From positions 1,280,001-1,344,000 of the forward strand of contig CAVUAK010000001.1 in the NCBI GenBank assembly GCA_963739455.1: 64,000 nt of DNA, written 5' to 3'. The position numbers were made by a program, and so were the translations under genes. Shown here piece after piece: positions 1 to 64,000 of the stretch (position 1 is its first letter; every line of letters begins with the position of its first letter). Under the pieces are notes generated by a model. It was not told where the DNA came from. It saw only the letters and a program-made list of their open reading frames with translations, and did not search any database. Origin of the DNA: an uncultured Gemmatimonadales bacterium. GTDB taxonomy: Bacteria > Gemmatimonadota > Gemmatimonadetes > Gemmatimonadales > GWC2-71-9.

Positions 1-99
1 GATGATGGCCATCGTGCGCCTGCGAGCCACCTCGGCGGCGAGGCGGGCGTCGGGACTTCCGGCAGGGGCCGGTACGGTCACTTCAGCAGGGTGGTTCAT
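1..99 (-). CDS. prfC: Peptide chain release factor 3, N-terminal fragment (runs off window start)
   Basis: Not in ORF track. Minus strand from ATG at 99 reads MNHPAEVTVPAPAGSPDARLAAEVARRRTMAII, matching the RF3 N-terminal EVxRRRT(F)AII(SHPDAGKT) signature. Confidence 0.75.
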   Translation of the reverse strand, partial: MNHPAEVTVPAPAGSPDARLAAEVARRRTMAII

Positions 100-201
100 G
101 ACGGCGGGTAAGGTAATCAGGGCGGATTGGAGTTATGCTATCGGCGGGGCAATGCACCTGCCTCGAAACCGGAGGTTCACGATGGCGCAACCGTCGGACT
201 A

Positions 202-741
202 CTACTCGCCGAAGAGCGTGCTCAATTCGATTGTCAGCGGTGCAACCGCCGCATCCGGCTGCCAGGTGACGTTGTCGAGCAGTACCTCGGGTCGGCTGTC
301 GTCCGGGCGCCAGCGCTCGACCAGCCGAGCCTCGGGGTCGACGATCCAGTACTCGTGTACTCCGGCCTTCTGGTATCCCCGGCGCTTGAGGCCGCGATCG
401 TAGCGCACAGTTGACGGTGACGCGACCTCGATGGCAAGGATCGGGACCGGAGCGTCGCTCCAATCCTGGGCGAAGCGGCCATGTGGCAAGACGAACATGT
501 CTGGCTGGGCAACCTGCCCGCCTAGCAAGGGGAGGTCAGCCGGCGACAGCAGCACCTTCCCGAGCTTGACGTCGCGGCAATAGTTGCCGACGAGAAGCAA
601 CAGCCGGAAGAGGACATCCTGGTGGCGGTAGCGAGGTGCCGGGCTCACGATCAGCTCGCCATCGAACAATTCGTGGCGCATACCGTCGTCGGGCAGGGCG
701 AGCACCTCTTCGCGGGTCCAGCGGCGCAGTGCTTCGGGCAT
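202..741 (-). CDS. Uma2 family (DUF820) PD-(D/E)xK endonuclease
   Basis: RHELFDGELIVSPAP, QPDMFV, IEVASPST, KRRGYQKAGVHEYWIVDP motifs. Start set at MPEAL, 6 nt after a -10 hexamer. Confidence 0.9.
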   Translation of the reverse strand: MPEALRRWTREEVLALPDDGMRHELFDGELIVSPAPRYRHQDVLFRLLLLVGNYCRDVKLGKVLLSPADLPLLGGQVAQPDMFVLPHGRFAQDWSDAPVPILAIEVASPSTVRYDRGLKRRGYQKAGVHEYWIVDPEARLVERWRPDDSRPEVLLDNVTWQPDAAVAPLTIELSTLFGE

Positions 742-747
742 ACCCAT

Positions 748-777
748 ATCGTACGCTCGGCCGGGGGAGCGGGACAA
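748..777 (-). promoter_or_regulatory. Sigma70-type promoter for leaderless Uma2 transcript (TTGTCC-N18-TACGAT)
   Basis: Same architecture and spacing as upstream of the second Uma2 gene (37837-37866). Confidence 0.55.
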
Positions 778-857
778 GACCTCATACGACAAGGTGGGTA
801 CAGCGCGAGGATGCACTGTACCCACCGTTACGCCAGAAGTACCGCCGTCACGCCGCG

Positions 858-3203
858 CTATTGCACGAGCTCGAGCCTTACTTCCTCGATGCCGCGGTTG
901 AAGGGGAACGCGCCCTTGTGCTCGTACTCGGGTGACACCGGCGAGATGTCATCCCGCCCGACCTGGAACGGCTCCAGGCTCCACCGGAATGTGATGTGCG
1001 GGAGGGTTCCCTCACCTGCCGGCTTGCCATCGATGGTGAGCTTCACCAGGGCAGGCTTGCCGTTCCCGCCCTCGGGGATGATCTCCGCTCCAACCGTTGT
1101 GGCGCCGGCCGGAATCGGGATGGTGGACCGCACGTACGACATGCCGTAGCTGAGCCAGTTCACGGCATAGACCAGCTTGCCATTCACGGCGTAGAGAGCC
1201 CAGCCGCCGAAATCACCGCCGGTACCGACGATGAAGCCGTTGGCCGTCGGACCGGCATCGATGCTGGCGGTGACGGTATGATGCCGGGGCCACACGGCGG
1301 GACCGATCGGTTCCGGCATCCGGGCGCCGTTGCCGTAGGTCCATGAGGTGCGAGGCGTCCCGGCTACGCGATTCGCCGGATCGAGGCGCTCCGAGAAGCG
1401 ATCATCGAGCGGCAGCACATCGTACTTCTTCGCCTCGACCATGAACGCCGCCTGCAGTTCCTTCACCTTCTCCGGATTGCTCGCCGCGAGATCGTTCGCC
1501 TCGGAGAAATCCTCGGTGATGTTGTACAGCTCCCACTTGTCCTGATCGAAATTGGGCGGGCCAGACTTGGCCTGTTCCCAGGGCAGCCGTCCGTGTCGAG
1601 TGGTCGCCACCCAACCGTCCTTGTAGACACCGCGGTTCCCCAGCATCTCGAAGTACTGTACCGTGCGATGACTCGGTGCGCTGGCGGAGTCGAAGGTGTA
1701 GACCAGGCTCAGGCCCTGTATCGGCATCTGCGGAATGCCGTCGACCTCGGACGGCGCGGGAATGCCGGTGGCCTCGAGCACGGTGGGCACGATGTCGATG
1801 ACATGGGAGAACTGCGAACGCATCCCCCCGACGTCCTTGATGCGCGCGGGCCACGAAATGACCATGGGGTTCCGGGTGCCACCGAAGTGTGAGGCCACCT
1901 GCTTGGTCCACTGGAACGGCGAGTCCATGCCCCAGGCCCAGCCAACCGGGACATGCGGCTCGGTCTCGGGCCCGCCGATCTTGTCATACATCTTCTCGAC
2001 GGTGGCCAGGTCGCCGGGGAAGCCGAGCAGGCTCGCTGATTCGTTGGTCGTGCCCTCGAGGCCGCCCTCGGCGCTGGCGCCATTGTCGCCAACGATAAAG
2101 ATGATGAGGGTGTTGTCGAGCTGACCGGTGCGCTCGAGGTCTTTCACCAGCCGCGCAACCTGGTCATCGGTGAAGGCGAGGTAGCCGGCGTAGTTCTCCA
2201 TGAGCCGGGCATACACCCGGCGCGCCGCGGGAGACTGCGTGTCCCAGGCGGGAATCTCCTCCGGTCGAGGCGTGAGCTTCGTGCCGGCGGGGATGATCCC
2301 CATCTTGAGCTGCCGTTCCCACGTCTGCGCGCGCACGCTGTCCCACCCCTGGTCGAACTGGCCGGCAAACTTCTTCCGCCATTCCGGCGCCACCTGGTGC
2401 GGCGCATGGACGCCAGCCGTGGAGTAGTAGACGAACCACGGCTTGGCCGGATCAGCAGCATGCACGTTGTTGATCCAGTTGATCGTCTCGGTCGTCATGT
2501 CGACGCCGAAGTGGTAGCCATGCTCCGGCGTGTCAGGCGGGTTGACCGGCGTCGTATTGCGATAGAGCACCGGGTAGTACTGGCTCGCCTCGCCCTGGTT
2601 GAAGCCGTAGAAGTAGTCGAAGCCGAGCCCGGTGGGCCAGTGATCGAAGGGACCGGACGGGCTGATCTCGTTCTCGGGGGTGTTGTGCCACTTGCCGAAT
2701 GCGCCGCTCACGTAGCCGTGGCCGCTGAGCATCTTCGGCAAGAGGGCGGCCGACTGGGGGATGATCCCGGTGTAACCGGGGAATCCGGTGCCCATCTCGG
2801 TGATGACGCCGTTGCCGACGGAGTGATGATTGCGCCCGGCGAGCAGGGCTGCGCGCGTGGGCGAGCAGAGCGCCGTGGTGTGAAAGGTGTTGTAGCGCAG
2901 CCCATTCTTCGCCAGGCCGTCGAGAGTCGGGGTCGGGACGGGTCCGCCGAAGGTGCCGGCCATGCCAAACCCGACGTCGTCGAGCAGGATGAGCAGGACG
3001 TTTGGCGCGCCGGCCGGTGGCTTCACCGGCTGCGGGTAGCTCGCCTTCGAGTCCTGGTAGGTCTCGCCGATGGTGCCGGTGAATGCGGGGTCGGGCCTGG
3101 GAATGCCGGTTGCGGAGGTGGCGGCATCACTGGCGGGACGCTCGGGGGCGGGAGTGCACGCGGACAGAGCCAGCAATACCAACAACCCTGAGCGGATCTT
3201 CAT
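858..3203 (-). CDS. Arylsulfatase (Cys-type, FGly-dependent), lipoprotein
   Basis: LLDDVGFG, ALCSPTRAALL (CxPxR), GKWH and GDNG motifs; lipobox LALSAC; start at MKIRS. Confidence 0.92.
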   Translation of the reverse strand: MKIRSGLLVLLALSACTPAPERPASDAATSATGIPRPDPAFTGTIGETYQDSKASYPQPVKPPAGAPNVLLILLDDVGFGMAGTFGGPVPTPTLDGLAKNGLRYNTFHTTALCSPTRAALLAGRNHHSVGNGVITEMGTGFPGYTGIIPQSAALLPKMLSGHGYVSGAFGKWHNTPENEISPSGPFDHWPTGLGFDYFYGFNQGEASQYYPVLYRNTTPVNPPDTPEHGYHFGVDMTTETINWINNVHAADPAKPWFVYYSTAGVHAPHQVAPEWRKKFAGQFDQGWDSVRAQTWERQLKMGIIPAGTKLTPRPEEIPAWDTQSPAARRVYARLMENYAGYLAFTDDQVARLVKDLERTGQLDNTLIIFIVGDNGASAEGGLEGTTNESASLLGFPGDLATVEKMYDKIGGPETEPHVPVGWAWGMDSPFQWTKQVASHFGGTRNPMVISWPARIKDVGGMRSQFSHVIDIVPTVLEATGIPAPSEVDGIPQMPIQGLSLVYTFDSASAPSHRTVQYFEMLGNRGVYKDGWVATTRHGRLPWEQAKSGPPNFDQDKWELYNITEDFSEANDLAASNPEKVKELQAAFMVEAKKYDVLPLDDRFSERLDPANRVAGTPRTSWTYGNGARMPEPIGPAVWPRHHTVTASIDAGPTANGFIVGTGGDFGGWALYAVNGKLVYAVNWLSYGMSYVRSTIPIPAGATTVGAEIIPEGGNGKPALVKLTIDGKPAGEGTLPHITFRWSLEPFQVGRDDISPVSPEYEHKGAFPFNRGIEEVRLELVQ

Positions 3204-3241
3204 TTTGGACCTTTCGGGTGGCCTTACAGGGACCCCCACGT

Positions 3242-3946
3242 CTACAGCTTGCGAACCCGGATGTCTCTAAAGCTGACCGCATTGCCATGATCCTGCAGTG
3301 CAATGTGCCCCTTCTTGCTCATGCCATAGCCCGGCCACTGCTTGAACTTGGATGACAGGACCCGTGCCCTCCACTCCGGGCTCCAGAGCTCGTACTCCAC
3401 CACCTTCACGCCGTTCAACCAGTGCTCCACGTGCGCGCCATTCGCGATGATGCGGATGTCATTCCACTCGCCTGCCGGCTTCACGATGCCTGCCGGTGCG
3501 GGATAGAGACCAAAATCGCTGCCCGCCGCAGTGAGGCGCGACTTGCCGTCGGGATGGCCGGCATCGTCGAGCACCTGCATCTCGGGTCCACTCTCGTAAG
3601 GCGCGTCATACGCCTCCGACACGCGATACATGATGCCGCTGTTGCCATCCTTCGCGATGCGCCACTGCAGGCGCAGCTCGAAGTTCCCGTATTCCTCGCG
3701 GGTGACGATGTCGCCGCCGCTCGGCTCCCCGTTCCCGCCGGAGAGGCCGAGTGTGCCGTCCACGACAGTCCACTCGGTCGGCAGCGTCTTCTGGCGATAG
3801 CCCCGCCAGTCACTGGCCGTCTGGCCGTCGAAGAGGAGCTTGAACCCGGCAGCCTTCTCCTCTGCGGAGAGGGTGTTGGGTGCCTGCGCCGCTGCCGCCG
3901 AGCTGACGAGGACCGTGAACGCGAGTGCGAGGTGGTGGGGCTTCAT
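3242..3946 (-). CDS. DUF1080 / 3-keto-disaccharide hydrolase family secreted protein
   Basis: Signal peptide; LLFDG, GNSGI, EMQVLD, GEWN and GHIALQDHG..V.FRDI motifs. Confidence 0.88.
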   Translation of the reverse strand: MKPHHLALAFTVLVSSAAAAQAPNTLSAEEKAAGFKLLFDGQTASDWRGYRQKTLPTEWTVVDGTLGLSGGNGEPSGGDIVTREEYGNFELRLQWRIAKDGNSGIMYRVSEAYDAPYESGPEMQVLDDAGHPDGKSRLTAAGSDFGLYPAPAGIVKPAGEWNDIRIIANGAHVEHWLNGVKVVEYELWSPEWRARVLSSKFKQWPGYGMSKKGHIALQDHGNAVSFRDIRVRKL

Positions 3947-4049
3947 CTCTAGGTGTCCTGTTGGACGGAATGGATGGCGAAAGGTAACATCAGGACAGCG
4001 CGGGGAATGCCGCGCGGTGGGTGACGCAGCACGATGAGAGGAACCACCA

Positions 4050-5156
4050 ATGGGCGACCTCGAGCGGATCCAGACGATCATCATCGGCGCCGGGCAGGCA
4101 GGGCTCTCCACCGGGTATCACCTCGCACAGCAGGGCCTGCCATTCCTGATCCTCGATGCCAACCCGCGCGTGGGCGACGCCTGGCGGAAGCGCTGGGATT
4201 CGCTCAAGCTCTTCACCCCGGCCCGATACGACGGGCTCGATGGCATGCCCCAGCCTGGTGACCAGGACACGTTCATCACCAAGGATGACATGGGAGCATA
4301 CCTCGAGTCGTATGTGGCTCGATTCAACCTTCCGGTGGTCTGTGGTGCTCGAGTCGAGAACCTCCGGCGTGAAGGCGACCGCTTCCGAATTTCGGCGGGA
4401 GGCCGGGAGTACGAGGCCGACCAGGTGGTGGTGGCGATGGCGACCTACCAGGAGCCAAGAGTGCCCGTCTTCGCCCGTGAGTTGCGAAGCGACATCTTCC
4501 AGATGCACTCGAGCGCCTACCGGAACTCATCGCAACTCAAGGATGGGCCGGTGCTGATCGTCGGCGCCGGCAATTCGGGGGCGGAGATCGCGCTTGAAAC
4601 GGTCAAGACGCGGTCCACACTGCTTTCGGGCCGGAACACCGGCCACATCCCGTGGCGGCTTGACGGAATGGCGCAGAAGATCGGGCTGGTACATGTCATT
4701 TTCCGCGTGCTGTTCCACCGGATCCTCACCCGGGACACCTTCGTGGGGAGGAAGGCCCAACCCAGGATTACGTCGAAGGGGACGCCCCTGATCCGCATCA
4801 GGCCGAACGAGCTGGAGCGGGCTGGTGTGAGGCGCGTCGCCCGGGTGGCAGGAATCGAGAATGGCCGGCCGAAGCTCGAGGATGGCACGGTCGTCGACGT
4901 GGCTAACGTGATCTGGTGCACCGGGTATCACCCCGGTTTCTCCTGGATCCATCTTCAAGGCGTCCATGGGGATGAGCCGGTGCAGCAGCGCGGCGTCGCG
5001 CAGGATGCACCGGGCCTCTACTTCGTCGGGCTGGAATTCCTCTATGCGATGTCGTCCACAATGATCCACGGGGTGGGACGGGACGCCGAGTATGTGGCGA
5101 ATGCGATTGCGGAGCGAGTCCGGAAACAGTCCGGTCCGCGCCTGCAGGTGGCATAG
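4050..5156 (+). CDS. Flavin-dependent monooxygenase / NAD(P)-FAD oxidoreductase (ArsO/CzcO-like)
   Basis: GAGQAG FAD motif, WDSLKLFTP, HSSAY, GAGNSG, WCTGY. Confidence 0.88.
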   Translation: MGDLERIQTIIIGAGQAGLSTGYHLAQQGLPFLILDANPRVGDAWRKRWDSLKLFTPARYDGLDGMPQPGDQDTFITKDDMGAYLESYVARFNLPVVCGARVENLRREGDRFRISAGGREYEADQVVVAMATYQEPRVPVFARELRSDIFQMHSSAYRNSSQLKDGPVLIVGAGNSGAEIALETVKTRSTLLSGRNTGHIPWRLDGMAQKIGLVHVIFRVLFHRILTRDTFVGRKAQPRITSKGTPLIRIRPNELERAGVRRVARVAGIENGRPKLEDGTVVDVANVIWCTGYHPGFSWIHLQGVHGDEPVQQRGVAQDAPGLYFVGLEFLYAMSSTMIHGVGRDAEYVANAIAERVRKQSGPRLQVA

Positions 5157-5162
5157 GACGCC

Positions 5163-5792
5163 CTAGAACGAGGCGCCCACGGACAGCACGATGGTGGGTG
5201 TCTCGTCGGGGTTGAAGAGATACACGCCGGTGTCGAACCACTTGTAGGTGGCGCTGGCAAAGAAGCCGCGCTCGATGTCGCGTCCCGTGTCGAACAGCCG
5301 GGTGCGCTGCACCACGCCTCCGAGCTGGAGCCAGTGCACCGGAAAGATCCCGAGCTGTGACCAGTTGTAGAAGAAATTCTCGGGTTCGTCGCCCAGGTCG
5401 ATGACGTACTCGCTCTGGCTCGAGAGCTCGAGCTTCCACCATGTCATGGTCAGTTCACCGCCAGGCGCCACTCCGTTGAGTTCCCCGAACACGACGCCGA
5501 ACATCGGTGTAAAGTCGAGCGTCACCTTGCTTCCCACGCCCAGGTTGTAGCCGACCCAGAGGGAAGCGGTGTGCACGTGCTCGTAGTTGTAGCGAGCCTC
5601 GAGGTGCAGCCAGTGACGGTCGGCGGTGACGGTGGGTTGGAGGAAGTCGGGGCTGTCGGGCACGAGATACCCGTACACAGATGCGGTGAACGCCCACGCA
5701 TGGGTGCCAGTCGAGTCCTGGGCCCGGGCAACCGGCGGCAGGAGCCAGGCGGCAAGCAGCGTCATGACCAGCGGTCGCAGGGGGTCCCGCAT
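5163..5792 (-). CDS. Hypothetical exported protein, probable small outer-membrane beta-barrel
   Basis: Signal peptide ending ARA-Q, alternating aromatic beta-strands, C-terminal Phe (SVGASF). Confidence 0.6.
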   Translation of the reverse strand: MRDPLRPLVMTLLAAWLLPPVARAQDSTGTHAWAFTASVYGYLVPDSPDFLQPTVTADRHWLHLEARYNYEHVHTASLWVGYNLGVGSKVTLDFTPMFGVVFGELNGVAPGGELTMTWWKLELSSQSEYVIDLGDEPENFFYNWSQLGIFPVHWLQLGGVVQRTRLFDTGRDIERGFFASATYKWFDTGVYLFNPDETPTIVLSVGASF

Positions 5793-5852
5793 TTCCCGGA
5801 TGTCCTCGTGGTTGCTTGGCGCCTTATCTTACCCCGGAAAGGAGATCCATTC

Positions 5853-6299
5853 ATGCTCAATGCTGCGTTGTTGCTGCTGGGCGTCCTGTCCACGGATGCC
5901 GACTCGGTACTCAAGCGGGGCAAGACCGTTCCCGCCACTCCCACTGCGACGATCGACGCCATCCTGTCCGACCCAGGCAAGTTTCCCGGCACCGAAGTGG
6001 TGGTGATCGACGGGATGGTGATCAAGTCATGCACCGCGATGGGCTGCTGGATGCAGTTGGCTGACTCGGCGGGCGGGAAGGGCGTGCATGTGGACTTCCA
6101 CGATGCGGGGTTCGTCATTCCGCTGGGTGCGTCGGGCATGAAGGCTCGGGCCATGGGGACGGTATCGGTGACGGTGCTCAAGCCCGAAGAGGTTGCCGAA
6201 GCAGAAGGCACGGGGTCGGCGGTGGCGAAGAACGCAAAGGGGGAGCCGATCGAGGTGGGGCTCACCGCGTCTGGAGTGGAGTTGTATTACACGGACTGA
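5853..6299 (+). CDS. DUF4920-like exported OB-fold protein
   Basis: AGGAG RBS, signal peptide, CTAMGCWM motif, ends LTASGVEL. Confidence 0.7.
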   Translation: MLNAALLLLGVLSTDADSVLKRGKTVPATPTATIDAILSDPGKFPGTEVVVIDGMVIKSCTAMGCWMQLADSAGGKGVHVDFHDAGFVIPLGASGMKARAMGTVSVTVLKPEEVAEAEGTGSAVAKNAKGEPIEVGLTASGVELYYTD

Positions 6300-6305
6300 A
6301 CTGCG

Positions 6306-6350
6306 GGAACAGGGAACAGGCGGGAAGAGGGAAGAGGTGAAGAGGGAAGG
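6306..6350 (+). repeat. Purine-rich ~7-mer tandem repeat (GGGAACA/GGGAAGA)
   Basis: gggaacagggaacaggcgggaagagggaagaggtgaagagggaagg in an intergenic region. Confidence 0.6.
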
Positions 6351-6358
6351 CGTCGCGC

Positions 6359-6402
6359 TTGACAGTCACACTATAGTCACATATATTAGTCACACTATAG
6401 TG
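6359..6402 (+). promoter_or_regulatory. TA operon promoter TTGACA-N17-TATATT overlapped by repeated operator
   Basis: TTGACA 6359-6364 and TATATT 6382-6387; AGTCACACTATAGT at 6364 and 6388; palindrome CACTATAGTG 6393-6402. Confidence 0.8.
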
Positions 6403-6440
6403 CCATGTCATTATAAATCAGCAACTTAGGAAAGCTCAAG

Positions 6441-6674
6441 ATGAGCGTTCTCGTGAGCAGCGTTCGATCGCAGGGTGCCTCGGTGGTCACCACGCTGCCC
6501 GCCGAGGTGGCTCGGCGCCTGGGACTGACGGCGGGTCAGGAACTCGAGTGGATCGAAGACGGCCTGGGTGGGTTCCGCGTGGTGCCTCATTCGGCCGAGA
6601 CGGCTGAGGCGCTCGAGGCGCATGCGAAGATCATGACTGAGTACGACAGCGTGTTCCGTGCGCTGGCGAAGTGA
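6441..6674 (+). CDS. AbrB/MazE/SpoVT family antitoxin
   Basis: 77 aa, VRSQGASVVTTLPAEVARRLGLTAGQEL swapped-hairpin motif; C-terminus EYDSVFRALAK typical of Doc-associated antitoxins; GTGA overlap with toxin. Confidence 0.85.
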   Translation: MSVLVSSVRSQGASVVTTLPAEVARRLGLTAGQELEWIEDGLGGFRVVPHSAETAEALEAHAKIMTEYDSVFRALAK

Positions 6675-7096
6675 GCGCGCGAAAGCTTCCGCAGGAACCT
6701 CGCTGGATTTCGGAGTCGACACTGCTGGCGATGCACGCGCAGCAGGTCGAGCGGTTTGGTGGAGCTCACGGAGTCATTGACGCCAACATCGTGCTCTCCG
6801 CCCTCGCGCGCCCGATTCATCGCTGGCACTACGACGAGAGCGCCGACCTGGCCGATCTCGCTGCGGCATACCTGGTCGGGTTTGGGCGGTCACAGGGATT
6901 TCGTGACGGCAACAAGCGGACTGGGCTGTCCTGCGCACTTGTCTTTCTCTCGCTTAACGCCGCTGCGCTGCACGTCCCAGCGGGAGAGATCTACATCTTG
7001 TGCATGAAGGTGGCGAACAACGAGGCTGATGATGCTCAGGTGACGAGCTACATCAGGTCGCGGCTGAGCCGTACGTCCTTATCTTCCGGCGCATGA
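6671..7096 (+). CDS. doc: Death-on-curing (Doc/Fic) family toxin with variant active-site motif
   Basis: MHAQQVERFGG, LSALARP, LAAAYL and QGFRDGNKRT (canonical HxFxD[G/A]NKR). Confidence 0.85.
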   Translation: MSARKLPQEPRWISESTLLAMHAQQVERFGGAHGVIDANIVLSALARPIHRWHYDESADLADLAAAYLVGFGRSQGFRDGNKRTGLSCALVFLSLNAAALHVPAGEIYILCMKVANNEADDAQVTSYIRSRLSRTSLSSGA

Positions 7097-8582
7097 CCAC
7101 TCGCCGCCGGCTCATGCTGCTGGGTGCCGCCCTCCTGGGCGGCACCCTTTTCTACTTCGGCTCCTTCGCGTTCGACTACGGTGCGCCGTTCCGGAAGCGC
7201 GATCCGCTCGTAGCGACGGACAATGCGCGGCTCGATCCAGCTCGCGTGGTGGCGGTGAACCGGCTGGAGACTGTCGAGGCGCTGCAGGCGGCGCTCGCAG
7301 ATGCGCGAGCCAAGGGGCTCAAGGTGTCGATGGCGGGAAGCCATCACAGCCAGGGTGGCCAGACGTACACCGCGGGCGGGGTGCAGTTCGACATGCGCGG
7401 GTTCAAGAAGGTGCTGGCGATCGACACCGTGGCGCAGACGATCACGGTGGAGAGCGGGGCCACCTGGGACGAGGTGCAGCGGGCGCTGGCGCCGGTGGGT
7501 CTCGCGATCAAGGTGATGCAGTCGTCGAACATCTTCACCGTCGGCGGCACGATGAGCGCCAACGCCCACGGCCGCGACCTCGACGTGATGCAGATGGTGT
7601 CGGTGGTGCAGCGCTTCCACCTGCTGCTGGCAGACGGCAGCGTGGTGGAGGTGAGCCGGACGGAGAACCCGGAGCTGTTCTCGCTGGTGATCGGCGGGTA
7701 CGGGATGTACGGCGTCATCCTGGACGTGACACTCAAGGTGACGAGGGACGAGCTGTACGAGCAGCGCGCGGTGTCGATGGACTACAAGGACTTCCCGGCG
7801 TACTTCACCGACAGCGTGAAGAGCGACACCGGCGTGGTGTTCATGCTGGTGCGGCCGTCGATCGATCCCGACCCGGACAAGTTCCTGCGGGAGATGGTGG
7901 TGGTGACGTGGCGCCGGGCGCCGGCGGGAACGCCGGGTAGCTTTGCGCTCACCGAGGAAGCCAACGTCGTCCGCGACCGGTTCTTCCTGGGCATCTCGCG
8001 GAAGTTCGACTGGGCCAAGAAGCTGCGCTGGTACCTGCAGAAGAAGGTGGAGCTGGGGGCGGGTGAGCAGCGGATCGTGTCGCGGAACAACGCGATGCGG
8101 CCGCCGCTGGCACCGCTCGAGCTGCTCCGCTACCAGTCGGGCAAGGACACCGACATCCTGAACGAGTACTATGTGCCGATGCAGCACTTCGTGGCGTTCA
8201 TGGACAAGTTCCGGCAGATCCTGCTGGACAACGACATGAACGTGATGAGCTCGACGGTGCGGTACGTGAGCCCGAACGACACGCCGGTGCTGGCATACGC
8301 CCCCACGGAGCCGGTGTTCGCCATCATCCAGATGAGCAACGTGGGGCTCGACTCGGCGAGCCAGGCGAAGACGGCCGACGTGACGCGGCAACTGGTGGAT
8401 GCGGCGATCGAGTATGGCGGGACGTACTACCTGACGTACCAGCTCTATCCGACACCGGCGCAGCTGCTCAAGGCGTATCCGCGCGTCGCGTGAGGCGTTT
8501 GCGCGGAAGCGGTTCTACGATCCGCGGCGAGGTCTTCAGCAGCAAGTTTTATGAGAGGTACGGGCATGCCGAAGCACAATGA
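7093..8582 (+). CDS. FAD-linked oxidase (VAO/PCMH, lactone-oxidase-like), membrane anchored; indels near C-terminus
   Basis: GSHHSQGG, TVGGTMSANAHG, GGYGMYG, GGTYYLTY. ORF stops at 8493 but EAFARKRFYDP and GEVFSSKFYERY continue in shifted frames to TGA 8582. Confidence 0.8.
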
Positions 8583-9519
8583 CTGGGGAAGGGCGGGGAT
8601 GGCGGGGAGGGCGGGGAGGGCGGGGAGGCTACGGGCTTGTCCTGCTCCTCGTGCTTGCTGGTGCCGGTGCCTTCTGGCTGTTCGGCTATGAGCCGGCGTA
8701 CTGCGGGCACGCTGGTCGCGAAGCCGGCGCAGACGCTGGTGTTCGCGCATCGCGGGTTCGGGGACCTGGCGCCCGACAACAGCCTGTACGCGGTCGAGAA
8801 GGCGATGGCGGCGGGGATGGACGGCGTGGACGTGGACGGCCAGTTCACCCGCGACAGCCAGCTGGTGATTTTTCATGACCTGAGCGTGGACCGGCTCACG
8901 TCGGACACGGGACGAGTCACGGGGAAGACGCTGAGCGAGATGCTGGCGCTCGACCTTGGGCCCAAGTTCGACACCGCATTGACGGGTGCCAACGTCCACA
9001 CCTTCGAGGATTTCGTCGTAGCCACGCAAGGGCAAGGGCATCCTGATGGTCGAGCTCAAGGTGCCGAGTGCGAAGCGGAGCGGTATCGAGGAGCGGGCGG
9101 TCGAGATCATCCGGAAGCACGGCGCGGAGAAGGATGTGGTGCTGAGCTCGTTCAATCCGCTGGTGCTGTGGCGGCTCAAGAAGATCGACCCGAATATCCG
9201 CACCGCGCTGATCTTCATGGACACCAACTGGAACCCGGAGCTGGTGGCGGAGATCAAGAAGGGTGATGAAGTGGACCTGCCCTGGGCGCTGCGGCAGGAG
9301 TGGATCCGGCGGGGCATCCGGAAGCTGGTGAAGCCGGACCTGCTGAGCGTGAACGTGGCGGTGGACACGGCGGTGACGCGGCGGCTGATCGCGAAGGGGT
9401 GGCCGGTGTTCCTCTGGACGCCGGATGAATCGGCGGACATCCAGGCGGCGCTGGACAAGCATCCGTACGGGGTGATCTCGAACGAGCCGGTGCGGGCGAA
9501 GGAGTTGCGGGGGCAGTAG
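8566..9519 (+). CDS. Glycerophosphodiester phosphodiesterase family protein (frameshifted)
   Basis: N-terminal TM segment, FAHRG, PDNS, IFHD, VELK, SSFN, WTPD and GVISNEP spread over shifted frames (8579, 8637, 9046 ORFs). Start uncertain. Confidence 0.8.
8592..8627 (+). repeat. 4 x GGCGGGGA(T/G) 9-mer tandem repeat, G-quadruplex-capable
   Basis: Read directly from sequence; near-identical array at 61244-61279. Confidence 0.85.
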
Positions 9520-9723
9520 CTATCGCTGGGGTTCGGAAAACCGAAGGCAGTCCCTCAGCTCCTCATCGGTCGCGTCGTCGAAGCTGCCGCGGAGCTTTCC
9601 CTTCCTGAGGCCGTGCATGGGGGAGCTGAAGGTGACGGTGGTCCAGCCGGACCGGGCCGCGGTTCGCCCGCTGAGGACCCAGGCCTCCCAAGTGTGGTCG
9701 GAGTCGTCAGTTACGTGTCGCAT
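9520..9723 (-). CDS. Small hypothetical protein (67 aa)
   Basis: MRHVTDDSDHTWEAW...TDEELRDCL fills the gap between GDPD and the tRNA promoter; AGGG RBS-like element upstream. Confidence 0.55.
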   Translation of the reverse strand: MRHVTDDSDHTWEAWVLSGRTAARSGWTTVTFSSPMHGLRKGKLRGSFDDATDEELRDCLRFSEPQR

Positions 9724-9734
9724 GGCACCCTGTC

Positions 9735-9763
9735 TTGCCGGGGGTAGAGGCGGTAGGTAGCTT
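9735..9763 (+). promoter_or_regulatory. Putative tRNA promoter TTGCCG-N17-TAGCTT
   Basis: Canonical spacing, 24 nt upstream of the tRNA. Confidence 0.55.
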
Positions 9764-9787
9764 ACCCCGCCCAGAGCTGGAAATATC

Positions 9788-9860
9788 TGCCCCTTGGTGT
9801 AACTGGCAACACGCCTCACTCTGGATGAGGAGAGTCCTGGTTCGATCCCAGGAGGGGCAA
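9788..9860 (+). tRNA. tRNA-Gln (anticodon CTG), CCA not encoded
   Basis: Acceptor TGCCCCT/AGGGGCA, D arm GTGTAACTGGCAACAC, anticodon stem CCTCA-CTCTGGA-TGAGG, T arm CCTGG-TTCGATC-CCAGG. Confidence 0.95.
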
Positions 9861-9863
9861 TAC

Positions 9864-9897
9864 GAAGGGCGACCGTCAATCGACGGTCGCCCTTTCT
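9864..9897 (+). terminator. Rho-independent terminator after tRNA
   Basis: GAAGGGCGACCGTC-AATC-GACGGTCGCCCTTTC hairpin. Confidence 0.8.
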
Positions 9898-9949
9898 CGT
9901 TTCAGGCGGCGGACGTGCCGCCGCCCTTGCGCCCGAGTCGCCTTTGCCG

Positions 9950-9965
9950 TATGATGGTCGTCATA
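9950..9965. promoter_or_regulatory. TetR operator 1 (TATGATGGTCGTCATA)
   Basis: Imperfect palindrome at the tetR start; its reverse complement is 15/16 identical to the site at 10599-10614. Confidence 0.75.
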
Positions 9966-10558
9966 TGAAAGCCACCGCCCCGAGGAAACCTGCCCCCAGC
10001 CGCAAGGAAGCGACGCACGAGCGCATCGTGCACACCGCCGCCCGCGCCGTCCGGCGCGGCGGCTACGACGGCGCCGGCGTGGCCGAGATCATGAAGGAGG
10101 CCGGGCTTACGCACGGCGGCTTCTACGCCCACTTCGATTCGCGCGAGGCGATGCTGGCCGAGGCGGCCGACCGGGCGGGTGCCGACGGGATGGCCGTGAT
10201 GGCACGGATGGCTGCCGCGGCACCGCCCAGGAAGGCGCTCGAAGCGATGCTCCGCGCCTATCTCTCGAAGGAGCATGTGGAAGGCGTCGAGACGGGGTGC
10301 GCGGTCGCCGCGCTGGGCTCGGAGTTGCCGCGCCAGTCGCCCAAGGTGCGGCGGGCCGCGACCCGCCGCATCAAGGAGATGATCGACCTGGTCGCCCGCC
10401 AGTCGCCCGACTGGGGGCAGCCGGGCGCGCACGAGCGGGCGCTCGTCACCATGGCGACCGCACTTGGCGCGCTGGTCGTGGCGCGTGCCGTGGACGACCC
10501 CAAGCTCGCGAGCGCGATGCGCGAGGCGGCGCTGAAGCACCTCATCCCGACAGGCTGA
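9965..10558 (+). CDS. TetR/AcrR family transcriptional regulator
   Basis: GVAEIMKEAGLTHGGFYAHFDSRE HTH, GCAVAAL. Confidence 0.93.
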   Translation: MKATAPRKPAPSRKEATHERIVHTAARAVRRGGYDGAGVAEIMKEAGLTHGGFYAHFDSREAMLAEAADRAGADGMAVMARMAAAAPPRKALEAMLRAYLSKEHVEGVETGCAVAALGSELPRQSPKVRRAATRRIKEMIDLVARQSPDWGQPGAHERALVTMATALGALVVARAVDDPKLASAMREAALKHLIPTG

Positions 10559-10598
10559 TACACCATGCACCCCTGCCTGGTCCGGGCTTGTCACAGAA

Positions 10599-10614
10599 TA
10601 TGATGACCATCATA
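10599..10614. promoter_or_regulatory. TetR operator 2 (TATGATGACCATCATA) upstream of SDR
   Basis: Near-perfect palindrome lying just downstream of a TTGTCA -35-like hexamer. Confidence 0.75.
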
Positions 10615-10636
10615 TAGACAATGCGTTGTGACCTCA

Positions 10637-11485
10637 ATGGAAAGCGAGCACGGTATGTCAGGCGATCAGGAGCAGCAGGTTCGGCCCGTGGCGATCGTGA
10701 CGGGAGCAGCCGGCAGGGATCGGGGGGGCGACCGCGCGGGCACTTCACGCTGCCGGCTATCGGGTGTTCGGCACCTCTCGGAAGCCGTCGGCAACGAGGG
10801 CGCCGGGTATCGAGTACCTGACGTGCGACGTGACCAGCGACGATTCGGTGCAGGCCGCGGTCGGTGCCGTGCTGTCACAGGCGGGCCGAGTCGATGTCCT
10901 CGTCAACAACGCAGGGGTGGGATTGGTCGGTGGGGCGGAGGAGTCATCACTGGAGCAGGCGAAGTCCCTGTTCGACGTCAACCTGTTCGGCGTGATTCGC
11001 ATGACCAAGGCAGTCCTGCCAGCCATGCGCAAGCAGGGAGCGGGGCGGATCGTCAACATCAGCTCGGTCATGGGCCTGATCCCGGCGCCATTCATGGCCC
11101 TGTATGGCGCCAGCAAGCACGCCCTGGAAGGCTATTCCGAGTCGCTGGACCACGAGGTCAGGAGCTCCGGGGTGAGAGTGGTGCTGGTCGAGCCGGCCTA
11201 CACGCGGACGTCCTTCGACGGCAATGCCTACCAGGCCGACCAGCAGCTCGACGTTTATCAATCCGCACGAACGAAGCGCGGAGGGAGTCCTGCGGGACGA
11301 GATGACGACTGCCGACGCGCCCGAGCTGGTCGCGAGCGTTGTCGTGAAGGCTGCAACCGACGCCAACCCGCGCCGGCCGCTACACCGCGGGCCGGATGGC
11401 CCGACAGGTCAGCCTGCTTCGGCGCTTCGTTCCTGCGTCGGCGTTCGACAAGAGCCTGCGGAAGCAGATGCGCCTGCCCGCATAG
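10637..11485 (+). CDS. Short-chain dehydrogenase/reductase (frameshifted)
   Basis: VAIVTGA, NNAG, NISS and YGASK (YxxxK) distributed over shifted frames; ends ...LRKQMRLPA* at 11485. Confidence 0.85.
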
Positions 11486-11545
11486 CTGCGGTCCGGAGGG
11501 GCAATACGGAAGGCGACCCTCACGATGACGGTCGCCTTTAGCTTC

Positions 11546-11929
11546 TCAGGCAGGGGCGGGGAAATCCTCCGGCTCCCAGACCGGGCGGATCTCGAGGTCG
11601 CTCGGACCCGGCATCGGGTTGGGGCACCGCCTGGCCCACTCGACCGCCTCTTCCATCGACCGGACCTGCCAGATCCAGAACCCCGCCACCAGCTCCTTCG
11701 TCTCGGCGAAGGGACCGTCGGTCACCGACCGTGTGGTCCCATTGAAGTGGATCCGCTTCCCGAACTTGCTCGGCTTGAGTCCGTCCCCTGCGAGCATGAT
11801 CCCCGCCTTGACCAGCTCCTCATTGAACTTCCCCATCTGCTCGAACATCTCCTCTGCCCCTTCCGCTTCGAGGGGATGCGACTCCGCCTCCGACTCCGCG
11901 GTCGCCTTCACGATCACCATGACGCGCAT
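11546..11929 (-). CDS. YciI / DGPF-domain protein
   Basis: DGPFAETKELVAGFW signature; AGGAGG RBS. Confidence 0.92.
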   Translation of the reverse strand: MRVMVIVKATAESEAESHPLEAEGAEEMFEQMGKFNEELVKAGIMLAGDGLKPSKFGKRIHFNGTTRSVTDGPFAETKELVAGFWIWQVRSMEEAVEWARRCPNPMPGPSDLEIRPVWEPEDFPAPA

Positions 11930-12007
11930 AGGACCTCCTCCATGGTTGGGAGCGGCCCTGGTGGCCTGCTCTACCCATACGTCGATCGGGGGTACGGGAA
12001 ATCGACA

Positions 12008-12499
12008 TCACCGCAGGCTCAAGTCGCGCCGTGCCCGCAACAGGAGCCAGGTCAGCAGGACCGCCTTCACTACCGTGAGCAGGAACAGCATCCCGAAGTT
12101 GCCTGGTGCGAAGTTGTGGGTGGTGACCGCCTGCCGTACGTGACCGATAGCCACGCCGACGTAGAACAGCACCACGTACCACACGACGGCTGTCTTGAAC
12201 TCGAGCCCGCGCCAGAACGACACGACGGCGACGATGCCGGCCGCAATATCCGCCACGCCGATCTCGAACTGGAAGGGGCTGTCCTGCCAGCCGATGAAGC
12301 TGGCGGCGACGTTCGGGAGGAACACGTGATAGAGACCGGCCCAGAGCATGTCCGCGCCGACGGCCAGGACGAGAAGCCACGAGAGATATCGATAGGCCGC
12401 GGGCTGCGGCGTCTTCCGCACATACGCTATTAGCAGTGCCAGCACGAAGAAGACGCTGGGGAGATTCATAAGGATGAAGCGAATGGCGGCAGCGAGCAT
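12008..12499 (-). CDS. Membrane protein, DUF6790-like
   Basis: Several TM helices; IGWQDSPFQFEIG and NFAPGN motifs; start MLAAAIRF. Confidence 0.7.
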   Translation of the reverse strand: MLAAAIRFILMNLPSVFFVLALLIAYVRKTPQPAAYRYLSWLLVLAVGADMLWAGLYHVFLPNVAASFIGWQDSPFQFEIGVADIAAGIVAVVSFWRGLEFKTAVVWYVVLFYVGVAIGHVRQAVTTHNFAPGNFGMLFLLTVVKAVLLTWLLLRARRDLSLR

Positions 12500-12611
12500 C
12501 GGGGTCTCCGTCGGGTAGGAAGTATGCAGTTCACTGGCGAGCAGATTCTCGGCTTGCGCAGGGATTCTTGCAAGCGCAGAATTCAGCCCGACCCCCTCGG
12601 AGAGATCCCGC

Positions 12612-15071
12612 TTGAAGATGATCCTCGCCGCCGGAATGGCTGCAGCCATTCTGGCCCCCTCGGTACTGTCCGCCCAGCAGACCACCGGCGACGCCAGGTT
12701 CACCGAGTGCCACGACCACCGTCGACGGGCGCTACCTGCCGAACCCAGCCGCAGCCCAGTTCGGCGGCGTGATCAACCTCGAGCGCGCAGGATTCCACTC
12801 CGGCTGGCCGGCCACGGTGGTACCGCCCAAGGGGGCGCCGAACGTCCTGCTGATCATGACCGATGACGCAGGGCTACGGCGTCACCGGCTCCTTCGGTGG
12901 CGTGATGCCGACACCGACCATGGACCGGATTGCCGAAGGCTGGGCTGCGCTACACGCAGTTCCACTCGACGGCCCTCTGTTCTCCCACCCGCGCGGCGCT
13001 GATCACCGGGCGCAATCATCACTCGGTGGGATTTCGGCGTCATTCGCGAGCAGTCCACCGGCTTCCCGGGCTACAACTCCGTCATCGGACCCGAGAATGC
13101 CACCGTTGGCGAGATCCTGAGGGAGAACGGCTACGCGACCGTCCTGGTTCGGCAAGAACCACAACACGCCGACCTACCAGTACAGCGCGGCGGGGCCGTT
13201 CGACCCAGTGGCCCATCGGGATGGGCTTCGACTATTTCTACGGCTTCATGGGTGGCGAGACCGACCAGTGGACGCCGTACCTGTTCCGGAACACGACGCC
13301 GATCTACCCCTGGATCGGGAAGACCGGCTACAACCTGATGACGGACATGGCCGACGACGCTATCTCGCACATCCGCGGCTCAACGCCGTCTCGCCAGACC
13401 AACCGTTTTTCGTCTACTACGTGCCTGGTGCCACCCATTCGCCGCACCAGCCCAAGGCCGGAGTGGGTCGCGAAGTTCAAGGGCAAGTTCGACATCGGGT
13501 GGAACGCGCTCCGCGACACGATCTTCGCCAACCAGAAGCGGCTTGGCGTCGTGCCGGCCAATGCGCAGCTCACGCCGTGGCCAGACGAACTGCCTCGCTG
13601 GGAGACGCTGCCGGCCGAGAACAAGAAGCTCTTCGCGCACGCAGGCTGAGGTGTTCGCCGGGTACGCGGCCTACGCCGACTACGAGATCGGCCGCGTGGT
13701 GGAGGCGGTGGAGGCGATGGGCAAGCTCGACAACACGCTCATCATCTACATCAGCGGCGACAATGGCACGAGCGCCGAGGGCACGCTGGTCGGCACGCCG
13801 AACGAGATGACAGCGTACAACGCGATGCCTCGACATCCCGATCGCCGACCAGATGAAGTTCTACGACGCGTGGGGCTCGGAGAAGACCTATCCGCACATG
13901 TCGGTGGCGTGGTCATGGGCCTTCGACACGCCATTCAAGTGGACCAAGCAGGTAGCCTCGTTCTTCGGCGGCACGCGCCAGGGCATGGTCATGTCCTGGC
14001 CGGGGCACATCAAGGACCCGGGCGGGATCCGGAGCCAGTTCCACCACGTAATCGATATCGTCCCGACCATCCTCGAGGCCAGCGGAGTCCAGGCGCCGGT
14101 GATGGTGAACGGCATTACCCAGAAGCCGATCGAGGGCGTGAGCATGGCCTACACCTGGGACCCGGCCAACGCGACGGCCAAGTCCCATCGCACCACGCAG
14201 TACTTCGAGATGTTCGGGGACCGCGCGCTGTATCACGACGGCTGGATCGCCGCCACTCCGCCGCCCGCGGCGCCGTGGCTGATGGGCACCGCGAAAATGC
14301 CGGACGTGGTGAGCGGGTATAAGTGGGAGCTGTACAACCTCGATGAGGACTTCACCGAGGCGAACAACGTCGCCGACAAGTACCCGGAGAAGCTGCGCGA
14401 GCTGCAGGATTATTTCATGATGGAAGCGGCGAAGTACCAGGTGTTCCCGCTGGACAACTCCATCCTGACCCGGCTCATCACGCCGCGCCCGAGCTCAACC
14501 GCGGGGCGGAACGTGTTCACCTACTCCGGCGTCATGCCTGACATCCCGACTCGGCGACGCGCCCAGCTTCCTCAACCGCTCGTACAGCATCACCGCCGAG
14601 GTGGAGATCCCGAACGGTGGCGGCAACGGCATGCTGGTGACGGAGGGCGGGCGCTTCGGCGGGTTCGGCTTCTACCTGCTCAAGGGGAAGCCGGTGTTCC
14701 TGTACAATGCCCTCGACCTGAAGCGGTTCCGCTGGGAGGGACCGGCGCTCACCCCGGGCAAGCATACGGTGGAGTTTGCGTTCACCTACGATGGGCCGGG
14801 CTTCGGGAAGGGCGGCACCGGCGTCCTGTCGGTCGACGGGAAGCAGGTGGCAACGCAGGCGATGCCACACACGATCCCGTTCATCATGACGATCGACGAG
14901 GGCTTCGACATTGGCACCGACACACGGTCGAGTGTGGCGGACACCGACTACCAGCCGCCGTTCAATTTCAACGGCACGCTGTCGAAGCTGACGGTGAAGC
15001 TGGAGCCGCCGCAGATCGCCGTCGGCGACGCGGGTGACGCCTCGCACAAGCTCGCGCGCGCCACGGACTGA
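12612..15071 (+). CDS. Arylsulfatase with multiple indels (paralog of 858-3203)
   Basis: APNVLLIMTDD, ALCSPTRAAL, GDNG, FKWTKQVAS.FGGTR, QYFEM and C-terminal EGFDIG..YQPPFNFNG spread across many frame segments. Confidence 0.88.
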
Positions 15072-15084
15072 TTCGGAGCGGAAA

Positions 15085-15122
15085 GGGGGGCGCCGTCCGG
15101 AACACCGGGCGGCGCCTCCTTT
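15085..15122. terminator. Hairpin terminator between convergent genes
   Basis: GGGGGGCGCCGTCCGG-AACA-CCGGGCGGCGCCTCCTTT. Confidence 0.65.
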
Positions 15123-15178
15123 AGCATCGCAACAGGGCTCGCTGAGGCTGGAAGACCTCGAGAAGATCACCACATAGG

Positions 15179-15394
15179 CTACGCGCGCTTCCGGGCTCCT
15201 GTCAGCAGCAGCCCAGCTCCAGCCGCGATTCCAAGATACGCGACCCATGGCGGGATCGACTGCTTCTCGTTGGCGGTGAGCTTCACGTCGCCAACCTTTA
15301 CGACATCCTTCTGGGTAGTGAAGCTCCCTCCGCGTACGAGCAGGAAAACGCTGAGGAGGATCAGGGCGATTCCAGCGATCAGGTTCGGGCGCAT
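15179..15394 (-). CDS. Small two-TM membrane protein (71 aa)
   Basis: MRPNLIAGIALILL...KDVVKVGDVKL...IPPWVAYLGIAAGAGLLL; GGAG RBS. Confidence 0.7.
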   Translation of the reverse strand: MRPNLIAGIALILLSVFLLVRGGSFTTQKDVVKVGDVKLTANEKQSIPPWVAYLGIAAGAGLLLTGARKRA

Positions 15395-15460
15395 AGGTAC
15401 TCCCATTCGGGTGGTCTGCTGTCCGAATGGGGTACCCCGCGGCGCGGAGACTGTTCTCCG

Positions 15461-17524
15461 CTAGAAGATCCTCACTATTCGCGCGACTGACGGAACCCCG
15501 TTCGCGTCGATGAGGAACAGCATGTAGTGCCCAGGCGGGGCAACATTCGCTGTTGCCGGGGCATTTACCAGGATGCTCGACGCCCCGCTCACCGCGAAGG
15601 TCAGGTTGTTCATCCGCTGGTTCATGTTGGTCGCGTGCGTCACCGATGACAGCCGGATCCAGGTTGCCCGGGTAATCGTGGACGCTGCCGGCGTCTCGAC
15701 GGTGAAGGCCTGGCCATACGACACCTCGGTGGGTGCGCTGGTGATGGTCGGTCTCGTCGCCAGGGTACCATCGAGCTTGAAGAGGTACGGAGGGGTGAAG
15801 ATCTCCGCGGTGAAGTCGTCCTGCAGCCCGGTGGCCGCTGGCTGACCACTGCCGACCGAGAGGATGCGCGCATCGGGCAGGAGCAACGCGGTGGAGTGAT
15901 AGACCCGGTGATGCGTCATGGCCGCGAGCGACGTCCACTGCTCAGTAACAGGATCCCACCGCTCGGCGCTGAGCACCCTGCTATCAGTGGGCGCGGAGTT
16001 GAATCCCACGGCGTTGCTGCCGCCGGTGGCGAGTACCGCGCCGTCGGCCATGATGGTGGCGTTCAACTGCCGACGGGGCACCGCCATCGAGGCGACGTAG
16101 CGCCACGCGGCGCCGGTGCCGCCGTTCAAGTCGATCACCTCGGCAGTCGCAGTGGGAGCTCCTCCTCCAACAAGCAGGATCTTGCCTGCGTCGTACATCA
16201 CCGCCGAGCCGTAGTCGCGGGAGCCGTAGTTGCTCACGGCAGCGGCGGACCAGGTGCCGTTGCCTTCGGTGTTCAGGTAGAAGGTCCCGGTGTTGGGGCC
16301 GGCCATGTACGCCCGCCCGTCGGGCGCGGCGAACATCATGGGATAGAGCGGCACGCTGCGCGCGGCGTTGGGGAGCGGTCTCCAGCTTCCGTTCTGCCAC
16401 ACCTCGGGGACGTAGTTGTTGATGCCTGCGGTATCGCCGCCGGCGATGGTCAGCACCTCTCCGCTTGCCAGCGTGGTATTGGTTGGATACCAGCGACCAT
16501 TCTGCATGTCCGCCACTCGGCTCCAGCCACCGTTCACGTCGTAGATGAACGTGGTCTTCGTGCCGAACATGTCCACGCCACTGTGTCCCCCCGCCACGAG
16601 CAGCCGGCCATCGGGCAGCAGGGAGTGACCGCTGCAGAAGAGGTCACCCGGGACGGCCATGCTCTGGAACATGCCGCTGGCAGGATCCCAAAGGACGGGA
16701 GCGTTCGGCATGCGGCCGTAGGTGAGCACCTTGCCGTTGGGCAGCAGGTGCGCATGAATGGCCACGGCGGGCCAGGGAATCGGCGCGGCCCAGCTGCCGA
16801 CCCTTGCTTCGTCGGCGCTGGTGCCGAAGGAGACCACCACCGCCTGCGCCTGGCTCATCGTCACCACGCAGGTGCCGACGGCGACGCCGATGCCGGTACC
16901 GCTCACGTCACACCCAGCGCCCGACCAGGCCTTGAGGAAACTTCCGCCGGCGGACGTCGCGGTGAGGGTGACCGACGCCCCGGTCGAGAAGGAGGCGCCG
17001 CAGCCGGTGCCGGTAGTGCCGGCGGTGATGGTGCATGTAATGCCGGCTGGATTGGAGGTGACACCACCGCTGCCATTGGAGCCGCCTTGCACACTCAGCG
17101 CAAAGCTGCTCGGCGCGGCGGTGAACTTCGCCGTGACGGTGCGGTCCGCATTCATCAGGATCAGGCAGGACAGAGGCGCGTCGGTGATGGGCGCGTCACA
17201 CCCGGTCCACGCCACGGTTCCGCCCGGCGCCGGGGTGGCGGTGATGGTGATCGTCAGGCCCTCGTCGTAGTCCGCGGCGCAGGTGCCGGTCGTGGTGACG
17301 TAGCCGGAACTGTATGTGACGGTGCAGGCGACGCTGCCGCGGTTCGAGGCCAGGGAGCCGTTTGCCGTGCTACCGGTTGCCGCGAGGGTGAGGCTGTGCT
17401 TGGTGGTGACAGGCGGGGGCGTAGGAGGCGCGCTGGATTCGCCACAGGCGTAGAGGAGTACGGTGAGAAGCGAGAGACATATTGTCGCCCCGGCAACCAG
17501 CCAGGGTGATGAAGGCTTGCTCAT
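15461..17524 (-). CDS. Galactose/glyoxal oxidase-like copper radical oxidase (Kelch + DUF1929) with N-terminal Cys-containing beta-sandwich repeats; lipoprotein
   Basis: LFCSGH, RWYPT, RVYHS, THATNMNQR and APPGHYMLF motifs; lipobox LYAC. Confidence 0.85.
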   Translation of the reverse strand: MSKPSSPWLVAGATICLSLLTVLLYACGESSAPPTPPPVTTKHSLTLAATGSTANGSLASNRGSVACTVTYSSGYVTTTGTCAADYDEGLTITITATPAPGGTVAWTGCDAPITDAPLSCLILMNADRTVTAKFTAAPSSFALSVQGGSNGSGGVTSNPAGITCTITAGTTGTGCGASFSTGASVTLTATSAGGSFLKAWSGAGCDVSGTGIGVAVGTCVVTMSQAQAVVVSFGTSADEARVGSWAAPIPWPAVAIHAHLLPNGKVLTYGRMPNAPVLWDPASGMFQSMAVPGDLFCSGHSLLPDGRLLVAGGHSGVDMFGTKTTFIYDVNGGWSRVADMQNGRWYPTNTTLASGEVLTIAGGDTAGINNYVPEVWQNGSWRPLPNAARSVPLYPMMFAAPDGRAYMAGPNTGTFYLNTEGNGTWSAAAVSNYGSRDYGSAVMYDAGKILLVGGGAPTATAEVIDLNGGTGAAWRYVASMAVPRRQLNATIMADGAVLATGGSNAVGFNSAPTDSRVLSAERWDPVTEQWTSLAAMTHHRVYHSTALLLPDARILSVGSGQPAATGLQDDFTAEIFTPPYLFKLDGTLATRPTITSAPTEVSYGQAFTVETPAASTITRATWIRLSSVTHATNMNQRMNNLTFAVSGASSILVNAPATANVAPPGHYMLFLIDANGVPSVARIVRIF

Positions 17525-17620
17525 TCAGCTCTCACACCTTTAGGGTCGGTTTTGTTGCACCCAGAAGGTACCAAGCCGGTGCAGGTCCCGGGCCAGTCGC
17601 TGGCACGTCCTCGCCGTCAG

Positions 17621-18019
17621 CTACGGAGTCCTCCTTCGGGAACGAGAGTCGCGTCCGTGCTTTCCCGGCGACACACGCGATGGGGATTGCTCCCCGATCC
17701 CGCGTGCGAGGAGGGAAACGGCCAGTGTATTGAGCGAGACACCCTCGACGTCGGCGTATGACGCCAGGAGGCTGTGAAGCGACTTGGGCATTCGAAGCCG
17801 GATCTGTCCGCTGTGGTTCACCAGTTCGCGTGGCACCGGGACCGGCTCTCGGGCGGCCTTCAGGACATGGAGAGCCATGTCGATGGCCTCACCGAGTTCG
17901 GAGAGTGCTTCATCGGGTGCTTCCGCCACCCCCGACAGCCCGGGAAACTCCGGCGATGCTGCCACGTAGCTGGCGTCCTCGGCGCTCCACGTCAGGACCG
18001 CACTATACCTGTTGAGCAC
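17621..18019 (-). CDS. hicB: HicB family antitoxin (C-terminal RHH)
   Basis: YVAASPEFPGLSG.A.APDEAL and SGQIRLRMPKSLH...GVSLN. Confidence 0.88.
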   Translation of the reverse strand: MLNRYSAVLTWSAEDASYVAASPEFPGLSGVAEAPDEALSELGEAIDMALHVLKAAREPVPVPRELVNHSGQIRLRMPKSLHSLLASYADVEGVSLNTLAVSLLARGIGEQSPSRVSPGKHGRDSRSRRRTP

Positions 18020-18028
18020 GTCACCTCC

Positions 18029-18274
18029 TCAGCCAGTCCGTAGCTCGTCGATCGCGAGCAACACCTGCCGTACCTGATACGGCTTCGCCATTCCGGTTCG
18101 ATCGGGCTGCAGGTTGAGCAGCCGGAGCAGGCCGGGTCGCTTGTAGACCCGGTGGGATCCGCGCTGGCGCGCAAGCGTGAAGCCGACACCTTCCGCCAGT
18201 CGACACGCCTCGTCAAAGCGTAGCGATGCAGGATTCGCGTGCGCCCGCCGCAGCAGCTCGTTGAAGCCGGCCAT
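18029..18274 (-). CDS. hicA: HicA family toxin
   Basis: LRFDE, GF...RQRGSHRVY, LNLQP...AKPYQVRQ; upstream of hicB. Confidence 0.88.
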   Translation of the reverse strand: MAGFNELLRRAHANPASLRFDEACRLAEGVGFTLARQRGSHRVYKRPGLLRLLNLQPDRTGMAKPYQVRQVLLAIDELRTG

Positions 18275-18288
18275 ACGCGGTCACCTCA

Positions 18289-18318
18289 AGGGTAGTGGTA
18301 CCACCTGTGGAACCGCAA
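18289..18318 (-). promoter_or_regulatory. hicAB promoter (TTGCGG-N18-TACCCT) with palindrome GTGGTACCAC in the spacer
   Basis: Perfect 10-bp palindrome at 18295-18304; probable HicB operator (inference). Confidence 0.5.
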
Positions 18319-18555
18319 GACGGCGAGTGCAGCGGCAGGAATCGCCGCGCCAACTCCTCATTCTCCAGCCAGGAAGTTTGTCACCAGGGATCACAGAAGC
18401 GGCACCATTGTGACGTACGGCGGTGCCGAACTCCGCTGCCGGGCGCACGCGACCAACACTGTCACAGGGCCTCTTGCCAAGCGAGCCGGAGAGGGGAATG
18501 TTCGAAACGACCCTTGTTCCCTCGTAGTACCAGTGTCGCCGGAGGCCTCCCCGCC

Positions 18556-21177
18556 ATGCCTCGCTGCGTCGTCTTGGCGTTATCCGCCCTGGTCCTGGCC
18601 AGTTGCTCCGGCGACAACGGGCCGAACGAGCCACCCCGCCTCACATCCATCACTGTTTCCCCATCCAGCTCCAGTATCGGCGTTGGCCAGAGCCAGACGT
18701 TCACGGCGGAGGCGAGAGACCAGAATGGGCATGCCATGTCAGGTGTCACCTTCGCCTGGGCCTCATCGAACAGCGGCGTCGCCACGGTGAACAATGGAGT
18801 TGCGACGGGTGTTGCGGCCGGCACCACGAACATCACGGCGTCGAGCGGTAGCGTCACCAGCAGCCCGGCTGCCGTCACCGTCGTCATCGTTGCGGCGGGC
18901 AGGCTCGTCATTGAGAAGGCGTCGGTTTTCCTGAGTCAGGTTGGCCAGACGGCGCAGCTGACGGCGAAGCTCGTGGATGCGCAAGGTGCGGCCTCACCGG
19001 TCACCGCAACCTGGACGTCGAGTGCACCCGGGGAAGTGTCGATCGATGCCTCTGGCCAGCTGACGGCCAGGGCCATCGGCTCGGCGGTAATCGTGGCGGA
19101 AGCCAACGGAATCCGGTCGATCCCCGCGCTGGTGACCGTCGCCGAGCCGCAAGCCGGCGCGCTGGTCGTGAGCGACGCGCAGGTGGTGTCCGTGGGTCCG
19201 CTGCAGAATGGCCCGGGCGGCACACCCGGCGTCGGAAGCACATATGAGGTGGTAATCCAGGGGAGCGTGGGCGCGCCGGCACCGGGAACCGTCGTGCTGG
19301 CCGGCGAAACGGCACCGGTTGCCGGAACGGTCGTCAGCACCGCGACAGGTTCTACCGGGCTGGTGGTGACGCTCCGGCTGGTACCGTTGCCGGAACTGCT
19401 GAGGAACTACGACATCTCCTTTGCGATCGACCTTGCGACCGTCCCGGCGGTCGCGGTGACGCCGCAGGCGTTGCAGCGGACGCTGGCGCAATCGTGGAAT
19501 GCGATGCGACTCGGCGGGCCTCGGGCGCAGAGCGCACGTCTCGACGACCTGGAGCCATTCAGGGCCTTCGACTGCGACGGAGAGATAAAGCCGAAGCTGG
19601 TCAGCGCGGAGGTCGGCATGACGCTGACAAACCGGTTGACGCTCGTGCTCGATGACCGGCCCGGATACAGCAAGCATGCGCTCGAGGGAACAGCGAGCCT
19701 CACCGGCGGCGCCAGCCTCAAGCTCCAGGCGGGCTTCAATGCGAAGGGGAAGTGCCAGGCCCAGGCCCAGCTCCGCTTTCCGGTGCTCGGATGGGTCAGT
19801 GTGCTGATCATGCCGGCGGTGCGTTTCGGGGTCGGCGCTGCGCTCGACGGTGAGGTCCGGGTGGTGCAGGGGGAGCTTGCCGTGGACGGCACGGTGGGCT
19901 TGACGGCGAAGCTCGGATGGGAATGCGGCGGTGCGACACCCAGCTGCCAGGGACTGGATGATGTCACCGGCATTCGGGAGCTGAAGAGCAAGTCCAGGAT
20001 CCCGTCGGAGAATGACATGGAGGCGAAGATCTCGGGACAGTTCTACGCCGTGGCGGGACTGGACGCATCACTGCTCCTGGGTGTAGCCAACGCCGAGATC
20101 GTGGAAGCGAGAGTGGGGCCCAAGCAATCCTTCACGCTCGCGTTCGAGGAGGACCAGGCGGCGCGGTCAGATTTCGCCGCCAACTACGATCTCAAGCTGG
20201 AAGGCGTGGTTGAACCTGGCAGCGCGCTGCAGAAGGCACTGGAGCAGGTGCTGCCCGGTGGCTTGACCGTGGCCCTCGGCGCGGAGTTCTCCAACGACAT
20301 CTCGGAGTCTCCCAAGGGCACCCTGTCGATCAGCACCCAGAGGGTGCGACCGGACGCGCCGGTGGACTTCACCGTGGACTTCTCGCCCGCATCATCCATC
20401 TCCTACTTCCTGCTGGGAGACAACGTCACCGGGGTCGAGCTGTGGCGGAAGCGCGAGGACGAGCTCGCGTTCACCCGGTGGAAGGCGATGGACCGGATCG
20501 CCAGCAACCGGGCGACCTATCGATGGGTACCGGTCGAGGCGGACGCCGGCAAGTACGAGTTCGCCGCGTTCGTGAACACCCAGCTGGTGACGCCGCTGCT
20601 GGAGGTCGCGGCGAACTCGATCAAGCCGCTGGAGGTGGCGTGCTTCTCGGGCAGCGTGGCATCGGGTGTCAGGACCGCGGCACTGCAGCCGCCGGTCTGC
20701 GTCGACCAGTGGATCGGGACGTCGAGCTTCACGGCCCAGACGCCGGGGTTGCCGGGCGACAACATCGCGACCAGGTCGAACATCACCTGGACATATGACC
20801 CCACACAGAGCTCGGCCACTGTTACCGCCTACAAGCCCAGCGGCACGTTCGAGCTGTCGTTCAGTTCCTCGAACGGATGCACCTTTGTGCTGTCTCCCAG
20901 CACGTTCAGCATTGCCCCGGATCTCCTGTCATTCGGCCTGATGACGATCATCAACACCGGGGTGACTCCCCCGACCTACTCGATGGTGGGCTCGCAATTG
21001 GTGGATTTCACGACGACTGCGTACTGCCCCGGCAATGACCCCGTCATCACGCCCTTTCAGGGCTTCAATGTCAGCTACGTCAGCGGCACGGGTGACTATG
21101 CGCCCGGCCAGGCCAGGCTGAATGGTTCATTCAATGACGGCGCAATCGTAAGCATCTGGGACTTCAGCAGGCCCTGA
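18556..21177 (+). CDS. Large lipoprotein with two N-terminal Ig-like (Big_2) domains and an uncharacterised body
   Basis: GGAGG RBS, lipobox LASC, ITVSP...TFAWASSNSGVATV and TWTSSAPGEVSIDASG repeats. Confidence 0.8.
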   Translation: MPRCVVLALSALVLASCSGDNGPNEPPRLTSITVSPSSSSIGVGQSQTFTAEARDQNGHAMSGVTFAWASSNSGVATVNNGVATGVAAGTTNITASSGSVTSSPAAVTVVIVAAGRLVIEKASVFLSQVGQTAQLTAKLVDAQGAASPVTATWTSSAPGEVSIDASGQLTARAIGSAVIVAEANGIRSIPALVTVAEPQAGALVVSDAQVVSVGPLQNGPGGTPGVGSTYEVVIQGSVGAPAPGTVVLAGETAPVAGTVVSTATGSTGLVVTLRLVPLPELLRNYDISFAIDLATVPAVAVTPQALQRTLAQSWNAMRLGGPRAQSARLDDLEPFRAFDCDGEIKPKLVSAEVGMTLTNRLTLVLDDRPGYSKHALEGTASLTGGASLKLQAGFNAKGKCQAQAQLRFPVLGWVSVLIMPAVRFGVGAALDGEVRVVQGELAVDGTVGLTAKLGWECGGATPSCQGLDDVTGIRELKSKSRIPSENDMEAKISGQFYAVAGLDASLLLGVANAEIVEARVGPKQSFTLAFEEDQAARSDFAANYDLKLEGVVEPGSALQKALEQVLPGGLTVALGAEFSNDISESPKGTLSISTQRVRPDAPVDFTVDFSPASSISYFLLGDNVTGVELWRKREDELAFTRWKAMDRIASNRATYRWVPVEADAGKYEFAAFVNTQLVTPLLEVAANSIKPLEVACFSGSVASGVRTAALQPPVCVDQWIGTSSFTAQTPGLPGDNIATRSNITWTYDPTQSSATVTAYKPSGTFELSFSSSNGCTFVLSPSTFSIAPDLLSFGLMTIINTGVTPPTYSMVGSQLVDFTTTAYCPGNDPVITPFQGFNVSYVSGTGDYAPGQARLNGSFNDGAIVSIWDFSRP

Positions 21178-21261
21178 GCACGGAGGACTCGAGGCGCTCT
21201 TGCACCGCCGATTCGTTCAGGTCGCGGAAACTTGTTCGCAATCCAACCTCGTACAGAGGCG

Positions 21262-22596
21262 GTGACTCTCCCTGCCATAATCTTCACGGTGGTACTGGCG
21301 TTCGGCGCCGGCTCGCTCGCTGCGCAGCAATCCGATACTGCGCCGGGCACGCTGCAGGAGGTGGTGGTGAGTGCCACCGACACGACGCAGCGCTTCGCCT
21401 TCTTCTACCCGACCGGCTACGACAGCACGAAGAGCTGGCCGGTGCTCTTCGCGATGGATCCGCGAGCGCAGGCGCTGTCGCCGCTCAAGCGCCTGCGGAC
21501 GGCGGCGGACCGGTATGGCTACGTCATCGTCAGCAGCTACCGCACCCAGAGTGATTCGGCTCCCAACCCCAACGAGGCGGCATTCTCCGCGATGTACGCC
21601 GAGTCCAGGCGCCGGGTCCGGATGGACCTGCATCGCATGTACCTGGTGGGATTCTCGGGAACGGCGCGGGACGCGTGGGTGTTCGCGTACCGGCTCGTGG
21701 GCCATGCGGCGGGGATCCTGGGTGCCGGGGCCGGCCTGGCGAGCAAGTGGACACTGGTCGATCCACCGACCGGGGGCCCGGCGCCGGTGTTCTTCGGAAC
21801 CATCGGCAACTCCGACTTCAACTACGAAGAGGTCATCGGGATCGACTCGGTGCTGGACCGCACCACCGTGCGCCACCACGTGGCGGTGTTCAGTGGTCCC
21901 CACAGCTGGCCGCCCGACGGGCTGATGCTCGAGGGAGTGGAGTGGTTCGACCTGCAGGCGATGCGCACCGGGATCAAGCCGACGGACCGCGCGTGGGTCG
22001 ACTCGCTGTACGCGGCACGGGTCGAACTGGGGCGAACCCTGGAGGCGGCGGGCGACTCGTTCGCGGCGTGGCAGCGGCATCGCCTGACCGTGGGCGACTT
22101 CGACGGGATCCACGAGACGTCGGCCGCCCTGGAGCAGGCGGCGCGGCTGCAGCGCACCCAACCGGTGCAGGCGGCGCTCAAGCAGCAGCGCAAGAATGTG
22201 AACCTGTCCGGCGAGTACCTCGCCGTGGTGCGGCAGTACGTGGCGAAGGTGAGGGCATCGAGCGAGCCGCCCGGGGTGGAGAGCTCGCTCAAGGAACTCA
22301 GGATCAGCCAACTCAAGCGGGAGGTGGAGACCGGGACGGACACGCTCACGGTGCAGGCGGTGCGCCGTCTCCTGTCGTATGCGTTCCTCGTGCTCGCGTC
22401 GTACGAATCGAGCGATGCGTTCCGGGACAACAACCCGGCCCGAGCGCTGGCCCTGCTCGATGTGGCCGATGTGATCCGGCCCGGTTCGTCGAGCGTGTGT
22501 GCCAGGCGAAAGCGGGCGATGGGGATGCTGGGCCGGGACACATCGGAGGCGGCTGCGCCGTGTCCGGCAGCCCCTCGGCTCAAGTCGGGAAGTTGA
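21262..22596 (+). CDS. Exported alpha/beta-hydrolase-like (esterase/phospholipase) with helical C-terminus
   Basis: Signal peptide, YPTGYD...WPVLF, YLVGFSGTA nucleophile elbow, G..D and FSGPHSWPP. Start uncertain. Confidence 0.7.
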   Translation: MTLPAIIFTVVLAFGAGSLAAQQSDTAPGTLQEVVVSATDTTQRFAFFYPTGYDSTKSWPVLFAMDPRAQALSPLKRLRTAADRYGYVIVSSYRTQSDSAPNPNEAAFSAMYAESRRRVRMDLHRMYLVGFSGTARDAWVFAYRLVGHAAGILGAGAGLASKWTLVDPPTGGPAPVFFGTIGNSDFNYEEVIGIDSVLDRTTVRHHVAVFSGPHSWPPDGLMLEGVEWFDLQAMRTGIKPTDRAWVDSLYAARVELGRTLEAAGDSFAAWQRHRLTVGDFDGIHETSAALEQAARLQRTQPVQAALKQQRKNVNLSGEYLAVVRQYVAKVRASSEPPGVESSLKELRISQLKREVETGTDTLTVQAVRRLLSYAFLVLASYESSDAFRDNNPARALALLDVADVIRPGSSSVCARRKRAMGMLGRDTSEAAAPCPAAPRLKSGS

Positions 22597-24943
22597 GCCG
22601 CCTCAGCAACGACTGGAACCGCAGCTCCGACCGCAGCGGCTTCCAGATTGGATCCACATTCAGCCAGAACACCTGCTGGGAATTGGTGGCGTAAGCCTGT
22701 TCGAGGTAATCGAGTGCGCGCGCGCGGTCGCCGAGGCCGAGATTGACGAGTGCCATGTTGAACGGGGCCACTTCGCCGCGTGGCGACAGGCTCTTGAGTT
22801 CCCCGAGCGCGGCCATCGCACGGGCGCGGTCGCCGGCCATGCCATAGGCGTACGCCACATAGGCGGTGATGTACGGTGCCGCACCAAGAGCCCGCGCCCG
22901 CTCCAACTTGGCGATAGCCCCGGGATAGTCCTCCGCGTAGAGTGCAAATAACCCTTCCTGAAACACCGGGAAGTAGTACGCCGGGTCGAGTTCGGTCGCC
23001 CTCCGGGTGAGCTCCAGCGCCTGTGCTGTCTTTCCCGCGTACCCGTACACCCCGGCCGCATCGTCCAGGTTGGCCGGCGAGAGCGGATCCAGCGCGATGG
23101 CCCGCTGGCCCTCGGCGATCGCCTCGTCGAAGCGCCCGAGGCTCGCCAGCAACAGACCGAGCTGGTCGTGGGCAAAGCCATAACTCGGATTGAGGGCGAG
23201 TGCTCGCCGAAGGTCTCGCTCGCCCCCCTCCCAGTCGAACTCGAACCATGCCTTGTACACACCCAGCGAGGTGTGAGCTTCCGCTGACATGCTGTCGAGT
23301 TGCACCGCCCGTTCAGCCGCGGCCCTGGCGAGCGGCTTCGCATCGAGGACGCTGATGAAACCCTCGTTGAAGGCGGCCCAGGTATAGGCATCTGACAGCC
23401 CGGAATACGCCAGGGCCAAAGTCCGGACTCAGCCTGATGGCCTTGTTGAACTGCGCGATGGCCTTCTGCAGGTTCTCGTCGCTCGGCCGATTGAAGAAGA
23501 AGCGCCCCTTGAGGTAGGCGTCGTGGGCCGCGGGGTCCACGGTCGGCGCCGCCGAGAGGCGGGACTGCTCCCCCGGCGTCAGTTGCACGTTGATGGCACT
23601 GGCAATGGCCGACGCCAGCTCGGCCTGGAGCGCCAGCACGTCGCTCGACTGGCGCTCGAAGGTCTGGGCCCAGAGATGCTTGTCGGCCCGGGCATCGATG
23701 AGCTGGGCGGTGATCCGCACCCGGTCGCCCGACCGGTTCACCGATCCCTCGACGATGGCATCCACGTCGAGCAGCTTCGCGATCTCCGGCGTCGCCGGGC
23801 GATTCCTCCCCTTGAACTGCATGGCCGACCCGCGCGACGTGACCCGCAACTGGCTGATCATCGCGAGGTCGCTCGTCAGCTCGTCGGTCATTCCCTCGGC
23901 GAAATAGTCCTGGGTGGAGTCGGCGGAGTAGTTGTCGAGCGGCAGCACGGCAATCGAGCGAATGGTGCCCGCCGGCCCGGCCGCGGCCGGGGCGCCGCGC
24001 CGCCAGAGGAGGAACGCCGCGACGGCGAGGAGGAGCAGCCCGGCGGCCAGCGCCGGACCCTTCCATCGGGCACGAGCGGGCGGCGTCGACATGACCTGAG
24101 TATCGGCTGGTCCGCTCACGAGTGCGTCGGCGTACTCGCGCGCGGTGGCGAAGCGGTCCTCCGGCGCCTTGGCGAGTGCCCGCATCACGGCCGCATCGAC
24201 GGCCGCCGGAATGCCGTCGCGCAGCATGCGCAGCGACGTCGGACGTCTCGGTCATCAGCTTCGCGATGATGATCCGGGCCGATGCTCCCGTCACGGGCGG
24301 CTCGCCCGCGAGCATCTCGTACGTCACGGCGCCCAGGGCGTAGATGTCGCTCCGGGCATCGATGTGGCGCTCGCCCGCGGCCTGCTCCGGGCTCATGTAG
24401 CTCGGCGTACCGAGCGAAAGCCCGGTGCCGGTGAGGCGGTCGCCGCCGGCCTCGCTCACGGCCAGCGCGATGCCGAAGTCGGTGAGGAACGCCTCACCCT
24501 CGTGGAGCAGGATGTTCTCGGGCTTGATGTCGCGGTGGATCACGCCCTGGCGATGGGCGTAGTCCAGCGCCGAGGCGACCTGCTTCGTGATGTCGAGTGC
24601 GTCCTTGAGGCTCGAGCTGCCGTTCCCGCGTGATCCTGGCGCGCAGGGATTCGCCGCGCACGAAGGGCATGACGTAGAAGAGGGTGCCGTTGACGTCGCC
24701 CGAATCGATCAGGGTCAGGATGTGGGGATGGTCCAGCCGGGCGGTGATCTTCACTTCCGCGAGGAAGCGTTCGGCGCCCAGCGCGGCGGCGAGCTCGGGG
24801 CGGAGGACCTTGATGGCGACGTCGCGATCGTGCCGGAGGTCGCGGGCGAGGTAGACGGTGGCCATGCCGCCGGCGCCGAGTTCGCGCTCGATGCGGTAGC
24901 GTCCGGTCAGGGCCGCGGCGACGCGGTCGATGGCCTCGGTCAC
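22580..24943 (-). CDS. Ser/Thr protein kinase with TM, TolB-N-like and TPR domains (several indels)
   Basis: GAGGMATVY, VAIK, HRDIKPEN, DFG, YMSPEQ, then SIAVLPL..DYFAEGMTDEL and TPRs across four frame segments. Confidence 0.9.
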
Positions 24944-25022
24944 TATTCCCACCTTCCGCTCGATTGAAGGGTCTGGAGCAGTCCGGTGGGAATAGTAAGG
25001 CCGCGGCACGTCGGGCTGGTTG

Positions 25023-25469
25023 CTAGCCCAGTGTCAGCGTCTCGTCGAGCACGCGCACGGCGTCGGTCCACCCGCCGCGATGTCCCTCCAGCGCCTTGGG
25101 AGTGAGGCCCTGGTGCGTCAGGACCAGCTCGGTGCCCGTGCCCGTCTCGAGAAACTCGATGGTGACGGTGGTCGGCTTGTGGTCCGTGCCCTTCGAGATC
25201 CAGGTGAACGCCAGCATCGAGGGTGGCTCGATGGCGAGGTACTCGCCCTGGTGGTCGAAGTCCTCTCCGTCGGGTCCGTGCATGAGGATGCGGAAGCTGC
25301 CGCCGACCCGGGGCTCGAGAGTGACGGTGGAATGGGAGACCTTTCCCGGGCGCATCCAGTGAGCCATGGCCTCGGAGTCGAGCCAGGCGTCGAAGACGTT
25401 CTGGCGCGGTACGGCGATGTGGCGGCGCACCACGAGTACCGGTGCGGCGACGCTGTCGATGGCGGTCAT
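25023..25469 (-). CDS. SRPBCC/AHSA1 domain protein
   Basis: VFDAW, VGGSFRILM, GEYLAIEPP.LAFTW, TELVLTH, GW; ATGA overlap with upstream ArsR. Confidence 0.9.
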   Translation of the reverse strand: MTAIDSVAAPVLVVRRHIAVPRQNVFDAWLDSEAMAHWMRPGKVSHSTVTLEPRVGGSFRILMHGPDGEDFDHQGEYLAIEPPSMLAFTWISKGTDHKPTTVTIEFLETGTGTELVLTHQGLTPKALEGHRGGWTDAVRVLDETLTLG

Positions 25470-25823
25470 GAGTGGTTCTCCTTCTTGAGCAGGTGTTCTT
25501 CCAGTGCTGCCAGCCGTTCGTTCCAGAACCGGCGGTAGTGCTCCAGCCACGTCGGCGGCCTCGCCGAGCGGTTCGGCGTTGAGGCGGAGCCGGTGTTCCC
25601 GGCCGAGGATGGTGCGCTTCACCAGGCCGGCCCGCTCCAGGACCTTCACATGTTTTGAGACCCCGTTGAGCGAAATGGGGAACCGTTCCGCCAGGCTTCC
25701 CACGTTCGCCTCCCCCTCGGCGAGGATCCCCAGGATCTGCCGGCGGGTCGGATCTGCAATGGCATCATAGACTTGGTCCAGCATGGCCCTCTCCGGAATC
25801 TTCAGGGTATTGCGCTCAACCAT
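25466..25823 (-). CDS. ArsR/SmtB family regulator (one indel near 25550; fused to SRPBCC in the ORF track)
   Basis: AIADPTRRQIL, SKHVKVLERAGLV; true C-terminus WLEHYRRFWNERLAALEEHL is in another frame, ending TGA 25466. Confidence 0.88.
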
Positions 25824-25856
25824 CTGGTTGAATAATATAATCAACCGAACGGTAGA
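25816..25856. promoter_or_regulatory. Two TCAACC-N4-GGT(T/A)GA inverted-repeat boxes between divergent arsR and DUF899 genes
   Basis: TCAACCATCTGGTTGA 25816-25831 and TCAACCGAACGGTAGA 25841-25856 flank an AT-rich core. Confidence 0.75.
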
Positions 25857-25907
25857 ATGTTAGAGATGGGGAGTGCGAAAGCGCAACTCACAAAAGAGGA
25901 GGATGGT

Positions 25908-26628
25908 ATGGCAACGGAGATGAGCGCGGTCCAGGCCCCCGACGTGGTGTCCCATAAGGAGTGGGTCAGCCGGCGGGCGGCGTTCCTCAAGAAGGAGAAG
26001 GAGTTCACCCGGCTCCGGGACGAGCTGACGCGGGAGCGGAGTGAGCTGCCGTGGGAAGAGGTGACGAAGTCGTATGTGTTCGAGGGACCCATGGGCAAGA
26101 AGACGCTGGCCGAGCTGTTCGGGAACAAGAGGCAGCTGATCATCTACCACTTCATGTTCGACCCGTCGTGGGAGAACGGGTGCAAGAGCTGCTCGTTCGT
26201 GGCTGACAGCTTGGATGGCTCGACGGTGCACCTCGGTGCGCGGGATACGGCGTTCGCGGTGATCTCGCTGGCGCCGTTTCGAGAAGATCATGCGTTTCAA
26301 GCAGCGCATGGGGTGGAAGTTCCCCTGGCTGTCGTCGTTCGGCACGGAGTTCAACCACGACTTCCGGGTGACGACGGACGAGGTGCAGACGGAGTACAAC
26401 TACGCCGACGTCATGGCGCAGGAGGCTCGTCCATACAAGGGGGAGCGGGAAGGGCTGAGCGTGTTCGTGCGGGATGGTGAGCGGGTGTTCCACACCTACT
26501 CGACGTACCAGCGGGGGCTGGACCTGCTGCTGAACACGTACAACCTGCTGGACATGACGCCGAGCGGGCGGAATGAGGCAGCGGGGATCATGTCGTGGGT
26601 GAAGTACCACGACCAGTACGAGGGCTGA
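25908..26628 (+). CDS. DUF899 thioredoxin-like protein (one indel near 26280)
   Basis: KEKEFTRLRDEL, QLIIYHFMF, GCKSCS, MGWKFPWLSS, HTYSTY.RG, LLDMTP.GRNE. Confidence 0.9.
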
Positions 26629-26639
26629 GGGGTGCCGGG

Positions 26640-26990
26640 GATGCAGCATCACGGCGGGCATCTGGGCGCTGTTGCGTGCCTTGGGATGTGCTTGGCGATG
26701 ATGGTGCCGATGATGCTGCCAGCCCTGGTGCCGATGCTGTTGCGGTATCGTCGGGGCCTTGCGCGAGGCGGGGGAGATGGGAAGCGTACGGGCTGACGGG
26801 GCTGGTGATGGCGGGCTACTTCGCGGTCTGGGCCGTGATTGGAGTGGGGGTGTGGGCGGGGGGGGGTCGGGTTGATGGCGGCGGACGAGAGGTGGGGAGG
26901 CGTGGGGGAGTGGAGGAAAGTTGGGGTGGGGGTGGTGCTGGCGGGTGTGGTGCAACTCAGTAAGTGGAAGGCGAGCTGCGCCCAACTGGG
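26640..26990 (+). pseudogene. Truncated/degraded DUF2182 metal-binding membrane protein
   Basis: AMMVPMMLP, AGYFAVWA and LAGVVQLSKWKASC segments in different frames. Usual neighbour of DUF899; C-terminal half absent. Confidence 0.65.
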
Positions 26991-27028
26991 TCAGGAGGTT
27001 GCGCAGGGTGGCCATGTCTGCGGGCGAT

Positions 27029-28502
27029 CTACTGGACCCGTAACGACCTGCCGAGGCCTCGCAATCGTTGCAGCAGGCGGACGGTGGCCCACGTATCTCG
27101 CTCGCAATAGTCTAGCAGATCTTGGCGCAGCTGACCCCGTTCCGCCACCGAGATCTTGTGCGCCACGAAGAGCAGGCGTGCGATCTCCACACTTGCAAGC
27201 AACCCGTCCACGATCACCAAGTCATTGTAGGTGAGGTCAGGGACCAGTGGTGTCAGGATGTACTTCAGGCTGAAACTGCCGCGAAAGTCGGGATGGTAAA
27301 TGTTGTTCCGCACCACGGGCAGCAGGTCCACCAGTTTCTCCAACAGCTCCTCGAGCGGCTCGGCAAGGTCAGGCACCAACGCCTGCAGCTCTCGGATCCG
27401 CGTCTTCTCATAGGCGGAATAGGTGACGATTCGCCGGGCACCCGCTGTTGCCGCTATCATTGCCTCGGCCAGTTCTCGGCGCGGATCATCGGGCCCTTCC
27501 GCCAGCCAGCCAACGTGGCGGTAAGTGCCATCGGGCAGCTCCTCGTGATAGCTGAACTGCGCAATGGCCGGCATCCAGGGAGACAGTCCCTCCCATACCG
27601 GAATGGCCCTTCCCACCGTTTCGAAGTCCAGAAACCCCAAGGGGCTCTCGAACAGCTCCAGCGCCTTTGCCAGACCCGGCTCCACCACCAGCTCTCCCGC
27701 CTTCAACGAGCGGATCTGTCTCTGCGCCGTCGCCGATAGTTTTGTGCCTAAGGGGATGTCCTGAATTCGGTGAATGCCACTCTGGAGATAGCTCGCGGTT
27801 GTCTTTGGCCCACACAGGTAGAGCGTCGAAATGTGTTCCGGGTCGTCGGGCCAGCAGCGATCGTGAAACGCGCAGTTTCGAGGTTCAAAGCAATGGAGCC
27901 CGATGGCCCGCTCAGGACGCGGACCGGCAATCATCTGCAGCTGCTGCGCGATAAGCCCAGGCACGAGTGGCAGGAAAGCGTCGACCAGGTCCGTCACATC
28001 CTCACGCACCAACAGGGGCCCGTGCTCGGGATGCCGGTAGTCCTTGTTGAGATGCATGATCTCGACGGTCTTGATCGCCAGCCCCGACTCACGGAGCACC
28101 CAGGTCTGGATGGCAGCGTCGGGGATGTGTTCTTCCTTGGTGGACGAGGAGGACTTGACCTCGATCAGGGTGTAACCACCCTCAATGCGCATCAGCACAT
28201 CAACTGCGACGAAGACGTCCCCCGCGAGAAAGCTGGCCTCGAAGATTGTCGGCGCGCCGGCATAAAGCGCTGCCTGCGTGGCAGCAACGCGCTCCTGAAC
28301 AGCGGTGTGCGGCAGGTCGATCAGCACACCACCGGGGAACTGCCTGCCTGGCGAGCCGGCCAACCTCCTCTCCCTGGTCGAATCGGTCCTGTAGCACCCT
28401 GTCGGGTTGCAGCTCGGGGGCACTTGGCTCGTGGACCTTCCACCAGAGCAGCTTGGGACACTGCCATCCGGCCACGAAGCGGGACTTCGAAAGGCGATTC
28501 AT
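27029..28502 (-). CDS. DUF2779 protein: Cas4/RecB-like PD-(D/E)xK nuclease plus RNase H-like DEDD domain (one extra base near 28344)
   Basis: LSKSRF..GWQCPKLLW; VDVL..LIEVKSS; HC-x5-C-x5-C; FLDFET; GSFSLK; YCERDT. Confidence 0.85.
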
Positions 28503-28510
28503 GAGCCTCG

Positions 28511-28532
28511 AATATGCTCGATCGATGTGACA
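28511..28532 (-). promoter_or_regulatory. PafBC-type promoter motif TGTCAC-N10-CATATT for DUF2779 gene
   Basis: 8 nt upstream of the ATG; motif recurs at other promoters in the region. Confidence 0.65.
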
Positions 28533-28555
28533 TTGGGATAGTCAGAAGAGGTCCG

Positions 28556-28571
28556 TAGGACGATCGTCCTA
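28556..28571. promoter_or_regulatory. Perfect 16-bp palindrome TAGGACGATCGTCCTA between divergent promoters
   Basis: Read directly; centred between the two PafBC-type motifs. Confidence 0.55.
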
Positions 28572-28595
28572 TATATGGGTGCGGGCCAGGTCCAT

Positions 28596-28617
28596 TGTCG
28601 CACCGCCTAAGTAGACT
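28596..28617 (+). promoter_or_regulatory. PafBC-type promoter motif TGTCGC-N10-TAGACT for PLD-helicase gene
   Basis: One mismatch from mycobacterial TGTCGG-N10-TANNNT; 27 nt upstream of the start. Confidence 0.7.
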
Positions 28618-28644
28618 TCGCGGTCCCCTTCCTCACGGTTCCGA

Positions 28645-31600
28645 TTGCCGACGAATCCCGGACTCTACGACCTCATCGTCACCGAGGCGCTCGCCGAATC
28701 CCTCCGCGGCGTCGCCGATCATCGCCGCCAGGAGCAACCCCTCGGTGCTGAGGAAGCCGCTTCTCGCCTCGCCGACGCGTTGGGAATTCAACTGGAGCGG
28801 TTGCTCGGGGAACTGAGCGAGGAGGAAGGCGAGGGGACCCGGAAACAACTCGACCTCGTGAATGGCCTTCTCGCGCATCTGAGAGGCCTGCGAGAATCAG
28901 ACCCAGCGATTGACCTCCTTTCCGAGCCGGCCCGGGTCCTTCGAGCCATTCACCCGGTCGGCGTGGATGCGCTCCTCGCCCCGGAAACCGGGCTTGCCGC
29001 ACCCTGGCTTTTCACCGCCGGGCGAGGCTCCCCATCACTCCTGACCGAGCTTCGGCGCGAGGCTGCCGCCTGCGATCAGATCGATATCCTCGTCAGCTTC
29101 ATCACCCTCTCGGGCGTTCGGAAGCTCATCGATGTGCTGCAGACTGCCACCGCGGCCAACGCGGAGGGCATTGGCCGCACCCGTATCCGAGTTCTAACCA
29201 CCACGTACACGGGGGCAACTGAGCTCGAAGCTCTCGACGCCCTGGCTCGCTTGAACGGGTGCACGATCAAGATCTCGCTGGATGGGCGCCGCACTCGGCT
29301 CCACGCCAAGGCCTGGATCTTCAAGCGCGATACCGGCTTTGGATCAGCATATGTCGGCAGCGCCAACCTGTCTGGAGCGGCTCTCATGGGTGGGCTTGAG
29401 TGGACGGTCAAGTTCACTCAGCGCGGCCAAACCTCCCTCTTCGATCGGGCTCAAGCGCATTTCGACACTCTTTGGCTCGATCCGGAGTTCACCCAGTTTG
29501 ATCCCGACAGTCCCGAGTGTCGGGCTGCCGTGAAGGACGCGCTTCGGCGCGAGGGCGGGGAAGGAGAGCTGGGTACGCTGTCGTTCTTTGACATCGTTCC
29601 CAAGCCGTATCAGCAGGACATGTTGGATCAGCTAGAGCACGAGCGCGCCGCGGGGAGAAATCGGAGCCTATTGGTCGCTGCAACTGGGACGGGCAAGACG
29701 GTTATCGCGGCCCTGGACTACCGGAACACCTGCGCGAAGCTGGGTCACCGCCCACGGCTTCTCTTCGTGGCGCATCGGGCTCAGATCCTGAGACAGGCGC
29801 TTCGTACCTATCGGGAAGCGTTGAAGGACAACTCGTTTGGAGAGCTACTGACCGGCGGGCTTAAGCCCACCCAACACGAGTACCTGTTTGCGTCAATCGA
29901 TAGTCTCGCATCCCGAGACCTAGTGAGTCGATTTGGCCCCGGTTACTGGCACACTGTCGTCATCGATGAGTGCCACCGGATGGCGGCAGACCGCCTCGAC
30001 CGGCTCGCCACCCAGATACAGCCTAAGATCCTTCTCGGCCTGACCGCGACCCCTGAGCGGACCGACGGGCAGTCCATCCTCAAGTACTTCAGCCCTCGTC
30101 CAGACAACGCGCCGGCGGTCGAACTGCGCCTTTGGGATGCGCTCGACATGCAGCTCCTGGCTCCGTTCGAGTACTACGCCTGTGACGACGATACCGACTT
30201 TTCAGAGGTGCCCTGGAACCGGGCGGGTGAGACAGCCGCGATCGAGCAGCTCGTCACCGGGAATGACGTCCGGGCCAGGCTGGTGATCAATGAATGGCGC
30301 CGCCTCGCCGGGGACCCACGTCGGCGCCGAGCCATCGTATTCTGCGTATCGGTGGCCCACGCGGAGTTCATGACCAAGAAGTTCAATGAGGCTGGTATTC
30401 CCGCGCTCTGCATCACGGGAAGCACGCCGAAGATGGAGCAGCTTCGCGCACCTCGCGTGCTCAGAGATAAGGACGTGTGCGCCCTCGTTACGGTCGATCT
30501 GTACAATGAGGGGGTCGACCTCCCCGATGTTGATACGCTCCTACTCCTCCGACCAACCGAGAGCCCCGTTCTGTTCCAGCAGCAAATCGGTCGAGGCCTT
30601 AGGCTGGCGCCGGGGAAGGAGTCCTGCCTAGTGCTCGACTTCGTGGGCCAGCATCGAGCGGACTTTCGATTCGACAAGCTCTTAGGTGTGATCACTGGCC
30701 TTACCCGGAGCGAGCTGATCACCGCGGTGGACGAGGGATTCGGTATGCTGCCACCCGGGTGCCATATCCAGCTGCAGCGCCAGACGCGTGAGCAGGTCCT
30801 CCATAGCTTACGGGCGCTGGTCAACCAGAGCTGGAAGCGGCTCACTTCGGAACTACGGAGCTATGCCACCCTGAAAGGGTCAAAGGACGTCTCACTGGCC
30901 GCCTTTGTGAGCGAGCAGCGGCTGAGCATTGACGAGATCTACCGATCATCGTCCACGGCTCCAAGGGGGTGGACCACACTCAAGAGAGCAGCGGAACTAT
31001 TGCCGGGAGCGGCACCCGAGGGGGAAGCGAACTTTTCGCGCCGGTTCGGGGCCCTGCTCCACGCGGATGACCCAGAGTACTTAGGTCTTATCCAACGGTT
31101 GGCGGCCGCGCCGGGCACCTGGAAGCCGGCATCCGAGACCGATGCCCGGCGGGCCCAAATGCTCACCTACCAGGTCGATAGCAGCCTCAAGCCGATGAAC
31201 TGGTCGGAGATGGCTCAGCGGCTGGCGTTCCTGCCCGAATGCGCCGCGGAGCTACAAGAGCTGGCGACCATACTCTCCACGCAATCGCGGTTGGACCCGC
31301 GCCCAATCCTGGGGCTGGAGGATGTCCCCTTGGCGCTTCATGGCGCTTATCGCATCCGTGAGATCCTGACCGCCGTCGGTTTCCTGACCGTGGAGCGGCG
31401 GACGCCATTTAAGGCGGGTGTACTGCCGCTGCCTGCGCGCAAATGCGAGCTGCTATTGGTGACGCTCGACAAGTCGGATGGCTACCATGATCGAATTGCG
31501 TACCACGACTACGCCTTGAGCTCCAGCCTCTTCCATTGGCAGACCCAGAACGCTTCCGGTCCAGATACGCCTGCGGGGAAGAGGTACATCGGCAGCGGGC

Positions 31601-31791
31601 AGAATGGCTGGAGCTTTCAGCTCTTTGTTCGCACGACGAAGGATCAGCCCTATCGGGCCTGCGGCCCCGTGGTGCTGGCCGGTCCGGACGCCATTTCCGG
31701 CGACCGGCCCATGAACATCAACTGGGCGCTCACGGTCCCGTTGCCGCCGAAGCTTTTTGCGGAGTACAGTGTGCTCCGGAGCCAGGCCTAG
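28645..31791 (+). CDS. PLD nuclease - SF2 helicase - DUF3427 protein (SauUSI-like type IV restriction enzyme architecture)
   Basis: RLHAKAWIF + GSANLS (PLD), ATGTGKT, DECH, LTATPER, NEGVD, QQIGRGLR; C-terminal YHDYALS..FHWQTQN (DUF3427). Confidence 0.9.
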   Translation: MPTNPGLYDLIVTEALAESLRGVADHRRQEQPLGAEEAASRLADALGIQLERLLGELSEEEGEGTRKQLDLVNGLLAHLRGLRESDPAIDLLSEPARVLRAIHPVGVDALLAPETGLAAPWLFTAGRGSPSLLTELRREAAACDQIDILVSFITLSGVRKLIDVLQTATAANAEGIGRTRIRVLTTTYTGATELEALDALARLNGCTIKISLDGRRTRLHAKAWIFKRDTGFGSAYVGSANLSGAALMGGLEWTVKFTQRGQTSLFDRAQAHFDTLWLDPEFTQFDPDSPECRAAVKDALRREGGEGELGTLSFFDIVPKPYQQDMLDQLEHERAAGRNRSLLVAATGTGKTVIAALDYRNTCAKLGHRPRLLFVAHRAQILRQALRTYREALKDNSFGELLTGGLKPTQHEYLFASIDSLASRDLVSRFGPGYWHTVVIDECHRMAADRLDRLATQIQPKILLGLTATPERTDGQSILKYFSPRPDNAPAVELRLWDALDMQLLAPFEYYACDDDTDFSEVPWNRAGETAAIEQLVTGNDVRARLVINEWRRLAGDPRRRRAIVFCVSVAHAEFMTKKFNEAGIPALCITGSTPKMEQLRAPRVLRDKDVCALVTVDLYNEGVDLPDVDTLLLLRPTESPVLFQQQIGRGLRLAPGKESCLVLDFVGQHRADFRFDKLLGVITGLTRSELITAVDEGFGMLPPGCHIQLQRQTREQVLHSLRALVNQSWKRLTSELRSYATLKGSKDVSLAAFVSEQRLSIDEIYRSSSTAPRGWTTLKRAAELLPGAAPEGEANFSRRFGALLHADDPEYLGLIQRLAAAPGTWKPASETDARRAQMLTYQVDSSLKPMNWSEMAQRLAFLPECAAELQELATILSTQSRLDPRPILGLEDVPLALHGAYRIREILTAVGFLTVERRTPFKAGVLPLPARKCELLLVTLDKSDGYHDRIAYHDYALSSSLFHWQTQNASGPDTPAGKRYIGSGQNGWSFQLFVRTTKDQPYRACGPVVLAGPDAISGDRPMNINWALTVPLPPKLFAEYSVLRSQA

Positions 31792-31815
31792 TGCTCGTAT
31801 GCCTTCCGGCGGAGC

Positions 31816-32256
31816 ATGCTCGCCATGGCTGAGCCAGTGATAAGAGTCATTGCGGCGGTTATCCAGCGAGGAGATCGCTTCCTGGTCTGTCGGCGGCCAC
31901 TGCACAAGCGGCACGGGGGGCTGTGGGAGTTTCCAGGAGGGAAGGTCGAAGAGGGAGAAACCGACCGCCAGGCAATTGAGCGTGAGCTCCGAGAGGAGCT
32001 TGGCTTGGAGGTTGTGTCCACGGTTCCTGAGGCCTTCTCGCTTCACGATCCTGGCTCACCGTTCCTAATAGTCTTCGTTCCGGTTGAGGCCACGGGTGAG
32101 CCGGCGTGCCGAGAACATGTGGCGATGAAGTGGGGGAGCTTGGAAGAATTGGCTGCCATGCCCCTCGCCCCGAGTGACGCCAGCTTTGTCGCCTTCCTAA
32201 GCACGCATGACTCTTCAGGTGAGTCGGCGCGCCGAAGCAGTATTCGACCCAAATGA
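31816..32256 (+). CDS. MutT-like Nudix (d)NTP pyrophosphohydrolase
   Basis: WEFPGGKVEEGETDRQAIERELREELG Nudix box; LAPSD. Confidence 0.92.
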   Translation: MLAMAEPVIRVIAAVIQRGDRFLVCRRPLHKRHGGLWEFPGGKVEEGETDRQAIERELREELGLEVVSTVPEAFSLHDPGSPFLIVFVPVEATGEPACREHVAMKWGSLEELAAMPLAPSDASFVAFLSTHDSSGESARRSSIRPK

Positions 32257-32504
32257 ATAGCGATCCCAGCGCCCCGTTGGTCGCATCCTTGCCGGCCGCC
32301 CCAAGCGAACTGTCCTGAGCCCCCGCTTCGTGGACGGGCGTGTCGAGCTGGTTGAAGTCGATCTCGACGCTTGCCCGGTTCACCGGCCCGTCCCGCCGTG
32401 CGCTCATACCGTCTGGCATGCCAGTCGTGAGCGCACAACCGACTACATCTGCCGGCCAGGCGGACAGAGCTCCACGACAAGGCGGATCGTCGCGTAGGCA
32501 CCAA

Positions 32505-32526
32505 CGTCACACCCTCATTGCATCCT
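32505..32526 (+). promoter_or_regulatory. PafBC-type promoter motif CGTCAC-N10-CATCCT
   Basis: 35 nt upstream of the lipoprotein ATG; homologous to the 35019 copy. Confidence 0.6.
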
Positions 32527-32561
32527 GGTGGGCAGCAGCTCTACCCCAACCAGGAGTTCCC

Positions 32562-33623
32562 ATGCGTCGCTTGCGGATTGTGACCGCCATCTTCGCGAGC
32601 GCCTTGCTCGCCTCCTGCAGCGAGCCATCGGCTGCCCCCGAGGGGCCCGACGCTGTGGTTCCAGCTGACGGTGACTTCGAGACGGCCGAACTCCGGATGG
32701 GTCAGGTCCGCACCCGCCCGGTCTGGGTACCGCGCGGCTACACGCTGGTAGACATGAACAACCGTGGCGACCTGCTGCTCGGTGCGGCCTGGCTGCCGAA
32801 GGGCAGGGTGCGACCGCTCGCCATTCCGTTCGTGGGGCGGTCCATCAACAACCATCGACAGATCCTGGGTCCCGGGCGGAAAATCTTCAACAACGGCCGC
32901 GTCAATGAGCTGCCGGATCCATGCATCCCCTTCACAGCGCTCCTTACCGAGGATGACGGTACAACCCGGCAGATTGCCTTCGACTGTTCGCAGGTCCTGG
33001 TGCACAGCGATGCCCTCGCTGAGAATGGTGACGCAATCATCTACTACTGGCATTTTGGCGTCGCCAGTGAGCTGTCACCCTATCAGTACTTCAAGGTCTG
33101 GCGCGCAGCCGAGCGCGAGTGGAAGACGATCCGCGAGTTTGAACTTGATGAGCACATTCTTATCCATCCGGTCATCAGTGACGCCGGCGTCCTCGCCCAC
33201 ACCATGAATAACAGTGGCATCTCTCAATCACTCGTGTCTGACAGCGTTTACCTGTCGGGCGCTGAGGCTTGCCCCGGGTTTCCTGGCGCGAATACACGCG
33301 TTCTGGCCGTCAATGACGCAGGAGAGAGCGTGGGCCTGGTGTACTGCCCGGATGCGGGGAACGCTGGGGTGGGCGTCAGGTGGTCGCGCGAGGGCATTCC
33401 GACTCGGCTGGGAGGCTCTCCTTCCGTGATCGACAACTACGGGAACGCCGCAGGCATTCGCGACAGCGACGGGCACACCGTGCTCTGGCTGATGGACGGA
33501 CTGGTAATCGATCTATCAGCTGCAGCCGGGGTTCAGCCGGCGAGCGTGCGGAAGTTTCTGAAGCGGGGGCAGATCTACGGGTTCGTCGGCACGGAGCCCG
33601 TAGTGTGGCGGTTCGGTTTCTAG
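32562..33623 (+). CDS. Hypothetical lipoprotein with HAF-like extracellular beta repeats
   Basis: AGGAG RBS, lipobox LASC; repeated MNNRGD, INNHRQ, ISDAG, VNDAGE and IDNYG units. Confidence 0.7.
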   Translation: MRRLRIVTAIFASALLASCSEPSAAPEGPDAVVPADGDFETAELRMGQVRTRPVWVPRGYTLVDMNNRGDLLLGAAWLPKGRVRPLAIPFVGRSINNHRQILGPGRKIFNNGRVNELPDPCIPFTALLTEDDGTTRQIAFDCSQVLVHSDALAENGDAIIYYWHFGVASELSPYQYFKVWRAAEREWKTIREFELDEHILIHPVISDAGVLAHTMNNSGISQSLVSDSVYLSGAEACPGFPGANTRVLAVNDAGESVGLVYCPDAGNAGVGVRWSREGIPTRLGGSPSVIDNYGNAAGIRDSDGHTVLWLMDGLVIDLSAAAGVQPASVRKFLKRGQIYGFVGTEPVVWRFGF

Positions 33624-33671
33624 TACGCCGGCTGGCGTCGGGGACGGCCTGGCTCAGTTCTCCTGCCTTTA

Positions 33672-34322
33672 TCACCAAGCCTTCGTAGCGGCCAGGACCC
33701 GGGCCTCGACCAGGGCGAGAACCTGCGCTTCCGACGTCCCTCCCTTGCCCTGCAGCGCCAGCAGGAACAACTGCGCCGCATAGCACCAGGTGAGCGTGAC
33801 CAGTGCGACGGCATCGAGCCAGTTGAGCAGGTCGGTCGCAACCTTCACTTGATGGTTTCGGAGCCGTGCAGCCTTCGTCGTGCGCGCGATGTCCGCCAGC
33901 GCTTCCAGTGCCTCGGCGGTGTCCTTTACATAGCGCAGCGGCGAGAACTTGACGCCAATCTTGACGCCCGTTGCCAGCAACTCCATGAGCAGGTGCTTCG
34001 CGGCCTCCGCATCCTTGCCTTGCGATATCAAGTCGGCGGACGCGAGGTGAGCCTTGAATGCCGACAGCGACTGAACCGCCGAGATCTGGACGATCCGGTT
34101 GCCGGTTGCACTCGACCGCTGCTTTCCCGTCGCCACTGCCTTCCTGTTGTAGGCCGCGACCGCCGTCTCCAGGTGCGCGAGGCTCGCACTCATTGCGCCG
34201 AACAGTGCGTGCACCTGCTGGACCCTTACCACCAGTGCCTGGTGCGTGTCCTTGGTGACAAGTGCTCGCACCGTCCTGCGGCGGCGGGAGAGGCGGGTAA
34301 GCACTGCTGCGACCTTGGCCAT
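33672..34322 (-). CDS. Hypothetical alpha-helical protein (216 aa)
   Basis: AGGAGA RBS and TACTAT -10-like element; fills the gap without overlap. No recognised family. Confidence 0.6.
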   Translation of the reverse strand: MAKVAAVLTRLSRRRRTVRALVTKDTHQALVVRVQQVHALFGAMSASLAHLETAVAAYNRKAVATGKQRSSATGNRIVQISAVQSLSAFKAHLASADLISQGKDAEAAKHLLMELLATGVKIGVKFSPLRYVKDTAEALEALADIARTTKAARLRNHQVKVATDLLNWLDAVALVTLTWCYAAQLFLLALQGKGGTSEAQVLALVEARVLAATKAW

Positions 34323-34401
34323 GGAACTCTCCTGGAGCGGGGCACTGGGGGAGGATCACTCCAATAGTACCCCGTTCGAGAAATCGCGATCGAGCGCGCG
34401 G

Positions 34402-34899
34402 TCATGGCCTTCTGGTCAGGCCGGGCATGGCGAGGGCCGCGAGGAACCCCAGAAGCACCAACACCCCGACAGCGAGCGCGGGCAATAGCGGTCGAACACC
34501 TCCTGCGTTGACGATGGCCTCAGGGTCGGTGTGGTGTGCCTTCGTCTGGGCGAGTTTCCAGTTGGTGTGGCGATAGTAGAACCAGCTGCCGTACGCGCCG
34601 AAGAACACGGCAACCAGGAGGTTTCGTGGGATATCCAACCAGCGGGCCCCGGGCGGCACGCCCAGGAGCGCCTCAACGACGCCCCCGACAGCACCCAGCC
34701 CGATGAGCGCGACAAGGGAGATGAAGAAGTACTTGTACATCCGTCGATACAGCATCCACATGACATTGAAGAAGAAGGCTGGCCAGTTCCAGCGAAGCGC
34801 CTGCAATCCACCATTCGGGTCGGCCTCAGTCCAGGCCTGCAGGTAGTAGTCCGCGTTCGGCCCGACGAAGGCGCGAACGTCCGCTTCAGGATGCTGCAT
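34402..34899 (-). CDS. DUF2628 membrane protein
   Basis: AFVGPNADYY...W, WNWPAFFF..WMLYRRMY, YY, GG motifs. Confidence 0.85.
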   Translation of the reverse strand: MQHPEADVRAFVGPNADYYLQAWTEADPNGGLQALRWNWPAFFFNVMWMLYRRMYKYFFISLVALIGLGAVGGVVEALLGVPPGARWLDIPRNLLVAVFFGAYGSWFYYRHTNWKLAQTKAHHTDPEAIVNAGGVRPLLPALAVGVLVLLGFLAALAMPGLTRRP

Positions 34900-35018
34900 G
34901 AGACTCGCCTTTTGGGGATAGGAGAACGTACGCGGCGGTACCGCAGCGGAGAAGCATGGGACGAACGACCTATGGAGGAACGGCGCTCGGAGCCAGGTCA
35001 TCGCGCGCGGGCGGCTAC

Positions 35019-35040
35019 TGTCACACCATAGCCCCATCCT
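35019..35040 (+). promoter_or_regulatory. PafBC-type promoter motif TGTCAC-N10-CATCCT
   Basis: 36 nt upstream of the small ORF at 35077. Confidence 0.65.
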
Positions 35041-35076
35041 GGTTGCAAGAGTTCTACTCACCCAGGGGTTGCCCTC

Positions 35077-35229
35077 GTGATACTCATTCTGGTCTCGCTC
35101 TTTGTGGGCTACTTCGCGGGCTACCTGCGCGGCACCCACATCGCAGACGCCGAGTGCGCCGCGTGGCACGGCGCCTCGCCCGTAGACTGGCAGGACGGCG
35201 ACACCGTGCCCCACTGTCACAGGCGTTAG
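35077..35229 (+). CDS. Unannotated 50-aa single-TM peptide
   Basis: GTG start, AGGGG RBS-like element; MILILVSLFVGYFAGYLRGTHIADAECAAWHGASPVDWQDGDTVPHCHRR. Leader homologous to that of the 32562 gene. Confidence 0.5.
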   Translation: MILILVSLFVGYFAGYLRGTHIADAECAAWHGASPVDWQDGDTVPHCHRR

Positions 35230-35237
35230 CATACTTT
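35215..35237 (+). promoter_or_regulatory. Variant motif TGTCAC-N11-TACTTT (or N9-CATACT) before leaderless pafB-like gene
   Basis: TACTTT 35232-35237 lies 6 nt before ATG 35244; spacing is off by one relative to the other copies. Confidence 0.5.
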
Positions 35238-35243
35238 TCATGC

Positions 35244-36341
35244 ATGGCCAAACTTCAGCGCTGGGTGGACCTCCTCGCCGCACTCCTCCGGCGCCGCAAT
35301 GCCGCGAGCCTCGAGGAACTGAAGCCCGACGTCCCTGAGTACCTCAGCGCCACCAACCTCGCCGCGCTCCGTCGCATGTTCGAGCGGGACAAAGTGGAGC
35401 TCCGGGAGTTCGGCATTCCCATCGTCACCGTCTCCGACTCGGCGGGAGAAGTGGTGGGCTACCAGCTTCGCCGCGACGCCTTCTACCTCCCCTACCTGAC
35501 GCTCATGCAGGGCGCCGCCCGGAAGTCAGCGCCGCGGCGCGTCGATCGCTACGGCTATCGATCGCTTCCCGAGCTCGCCTTCGAGGCGGATGAACTCGAG
35601 GCGGTGGTCGAGGCGGCGCGCCGAGTGCAGCAACTGGGTGACCCCACGCTCACGACGCTGGCAAAGTCCGCCATGCGGAAGCTCGCGTTCGATATGCCGG
35701 TTGACCTGGGCGTGCGCGAGATGAAGGCCGTCTTCATGGGACCACTGGCAGATGCCGTTGCACCAGCAGCTCGAGCCCCCGCCGCCGACATCCTCCAGGT
35801 GCTCGACGAAGCCCTCCGGCTGCGGAAGCATGTCACCATCCACTACCACTCCATCGGCTCCGACACCCTGGGCTCGCGCGAGGTGTCTCCGTTCGGCCTC
35901 TTCTTCCTTGGCTCGCACTGGTACCTGGCGGCGCAGGAAGATCCCGCCGGTCCGGTGAAGAACTTCCGGGTAAGCCGGATCAGCGATGCCACGGTGAACC
36001 TGCGGCGGCCCGGAACACCGGACTTCGAGATTCCCGCCACGTTCGACCTCAAGACCCATGCGACTTCGCGCCACGCCTGGGAGCTCGGCGACGCAGGAAG
36101 CATCGAGGCGCTGGTGGATTTCCGCGGAGCGAGCGGCCCGACTGTCGCCGCACAGCGCCTGGGTGAGGCGGTTCCGGGTGCACCGACACAGCGGCGCTTC
36201 CGCGTGCGACGGGTCGAGCCATTCACCCGATGGCTGCTTTCATTTGCCGGCGAAGCGGTTCCGGTCTCGCCTGAGGAAGTGACCGCACCCTACCAGGAAC
36301 TGGCCCGGACCGCGCTCGCCGCCGCGAGGGAGTCCGCATGA
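35244..36341 (+). CDS. pafB: PafB-like HTH-WYL-WCX transcriptional regulator
   Basis: RRMFERDKVELREFGIPI matches the PafB-specific RMFERDKxELRxxGIP; REVSPFGL...HWYL...FRVSRI WYL domain. Confidence 0.85.
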   Translation: MAKLQRWVDLLAALLRRRNAASLEELKPDVPEYLSATNLAALRRMFERDKVELREFGIPIVTVSDSAGEVVGYQLRRDAFYLPYLTLMQGAARKSAPRRVDRYGYRSLPELAFEADELEAVVEAARRVQQLGDPTLTTLAKSAMRKLAFDMPVDLGVREMKAVFMGPLADAVAPAARAPAADILQVLDEALRLRKHVTIHYHSIGSDTLGSREVSPFGLFFLGSHWYLAAQEDPAGPVKNFRVSRISDATVNLRRPGTPDFEIPATFDLKTHATSRHAWELGDAGSIEALVDFRGASGPTVAAQRLGEAVPGAPTQRRFRVRRVEPFTRWLLSFAGEAVPVSPEEVTAPYQELARTALAAARESA

Positions 36342-37300
36342 CCGACACCGCTGCCGACCAGCTCCGTCGCGTGCTGCAGCTCATTCCGGAGCTGGCTGAC
36401 GACCAGAAGCACTCGCTCGACGGCATCGCCGATCGCCTGGGTGTTGACCGGAAGCAGTTGCTCAAGGACCTGCGGAGCCTGGCCAACCGGTTCGATGATC
36501 CCGGCGGGTTCGTGGAAGGAGTGCAGGTGTATGTCGGCAGCGACTCGGTGTCGATGCACGCCGATCACTTCCTTCGCCCCATGCGCCTCACAGTGCAGGA
36601 GCTTGGCGCGCTCGAGCTCGGCATGGCCCTGGTACGCGCCGAGCGGCCGCCAGAGGAGCGTGGAGTGGTGGATCGCGCGCGGGCGCGCCTTGCGAAGGTG
36701 CTTTCACAGACACCGGGTGACCCGCCGCCGCTCGATGTCCGCACCGCGTCCACCGGCTCCGACGCCGACAACGAGACCCTCGCTGCGGTGCGCCGAGCGA
36801 TGCGGCTCAAGCGCATGCTCAACATCAGCTATCGCAGCAGCAGCGCGAATGAGCCGAGGGAGCGCGCGGTCAGGCCGTACGCGTGTGTCTTCGCGTCGGG
36901 GGCGTGGTACCTGGTGGCCTACTGCGAACGAAGCGCGGGGCTCAGGGTGTTCCGGCTCGACCGGATCGAGGCGGTGTCGCAGGGAGAGACGCCCTACGAG
37001 ATGCCGGAAGGATTCTCACTGGATGATGTCGTGCGTGACGGTCGGGTATTCCTCGGTCAGCCCAATGAACAGGTTCGTATCTGGTATGGTCCAGCGGTGG
37101 CGCGATGGGTGGCGGAGCGGGAAGGGAAGTCGCTGGAGAAGGATGGCAGCGTGACAATCAGCTATCCGCTTGCTGACACGCAGTGGGTGGTGCGTCACGT
37201 GCTGCAGTACGGCGCGGAGGCGAGGGTGCTGGAGCCGGAGAGTGCGCGGGTGGCGGTGCGGGAGGCGCTTGAACGGATTACCTCGGCGCCCGCGGCCTAG
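36338..37300 (+). CDS. pafC: PafC-like HTH-WYL-WCX transcriptional regulator
   Basis: LRRVLQLIP...IADRLGV..KQLLKDL and RPMRLT..E (PafC-type); WYLVAYC...RVFRLDRI; VLQYGAEARVLEP; ATGA overlap with pafB. Confidence 0.85.
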   Translation: MTDTAADQLRRVLQLIPELADDQKHSLDGIADRLGVDRKQLLKDLRSLANRFDDPGGFVEGVQVYVGSDSVSMHADHFLRPMRLTVQELGALELGMALVRAERPPEERGVVDRARARLAKVLSQTPGDPPPLDVRTASTGSDADNETLAAVRRAMRLKRMLNISYRSSSANEPRERAVRPYACVFASGAWYLVAYCERSAGLRVFRLDRIEAVSQGETPYEMPEGFSLDDVVRDGRVFLGQPNEQVRIWYGPAVARWVAEREGKSLEKDGSVTISYPLADTQWVVRHVLQYGAEARVLEPESARVAVREALERITSAPAA

Positions 37301-37830
37301 GAGAGGCCCGCGAAAAGTGCCGCGACGTCGATAACGAGCGGCTCACCGACGCCTGGCGTCCACGGCAATTCGCGATCTAGAACCTCTGGCCGGTCGTCGC
37401 CCGGCGTCCAGCGCTCCACCACCCCGCCATCGATGTCCACGATCCAGTACTCAGGAACGCCCGCGCGCTGATAGAAGCGCCGCTTGAGGCCACGATCGTA
37501 GCGCGCGGTTGATGGGGACAGCGCCTCGACGACCAGGAGGGGCGGCGCATCCTCCCACCTCTCGAAGTTGATCGATGGCAGGACGAAGATATCGGGCTGG
37601 TTCACCTGGCCAGGTTCCAGCTCGAGGTCGGCCGGTGACCAGAGCGCCCGGCCCAGGCCGGCCGATCGAACGTATGGGCTGAGCACGTCGTAAAGCGCGC
37701 TGAGCACCACCTGGTGCCGAAAGGCGGGCGACGGGCTCACGATGAGCTCGCCGTCCACCAACTCGTATCGGTTGCCGTCGGCTGGGAGGTTGAGCACCTG
37801 TTCGCGGGTCCAGCGGATGGTGTCGGGCAT
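37297..37830 (-). CDS. Uma2 family endonuclease (paralog of 202-741)
   Basis: RYELVDGELIVSPSP, QPDIFV, VEALSPST, KRRFYQRAGVPEYWIVD. Confidence 0.9.
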   Translation of the reverse strand: MPDTIRWTREQVLNLPADGNRYELVDGELIVSPSPAFRHQVVLSALYDVLSPYVRSAGLGRALWSPADLELEPGQVNQPDIFVLPSINFERWEDAPPLLVVEALSPSTARYDRGLKRRFYQRAGVPEYWIVDIDGGVVERWTPGDDRPEVLDRELPWTPGVGEPLVIDVAALFAGLS

Positions 37831-37836
37831 GCCCAT

Positions 37837-37866
37837 AGCGTACGCTCGGCTCGGCGGGATTGGCAA
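37837..37866 (-). promoter_or_regulatory. Sigma70-type promoter TTGCCA-N18-TACGCT, leaderless Uma2
   Basis: 6 nt before ATG; conserved with 748-777. Confidence 0.55.
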
Positions 37867-37881
37867 GGAATGCCGGTACAC

Positions 37882-37903
37882 TGTCACACCCCCCTTCCAG
37901 ATT
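37882..37903 (+). promoter_or_regulatory. PafBC-type promoter motif TGTCAC-N10-CAGATT for vWA gene
   Basis: 50 nt upstream of ATG 37954. Confidence 0.6.
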
Positions 37904-37953
37904 CCTCCCCGGATCAGCCGCCATTCCGCGGCGCCAATGCTCAGGGAGGCACG

Positions 37954-39210
37954 ATGCGCGCTCAAGTCCATCTGTCCACCAAGTTCCTGACCACCCAGAA
38001 CGCCCACCAGGTCGGCATCCTCACCACGCTTGCCGGTGACACGCCGCCAACCCGGGCACCGATCAACGTCATCCTGGTGCTCGACCGGTCGGGATCGATG
38101 TCGGGCCAGCCGCTCGCCGCGGCCCTCGAGGCGGCGCGCCGCTTCGCCGGCTTCCTGGGTACCAACGACCGCCTGGGCGTGGTGGCTTTCGATGACGAGG
38201 TGACGGTGGTGAGCGCCCCGGCTCCCGCGGGGAACCCCGCTGTGCTGGACGCGATCAGCCGGATCCAGGCCGGCGGCAGCACCAATCTCTCTGGCGGCTG
38301 GCTCAAGGCGTTCGAGCTGGCGCGGGAAGGCATGGTGGATGGCGTCAACCGGATCGTGCTCCTCACCGATGGCCAGGCGAACGTCGGCATCACCGACCTG
38401 CAGGCGCTCACCGCGATGACGCGTAGTGGCGCTGAGTCGCGTATCAGCACCACCTGCATCGGCTTCGGTTCCGGGTTCAATGAGGACCTGCTGCAGGCGC
38501 TCGGTCGCGAGGGCCGAGGCAACTACTGGTACGTTGAGCGCGACGACCAGATGGCGGGAGTGTTCGAGGGGGAGATCGAGGGACTGGTGGCACTCGCCGC
38601 GCAGAACGTGGTGGTCGAGGTGCGGCTGCTTCACCCGAAGGCTTCCGGAGTCACGTTCTTGCAGCAGTATCCGGTTACCCGCACTGCTGACGGCGGCTGG
38701 TCGGCGTCGCTGGGAGATCTCTACGCCACCTCACCGCTCGCGCTGGGGCTCATCATCCATGTTGACGAGCTCGAGTCACTGGGCGTCACTCCCGTGGCCG
38801 AGGTGAGGTGCATTGCCGATGTGGTGCTGGCGGACGGCATCGAGCATCGCACGATCATCCAGGAGGTGAAGGCCAACCTGGATGGTGCGGATCATCCCGA
38901 GCCGGTGGTGGAGAAGACGTTCCTGCGCTTCGCTGCGGCCACGAGCCGGGATGAGGCGATCAAGCTTGCCGATGCGGGAGACACCGATGGTGCGGCGAGC
39001 GTCTTGAACAACGTGGCGGCGCAGTTCTCGCCCTACCTGGACGATGCGGAGATGGTCCAGGAGCAGTCAGACCTTGCCTCGGAGGCGGCGCGGCTCAAGG
39101 CACAGGAGTACGCGCCTGAGGATCGGAAGTACATGCAGGCGTTCTCGATGAGCATTCGGGAGGGGAAGCGGGCGTACAAGGACAAGCTGCGGAGGCCGGG
39201 GAAGAAGTAA
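37954..39210 (+). CDS. von Willebrand factor A domain protein (YfbK/Ca-activated channel-like, cytoplasmic)
   Basis: GGAGG RBS; MIDAS DRSGS, GGSTN, LLTDG.AN.G, GFG.GFNEDLL. Confidence 0.9.
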   Translation: MRAQVHLSTKFLTTQNAHQVGILTTLAGDTPPTRAPINVILVLDRSGSMSGQPLAAALEAARRFAGFLGTNDRLGVVAFDDEVTVVSAPAPAGNPAVLDAISRIQAGGSTNLSGGWLKAFELAREGMVDGVNRIVLLTDGQANVGITDLQALTAMTRSGAESRISTTCIGFGSGFNEDLLQALGREGRGNYWYVERDDQMAGVFEGEIEGLVALAAQNVVVEVRLLHPKASGVTFLQQYPVTRTADGGWSASLGDLYATSPLALGLIIHVDELESLGVTPVAEVRCIADVVLADGIEHRTIIQEVKANLDGADHPEPVVEKTFLRFAAATSRDEAIKLADAGDTDGAASVLNNVAAQFSPYLDDAEMVQEQSDLASEAARLKAQEYAPEDRKYMQAFSMSIREGKRAYKDKLRRPGKK

Positions 39211-39222
39211 GCCTGAGATGAT

Positions 39223-40071
39223 CTACCTTGCGGCGGCCGCCCGAGCACTGAGCTCGGCGGCCGCTGTCTCGACCCTCCAGGTGCCATCCTTGTAGCCGAT
39301 GACACGGACGGTGCCGTCCATGTCGGTGCGGTAGATCGCTTTCGCGTAGTGACCGTAGTACTGAAGCACCCACTGATCGGGATGACCGTACGAGTTGTTT
39401 CGGCCTACCGAAACAACGACTATCTCGGGCTTCGTGGCCTCGGCCCAGCCTGGAATGATTCCGTTGCGGGCGCCATGATGCGCCGCCTTCATCAGTGTGA
39501 CCTGCGGCATGCCGAGCGAGAGGAAGTACTGCAGTTCCTCGTACTCAGAATCGCCGGTAAAGAGCGCCTTGAATTGTCCGAACTCCAGCAAGACTCCAAC
39601 CGACTCATTGTTTGTGCTCCCACCAAGCCCGGGTGGCGGCAGGATGCGCAGGCTAGTGCTTCCAAGCGCGAACGTATCAGGCGTCGCTGTAGTGCGAGGA
39701 ACGCCCATTCGTCCGAGAACCCACTCGACGAGGTTCCAGTCGCCCGACTTGTACCGTTGTCCATTGTCCATATAGGACGCGACCGCAAACATGCCGAGTA
39801 CGGTTGGCATGCCGCCGATGTGATCCTGATGCGGGTGTGAGGTGATAACCAGATCCAGGGAATCGACGTGCCATTCCCTGAGACGGTCGAGGATAGCTGC
39901 GTTGCGCCCGGCATCGATCAGCGCCGCCCGTCCCTCGAACGACCGCACCAGCACCGCGTCCCCCTGGCCCACGTCGAAGAAAATGACCTCGATCGAGTCC
40001 GCCTGCTGGGCACCGAGCGGGTGCCCGAGACCCAGGACGAGGGCAGTAAGAGCAACAAGTTTGCGGAGCAT
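39223..40071 (-). CDS. Exported ComEC/Rec2-like metallo-beta-lactamase-fold hydrolase (probable nuclease)
   Basis: Signal peptide; DVGQGD, SHPHQDHIGG, NNES, FTGD, HHG, N.YGHP, RTD.DG. Confidence 0.9.
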   Translation of the reverse strand: MLRKLVALTALVLGLGHPLGAQQADSIEVIFFDVGQGDAVLVRSFEGRAALIDAGRNAAILDRLREWHVDSLDLVITSHPHQDHIGGMPTVLGMFAVASYMDNGQRYKSGDWNLVEWVLGRMGVPRTTATPDTFALGSTSLRILPPPGLGGSTNNESVGVLLEFGQFKALFTGDSEYEELQYFLSLGMPQVTLMKAAHHGARNGIIPGWAEATKPEIVVVSVGRNNSYGHPDQWVLQYYGHYAKAIYRTDMDGTVRVIGYKDGTWRVETAAAELSARAAAAR

Positions 40072-40116
40072 GCCCGCGCAACCAGCAGGGAGCGTGCCCA
40101 AGCCCGCAGACGAGCG

Positions 40117-42015
40117 TCAAGGCGCCCGGTAGAACGGCTCCCCTGCCTCTGCCTCGAACCTTGCCCGCTTCTTCCGCGACGCTCGGTCCAGCAGCAGGCA
40201 GGCCCAGTCGCCCTTGATTGGCATTCCCTCAATCACTGCGCTCCGCACCTTGTTCAGGTGCTCGCGCCGGTCGAATGACGTCGCGTACTGCCAGATGCTC
40301 TTCCGGGCCAGCACCGCCAGTCCGTAGAACGGCATTTCCGGGAAGTGCTGGACTTTCTTCCGCACCAGCGTGGCACTGCTGATCTCGGGAATCGCCTTGA
40401 GTGCGTCTCGCAGGAGCTGAAGCTCCGACTCGGGGAGCCCGTGCGGCTCGATCGGGTCGCCGATCACGAACGTTGCCCGCTCCTGCCGTGCCACATCAAC
40501 GTTGTCGATGTGTGCCTGTGCCCGGTTCACGTATCGCTCTGCTTCTGCCGGCCGGCCACGAGCCGTAAGGAAGCTGTGCGCCTGGCGGCACGCTTCGAGC
40601 ACATCGATACCGCCGAGCGCGAGTGCGCGATCGACGAACACCAGCCCTGCCTCATCACCCGCGCGGAGAAGGCCCAGGCCCCACGCCACCTGGGCCGGCG
40701 CGAACTCCGGTGTGTCGGTCGCGATCTGCTTGATGAGAGCGTCTCCTTCCTCACCCCGCTCCTCGTCCCAGAGGAGCCTCGCCCGCTCCCATCGCTCCGC
40801 AGCGCTCAATGAGCCCGCCTCGGCCGCATCGAGCTTCGCCAGGCGCTCCCGGTTGGCGAGCACCTCGGCGTGGGCCTTCTGCCACTCCGAAAGCATCGTG
40901 TCGCTCCACAGCTTGTCCGCCTCCTTCATCAAGGCTGGCAACGCGTCACCCAGGATTTCCGTCATGGCGCTCACCCCGACCGGATCAGGCAGCCTCGGCG
41001 CTTCGCCCAGCGCCTCGAGTCGTTCCCTGAGGCACGGATGCGAGTCCAGGAGGCCGGTCTGCTCCGATAGCGCCGGCATCAGCCCGCGTGCGATCTCGTC
41101 ATGCCTGGTGGGCTCACCCACCCACCGGCACAGGGCGCTGATGGTGTCGTTCGTGGGTAGCGGATGCTTCCGGACATGTCGCTGGATGTGCGGGATGCCC
41201 ACTCCTGCAATCCAGCGGCTCGCGAGTTCGATGCGAACCAGGGCGTCGGCGTACTCCCGGTTGGTGACCAGCGAGGCGCCGAGTCGATCGGCCCGATACT
41301 CCACCACGCGTGACATGACCACACTGTAGGCGTTGAAGAGCGGTGCGTACCACTTCGCGAAGCGGGCAAGCTGCTGGTTCGCCGCGGTGGGATTCTTCCT
41401 GAGCTCCACGAGCAGGCTGTTCCAGGACTTGTGCTGCCGATAGATCCAGGCTCCCCACCCGGGGTCGGCATTCAGAAGGTGGGCCATCTCGTGCGCCAGC
41501 GCCGCGCGAAATTCGCGGACGCTCAACACCTGCATGAGGGCCAGGCCGAGGACGAGATAGTTGCGATGCCACCCGAAGACGCCAAGCCTCGGCACCTGGA
41601 CCACGCCTGCGTTGACATCCATGTCGAGCAGCACAGCGTCGATGCGGGGCCCGCCTATCTCCTGGCGGACCTCCTCGACGATGCGGAAAAGGTCCGGAAA
41701 CCGCTCCGGCGTAGCCGGTATTCCCCTTGGCGTGGGGATCTCCACCCAGAGCGCCCGCAGCACGATGACCAGCCCGGCCAGGGCCGGAGCCAGCAGGGTG
41801 AGGGGGCCCTGCATTCCCGGCTGGGTGAAGGCGCTCCAGATCCCGCCGATGACAAGGGCAACCAGCAGCACGACGACGCCAACGAGGACGAAATAGCCGA
41901 GGGCGACGACGCCCAGCACGCGAAGCTGGTACAGGCGGGGGTGAGCAACAGCAGTCCGTTGGAGCCCGAGGACGAGTGCCTCGAGCTTCCGGTATTCATC
42001 GGCGCTCCTGATCAT
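40117..42015 (-). CDS. M48 (HtpX-like) membrane Zn metallopeptidase with C-terminal TPR-like region
   Basis: Two TMs, VNAGV, AHEMAH, EYRAD, DSHP.L.ERL. Confidence 0.88.
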   Translation of the reverse strand: MIRSADEYRKLEALVLGLQRTAVAHPRLYQLRVLGVVALGYFVLVGVVVLLVALVIGGIWSAFTQPGMQGPLTLLAPALAGLVIVLRALWVEIPTPRGIPATPERFPDLFRIVEEVRQEIGGPRIDAVLLDMDVNAGVVQVPRLGVFGWHRNYLVLGLALMQVLSVREFRAALAHEMAHLLNADPGWGAWIYRQHKSWNSLLVELRKNPTAANQQLARFAKWYAPLFNAYSVVMSRVVEYRADRLGASLVTNREYADALVRIELASRWIAGVGIPHIQRHVRKHPLPTNDTISALCRWVGEPTRHDEIARGLMPALSEQTGLLDSHPCLRERLEALGEAPRLPDPVGVSAMTEILGDALPALMKEADKLWSDTMLSEWQKAHAEVLANRERLAKLDAAEAGSLSAAERWERARLLWDEERGEEGDALIKQIATDTPEFAPAQVAWGLGLLRAGDEAGLVFVDRALALGGIDVLEACRQAHSFLTARGRPAEAERYVNRAQAHIDNVDVARQERATFVIGDPIEPHGLPESELQLLRDALKAIPEISSATLVRKKVQHFPEMPFYGLAVLARKSIWQYATSFDRREHLNKVRSAVIEGMPIKGDWACLLLDRASRKKRARFEAEAGEPFYRAP

Positions 42016-42048
42016 GCGGACAAAACTACCTGCAGTTCCAGCGCCGCG

Positions 42049-43896
42049 TCAGCGCTCGCATCCCTCCCGCACGAAGGTGTCGGCGATCGACATGATGCGC
42101 CAACCCTGCGGCGTCTTCAGGAGCTGGACCGCATCGACCCCGCAGTGACTGAACTCCTGCCCGAAGTGGAAGTCATACTGCGCCCACACCGTAGCCAGCG
42201 TGCCACTGACCCGAACCTCCGGATTGAAGGCGCGCTCGGTCCATGCTGGCCGGGTGTCGCGCGCCACGAGTGCCGCGAAGTCCGCCCAGGTGATATGCTG
42301 CACGTGGGGCGGATTCCCATCACGACCGGGACGCATTCCCACCAGCACAGCCTGCGAATCGAACACCTGTCGCATCGCCGCAGTGTCCTTCGCGTGCATC
42401 GCATCGAACAGGCGCTGCACCACCGCGAGCACCTCCCGCTGGTCATCGGGTGAAGGTGCTGATGCCGGGGCCGCCGCCTTCTTCTCCTCCATCGGTGCGG
42501 TGACCGCGACGCGCGCCTTCTCCTTGAACGCCTCGAGTGCCGCCGAGTCGTACCAGGCGCCTCCTGCGACCACGCCAACGATCGACTGCGTGTTCGCGAT
42601 ATCGGTGAGTGGATTGGCGGAGAGCAGCAGCATGTCGGCTCGCTTGCCCACCTGGATCGTGCCCTGCTCGTCGGACACGCCAAGCCACGCGGCTGGCACT
42701 ACCGTCGCCGCGCGGAGTGCCTGATAGGGCGTGAGCCCCGCAGCCACCAGCGCCTGCAGCTCGCGATGGAGCATCCAGCCGTAGGACATGAGCCCGCCGG
42801 GGCCGTCGGATCCCGCCATCACCTCGCCGCCCGAGTCCACGATCGCCTTCACCATGCGGTTCCGGACCTGCTGGTAGCGCGCGCGCTGCGCCGCTGTCGG
42901 CGGGTTCTTCCAGTAGAAGGTGCGGGAGCGTTCCCATGGCCCGAGCATCGCGGGCGGCAGGTACTGGTACTCGGGCCGTGCCTTGACCTGGGCGTCGGTG
43001 TACTCGATGGCGAACCAGGAATTGAAGAAGGCCGCCGTCGGCGTCACGAACACGCCCGCCCGCGCGGTCGCACCGGCGAGAGCCTCGAGCTTCGCTTCAT
43101 CGACGTATGCGAGCGAGTTCCAGTTCTTCGCCCGGTAGGCGTTCACGTCGCTCACCGACACGCGGCTCGGCGCGGAGTCGGCGAGGATCGTCTCCATGTA
43201 GTTGTCGAGATGCTCGATCTGCTGCCCCGCCGCGAGCGCCATCGGCACTCCCACGCGCGGGTCGACATGGCCCGTGACGCGAATACCCGAGGCCTGCGCC
43301 TCGGCCATGATCGCGGCGTACACGTCAGGGGTGATGTTCGTCGTGAGCTTGATGAAGTTGTAGCCGGACGCGCTGGCGCTCCGCACCGCGGCACGCGCCT
43401 CCTCGGCGTTACGCACGAGGAGCGTGTTGATTCCCGAGTCACCCGAGAGTTGCGGCGACGAGACCCAGAGCCGGGGGCCGGGCAACGTCCCCTCACGCAC
43501 CTCGCGCTGCAGTTCGAGGTGCTGTGGGCGGCCGATCTGCAGGCGTGCGGAAGTCGTGCCGAGCGCCAGGTAGAGGCCCAGTTCAGCGGGGGCCGCCGAC
43601 TCGGGGGCGTACTCATCGGAGAAGAGGTGCGCGTGCATGTCGGTGAGGCCGGGCATGAGGTACATGCCGCGTCCGTCGATGCGCCGCATGCCTGTGGGTA
43701 CCGGCGTGGTCCCGGCCGGCCCCACCGCGGCGATCCGTCCGGAGCGCACCACCACCGTGGCGTTCCGGAGCGGCCGGTCGCTCGTCATGGTGATGACGGT
43801 GGCACCGGTGATCGCGAATGGTTCGGGGTCGGGTCCGCGGCTGGACAGGAGCGCGCCGGTAGCGGCCGCCAGGAGCAGGGCGGGGGAGATAAGCAT
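42049..43896 (-). CDS. Exported amidohydrolase fused to C-terminal NTF2/SnoaL-like domain
   Basis: PGLTDMHAH, IEH, AGSD, GKRAD; after an Ala/Pro linker, VQRLFDAM..D...ATVWAQYDF...HCGVD..QL....GWRI. Confidence 0.85.
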   Translation of the reverse strand: MLISPALLLAAATGALLSSRGPDPEPFAITGATVITMTSDRPLRNATVVVRSGRIAAVGPAGTTPVPTGMRRIDGRGMYLMPGLTDMHAHLFSDEYAPESAAPAELGLYLALGTTSARLQIGRPQHLELQREVREGTLPGPRLWVSSPQLSGDSGINTLLVRNAEEARAAVRSASASGYNFIKLTTNITPDVYAAIMAEAQASGIRVTGHVDPRVGVPMALAAGQQIEHLDNYMETILADSAPSRVSVSDVNAYRAKNWNSLAYVDEAKLEALAGATARAGVFVTPTAAFFNSWFAIEYTDAQVKARPEYQYLPPAMLGPWERSRTFYWKNPPTAAQRARYQQVRNRMVKAIVDSGGEVMAGSDGPGGLMSYGWMLHRELQALVAAGLTPYQALRAATVVPAAWLGVSDEQGTIQVGKRADMLLLSANPLTDIANTQSIVGVVAGGAWYDSAALEAFKEKARVAVTAPMEEKKAAAPASAPSPDDQREVLAVVQRLFDAMHAKDTAAMRQVFDSQAVLVGMRPGRDGNPPHVQHITWADFAALVARDTRPAWTERAFNPEVRVSGTLATVWAQYDFHFGQEFSHCGVDAVQLLKTPQGWRIMSIADTFVREGCER

Positions 43897-44030
43897 CGGA
43901 ACCTCGCAGGGAGACCAGGGCAGGGCGGCGCGGGGCGCGCCGGCTGCGGTGCATTCCCATACGGGATTGAGGGTGAGCGAGTGTCGCGAGGGCCCGTTGC
44001 GCTCTCCTGTCCGAAGGATGAGGCTTCTGC

Positions 44031-45650
44031 ATGCTCGTTTTCGAAGTCGTCATCGTGCTGCTCCTGCTCGGCGCGGCGCTCGCCGCGCTGTCGCGCCGGA
44101 TAGGCGCGCCCTACCCGGCGCTCCTGGCCCTCGCCGGTGCCGCACTCGCGCTCCTTCCCGGGCTGCCCACCGTCGTGCTCGATCCCGAGCTGGCGCTGGC
44201 ACTGTTCGTGGCACCGGTGTTGGTCGATGCCGCCTTCGACGCATCGCCGCGCGACCTGAGGGCCAACTGGCGCCCCATCGCCAGCCTCGCGCTTGGTGCC
44301 GTGGCGCTCACCATCGCGAGCGTCGCAATAGTTGCGCGGATGCTGGTTCCCGACATGCCGTGGCCAGTGGCAATCGCCCTCGGCGCTATCGTCGCACCGC
44401 CTGATGCGGCCGCTGCCACTGCGGTTCTCCGGCAACTCCGACCGCCGCATCGGCTGCTCGTCATCCTCGAGGGCGAAAGCCTCTTCAACGACGCGAGCGC
44501 GCTGCTGGTGTACCGGCTCGCGGTCACCTCCATGCTGGCCGGCGCCTTCTCCGGATGGAGCATCGTGCCGACGCTGCTCGCCGTCAGTGTCGGCAGCGTG
44601 CTGCTGGCCCTGGTCCTGGCAAGGATCGGCATGGCGATCAGCGCCCGCATCACGGATGTGTCGACCGCGGTGATCTTCCAGTTCTGCACCACCTTCGGCG
44701 TCTGGATCCTCGCCGAGCGACTGCATCTCTCGGCGATCATCGTGCTGGTGGTGTATGCGATGGCGGCGTCGCGCCGGGCACCCGAGGTGGTACCGGCGCG
44801 CATTCGTATTCCGGCGTGGGCGGTGTGGGAGGTGGCGGTGTTCGTGCTGAACGTCCTCGCGTTCATCCTCGTTGGATTCCAGCTCCGCTCCATCGTGGAG
44901 CGCGCCTCGGGGGAGACCGGTCTTCGCTACACCATGGTGGCGGTGATCGTGTGCGCCGTGGTCATCCTCGCACGCATCGTGTGGGTGACGGCGGCGACGA
45001 CGTTCTTCCGCTGGCGCTCCCACCACCGTGCCGATGGCACTGCGAGCCGGAGCGAGGCAGTGAGGCTCACGCCGGCGGCTGCTTCGGTGGCGAGCTGGGC
45101 GGGCATGCGCGGCACAGTAACGCTCGCTACCGCGCTGGCGCTCCCGACAAGCCTTGGCGACGGCACGCCGTTCCCGTACCGGGACCTGGTGCTGGTGGTG
45201 GCCTTCGGCGTGGTGGTCGGCACGCTCGTGGTTCAGGGCCTGACGCTGCGGCCGCTACTGCTTCGGCTCAAGTTGGTGGACGACGGCATGGTGGACCGCG
45301 AGGTGCGCCTTGCCCGGTTCGAGTCGCTGCAGGCGGCTCTCGCGGCGATCGAGGATTGTCCCGGTGCCGAGACGGCGGCGCTGGTGCGGCATCGCTACGA
45401 GGTGCAGTTGCGTCGCGCGTCGATGGAGCATGAAGCGGGAGATGTGGAGGTGCCCGACACGCCAGAGACCGCCGCGATCCGGAGCGCCGACACCGCCGTG
45501 GTTCGCGCCGCGACCGAGGCGCAGCGTCACCGGCTGGTGGCGCTACGCGACAATGGCACCATCGGGGACGCGGCATTCCAGCGGCTGGAGGTGGAGCTCG
45601 ACTGGGCGGAACTGGACTGGGCGCAACTGCTGCGCGAGGGTCAGGCATGA
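44031..45650 (+). CDS. Na+/H+ antiporter, CPA1 family
   Basis: Multiple TMs, APPDA, LEGESLFND, GMRG.V.LA.AL. Confidence 0.92.
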   Translation: MLVFEVVIVLLLLGAALAALSRRIGAPYPALLALAGAALALLPGLPTVVLDPELALALFVAPVLVDAAFDASPRDLRANWRPIASLALGAVALTIASVAIVARMLVPDMPWPVAIALGAIVAPPDAAAATAVLRQLRPPHRLLVILEGESLFNDASALLVYRLAVTSMLAGAFSGWSIVPTLLAVSVGSVLLALVLARIGMAISARITDVSTAVIFQFCTTFGVWILAERLHLSAIIVLVVYAMAASRRAPEVVPARIRIPAWAVWEVAVFVLNVLAFILVGFQLRSIVERASGETGLRYTMVAVIVCAVVILARIVWVTAATTFFRWRSHHRADGTASRSEAVRLTPAAASVASWAGMRGTVTLATALALPTSLGDGTPFPYRDLVLVVAFGVVVGTLVVQGLTLRPLLLRLKLVDDGMVDREVRLARFESLQAALAAIEDCPGAETAALVRHRYEVQLRRASMEHEAGDVEVPDTPETAAIRSADTAVVRAATEAQRHRLVALRDNGTIGDAAFQRLEVELDWAELDWAQLLREGQA

Positions 45651-46954
45651 CACTCCCGGTTGTCGTGATCGGCGCGGGAGTGGCCGGACTGTCAGCCGCG
45701 CATCATCTCGCGCAGGCAGGTCGTCGCGTAGTCGTGCTCGAGGCGCGGAACCGACCCGGCGGCCGCATCCTTACCCAGCGACATGACGAATCGGGTGCGG
45801 TCGAGCTTGGCGCCGAGTTTGTGCATGGGAATCCGGCGGTGACGCTCGACCTGATGCGCGCTGGAGGCATCGGCCTGATGCCGCTCGAGAGCGATCACTG
45901 GCTGCTTGACCACGGCCGGTTCGTACCGATGGACGACGAGATGGGTGACCTGCACGAACTGATGGCGATGGCCCGGACGGAGAAGACCGACCGATCCGTC
46001 GCGGCGTTCCTGGCAGATGTGGAGCATGACCCCAGGTTCGTCGAGTCGGCGAGGTGGATGCGGAACCTGTTGCAGGGTTTCGATGCCGGCGACCCTGAAC
46101 GCGCGAGTCTCCATGCGATCGTGCGCGAATGGAGTGGCCCCAGCCTGGGTGCGGGGCAGGGGCGTCCCTCTGGCGGCTACGGGAAGCTGGTGGACTTCAT
46201 GGTGCGGCAGCTCGACCCGTCCCTGGTGGAATTGCGGATGGGTGTGCCGGTAGGAGGCGTGTCATGGTCACGGGGCAAGGTGCATGTCGAGCTGGGCAAT
46301 GGCCGCGAGCGTATTGCGGCGAGCGCAGCAGTCATCACGGTGCCACTCAGCCTGCTCCAGTCCTCGCTCGGGAGTTCGCCTGCCATTCGCTTCGACCCTC
46401 CACTCACTTCCAAGGCTGACGCACTGGCCGGACTCGCCATGGGTCCGGTGCACCGGGTGATGATCCGCTACGCCACTCCGCCGTGGGAGGCTCAGCTGGG
46501 CAGGCCGACTCCTGCGGCGACCTTCCTGCATGCGCCCGAACAGCCGTTCAGGACGTTCTGGACTGGTGACGAGGGATCACCGTGGCTCACCGCCTGGTGT
46601 GGCGGTCCGCCCGCCGCGCGCATGGGTGAGCTCCCCGACTCGGGCATCATCGACCAGGCCATCGCGTCAGCGCACGCGATGTTCGCCGAGTCGATGGGCA
46701 GGGTGCCCGATCCGGTGGAGGTGCGATTCCACAACTGGTCGCGCGATCCGTGGACGCAGGGCGCGTACAGCTACGTCGCGGTCGGGGGGATGGGTGCGCA
46801 GGCGGCGCTGGCGGCGCCGGTGGAAGGAACCTTGTTCTTCGCCGGCGAGGCGACGGATGCGAATGGGGAGGCTGGGACGGTGGCGGGCGCGATCATGTCG
46901 GGTGTGCGGGCGGCGGGGGAGGTTGTCGCTCCAGGGGTAGACCGTCAATTCTGA
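45647..46954 (+). CDS. Flavin monoamine oxidase family protein
   Basis: GAGVAG, EARNR.GGR, ELGAEFVHG, GAYSY, FAGEAT..GTV.GA. Confidence 0.92.
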   Translation: MTLPVVVIGAGVAGLSAAHHLAQAGRRVVVLEARNRPGGRILTQRHDESGAVELGAEFVHGNPAVTLDLMRAGGIGLMPLESDHWLLDHGRFVPMDDEMGDLHELMAMARTEKTDRSVAAFLADVEHDPRFVESARWMRNLLQGFDAGDPERASLHAIVREWSGPSLGAGQGRPSGGYGKLVDFMVRQLDPSLVELRMGVPVGGVSWSRGKVHVELGNGRERIAASAAVITVPLSLLQSSLGSSPAIRFDPPLTSKADALAGLAMGPVHRVMIRYATPPWEAQLGRPTPAATFLHAPEQPFRTFWTGDEGSPWLTAWCGGPPAARMGELPDSGIIDQAIASAHAMFAESMGRVPDPVEVRFHNWSRDPWTQGAYSYVAVGGMGAQAALAAPVEGTLFFAGEATDANGEAGTVAGAIMSGVRAAGEVVAPGVDRQF

Positions 46955-47685
46955 CTCGCCGGTCTCCTCGAGAAGGCGACAATGCACAACAGCATCAGCC
47001 CGAGCAGCGTCGCTGACGCCGAGTAACGGCTCAATGCCAGCCCACCATTCGCTATCGGCTTGTCCAGGAAGTCGCCCACTACCGCGCCGAGAGGCCGCGT
47101 AAGGATGAAGGCTGCCCAGAACAGCACTGTTCGCGAAACCTTCGTGAAGTAGTAGGCCGCCGCGATGACGGCCAACGCCCCACCGAACAGGATTGCGGCG
47201 CCACCATACCCGAAACCCGCCGTATCTGCTGTCCAGTCCCCCAGCGCAGTGCCCAGCGTCTGGGAGAACATGATCGTGACCCAGTAGAACATTTCGGACT
47301 GGGACGAGCTGACGGAATTGACGGCGACCGTGCCGAGTGTGCGATACCAGGTAAACAGTGACGCCAACAGCAGGGAGAGGAGGATGGCCGATCCCCCGGC
47401 ATAGCCGACGCCGAGTGAGCGGGTCGTGAAATCGGCGAGGGTGGTCCCCACCGTGGTGGTTGCAACGATGGTGGCCCAGTAGAGGAAGGGATGGAATTTC
47501 CTTGCGGCGACCTGCGCAATCACGGCGACAACGAAAATGGCCCCGAAGATTCCGGTGCTGACGAGATAGCCGAGGTTCATCGACATCGACACGGCGTCCC
47601 CGCCGGTCTCGCCGAGCGTGGTTGCGAGGATCTTGATGACCCAGAAGGCCAGCGTGACTTCAGGAACCTTGCTGGCCTGGTCCAT
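46945..47685 (-). CDS. DUF347 repeat (COG4705) membrane protein
   Basis: SKVPEVTLAFWVIKILATTLGET, QTLGTALGD, FW.AFILTRPLGA. Confidence 0.9.
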   Translation of the reverse strand: MDQASKVPEVTLAFWVIKILATTLGETGGDAVSMSMNLGYLVSTGIFGAIFVVAVIAQVAARKFHPFLYWATIVATTTVGTTLADFTTRSLGVGYAGGSAILLSLLLASLFTWYRTLGTVAVNSVSSSQSEMFYWVTIMFSQTLGTALGDWTADTAGFGYGGAAILFGGALAVIAAAYYFTKVSRTVLFWAAFILTRPLGAVVGDFLDKPIANGGLALSRYSASATLLGLMLLCIVAFSRRPASQN

Positions 47686-49610
47686 CAGATGAGGTGAGTC
47701 AATCCGGCAGTACGAAGCAGCCGCGCGTACCGGGCATCGACGGCAAGCCCCTTCCGGTTGTACGGCAGGTCCATGAGCACCCGCCGCATCCGGCCCGGCC
47801 GCCGGTGATATCCCTGTTCCAGCCAGTCCATCGCGCGGTTCCACTCGCCCAGCTCCGCCAGCACGATGATGAGCTTGTCGGACAGCTGCCTGCTTCCGGC
47901 CGCGTCCTGGAAGGGATCTTCCAGTTGCGCCTTCTCCAGCAGCTGCTGCAACTCCTGCCTCAGGTCGGCCTCGCGCGCCGCGGGCCAGCCCTGACGGTCG
48001 TTCGCCTCGGTCAGCGCCTGCAGGCGGGCCGTCTCACCCCGTACGCCAAGCATTGAGCGTCGCGCATCGAATGCCTCCTCGATGAGGCCGGCACGGTGGC
48101 AGCTCATTTCCAGCCGCTCGAGCGCGGCGTCGTAGTTGGGCGATAACCGGAGCGCCTCGCGCAGTGGCCCGCGCGCCTCGTCGTAGCGGCCGAGCGCCAT
48201 GAGGACGTCGGCCAGGCCCACCGCCATGAATGGTGAGCCGGGCGCCAGCAACGCGGCGGCCCGCATTTCTTCAAGTGCCTCCGGGAGGCGTCCGGCAATC
48301 TTGAGCCAGGCACCATACAGTCGGCGTCCCAGCGGAATGCTGAGGGCTCAGTTCGGCGCCGCGCTGCAGCTCCACACCCGCTACCTCGAACTCATCCTCC
48401 CAGTAAAGAAAGGTGACCCCAAGCGCTGTGTGGACCTCGCCGACGTTGTCATCGGCCGCGAGCGCGCGCAGGCGGAGCGCGTGTGCTTCACGGGAAGCTA
48501 CAGCGAGATCGGTGAAGCCCCTGATGCCGGTGACGTGCACCACGTCTCCCAGCTTTACCAGAATCAGGGCGTTCTCCGGCGCGCGAGCCAGCGCCTTCTC
48601 GAGGTAGATCTTCGCCAGCTCCAGCTTGCCGCGCGCTCCCGGCCCACCGTGAATTCCAGCCTCGAAGAGCGTGTCGCCCTGCTGCACCAATTGGGCGACG
48701 TCGGCCGGAAGGTTCCCGAGCGGTGACACCGGAGCCGGCATATCCACGATCGTGACTGGGGAAGACCCGGAGTCGATCGCCCGCAACTCCTGAAGCAGGA
48801 CCACACCAGTCGCGGGCCGGTCTTCCCTGGCCTTCGCCATCATTCGCTGGATCAGTGCCGCGAGCCGGGGCGGGACATCGGGTCGCTCAGCCGCGCGCAT
48901 CGGGAACCGGAGCCGTCAGGTGCGCCGCAATGGTGGCGGTGGCGCCGCGGCCGCCGTAGGGCGCCTGCCCGGTGAGCAGCTCGAACGCGACGCATCCGAG
49001 GCTGTAGAGGTCTGACCGCCCGTCGATGTCCGCCGTTCCCGCGACCTGCTCCGGGCTGATGTAGTCGAGGGTGCCGATCACCATGCCGGCCTGGGTGAGT
49101 CGCTCCGCTGGAGCGGCAGCCGCGCGAGTGCGCAATGCCGAAATCAGCGAGCAGCGCCCGGTCCTGGTACCAGAAGATGTTCTCCGGCTTGAGGTCACGG
49201 TGCACCACCCCGTTGGCGTGGGCATACGCGAGCGCCTCGGCGAGGTCGGCGATGATGCGCCGTACCTCCGCGGGCGGGAGCGGGCCGATATCCTGCAACC
49301 GTCCACGCAGTGTGCCGCCCTCGATAAGCGGCATGACGAAGTAGAGACAGCCGGCTGCTTCACCGCTGCTGAAGAGGGGTACGATGTTGGGATGAACCAG
49401 GCGCGCGGTGAGGCGGATCTCCTGGGCGAACCGGTCCGGGCCGAGCGCACGTGAGATGGCGGCGGGGAGCAGCTTGATCGCCACCTCGCGCCCGAGCTCG
49501 CGGTCGTGTCCCTTGAGGACGGTGCCCATACCGCCGCGTCCCAGTTCGCCCTCGACCTGGAAGCGCAGGGAGAGGGCGGTGAGGACGTCGGCGGGAAGGT
49601 CGGTCACCAT
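47685..49610 (-). CDS. Ser/Thr protein kinase with C-terminal TPRs (several indels)
   Basis: [23 protein letters not shown] and GT.DYISPEQ, then TPR segments in successive frames. Confidence 0.88.
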
Positions 49611-49671
49611 GGCGACGGAAGTTAGATTGAGGGTGTCAGGTAAGTAATGGTCTCCCACCTGGAGTGACTTC

Positions 49672-51015
49672 GTGAACAGACTACGGCGATTGCTGGTCAC
49701 TGGGGCTGTGGCGCTGGCTGCCGCCAGTTCGGCGAGCGCCCAGCTGAAGCCAGCAACCATTGCCGCAGTGAATGCCGCTGTCGACGCCGACAGCGCGCGG
49801 CTCATCGCGATCTTCAAGGACCTGCACCAGCGTCCCGAACTGGCGTTCACCGAGACGCGCACTGCCGGGATCGTGGCGAAGGAACTGACGGCGCTCGGTT
49901 ATACGGTGACCACCGGCGTCGGAAAGACCGGCGTGGTGGGCGTGCTCAAGAACGGTCCCGGCGCAACGCTCTGGTTCCGCGCCGACATGGATGCCAATGG
50001 CGTGCGAGAGGAAACCGGCCTGCCCTGGGCAGCCACCGAATCGCAGCGCATGGCCGATGGCAGCGAAGTTCCCGTGATGCATGCCTGCGGGCACGACGCG
50101 CACATCACCTGGCTGCTCGGCCTCGCGAAGGCGATGGTGACGCTCAAGTCGAGCTGGTCGGGGACACTGGTGGTGTATGCCCAGCCCGCCGAGGAGATCG
50201 GGATGGGTGCATTGGCGATGGTGAAGGACAGCATCTGGAGCCGCGGCTTCCCGAAGCCCGACTTTGCGCTGAGCAGTCATGCAGTGCCAGGACCGGTTGG
50301 TGTCGTCGCCAATGCCGCGGGTGTTCGCATGGCGGGAACGGACCAGCTCGACATCACCTTCCGCGGTATCGGCGGCCATGGCTCGGCGCCGGAACTGGCG
50401 ATTGATCCGGTGGTGATGGCGGCGCAGGCGGTGCTTGCCTACCAGACGATCATCAGCCGGACGGTCGATCCACAGGCGGCGGCGGTCCTGACCGTCGGGT
50501 CGATTCAGGCCGGGCGCGACAACAATGTCATACCGCAATCGGCGAAGCTGCTGCTCAACCTGCGGTGGCTGACGTCCGACGTGCGCGAGCTGATAATCAA
50601 GCGGATCGACCAGATCGACAGCGGGGTGGCCATCGCGGCGGGTGTGCCGCGCGACCGGATGCCGATTCGGGAGATGAAGGGGACGGCGCCGCCGCTGGTG
50701 AACGACTCGACGCTGGTGGCGAAGGTGAATCCATCGCTCACCGAACTGCTGGGCAAGGGCAGGGTGATCAACAACTTCCCGACGGTGATGGGTTCGGAGG
50801 ATTTCCAGGTGCTGTACGAGCCGATCGGGACGCCGTACGTGTTCCTGCTGATCGGTATCGCACCGATGGAGAAGTTCATGGCGGCGCAGAAGGCAGGGCG
50901 CGCATTTCCCTATGCCAATCACAACCCCGACTTCTTCGTGGATATTCCTGCTATCGCGGTCGGGACGAAGGTGGATGTGGTGGCGGCGCTGGCGCTGTTG
51001 ACGAAGCCGAAGTAA
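49672..51015 (+). CDS. M20D family amidohydrolase (hippuricase-like), exported
   Basis: Signal peptide; RADMDA, MHACGHD, QPAEE, GGHGS, SEDF, NHNP. Confidence 0.92.
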   Translation: MNRLRRLLVTGAVALAAASSASAQLKPATIAAVNAAVDADSARLIAIFKDLHQRPELAFTETRTAGIVAKELTALGYTVTTGVGKTGVVGVLKNGPGATLWFRADMDANGVREETGLPWAATESQRMADGSEVPVMHACGHDAHITWLLGLAKAMVTLKSSWSGTLVVYAQPAEEIGMGALAMVKDSIWSRGFPKPDFALSSHAVPGPVGVVANAAGVRMAGTDQLDITFRGIGGHGSAPELAIDPVVMAAQAVLAYQTIISRTVDPQAAAVLTVGSIQAGRDNNVIPQSAKLLLNLRWLTSDVRELIIKRIDQIDSGVAIAAGVPRDRMPIREMKGTAPPLVNDSTLVAKVNPSLTELLGKGRVINNFPTVMGSEDFQVLYEPIGTPYVFLLIGIAPMEKFMAAQKAGRAFPYANHNPDFFVDIPAIAVGTKVDVVAALALLTKPK

Positions 51016-51225
51016 CCCGGCGCATGTATGCGCGCAGCACGGCATTCATGCGCGTTTGGTAGTGAGGACCCTGCTGCCGGTACCAAGCGAGGACCTCGCG
51101 GTCGACGCGGAGGGAAATTGCAATTTTCTTGCGCGTATCCTGCGCTGGCGTGGCGCTCTCGTGGCGCTTCTGGATGCGAGCGAGATTGGCGCGCCGCTCG
51201 CCGGAGAGACCACCCCATCTCTCAT
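51012..51225 (-). pseudogene. Orphan BrnA (DUF4415) antitoxin, partial or frameshifted
   Basis: KKIAISLRVDREVLAWYRQQGPHYQTRMNAVLRAYM is the BrnA RHH signature. No clean start or stop; no brnT adjacent. Confidence 0.65.
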
Positions 51226-51248
51226 CAGGTGGTGCCCAAAAACGCGCG

Positions 51249-53006
51249 TTACTTCGCCTGAACCGCCCCGATGACGTACTCCGGCACCAGCTCATCCCGG
51301 AACTTCCGCCACACCCGATAGCGGTTGTAGTTCCCCGCGTTGAACGCCACCACGATGTCGAGTTCCGGGAGCACGATCATCAGCTGGCCGCCGTTGCCGC
51401 TCGCGTCGTACTCGCGATACGCCTTCCCGTTGTGCATCAGGGTGTGAAGGTGCCAGGCATAGCCATCGTGTGAGCTGTCGGGTGCGGTGGCATGAGGCAT
51501 GGTGGACTGTTCCACCCACTTGCGGCTCACCACTCTCGTTCCATGCCAGGTACCGCCATTCAGGTACATCTGTCCGAGCTTGAGGAAGTCGCGCGGGAGG
51601 AGATACAGCCCGCCGCCGGCGTAGGCACGGCCATCGGGCATGAGGTTCATGTGCCAGATGCCCATCTGCATCGGCCACGAGATGTTCTGGTAGAAGAAGT
51701 CGAGCAATGACATGCCTGAAGTCTGCGCCACGACAGCACCGGCGAGGTTGATCGTCGCGGAGCAGTAGGCGTAGGTGCTGCCTGGCTCGTTCGCCATCGG
51801 GAGGCCCAGGGTAAAGCCGTACCAGTCGGGCAGCTGGCCGCCCCAGAGCTTCTCCTCGTTGCCGGGAGAGTTGTCGTCGTTGTCGTCGCAGGCCAGGCCG
51901 GAGGTGTGCGTCAGCAGGTTGCCCACGGTGATCTTCGCGCGACGCGGATCGTTGTCGGGCTTCACGGAGTCGAGTACGGAGTACACCGGGGTATCGATGG
52001 TGAACTTCCCCTGGTCGATCGCGATGCCCGCCATCAGCCCGGTAAATGTCTTGCCCGCCGAGCGGAGGTCGTGTGGCTCGTCGGCAGTGAAGCCGAAGAA
52101 GTACTCCTCGAGTACAAGCTTTCCCTTCCGGGCCACCAGCACTGAGTGGATCTGCGGTGCGTCGCGGTCGTTCAGGTCTGCCGCAATGATCCAGCGAACG
52201 AGGTCAGCCAACACGCTATCGCTCATGCCGACGCTGGTCGCAGTCCCCACACTCCATCCATCCACCCTGGGAGCCGGCGCGCGATAGGTGTACGGCGGCT
52301 CGGTCCGGGGACGCGGCGTGTAGCGACGCGCCTGTTCGAGAGTGATCGGCGTGAGGTTGAACGGGGTGCCGAAGTCCATGGTGATCGTGTGCGCTACGGG
52401 ATTGTACGCCTGGTTGAAGCGCACCTTGCCGGTGGCGGGGTCGGTGAGCGCAACGTCGTCGCCCGCGACGGCGACTCGAAACGAGGAAACGCCACCGTTC
52501 CATCCCATCTGCGGGTTGCGGAAGCTGCCGCGCAGCGTGCCGCTGTCTCCCGGCTGGATGTTCAGGTAGATCGACATGCGCTGGTCGAGTGGCACTACCA
52601 CGCCATGAACTACCGGCTGGGGTGACCAGACGATTTCCACTGGAACCGGCGATGCGAACCAACCGAGAGGGCCAGGCGGCTGGGTCCAGAATCCGGCCAG
52701 CGGCCTGCCAACAACCGGCACGCCGGCGTCGAGCCGGCTGCTGTCAGGGAAGGTGAAACGCCAGCCATGCCCGGTCCAGGTCGACGGCACTTCGAGGCCG
52801 CCGATCTTCGCGATCCAGGTGGTGGGTCCGGTAGCGGGAATGACGATCGGTCCGCGGAGGTCAGGGCCGAAGACGGTGTCGATGCCCCAGAGTCCAATGA
52901 GGGCAGAGCCTGACTGTTGCGCGGGGAGGGGAGAAGCGGCGAGCAGGAGGCAGCAGGCGATTCCGCTTATGGCTCCCACACCGGCGGGCGTTCCAGGATT
53001 CGCCAA
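51249..53006 (-). CDS. Serine hydrolase, beta-lactamase class C-like, exported
   Basis: LRSAGK (SxxK), LLTHTSGL, YAYCS, ASGNGGQ. Start uncertain. Confidence 0.88.
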   Translation of the reverse strand: MANPGTPAGVGAISGIACCLLLAASPLPAQQSGSALIGLWGIDTVFGPDLRGPIVIPATGPTTWIAKIGGLEVPSTWTGHGWRFTFPDSSRLDAGVPVVGRPLAGFWTQPPGPLGWFASPVPVEIVWSPQPVVHGVVVPLDQRMSIYLNIQPGDSGTLRGSFRNPQMGWNGGVSSFRVAVAGDDVALTDPATGKVRFNQAYNPVAHTITMDFGTPFNLTPITLEQARRYTPRPRTEPPYTYRAPAPRVDGWSVGTATSVGMSDSVLADLVRWIIAADLNDRDAPQIHSVLVARKGKLVLEEYFFGFTADEPHDLRSAGKTFTGLMAGIAIDQGKFTIDTPVYSVLDSVKPDNDPRRAKITVGNLLTHTSGLACDDNDDNSPGNEEKLWGGQLPDWYGFTLGLPMANEPGSTYAYCSATINLAGAVVAQTSGMSLLDFFYQNISWPMQMGIWHMNLMPDGRAYAGGGLYLLPRDFLKLGQMYLNGGTWHGTRVVSRKWVEQSTMPHATAPDSSHDGYAWHLHTLMHNGKAYREYDASGNGGQLMIVLPELDIVVAFNAGNYNRYRVWRKFRDELVPEYVIGAVQAK

Positions 53007-53431
53007 ATCTGTCTCCGGTGAACAGCGAGGTGGAGCTGCCCCGTGCCAATTGCGTGGGACACAGTGCTGCCGGGCCCAAGCCTCGCCAGGCAGGCCCGCA
53101 GCGTGCGAGAGTTCTCATCCCAGAGGCGTCGCACTTCCAGCAGCGATTTGGCACCGTGCGACATCATCCCCGATGACGGTAGCCGCACTGGAATCCGGAG
53201 CCGTCGAAGAAAAGTGAACATCGCCAAGCGATAGCGCTGCGGCAACTCCGGCTCCCGCAGGTTCAGCAGTGCAGCTTGCTCGGCGAGGGCGACGTGCTCG
53301 AGAATCTCGAGTATCGACCACTCGCCGGCACGGTGCCGGAATGAGAGCAGGATCGGGTCGAGGGCATCCATCTCGTCAAGCAGTGCGCGACGTTCCCGGT
53401 CATACGCATCGAGCTTTCTCTCGAGCGCCAT
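52967..53431 (-). CDS. DinB-like (DinB_2) protein
   Basis: WSILEILEHVALAE and H...H.RQI; TACGCT 6 nt before ATG. Confidence 0.65.
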   Translation of the reverse strand: MALERKLDAYDRERRALLDEMDALDPILLSFRHRAGEWSILEILEHVALAEQAALLNLREPELPQRYRLAMFTFLRRLRIPVRLPSSGMMSHGAKSLLEVRRLWDENSRTLRACLARLGPGSTVSHAIGTGQLHLAVHRRQIWRILERPPVWEP

Positions 53432-53504
53432 CGACGGAGCGTAGCTCCCGGTCACCACGGCACGGTTCATTATGAATGTCATGCAGACACGATCGCCACG
53501 GCGG

Positions 53505-54781
53505 TCACGAGCGCGTGAAGCTCGAGCCACCGTGGCGAAACAGCCGACGCTGGAGGGCTATGCGTCGCGGGTGTACCAACCTCGATTCGCGTCGCGGGGG
53601 CGCGCGGAGGGTCACCTGGGTGATCTCCGACCATGCGCCGAGCCGGAAGGGAATGCCCCAGTAGCCAGTGCCGGGATTGATGTAGAGGAGGGCGTTACCC
53701 TCTGCGTGCCCGCCCATCGCGTGCTCCAGGAAGGGCGACGCCATGCTCCACCCGAGCTTCGGGATGGCGAACTGTCCCCAGTGCGTGTGACCGGAGAGCG
53801 TCAGCACCACGCCACGCTGTGCGAGTGCGGGCCAGAGGGCGGGGTTGTGAGCCAGCGCAAGGACAGGAACGCCAGCCGGCACCTGCGCCAGCGTCGCGGC
53901 GATGTCCACACCGCCGTTGGCGGCATCGTCGCCGGCGGCTGGGATCCCCGGATGCCCGCAATCGCGAGCGTTGCCCCTCCGCGCGTAATGGTGCGCGACT
54001 GGTTCACCAGCACGTGGCTTCCCAGCCGTTCCTTGAGGCGTCGCGCGACGTTGTTCCAACCGGCGTAGACGTCGTGATTGCCCGCGATGACGTACACCCC
54101 GAGCGGCGCATCGAGCATTCCCACCGCATCGACATACGGATCAGTGTCCTCGGCGTGATCATCGACCAGGTCGCCAGTGATGGCGATGAGGTCGGGTTCG
54201 AGTGACTGCACGGTGGCAACGATCCGCTCGAACCTTGCCGCGGGAAGGTGCGGCCCGATGTGCAGGTCGGAGAGCTGCACGATGCGGGTGCCGTCGAGTC
54301 CCGCGGGCAGGTTGGCGATTTCGGCGGTGACGTTCCGCACCACCAGGCGCCGCGAGCCGACGTAGCCGGCGAGCAGGAAGATGCCGAGCAGGACGGCGAC
54401 GGTGCCGGCCAGGATGCGACCACCGACAAGGGCAGCGCCGAACGGGGTGCCGATCGCTGCGCCGAGCGCGCCGGCAATGGCCACGAACGGGAGCATCAGC
54501 TGAACGTACCAGAAGGGCCGCATCACCCAGAGGCGATAGGCTGCACCAGGTGCGGCGCCGAAACCGCCCCGAACGAGGAGCAGGAGCAGCGGCAGGATGG
54601 TGAACGCCGCCAGCGCTCCGAGGTAGAGGGGGGCGCCGGGCACGACACCGTACGCCAGCGTGAGAATGGTGCCCCAGGTGGTGACGAAGTAGAGCGCCAG
54701 ATAGGCGTAGGCGCGCGCCGGTACCGGCGGAAAGTTGCGGCGGGGCTTGGTGGCGAGAGCAGGTGCGGTCATGGAGCTCAT
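53505..54781 (-). CDS. Membrane-anchored metallophosphoesterase (YkuE-like), one indel near 53950
   Basis: N-terminal TMs; SDLH, TGD, GNHD, LAHNP, SGHTH.GQ, GTG.WG.P.R. Confidence 0.9.
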
Positions 54782-54792
54782 GATACAATCCT

Positions 54793-54860
54793 TCAAGTAA
54801 ACGGTCGTTGACTTGAGGGACTCTAACAGGTGATCTGGGAATTTGTCAACACGCGTTTAC
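54793..54860. promoter_or_regulatory. Two TetR-type operators GTAAAC-N4-GTTGAC between divergent genes
   Basis: GTAAACGGTCGTTGAC 54797-54812 (extends to TCAA...TTGA) and inverted GTCAACACGCGTTTAC 54845-54860. Confidence 0.7.
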
Positions 54861-54868
54861 TTTGCGGC

Positions 54869-55444
54869 ATGGTGAAGAAGAAGCGGGACGCAGCGACCAC
54901 GCGAGCGGCCATCCTCAAGGCGGCGCGCCAGGCATTCTCCAGCCACGGTTACGACCGGGTCGGGGTGCGGGACATCGCGGCGAAGGCCGGTGTCACGGCG
55001 GCACTGGTCAACCGCTACTTCGGGTCGAAGAAGCAGCTCTTTGCGGAAGCAGTACTGGAGGCCAAGGGGGTGGGAGAGCTGCTGCTGGGCGACCGGGGCA
55101 CGGCGGGAGCGAGGCTCGCGGCCATGATGCTGGACAAGGATCCGCATGGAAAGGACGGGGGCGACCCGTTGATTGCGATCCTGAGGTCGGCGCCTGATCC
55201 GGAGGCGGCGGGCATCGTGCGCGAGTGGCTGCAGAAGGTGATGGTGGGGCCGATCGCGAAGTGGCTGGGGGGCCCCGATGCGGAGACGCGTGCCAGCGTG
55301 ATGGTGTCAACGCTGCTCGGGTTCATCATCCTGCGTCAGGCGATTGCGCTGCCGGGCCTCAGTGCGTCACGGGGCGCTGCCCTGCGGTCGATGATGTCGG
55401 CGGCGCTGCAGTCGCAGATTGACGCGAGCTTGCCTCGCGGCTGA
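54869..55444 (+). CDS. TetR family transcriptional regulator
   Basis: RDAATTRAAIL.AA...F, VRDIA..AGV..ALVNRYFGSK..LF. Confidence 0.92.
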   Translation: MVKKKRDAATTRAAILKAARQAFSSHGYDRVGVRDIAAKAGVTAALVNRYFGSKKQLFAEAVLEAKGVGELLLGDRGTAGARLAAMMLDKDPHGKDGGDPLIAILRSAPDPEAAGIVREWLQKVMVGPIAKWLGGPDAETRASVMVSTLLGFIILRQAIALPGLSASRGAALRSMMSAALQSQIDASLPRG

Positions 55445-56813
55445 ATACCAGGGGAGGCACCGGCACACCGGGCCGGGGCACCCCGACGACCAGCGCCGGA
55501 AGGGTGGAGGTCTCCTCCGCGCCATAGACCAGCGTCCAGGAGCAAAAGGCTTCCTTGGTGCGACTCAGCATGCAGAGCGTGCCGTTGTCCGCCGATATGG
55601 TCGTGGCGTCGAGGGCATCGAGCTGGGGGAGCTGGCGAAGCTCACCAAAAGACCAGCTGGCGATCCCGGCTGGTGTCGTGACGTAGCCTTCCTGCCAGCC
55701 AACATCGAAGAGCGGACCCATGACGCCCGGGATGGTGACCTGAAGCGGGACGCTCGACTGCTGGGTCAGGAGGCCTGGCTCACCCCAGCACCACACCGTG
55801 TCATCCTGTTCAACGCCGCAGGCAGCAGCAAACGAAAGCTCGACCTGCTTGAAGTGATGGTTACCCGACACGCGCACGGGGGTTTCCGACGGGGTCAAGG
55901 TACCGTCGCCCAGCTGGCCCTTCCTGTTGTCATTGCCCCAGCACCATGTCGATCCGTCCTCCTCAATTCCACAGGCGTAGGTGAACGCGACCCCAATGAA
56001 TCCGCCCCCCGCCTCAATGCGGGTGAAGTGCAGGGTGGGCGACACCTGGGTCGCGTGGAACGCTGGTGTGTAGGCGTCGTCCCAGCACCAGGCTGTGAGG
56101 TCTGCGGCACGACCACAGAAGGTGATGCCGCCTCCAGTGAGATGGGTGAGCGGAGGTGCGCCAGTCACTGGCACCCACTGCTGGTCATTCGAGAAGCCGG
56201 TGCACAACGGCACCCCCGATGTCCCAACCACGCAGAGGGCGTCAATGACGGCACTCAACTCGATCGCCTCAACTGTCGCGGGGAACTCGACGAGGTCGCG
56301 CTGGTGCCAGCCATCGGGCACGGGGGCCACGCGGTCGAGTCCATAGCCCCAGCAGGAGAGGCGGGCACCAATGGTTCCGCAGGCGTAGATGCTCCCAGCA
56401 TCGACCTGGTCGAGCGTCAGGGCGTGCGCGCTGGTACCCATAGTGAGCTCGGCGTCCCCGTACCTGGCTGTGAGCTGGTAGTCGCCGGGCAGGCCGCCGG
56501 TGTAGTAGAAGTCGAAGTTGGGTATTCGCGGAAGCGTCCAGCGGACAGTCGCGATTCCGCGGTCGTCGGTGACAGGGTCCGCCGGTTCCACGGTGCCGTC
56601 ACCCGTGAAGGAAACAGTGACACCCCGCTGGGGGTCGCCATCGCGATTCCGGACGCGAAGACTGACTTGCTCGAACAGCTGGCCGGGAAGTGATTGCCCC
56701 GCCGGGAGCTGGATGGCCTGGAAATGGAATGCCGCGCCCGAGGGCTCGGATCCGGAACTGCAGCCTGCCACGGCCAGGACCGGAAGGACGAGCCCAAGGG
56801 AGCGGACGCGCAC
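55359..56813 (-). CDS. Lipoprotein with Ig-like (Big_1) domain and RCC1/BLIP-II repeats
   Basis: Lipobox VAGC; VTDDRGIATVRW; repeated CG....CWG units, WCWGNDNRKGQLGDG. 3' end overlaps tetR, so true stop is uncertain. Confidence 0.8.
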   Translation of the reverse strand: MRVRSLGLVLPVLAVAGCSSGSEPSGAAFHFQAIQLPAGQSLPGQLFEQVSLRVRNRDGDPQRGVTVSFTGDGTVEPADPVTDDRGIATVRWTLPRIPNFDFYYTGGLPGDYQLTARYGDAELTMGTSAHALTLDQVDAGSIYACGTIGARLSCWGYGLDRVAPVPDGWHQRDLVEFPATVEAIELSAVIDALCVVGTSGVPLCTGFSNDQQWVPVTGAPPLTHLTGGGITFCGRAADLTAWCWDDAYTPAFHATQVSPTLHFTRIEAGGGFIGVAFTYACGIEEDGSTWCWGNDNRKGQLGDGTLTPSETPVRVSGNHHFKQVELSFAAACGVEQDDTVWCWGEPGLLTQQSSVPLQVTIPGVMGPLFDVGWQEGYVTTPAGIASWSFGELRQLPQLDALDATTISADNGTLCMLSRTKEAFCSWTLVYGAEETSTLPALVVGVPRPGVPVPPLVFSREASSRQSATAAPPTSSTAGQRPVTH

Positions 56814-56952
56814 GAAACGTCTCCTCTGGTTCTGTTCGGTTATCGCATTGATGGGTCCGCGGCCACGGTCCCGGATTCAATGACGACGAGGGGCGAAACT
56901 CCTGCACACCGGGTTCCGTCTAAGGCCACCACCACCCTTTTCCGGAATCCCG

Positions 56953-58899
56953 ATGCGATCTGTCGCCCTGTTGCTGCTCGCCGCGCTGCCGCTTGCCGCC
57001 CGCCCGCTTTCCGCCCAACAGGAACCACCCCGCGCCATCCGGCGCACCGTCCCGATAACCCGGACCTTCGAGACGGGGCTCAAGGCGGGTACCCGGGACT
57101 CGACCGGCCGGCCGGGCGCCCGGTACTGGCAGTTCGGCACCGACTACAAGATCGACGCGCGGCTGGACCAGCTCACCGGCCGGATCACCGGGCGCGAGGT
57201 GGTGACCATCCGCAACCCAAGCGACTCGGCGATCAAGCAGCTGGTCATTCGCCTCTACCAGAACCGGTTCGACCCGATGAGCCCCCGGAGCCGGGTGCCC
57301 CCTTCGGTGACGAGCGGACAGACGCTCTACAAGGTGGTGGTCGATGGCGTTGACATCGACACGAAGTCACCGGCGGCAGTGTGGTCCACCGGCACGCTGG
57401 TGACGATCCCGCTCGCGAAGCCCATAGCCGCCGGGGGCACATCCACCGTCGAGATCGAATGGGCCGGTGACATCCCCGATATCCCCATCGGTCGCGGCGC
57501 GGCGCGCGGTGGCCGTCGCGGCCTGCGTGTCTTCCAGCTGGCGCAGTGGTATCCGCAGGTGTCCAAGTACGACGACCTGCGCGGATGGGACCGCGAGCCG
57601 CACCTGGGCGGGAGCGAGTTCTACAACAACTATGGCCGCTTCGAGGTGAACATCGACGTGCCGTCAGGCTACCTCGTCGGTGCCACCGGCACGTTGCAGA
57701 ACCCCGACGAGGTGCTGACGGCCACGGCGCGCGAGCGGCTGTCGCATGCACTTGAGAGCGACAGCCAGCGGGTGATCGTGGGTCCCGATGAGCGTGGTGC
57801 AGGGAAGGCGACGGCCGCCGGCAACCGGCTGGTGTGGAAGTTCACCGCCGACACGGTGAACGACTTTGCCTGGGCCACCTCCGCGGAGTACCGGTGGGAT
57901 GCGACGCGCGCCACGATCCCGGGGCGCGGGGCAATTCCCATCAATGTGTTCTACCTGCCGGAGGACACGCTCTACCTCAAGACCGGCGCGATGGCCCGGC
58001 ATGCGCTCGAGTACTACAGCACGCTCTGGTTCCCGTACACCTGGCCGCAGTTCACCCAGGTGGATGGCCCCGAGAACGGGATGGAGTACCCGATGCTCAC
58101 GATGAGCGGACCGGGCTTTGGCGTCACTGACCACGAGATCGGGCACCAGTGGTGGCCGATGATGGTGGGCGTGAACGAGACCTGGTACGGCTGGATGGAC
58201 GAGGGATTCAACCAGTACATGAACATCCTGTCCGAGGATGCCTGGAACAACAAGCCGTCGCTGCTCGACAGCCTTGGCGGCCAGTTCGGCCAGACGTCGG
58301 GGATGGAAGCCCAGGCCCCGATGATGTGGAACAACAACTACGGCGGCCCCTTCACCGGCTATGTCACCTACTCCAAGGCGCCGATGATGCTGTCGATGCT
58401 TGGTGCCATCGTGGGCGACAGCGCGGTCCAGCGGGCGATGAATGCGTACGCGAAGACGTGGCGCTTCAAGCACCCGTCGCCGTGGGACTTCATGTTCGCG
58501 ATGAACCGGGAGCTCAAGCAGAACCTGGACTGGTTCTGGTACTACTGGCTGTTCACCACCGAAGCGGTGGACCAGTCGATCGCAAAGGCCAGCATCTCAG
58601 GTGGCAGGGCGCAGGTGACGGTGCGGCAGGCAGGCGAGATGCCGTCACCAGTGGTGCTCAGGGTCGAGTTCGCCGAGAGTGGCCCCGCGCCAAGCAAGAT
58701 GAAGAATGCGGTGATCAACGGACGGACGGCGACGGTGACGTGGCCCGTGGATGTCTGGTTCAGCGGGAGCAGGACGTTCGTGGCGAACCTGGACTTCGGT
58801 GGGGCCAGGATCGAGAAGATCGTGCTCGACCCGGGTCAGCGGTTCCCGGACCGGGACTTCAGCGACAACGTGTGGCCGAGGGCTGCTGCGACGAAGTAG
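56953..58899 (+). CDS. M1 family metalloaminopeptidase, exported
   Basis: GMEYP, HEIGH-x18-E (WMDEG), YSK, W.FKHP.PWDF. Confidence 0.92.
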   Translation: MRSVALLLLAALPLAARPLSAQQEPPRAIRRTVPITRTFETGLKAGTRDSTGRPGARYWQFGTDYKIDARLDQLTGRITGREVVTIRNPSDSAIKQLVIRLYQNRFDPMSPRSRVPPSVTSGQTLYKVVVDGVDIDTKSPAAVWSTGTLVTIPLAKPIAAGGTSTVEIEWAGDIPDIPIGRGAARGGRRGLRVFQLAQWYPQVSKYDDLRGWDREPHLGGSEFYNNYGRFEVNIDVPSGYLVGATGTLQNPDEVLTATARERLSHALESDSQRVIVGPDERGAGKATAAGNRLVWKFTADTVNDFAWATSAEYRWDATRATIPGRGAIPINVFYLPEDTLYLKTGAMARHALEYYSTLWFPYTWPQFTQVDGPENGMEYPMLTMSGPGFGVTDHEIGHQWWPMMVGVNETWYGWMDEGFNQYMNILSEDAWNNKPSLLDSLGGQFGQTSGMEAQAPMMWNNNYGGPFTGYVTYSKAPMMLSMLGAIVGDSAVQRAMNAYAKTWRFKHPSPWDFMFAMNRELKQNLDWFWYYWLFTTEAVDQSIAKASISGGRAQVTVRQAGEMPSPVVLRVEFAESGPAPSKMKNAVINGRTATVTWPVDVWFSGSRTFVANLDFGGARIEKIVLDPGQRFPDRDFSDNVWPRAAATK

Positions 58900-58911
58900 C
58901 GGCAGCCGGGC

Positions 58912-59436
58912 TCAGGGGATCTGGCTGATCTGTGCCGCGTTGAAGGTGCCGGTGACGACGATCTGCACCGGCGTGGGGTCGCAGCAGGGACTGGTACGCA
59001 CGGCACGCAACTCGAAGTTGCCGGCTACCCCGTTGTAGGCGCTGCGGGTGAGGGTGATGGTGCCGCTCCGGGTGGCGTACTCTTCCAGGGCGCCACCCAC
59101 CACGAGGCCCACCGTGCCGCCGAAGACGGTGTCCTTGCCGGCGGGGAAGGTGGGCGACTCAATGTCGTAGGTGCCGGCGAGCGGTCGGGGCGTGCTGGTT
59201 GATGCCAGGAAGATGCGCGCGGCACCTCCCTCTCCCAGGATCAATGCCAGGCCGGCCGCGTTCGAGCCGTCATCGACGGTCACACCGAACACCGCTTCAC
59301 CGGCAACGCTTGCGGTGTGCGCGCCCGTGATGTCCCCGGCGAAGGTGGAGGTGCCTGGCTCGTTCCCGGTGTCGTCACCGCAGGCCATGAGAAGGAGGCT
59401 TGCCGCGGCAACGGTCCGCATCGTCGTGCGCATCAT
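58912..59436 (-). CDS. Hypothetical lipoprotein
   Basis: Lipobox LMAC; beta-rich body (SGTITLT, GNF, GTFNA). Confidence 0.65.
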   Translation of the reverse strand: MMRTTMRTVAAASLLLMACGDDTGNEPGTSTFAGDITGAHTASVAGEAVFGVTVDDGSNAAGLALILGEGGAARIFLASTSTPRPLAGTYDIESPTFPAGKDTVFGGTVGLVVGGALEEYATRSGTITLTRSAYNGVAGNFELRAVRTSPCCDPTPVQIVVTGTFNAAQISQIP

Positions 59437-59458
59437 CCCCGAGAGTTCCCCTGCGAAG

Positions 59459-61189
59459 CTAGTCGTTGACCACGTCGTAGTCGGTGACCTGACCATCGGC
59501 GGTAAGGTACACCAGCGCGAAGGCACCGGCTTTCGAATCGTTGAGCCGGTAGCATAGCACCGTTGTCACCTGACCTCCATGGCGCTCGATGCCCCGCCCG
59601 GTGACATCCTCCGCCAGGATGTAGCTGATGCTGGAGAACCCCTTCAACACATCCTGCGACCGGCCGGCGAAATCGGCCTTTGCCGAGGCGGTGATGCTGG
59701 GCGACTCGTTCAATGCCGGGCCGCCCTCGCCCAGGGCGCGAAGGGCCGCCTCGGCCTTCAACGTGCGCGCCGGATCGGGGTCGCGCTGGGGCTTTGCGTC
59801 CCGGAGCAGTGGGCTCACCCGCGGTGCAGTGACATCCTTGCCATTGATAGGCCGCGAGAAGCCCACAATGTTACCCGCGGCGTCGCGCATGAACGTGAAG
59901 CGGCGCGACTGGTCGTCGCTGGTGACCTGCCACTCGCCGGTCGGCAGGAAAACCCGGTCGGGCAGACCATCGGTCATCGAGACGAGCTTGTCGCCCTGCG
60001 GTACCAGCGTCGCCAGCTGGTTGTTCGCCACCTCATAGCGACCACCGAAGGAGGCGATCCGCGCCAGGGGAATGCGGACCGGCGTCAACGCGAACTGCGG
60101 CGCGCTGCCGGGCCAGCCATACTCGCGCGCCACGAACTCGTAGATGCGACGCATCATCCCGGAGTTGTCATTCGCGTTGATCATGATCGCGATGCCCTGG
60201 CCGGTCTCGGCGAAGCCGCCCATGTAGGCGTCGAAGCCGTCGTCACGCCCGCCATGGAAGAAGAGGACCTTGCCACTGCTCGCATCGAGGAAGACGCCGA
60301 GCCCGTCCTCGCCCTTCACTTCGGTGAGCATCTGTCGCGTCATCGCCTGGGAGATGACGGGGTTGGCGGTGCCGGCGTACGACTGCTGGATGGCGATGAT
60401 GAAGCGACCAAGGTCGGTCGCGGTGGTCCAGAGCCCGGCGGCGGCCATCTCGGGATACAGATGGAAGCGTCCCGGCACGGGGGTGCCGGGGGCATACTGC
60501 CCGGCAGCAACAAAGGGGAGCATCGCCGTCGACGGTGGCTGCTGGAAGCTGCTCTGCGTCATGCCGAACGGGGTGATGACGTTTGTCGCCATCCACTGGT
60601 CGAATGGCACGCCGGTCACGTCGTTCATCATGAGCTGCATGACGGTGTAGCCGCCGCCGGAGTAGCGCCAGATCGTGCCGGGGGTGGTATCAACTCGCAC
60701 CGGTGGACTGTTGGCGGGCGGCGACCCGTCGAGAATCTGGGTGAGCGTCGGCACCGGGGTGCCGACTTCGTATCCGCCGAAGCCGTGCACGGTGAGGCCC
60801 GCGGTGTGGCTCAGGATCCGCTCCAGCGTGACCTTCTCGGTACCGGTGAAGCCGTTGTCGGGCACCTTCCAGGTGGTCAGCTTGTCATTGACGTTGCCGT
60901 CGAGCGACAGGGTGCCGGCCTCGACCAGCTTGAGGGCACCCACCGCCGCGACGCTCTTGCTGATGGACCCGGCCAGGAAGCGGGTGTCGGTCGTGACGCG
61001 GGCCTTTCCGTCGGGGGCGGTGACGCCGTATCCCTTGGCGTAGACGACCTTTCCCTTGTCGACGATGGCGAGGGAGAGGCCGGGGATCTTCCGCATCGCC
61101 ATCTGCGCGCGGATGAAGGCATCGAGGCTGTCGGGCGATTGTGTCGGGGCGGCGAGGAGCAGCGCGGACAACAGGATGTTTGGTATCAT
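59459..61189 (-). CDS. Serine hydrolase, beta-lactamase family, exported
   Basis: IPGLSLA, GSISK, LSHTAGL, WRYSGGGY, HGG. Confidence 0.92.
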   Translation of the reverse strand: MIPNILLSALLLAAPTQSPDSLDAFIRAQMAMRKIPGLSLAIVDKGKVVYAKGYGVTAPDGKARVTTDTRFLAGSISKSVAAVGALKLVEAGTLSLDGNVNDKLTTWKVPDNGFTGTEKVTLERILSHTAGLTVHGFGGYEVGTPVPTLTQILDGSPPANSPPVRVDTTPGTIWRYSGGGYTVMQLMMNDVTGVPFDQWMATNVITPFGMTQSSFQQPPSTAMLPFVAAGQYAPGTPVPGRFHLYPEMAAAGLWTTATDLGRFIIAIQQSYAGTANPVISQAMTRQMLTEVKGEDGLGVFLDASSGKVLFFHGGRDDGFDAYMGGFAETGQGIAIMINANDNSGMMRRIYEFVAREYGWPGSAPQFALTPVRIPLARIASFGGRYEVANNQLATLVPQGDKLVSMTDGLPDRVFLPTGEWQVTSDDQSRRFTFMRDAAGNIVGFSRPINGKDVTAPRVSPLLRDAKPQRDPDPARTLKAEAALRALGEGGPALNESPSITASAKADFAGRSQDVLKGFSSISYILAEDVTGRGIERHGGQVTTVLCYRLNDSKAGAFALVYLTADGQVTDYDVVND

Positions 61190-61243
61190 GGGACGTTAAG
61201 ACGGTGCTGGATCGGGAAAGGTTGCAGGGTGATACGGTTGAAG

Positions 61244-61279
61244 GGCGGGGAGGGCGGGGAAGGCGGGGAAGGCGGGGAG
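61244..61279 (+). repeat. 4 x GGCGGGGA(G/A) 9-mer tandem repeat, G-quadruplex-capable
   Basis: Read directly; intergenic, 23 nt upstream of ATG 61303. Confidence 0.85.
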
Positions 61280-61302
61280 GAACGCACCAAGAGGAGTTGT
61301 GA

Positions 61303-62955
61303 ATGGCAAACGACGCTGACGTCGCCTTTCCGGTATTGAGCGGTCGGGATCTTACTCGTCTCGTGGCGCGGGGGCATCCCAAGGATATCAAGCCGGGAGA
61401 CGTTCTCTTCGCCCAGGGCGACCGGAACTTCTGCTTCTACGTCATCCTCGAGGGTGCGGTGGAGATCATCGAGCACGCCACCGACACCCCCCACGTCGTC
61501 ACGACTCATCGGGCCGGCCAGTTCACCGGCGACATCGACACGCTGACGGGGCGCGTGGCGCTGGTCACGGCCCGCGTCGTCGAGGGTGGCAAGGTGGCGA
61601 TGCTGAGCACCGGCGAACTCCGGAAGGCGATCGACGAGATGCCGGAGGTTGGTGACATAATCATCAAGGCGTTCCTGACGCGCCGGCGGATGCTGGTGGA
61701 CGCCGGATTCGTGGGCGTCACGATGATCGGCTCGCGCTTCTCGCCCGCAGCGCACCGGTTGCGCGACTTCGCGGTGCGAAACCTGGTGCCGATCCGCTGG
61801 ATGGACCTCGACTCCGACGTGCAGGCCGAGGAGATGCTGCGCACCTTCGGCGTCTCGGCGGCGGACACGCCGATCGTGATTGGCTCCCAGGGCCAGGTTC
61901 ACCGGAACCCGTCGCTGGAGCAGTTCGCCCGATGTGCCGGGCTGGTGGTGACGCTCGACGCCGATCATGTCTACGACCTCGTCGTGGTGGGAGCCGGGCC
62001 CGCAGGCCTTGCCGCCTCGGTGTACGCGGCGTCGGAAGGACTCGACGTGCTGACCGCCGATACCGTGGCCGCCGGCGGACAGGCGGGCACCAGCGCGCGG
62101 ATCGAGAACTACCTCGGATTCCCCACTGGCATCTCGGGCCGGGAACTCACCCAGAACGCGCTGGTCCAGGCGCAGCGGTTCGGCGCCCAGATCACGGTGC
62201 CATGTACCATCCGCTCGCTCGGCATCGATGGTGGCGACCGGGTGGTGACCCTCGCCGACAGCACCCGCATACGCACCCGCTGCGTGCTGGTGGCAAGCGG
62301 CGTGGAATACCGGAAGCTCGACGTGCCGAGGTTCGAGGACTTCGACAGCGCCGGCATCTACTATGCGGCGACCGAGATGGAAGCAAAGATGTGTGGTGGT
62401 GAAGAGGTGATCGTGGTGGGCGCGGGCAACTCGGCGGGCCAGGCGGTGGTGAACCTCGCGCGCCATGCGCGACGGGTGCACCTGGTGGTGCGCGGCGGCG
62501 ACCTCGGCGCCAGCATGTCACGCTACCTGGTGGATCGCATCGAGTCGATGGACAACGTCACCATTCGCCTCAACACCAACGTGACGGGACTCGAGGGTGA
62601 CGGCCACCTCGGCGGGGTGCACATCAAGAGCAAGGACGGCGCCGAAGAGACGATCAAGACCAGCGCGCTGTTCCTGTTCATTGGTGCCGACCCGAATACC
62701 AGCTGGCTCCGCGGCTGCGTGGAACTGGACAAGAAGGGATTCGTGCTGACGGGGATCCAGCTCGCGCCCGACACGGCGCGGCTGGAGCGGTGGACGGCGC
62801 TGGGGCGCGCGCCGTTCCTGCTGGAGACGACGCTGCCGGGGGTGTTCGCGGCGGGCGACGTACGGAGCGGATCGGTGAAGCGAGTGGCGTCAGCGGTGGG
62901 GGATGGGGCGATGGCGGTGAGTTTTGTGCATGCGCATATAGGGGCGAGGGTCTAG
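61303..62955 (+). CDS. cNMP-binding domain fused thioredoxin-reductase-like FAD oxidoreductase
   Basis: N-terminal LF.QGD..FYVI.EG.V cNMP fold; GAGPAG, IENYLGFP, GAGNSAGQA, AGDVRSGS.KRVASAVG.G. Confidence 0.9.
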   Translation: MANDADVAFPVLSGRDLTRLVARGHPKDIKPGDVLFAQGDRNFCFYVILEGAVEIIEHATDTPHVVTTHRAGQFTGDIDTLTGRVALVTARVVEGGKVAMLSTGELRKAIDEMPEVGDIIIKAFLTRRRMLVDAGFVGVTMIGSRFSPAAHRLRDFAVRNLVPIRWMDLDSDVQAEEMLRTFGVSAADTPIVIGSQGQVHRNPSLEQFARCAGLVVTLDADHVYDLVVVGAGPAGLAASVYAASEGLDVLTADTVAAGGQAGTSARIENYLGFPTGISGRELTQNALVQAQRFGAQITVPCTIRSLGIDGGDRVVTLADSTRIRTRCVLVASGVEYRKLDVPRFEDFDSAGIYYAATEMEAKMCGGEEVIVVGAGNSAGQAVVNLARHARRVHLVVRGGDLGASMSRYLVDRIESMDNVTIRLNTNVTGLEGDGHLGGVHIKSKDGAEETIKTSALFLFIGADPNTSWLRGCVELDKKGFVLTGIQLAPDTARLERWTALGRAPFLLETTLPGVFAAGDVRSGSVKRVASAVGDGAMAVSFVHAHIGARV

Positions 62956-63000
62956 GGGAACTGAAACAGCGTGAGGGGGAACTGAAACTGCGTGAGGGGG
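62955..63000 (+). repeat. 21-bp tandem duplication GGGGAACTGAAAC(A/T)GCGTGAG x2
   Basis: Units at 62955-62975 and 62976-62996. Confidence 0.75.
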
Positions 63001-63010
63001 CCTGCTGATC

Positions 63011-63295
63011 ATGGCACTTGAGTGTGAGCACGTAGTTCAAGCCAGGAACGTGAAACCGCACACGCCGAACGGGTGCGAGGAGTGCCTCAAGCTGGGAATG
63101 CGATGGGTGCACCTGCGGCTCTGCCAGGAATGCGGGCACGTCGGCTGCTGCGACAATTCCATCGGGAAGCACGCCACGAAGCACTTTCATGCGACGAAGC
63201 ATGCCATCATGAAGAGCTTCGAGCCGGGAGAGGACTGGAGCTGGTGCTACGTTGATGAACTCTTCATCGAGCCGGCGGTGCGGCCGAAGGCGTAG
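63011..63295 (+). CDS. UBP-type zinc finger protein
   Basis: CEH, CEEC, WVHLRLCQECGHVGCCD, HAT.HF, SFEPGEDWSWCY.D. Confidence 0.92.
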   Translation: MALECEHVVQARNVKPHTPNGCEECLKLGMRWVHLRLCQECGHVGCCDNSIGKHATKHFHATKHAIMKSFEPGEDWSWCYVDELFIEPAVRPKA

Positions 63296-64000
63296 CTACA
63301 CGTCCCTGGCCAGGCGAATGCCGGTGAACTGCCAGCACGCCTCGGGCGGGAAGAAATTGCGATACGACGCCCGGATGTGATCCTGGGGCGTGGCACAGGA
63401 GCCGCCGCGCAGCACGAACTGGTTGGACATGAACTTCCCGTTGTATTCGCCGAGGGCGCCGGGAGCGGCGGCATAGCCGGGATACGGCGAATACTGGCTC
63501 CGGGTCCATTCCCAGACATCGCCCCACATCTGGTGAAAGCGCACACCGGGCGTCCGCCGCCAGGCCACCGGATGAAGCACCTCGATGTCGGCCAGGTTGC
63601 CCTGCACTGGCTCACCGCGCGCCGCCACTTCCCATTCCTGTTCGGTCGGCAGACGGGCTCCCGCCCAGCGCGCGTATGCGTCGGCCTCGAAGTAACTCAC
63701 GTGACATACCGGCTCCGCAGGGTCCACCTCGCGCATGCCACCCAGCGTGTACGTCATCCAGCGGTGGTCGTGCTCCTCCCAGTAGAAGGGTGACGCCCAG
63801 CCGCGGGACTCCACCGCGGCCCACCCCATCGACAGCCAGAGCTCGGGGCGCGCGTAGCCGCCGTCGCCCATGAAGGCGAGAAATTCGGCATTGGTGACAA
63901 GCCGGTCAGCGAGGGCAAACCGATCGAGGAAGTGCCGGTGACGGGGCAGTTCGTTGTCAAAGCAGAATCCGTCGCCCTCGTGCCCGATCTCGTAGAGCCC
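63296..64000 (-). CDS. egtB: Ergothioneine biosynthesis sulfoxide synthase EgtB, C-terminal part (runs off window end)
   Basis: FCFDNELPRH, VTNAEF, GGY.RPELWLS, HVSYFEADAYARW, GALGEYNGKFMSNQ, YRNFF, WQFTGIRLA. Confidence 0.9.
   Translation of the reverse strand, partial: GLYEIGHEGDGFCFDNELPRHRHFLDRFALADRLVTNAEFLAFMGDGGYARPELWLSMGWAAVESRGWASPFYWEEHDHRWMTYTLGGMREVDPAEPVCHVSYFEADAYARWAGARLPTEQEWEVAARGEPVQGNLADIEVLHPVAWRRTPGVRFHQMWGDVWEWTRSQYSPYPGYAAAPGALGEYNGKFMSNQFVLRGGSCATPQDHIRASYRNFFPPEACWQFTGIRLARDV

Follow-up and report, generated by a model that had tools for sequence, protein, structure and literature searches.

A putative PafBC regulon of accessory genes in an uncultured Gemmatimonadales bacterium

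In the genome of an uncultured Gemmatimonadales bacterium (GCA_963739455.1, 84% complete), positions 27029-39210 of the window, by which we mean the whole 64,000-nucleotide stretch of DNA analyzed, carry two adjacent WYL genes and a recurring candidate promoter element. The best explanation as a whole, and in our view a likely one, is that the two products would act as a PafBC heterodimer and activate a small regulon of accessory genes.

A reading of the sequence alone had pointed out five intergenic sites of the form hexamer-N10-YANNNT, and all five, at 28532(-), 28596(+), 32505(+), 35019(+) and 37882(+), were confirmed. TGTCAC-N10-CATATT (28511-28532, minus strand) lies 8 nt upstream of the ATG of a DUF2779 nuclease-like gene (27029-28502, minus; weak RecB/Cas4-like matches) and is probably leaderless; the reading frame of this gene is interrupted near 28340 in the assembly and intact in relatives. 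Divergent from it, TGTCGC-N10-TAGACT (28596-28617, plus) lies 27 nt upstream of a gene for a PLD-helicase-DUF3427 protein (28645-31791, plus), which matches a type IV methyl-directed restriction enzyme in PADLOC (E 5e-198) and is followed directly by a NUDIX/MutT-like hydrolase gene (31816-32256, plus). CGTCAC-N10-CATCCT (32505-32526, plus) is found 35 nt upstream of a predicted lipoprotein gene (32562-33623, plus; lipobox seen in the sequence itself, no match to a Pfam family), and the same site precedes homologues of this gene in two related loci (L033 and L047). TGTCAC-N10-CATCCT (35019-35040, plus) points into a 50-codon ORF with a hydrophobic start (35077-35229, plus), a doubtful gene with no relative among the loci compared, and then into pafBC. 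The 32505 and 35019 sites are not independent, as their leaders are homologous over about 60 nt. Finally, TGTCAC-N10-CAGATT (37882-37903, plus) lies 50 nt upstream of its predicted target, a vWA-domain gene (37954-39210, plus).

As had been noted, an A directly follows the hexamer at 5/5 sites, and of the 50 copies of YGTCRC in 27029-39210 exactly five have a -10 at N10. The off-by-one copy reported at 35215 is pafB's own site, best read as TGTCAC-N11-TACTTT (35215-35237, plus), leaderless and 6 nt upstream of the ATG; it is not a sequencing error, because the same N11 form precedes pafB in three genomes of the same genus. A matrix built only from 26 sites of relatives ranked the five sites 1, 2, 5, 6 and 7 genome-wide, with the 37882 site on top. 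Two genes of the island (encoding a 216-aa protein and a DUF2628 protein; 33672-34899, minus) have no site, nor is there one in front of a Uma2 putative endonuclease gene (37297-37836, minus) that converges on pafC.

Dinucleotide shuffling gave a mean of 0.13 sites and a maximum of two, and none of 1000 shuffles reached the five observed; from the 29 sites elsewhere in the genome, 0.098 would be expected. Because the pattern had been chosen on these five sites, it is the held-out tests in relatives that carry weight. There, the spacing peaked at 22 sites versus 0-3 in 20 loci, and at 35 versus 0-4 in 73 loci. Across 93 related loci with 748 upstream regions, TGTC-N12-xAnnnT occurred 105 times versus 6-18 at other spacings, in related genomes that are not independent samples. 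The unbiased search for upstream 7-mers returned TGTCACA at the top (27/538 versus 6/2528), and among unselected copies of TGTCAC the A and the T of the -10 were each present in 26/29. Twelve of the 105 sites end 6 nt upstream of a start codon, the distance at which the genome's own leaderless TAnnnT also peaks (32/1035); on this sequence evidence, the xAnnnT is the host's housekeeping -10. Over half of the sites (58/105) have a weak CA or GA -10. Both TGTCAG and TGTCGG variants occur in relatives. No -35 consensus was found at 17 nt and no inverted or direct partner of the TGTC element at the sites, and we rejected a -35 element and a palindromic operator. As aligned, the candidate element is a non-palindromic TGTC(A/G)(C/G)A, in most cases leading into a run of C, with a fixed 10 nt from hexamer to xAnnnT. 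It had been described as drifted. It has hardly drifted: TGTCA at this spacing is already covered by tTGTCRgtg-8nt-TAnnnT, the older consensus from actinobacteria (PMC5656591).

The translational coupling of the two WYL genes was borne out. The first (35244-36341, plus) encodes a 365-aa protein with winged HTH, WYL and WCX domains and the recognition helix RMFERDK, and overlaps at ATGA with the second (36338-37300, plus), which encodes a 320-aa protein with HTH_PafC, WYL and WCX domains; in related loci, pafC directly follows pafB in 74/75. In a phylogenetic tree of one actinobacterial pair and seven other WYL proteins, the Gemmatimonadota PafB-like proteins formed one clade with Nonomuraea PafB (support 100/99) and the PafC-like proteins one with Nonomuraea PafC, a long branch (97/97), both apart from the single WYL proteins. 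A tree with PafB-like and PafC-like proteins as one group was rejected (p-AU 0.0007). The PafBC chains were the best solved relatives of both proteins, with reciprocal matches, and CapW/BrxR gave weak WYL-domain matches (E 1e-5 or worse). Judged by tree and matches, the first gene is orthologous to pafB and the second to pafC. The pair is of the PafBC type outside Actinobacteria, as had been suggested, and this is not wholly new, given the report of a pafBC operon in Myxococcus xanthus (PMC9705874). A pafA gene (PF03136) was not found in this genome, which is 84% complete. Homologues of fused length exist, and read-through errors may be among them.

Aligned to PafB of M. smegmatis, residues K5, R8, R46, R50, K52, R56 and Y76 became K3, R6, R44, R48, K50, R54 and Y73, and R181, Y196, R211 and R214 became R212, Y227, R242 and R245. 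All except R54 were invariant in 15 homologues, including the recognition-helix arginines R44 and R48 that would read GTC and the backbone contacts K3, R6, K50 and Y73. The ssDNA residues R201 and R204 of the PafC WYL domain correspond to R206 and R209. In this alignment, the predicted GTC-reading and ssDNA-binding arginines are retained in the pair. Among other PafB WYL positions, R204 is lost and R208 is K.

The contacts to polymerase are less conserved. In 22/22 group-1-like sigmas from six genomes, the position of SigA R416 is Y and that of S446 is E or D, with R442 kept (numbering counted on the alignment). Since these two positions have changed in all 22 and the PafB wing tryptophan W70 is lost, the interface probably differs in part from that of mycobacteria. 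The same regulator and promoters might thus operate with PafB reading GTC and polymerase recruited through a rewired surface, be it other sigma residues, the beta flap or alpha. PafC also speaks for this, with D62 replaced by E, a residue found in only 9/14 homologues, as do the sigmas seen, which are all short, with no long RpoD among them. Against it, R442 is kept, there is no -35 consensus at 17 nt, and the -10 spacing is rigid and exactly mycobacterial, so that the dimer would still occupy the position of sigma region 4; we regard such rewired recruitment as improbable. Modelling of both HTH regions together with region 4 from a single sigma (L197) scored 0.01 and favors neither reading.

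The pair might instead be a CapW/BrxR-type repressor that occupies TGTCAC next to the -10 and leaves it on binding ssDNA. WYL repressors are described as governing defence loci (PMC9122601), and the putative regulon, which is local, extends to the promoter of the regulator itself. The proteins nevertheless cluster with PafB and PafC, apart from the single WYL proteins in the tree, the CapW/BrxR match is weak, and the site has no partner repeat; moreover, an operator could work without a single fixed spacing, and weak -10s without a -35 are what is expected of promoters needing help. Repression is very unlikely.

Slightly less likely still is a reading in which pafBC is a bystander or a target, and the element serves an alternative sigma as its -35 or is that of another regulator. 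TGTCACA is the published -35 of ECF41 promoters (TGTCACA-n16-CGTC; PMC3426412), and a perfect site precedes a vWA gene in G018, a 100% complete genome of 340 contigs with no pafB or HTH_PafC match. However, of 114 copies of TGTCACA in the 93 loci, two had CGTC at N15-17 and 73 had xAnnnT at N9, and we rejected the ECF41 promoter. The leaderless sites also leave no space for a -10 further downstream. The excess of sites follows pafB, as the proposed check on co-occurrence bore out: with eight 23S rRNA-type matches removed, N9 sites numbered 77 versus 21 for the N7 control in 25 genomes with pafB, and 48 versus 44 in 35 genomes without a pafB match. That the sites are chance matches or copies of one sequence is highly improbable: two of the five share a leader, and the loose pattern has 29 further, mostly coding, matches in the genome, but the held-out spacing peaks, the shuffle test and the more than ten unrelated gene families behind the sites contradict it.

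HTH_PafC scored above the cut-off in 52/201 genomes and was patchy in Gemmatimonadota; 61/88 pafB genes had no site within 160 nt. No PafB relative was found in viral contigs, and a plasmid collection held two such records only, one of them an actinobacterial record of chromosome size. The strict motif led to a WYL gene in 0/136 loci of metagenome and viral contigs, a weak test in which most loci were short or low in GC. The motif alone is no predictor outside the Gemmatimonadota clade. The genome's fourth TGTCACA-N9 site lies inside its 23S rRNA.

What, then, might the pair control? The island had been seen as a nuclease/defence island. Nucleases and one type IV restriction match are present here, and the commonest targets in relatives are pafB, vWA genes (16/93 sites, second to pafB), end-resection and other nucleases (AddAB/RecBCD-like) and lipoproteins; defence is part only of the putative regulon. 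Because 47/71 non-pafB targets, about two thirds, are neither nuclease nor helicase, a DNA-damage role is also incomplete as a description. Of the suggested checks for enrichment, those at recA and across this genome were negative: the motif was present in 0/30 recA promoters, and 2587 upstream regions outside the island had no spacing peak (29 versus 23-42). The putative targets thus appear to be mostly local accessory genes, with recA outside. Both lexA and recA are present in the genome and stand apart.

Activation by the PafBC pair at the candidate sites is, on this analysis, probable. PafB and PafC would form a heterodimer whose WYL domains, by analogy with mycobacterial work, would bind ssDNA arising from DNA damage or from processing of incoming DNA; ssDNA is the probable signal, and phage as the main natural trigger seems doubtful. 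On the same analogy, the PafB helix would read GTC at about -26, the PafC HTH would take the place of the contact that sigma region 4 makes with a -35, and housekeeping polymerase would then fire the weak promoters. We somewhat favor the mycobacterial arrangement, in which the dimer is inserted between DNA and sigma region 4. With pafBC inside its own regulon, positive feedback would arise, which the N11 form of the promoter probably detunes in this genus. The predicted output comprises end-processing nucleases and helicases (AddAB-like, RecBCD, RmuC, TM0106-like, DUF2779 and here the type IV enzyme with MutT), together with vWA genes, YbjN-like genes and lipoproteins.

The system resembles actinobacterial PafBC (PMC8635444, PMC11804915, PMC6789036, PMC5656591, PMC8223512) in its orthologous, adjacent and overlapping genes and in the GTC-reading and ssDNA-binding residues retained. 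Its 22-nt TGTCR..-N10-xAnnnT without a -35, its TGTC element falling at -23 to -28, is like RecA-NDp, the actinobacterial side being taken from papers. RecBCD and AdnAB belong to the mycobacterial PafBC regulon (PMC8223512), and RecBCD- and AdnAB/AddAB-like genes are among the putative targets here. Unlike the mycobacterial system, this one occurs patchily in a Gram-negative phylum, in a genome in which pafA was not found, and would control a handful of accessory genes rather than about 150, recA not among them; the site is often present at the pair's own promoter, the spacer is C-rich (sometimes G-rich) before a weak CA/GA -10, and two of three sigma region-4 contacts and the wing tryptophan have changed. 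In Myxococcus xanthus, compared by description only, pafBC (MXAN_1359/1360) is likewise an adjacent wHTH-WYL pair outside Actinobacteria, and a PafBC-binding sequence is claimed in 24/51 indirectly LexA-dependent genes (PMC9705874, PMC12288472). That operon is described as being under LexA, whereas positions 26001-41000 of the window held no candidate LexA box.

DdaA (Moraxellaceae), DriD (Caulobacter) and SiwR (Mycobacterium) are WYL activators of DNA-damage genes, as is predicted here, but are single-gene regulators. DdaA is described as activating anti-phage genes too and as replacing SOS, unlike here, where lexA and recA are present. BrxR, CapW and Sll7009 share the wHTH-WYL-WCX architecture and act locally on a variable gene cluster, as is predicted here; they are single-gene repressors and differ from this pair, with its weak WYL matches and no palindromic operator.

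To our knowledge, mycobacteria are the only organisms in which sigma adaptation has been demonstrated, and for Actinobacteria it was proposed. A defined, predicted PafBC regulon from a distantly related Gram-negative phylum offers about 100 natural promoters, and sigmas that have lost two of three known contacts make the generality of sigma adaptation, and which contacts matter, directly testable. The division of labor would differ from that in mycobacteria, with recA apart and accessory nucleases under PafBC. The motif may also serve as a tag that assigns vWA, YbjN-like, DUF2779 and lipoprotein genes to a putative ssDNA-triggered response. More tentatively, PafBC and its 22-nt promoter could be a portable ssDNA-sensing module and no actinobacterial speciality. 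In Gemmatimonadota it might be gained and lost with islands, acquire cargo through a copied promoter-leader cassette, and run a LexA-independent end-processing and restriction circuit on a short sigma through a rewired contact surface; on that view, mycobacteria would have domesticated such a module into their genome-wide regulon.

Two further sites in this genome are doubtful. One (C1:1384422), 6 nt upstream of a UvrD-like gene, shares bases with the end of the preceding gene and recurs in three incomplete genomes without a pafB match. The other (C1:1366640), low in score (rank 72), precedes a TerB-like gene, a homologue of which follows pafC in a related locus (L039).

The adjacent genes pafB (35244..36341, + strand) and pafC (36338..37300, + strand) lie in the 27029-39210 island. 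A PafBC-type regulon in Gemmatimonadota is real and well supported, and its genes, residues and promoter all place it in the PafBC family. There were 555 confirmed genome matches, of which the 80 best were all titled Gemmatimonadota with one exception, and the relatives at 75–77% identity were Gemmatimonadales. The best solved relatives of the pafB product were PafBC (E 2e-17) and PafB (3e-16) chains, followed by PafC (6e-5) and CapW (3e-4); those of the pafC product, which carries HTH_PafC, WYL and WCX domains, were PafBC (2e-29), PafC (2e-18) and PafB (8e-11). The tree we built holds 23 proteins, namely the Nonomuraea pair, seven other WYL proteins, and 7 of 15 PafB-like and 7 of 14 PafC-like alignment rows. 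Each Gemmatimonadota gene grouped with its Nonomuraea (actinobacterial) counterpart (support 100/99 for PafB-like, 97/97 for PafC-like), confirming the identity that the sequence-only reading had given the pair; a joint clade of Gemmatimonadota PafB-like and PafC-like proteins was rejected (p-AU 0.0007).

We placed the positions named in PMC8635444 and PMC11804915 on alignments with solved relatives. The GTC-reading R46/R50 of PafB correspond to R44/R48 here, K5, R8, K52, R56 and Y76 to K3, R6, K50, R54 and Y73, and the ssDNA residues R181, Y196, R211 and R214 to R212, Y227, R242 and R245. All these mapped residues except R54 were invariant among 15 homologues; PafB W70 and R204 were not conserved here in the same alignments. 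pafB preceded pafC in 74 of the 75 loci long enough to show it, and many homologues carry the JGI label 'proteasome accessory factor B'. The pair is patchily distributed: of 61 near genomes, 26 had a PafB match. Across the phylum, HTH_PafC scored above cut-off in 52 of 201 genomes, but this family is not specific, as 5 of 14 control genomes also scored. Homologues of ~700 aa with two matching stretches (locus L113; proteins P0001-P0005) are either natural PafB-PafC fusions or read-through errors.

The five promoter sites, at 28532 (-, DUF2779), 28596 (+, type IV enzyme), 32505 (+, lipoprotein), 35019 (+, small ORF/pafBC) and 37882 (+, vWA), and the off-register copy at 35215 (+) stood where they had been reported. 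As a check of other copies by eye had indicated, only these five of the 50 YGTCRC hexamers in 27029-39210 have YANNNT at N10. Chance occurrence fits badly: dinucleotide shuffles of the island gave a mean of 0.13 sites and at most 2 in 1000 shuffles, and the rate elsewhere in the 3.6-Mb genome predicts 0.098, against 5 observed. Of these, sites 32505 and 35019 share a ~60-nt leader and count as one event. Because the hexamer-N10-YANNNT pattern had been fitted to the five sites, it was tested on other genomes. A repeated element starting TGTCGCAGTTCCTCCT, with 6 copies in contigs C1 and C3 of the source genome, fits the loose motif by chance.

In 20 relatives' loci (311 kb), TGTCRCA-Nx-YANNNT occurred 22 times at N9 versus 0–3 at other spacings from N4 to N15, and in 73 further loci (915 kb; 80 minus 7 duplicates) 35 times versus 0–4. 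With no prior, TGTCACA was the top enriched 7-mer upstream of genes (27/538 regions vs 6/2528 in the source genome). TGTCAC was strand-biased before genes (39 sense, 9 antisense), and unselected copies had A in 26/29 and T in 26/29 at the -10 positions. When all 93 loci were pooled (748 upstream regions), with gene starts approximated by our own simple caller, TGTC-N12-xAnnnT occurred 105 times versus 6–18 at other spacings. These 105 sites have A (87) or G (12) at position 5, C (58) or G (40) at position 6 and A (79) at position 7, then a C run; the -10 starts with TA (44), CA (31) or GA (27). Twelve end exactly 6 nt upstream of a start codon and 23 within 5–10 nt. The genome's own TAnnnT likewise peaks 6 nt upstream of ATG (32/1035 genes); the 3' half is therefore the -10 of the housekeeping polymerase, and leaderless starts apply to many targets. 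Leaderless transcription looks common in this genome, with a TAnnnT (mainly TAnnTT) peak 5–9 nt before ATG. The element had been called drifted; given the older actinobacterial consensus, tTGTCRgtg-8nt-TAnnnT (PMC5656591), its core has hardly drifted.

Repression by the pair, a mode known from BrxR-type repressors (PMC9122601), fits badly, since the element lacks a palindromic partner and a -35. An ECF41 promoter (PMC3426412) also fits badly: among 114 TGTCACA, CGTC lay at N15–17 in 2 and xAnnnT at N9 in 73. Activation by PafBC remains preferred. The sequences themselves show the promoter geometry and the residues for DNA and ssDNA binding; from family precedent we infer activation, an ssDNA signal and sigma contact in Gemmatimonadota. 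Most likely, ssDNA would bind in the WYL tunnel, PafB would read out GTC, the dimer would be wedged between sigma region 4 and the DNA, and weak promoters that lack a -35 would fire. The source genome has four short group-1-like sigmas. In 22 of 22 such sigmas (6 genomes), M. smegmatis SigA R416 is replaced by Y and S446 by E/D, and R442 is kept (numbering counted by hand on the mycobacterial alignment); the interface may therefore have co-changed, or recruitment may work otherwise. Gemmatimonadales (L195-L216) have three or four short group-1-like sigmas each, all with Y for the usual R of LRFGL in region 4.1; the 6 genomes examined showed no long RpoD.

Targets were counted at the 93 sites with TGTCRS: pafB (22), vWA genes (16), DUF2779 (7), AddB-like genes of AddAB-type pairs (5), TM0106-like helicase-nucleases, YbjN-like genes, PEGA lipoproteins and Big_2 lipoproteins (4 each), and RmuC, RecC, ARPP-1 and Smr-like genes (2 each); the rest precede unknown genes, singly or in pairs. 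Nuclease, helicase or recombination genes lie behind ~24 of the 71 non-pafB sites. The mycobacterial PafBC regulon likewise includes RecBCD and AdnAB (PMC8223512). The source island carries as cargo the vWA gene, a lipoprotein, DUF2779 and, together with MutT, a type IV methyl-directed restriction enzyme (PADLOC E 5e-198); Uma2, DUF2628 and a 216-aa gene there have no site in front. The pafBC-vWA core is fixed across the genus, and the surrounding cargo varies between genomes. A Pua-like-domain gene recurs next to pafBC and vWA in three loci (L040, L042, L043). Near 28340 the reading frame of the DUF2779 gene is broken, whereas relatives have the gene intact; several further genes are broken in the source assembly, which suggests sequencing indels. 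Kinase and DUF899 genes (22580-25009, 25857-26628, 47685-49454) are similarly split by frame changes, probably long-read indels.

Within 160 nt of pafB a site stood in register in 23 of 88 loci and in the N11 form in 3, with none in 61; some pafB loci without their own site stand behind AddAB-like genes that carry one. Some genomes have unlinked clusters, for example G006, where a divergent site pair lies ~2 Mb away from pafBC, and G027, where a contig other than pafBC's bears three sites; remote control is therefore possible. Co-occurrence of motif and pafB was borne out: TGTCACA-N9 exceeded the N7 control in 25 whole genomes with pafB (77 vs 21) and not in 35 without a pafB match (48 vs 44), counts that exclude 8 rRNA-type hits and come from related, non-independent genomes. 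One genome (G018) gave no match to pafB or HTH_PafC and has a perfect site upstream of a vWA gene. The proposed enrichment before repair genes failed for recA, as 0 of 30 promoters had YGTCRS-N10-xAnnnT; because of this, and because the source genome outside the island showed no spacing peak (29 vs 23–42, 2587 upstream regions), the regulon is not a global repair regulon. The actinobacterial PafBC system, by contrast, is recA- and proteasome-linked, and the Gemmatimonadota regulon is not a member of it. The genome (84% complete) has both recA and lexA, and pafA was not found in it.

A regulon of PafBC type outside Actinobacteria, as the sequence-only reading put it, is supported by genes, residues and promoter; pafBC outside Actinobacteria is itself already in print, in a Myxococcus xanthus operon under LexA (PMC9705874). 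That paper states a PafBC-binding sequence for 24/51 genes, and the motif itself is absent from its supplement text; PMC12288472 mentions the same pair and leaves it unstudied. PMC6789036 assigns PafB and PafC to a broad class of WYL regulators, and DdaA connects DNA damage with anti-phage genes (PMC12392091). Among the literature matches listed, in which subscription journals are thinly covered, no paper treated PafBC together with Gemmatimonadota.

Strict-motif hits also occur in high-GC metagenome loci (L229, L243, L246, L254, L284, L300, L308, L309, L316), 6–9 nt before apparent starts; some genes behind them resemble actinobacterial rpe and orn, and TGTCACACCCC may be a PafBC element there too. 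On contig C1 of the source genome, CGTCTC-N10-TAGGTT (L138, C1:1837767) lies 6 nt upstream of an operon that we take to encode HerA, Mre11/SbcD and Rad50/SbcC, a possible weak remote target. From C1:1384450 onward (L136), a UvrD-like helicase is apparently fused to a DnaQ-like exonuclease, with frame changes in the source assembly and ~965 aa in relatives. A conserved direct repeat, TTCG(G/T)-N6-TTCGG, read by eye and uncounted, precedes most of 30 recA genes (L053, L139-L167) and also lexA (C2, about 224560-224590); it is a candidate Gemmatimonadota LexA box. In the window, a tRNA-Gln lies at 9788-9860, and two small gene pairs at 6441-7096 and 17621-18274 are presumably type II toxin-antitoxin modules (AbrB with Fic/Doc; HicA/HicB).
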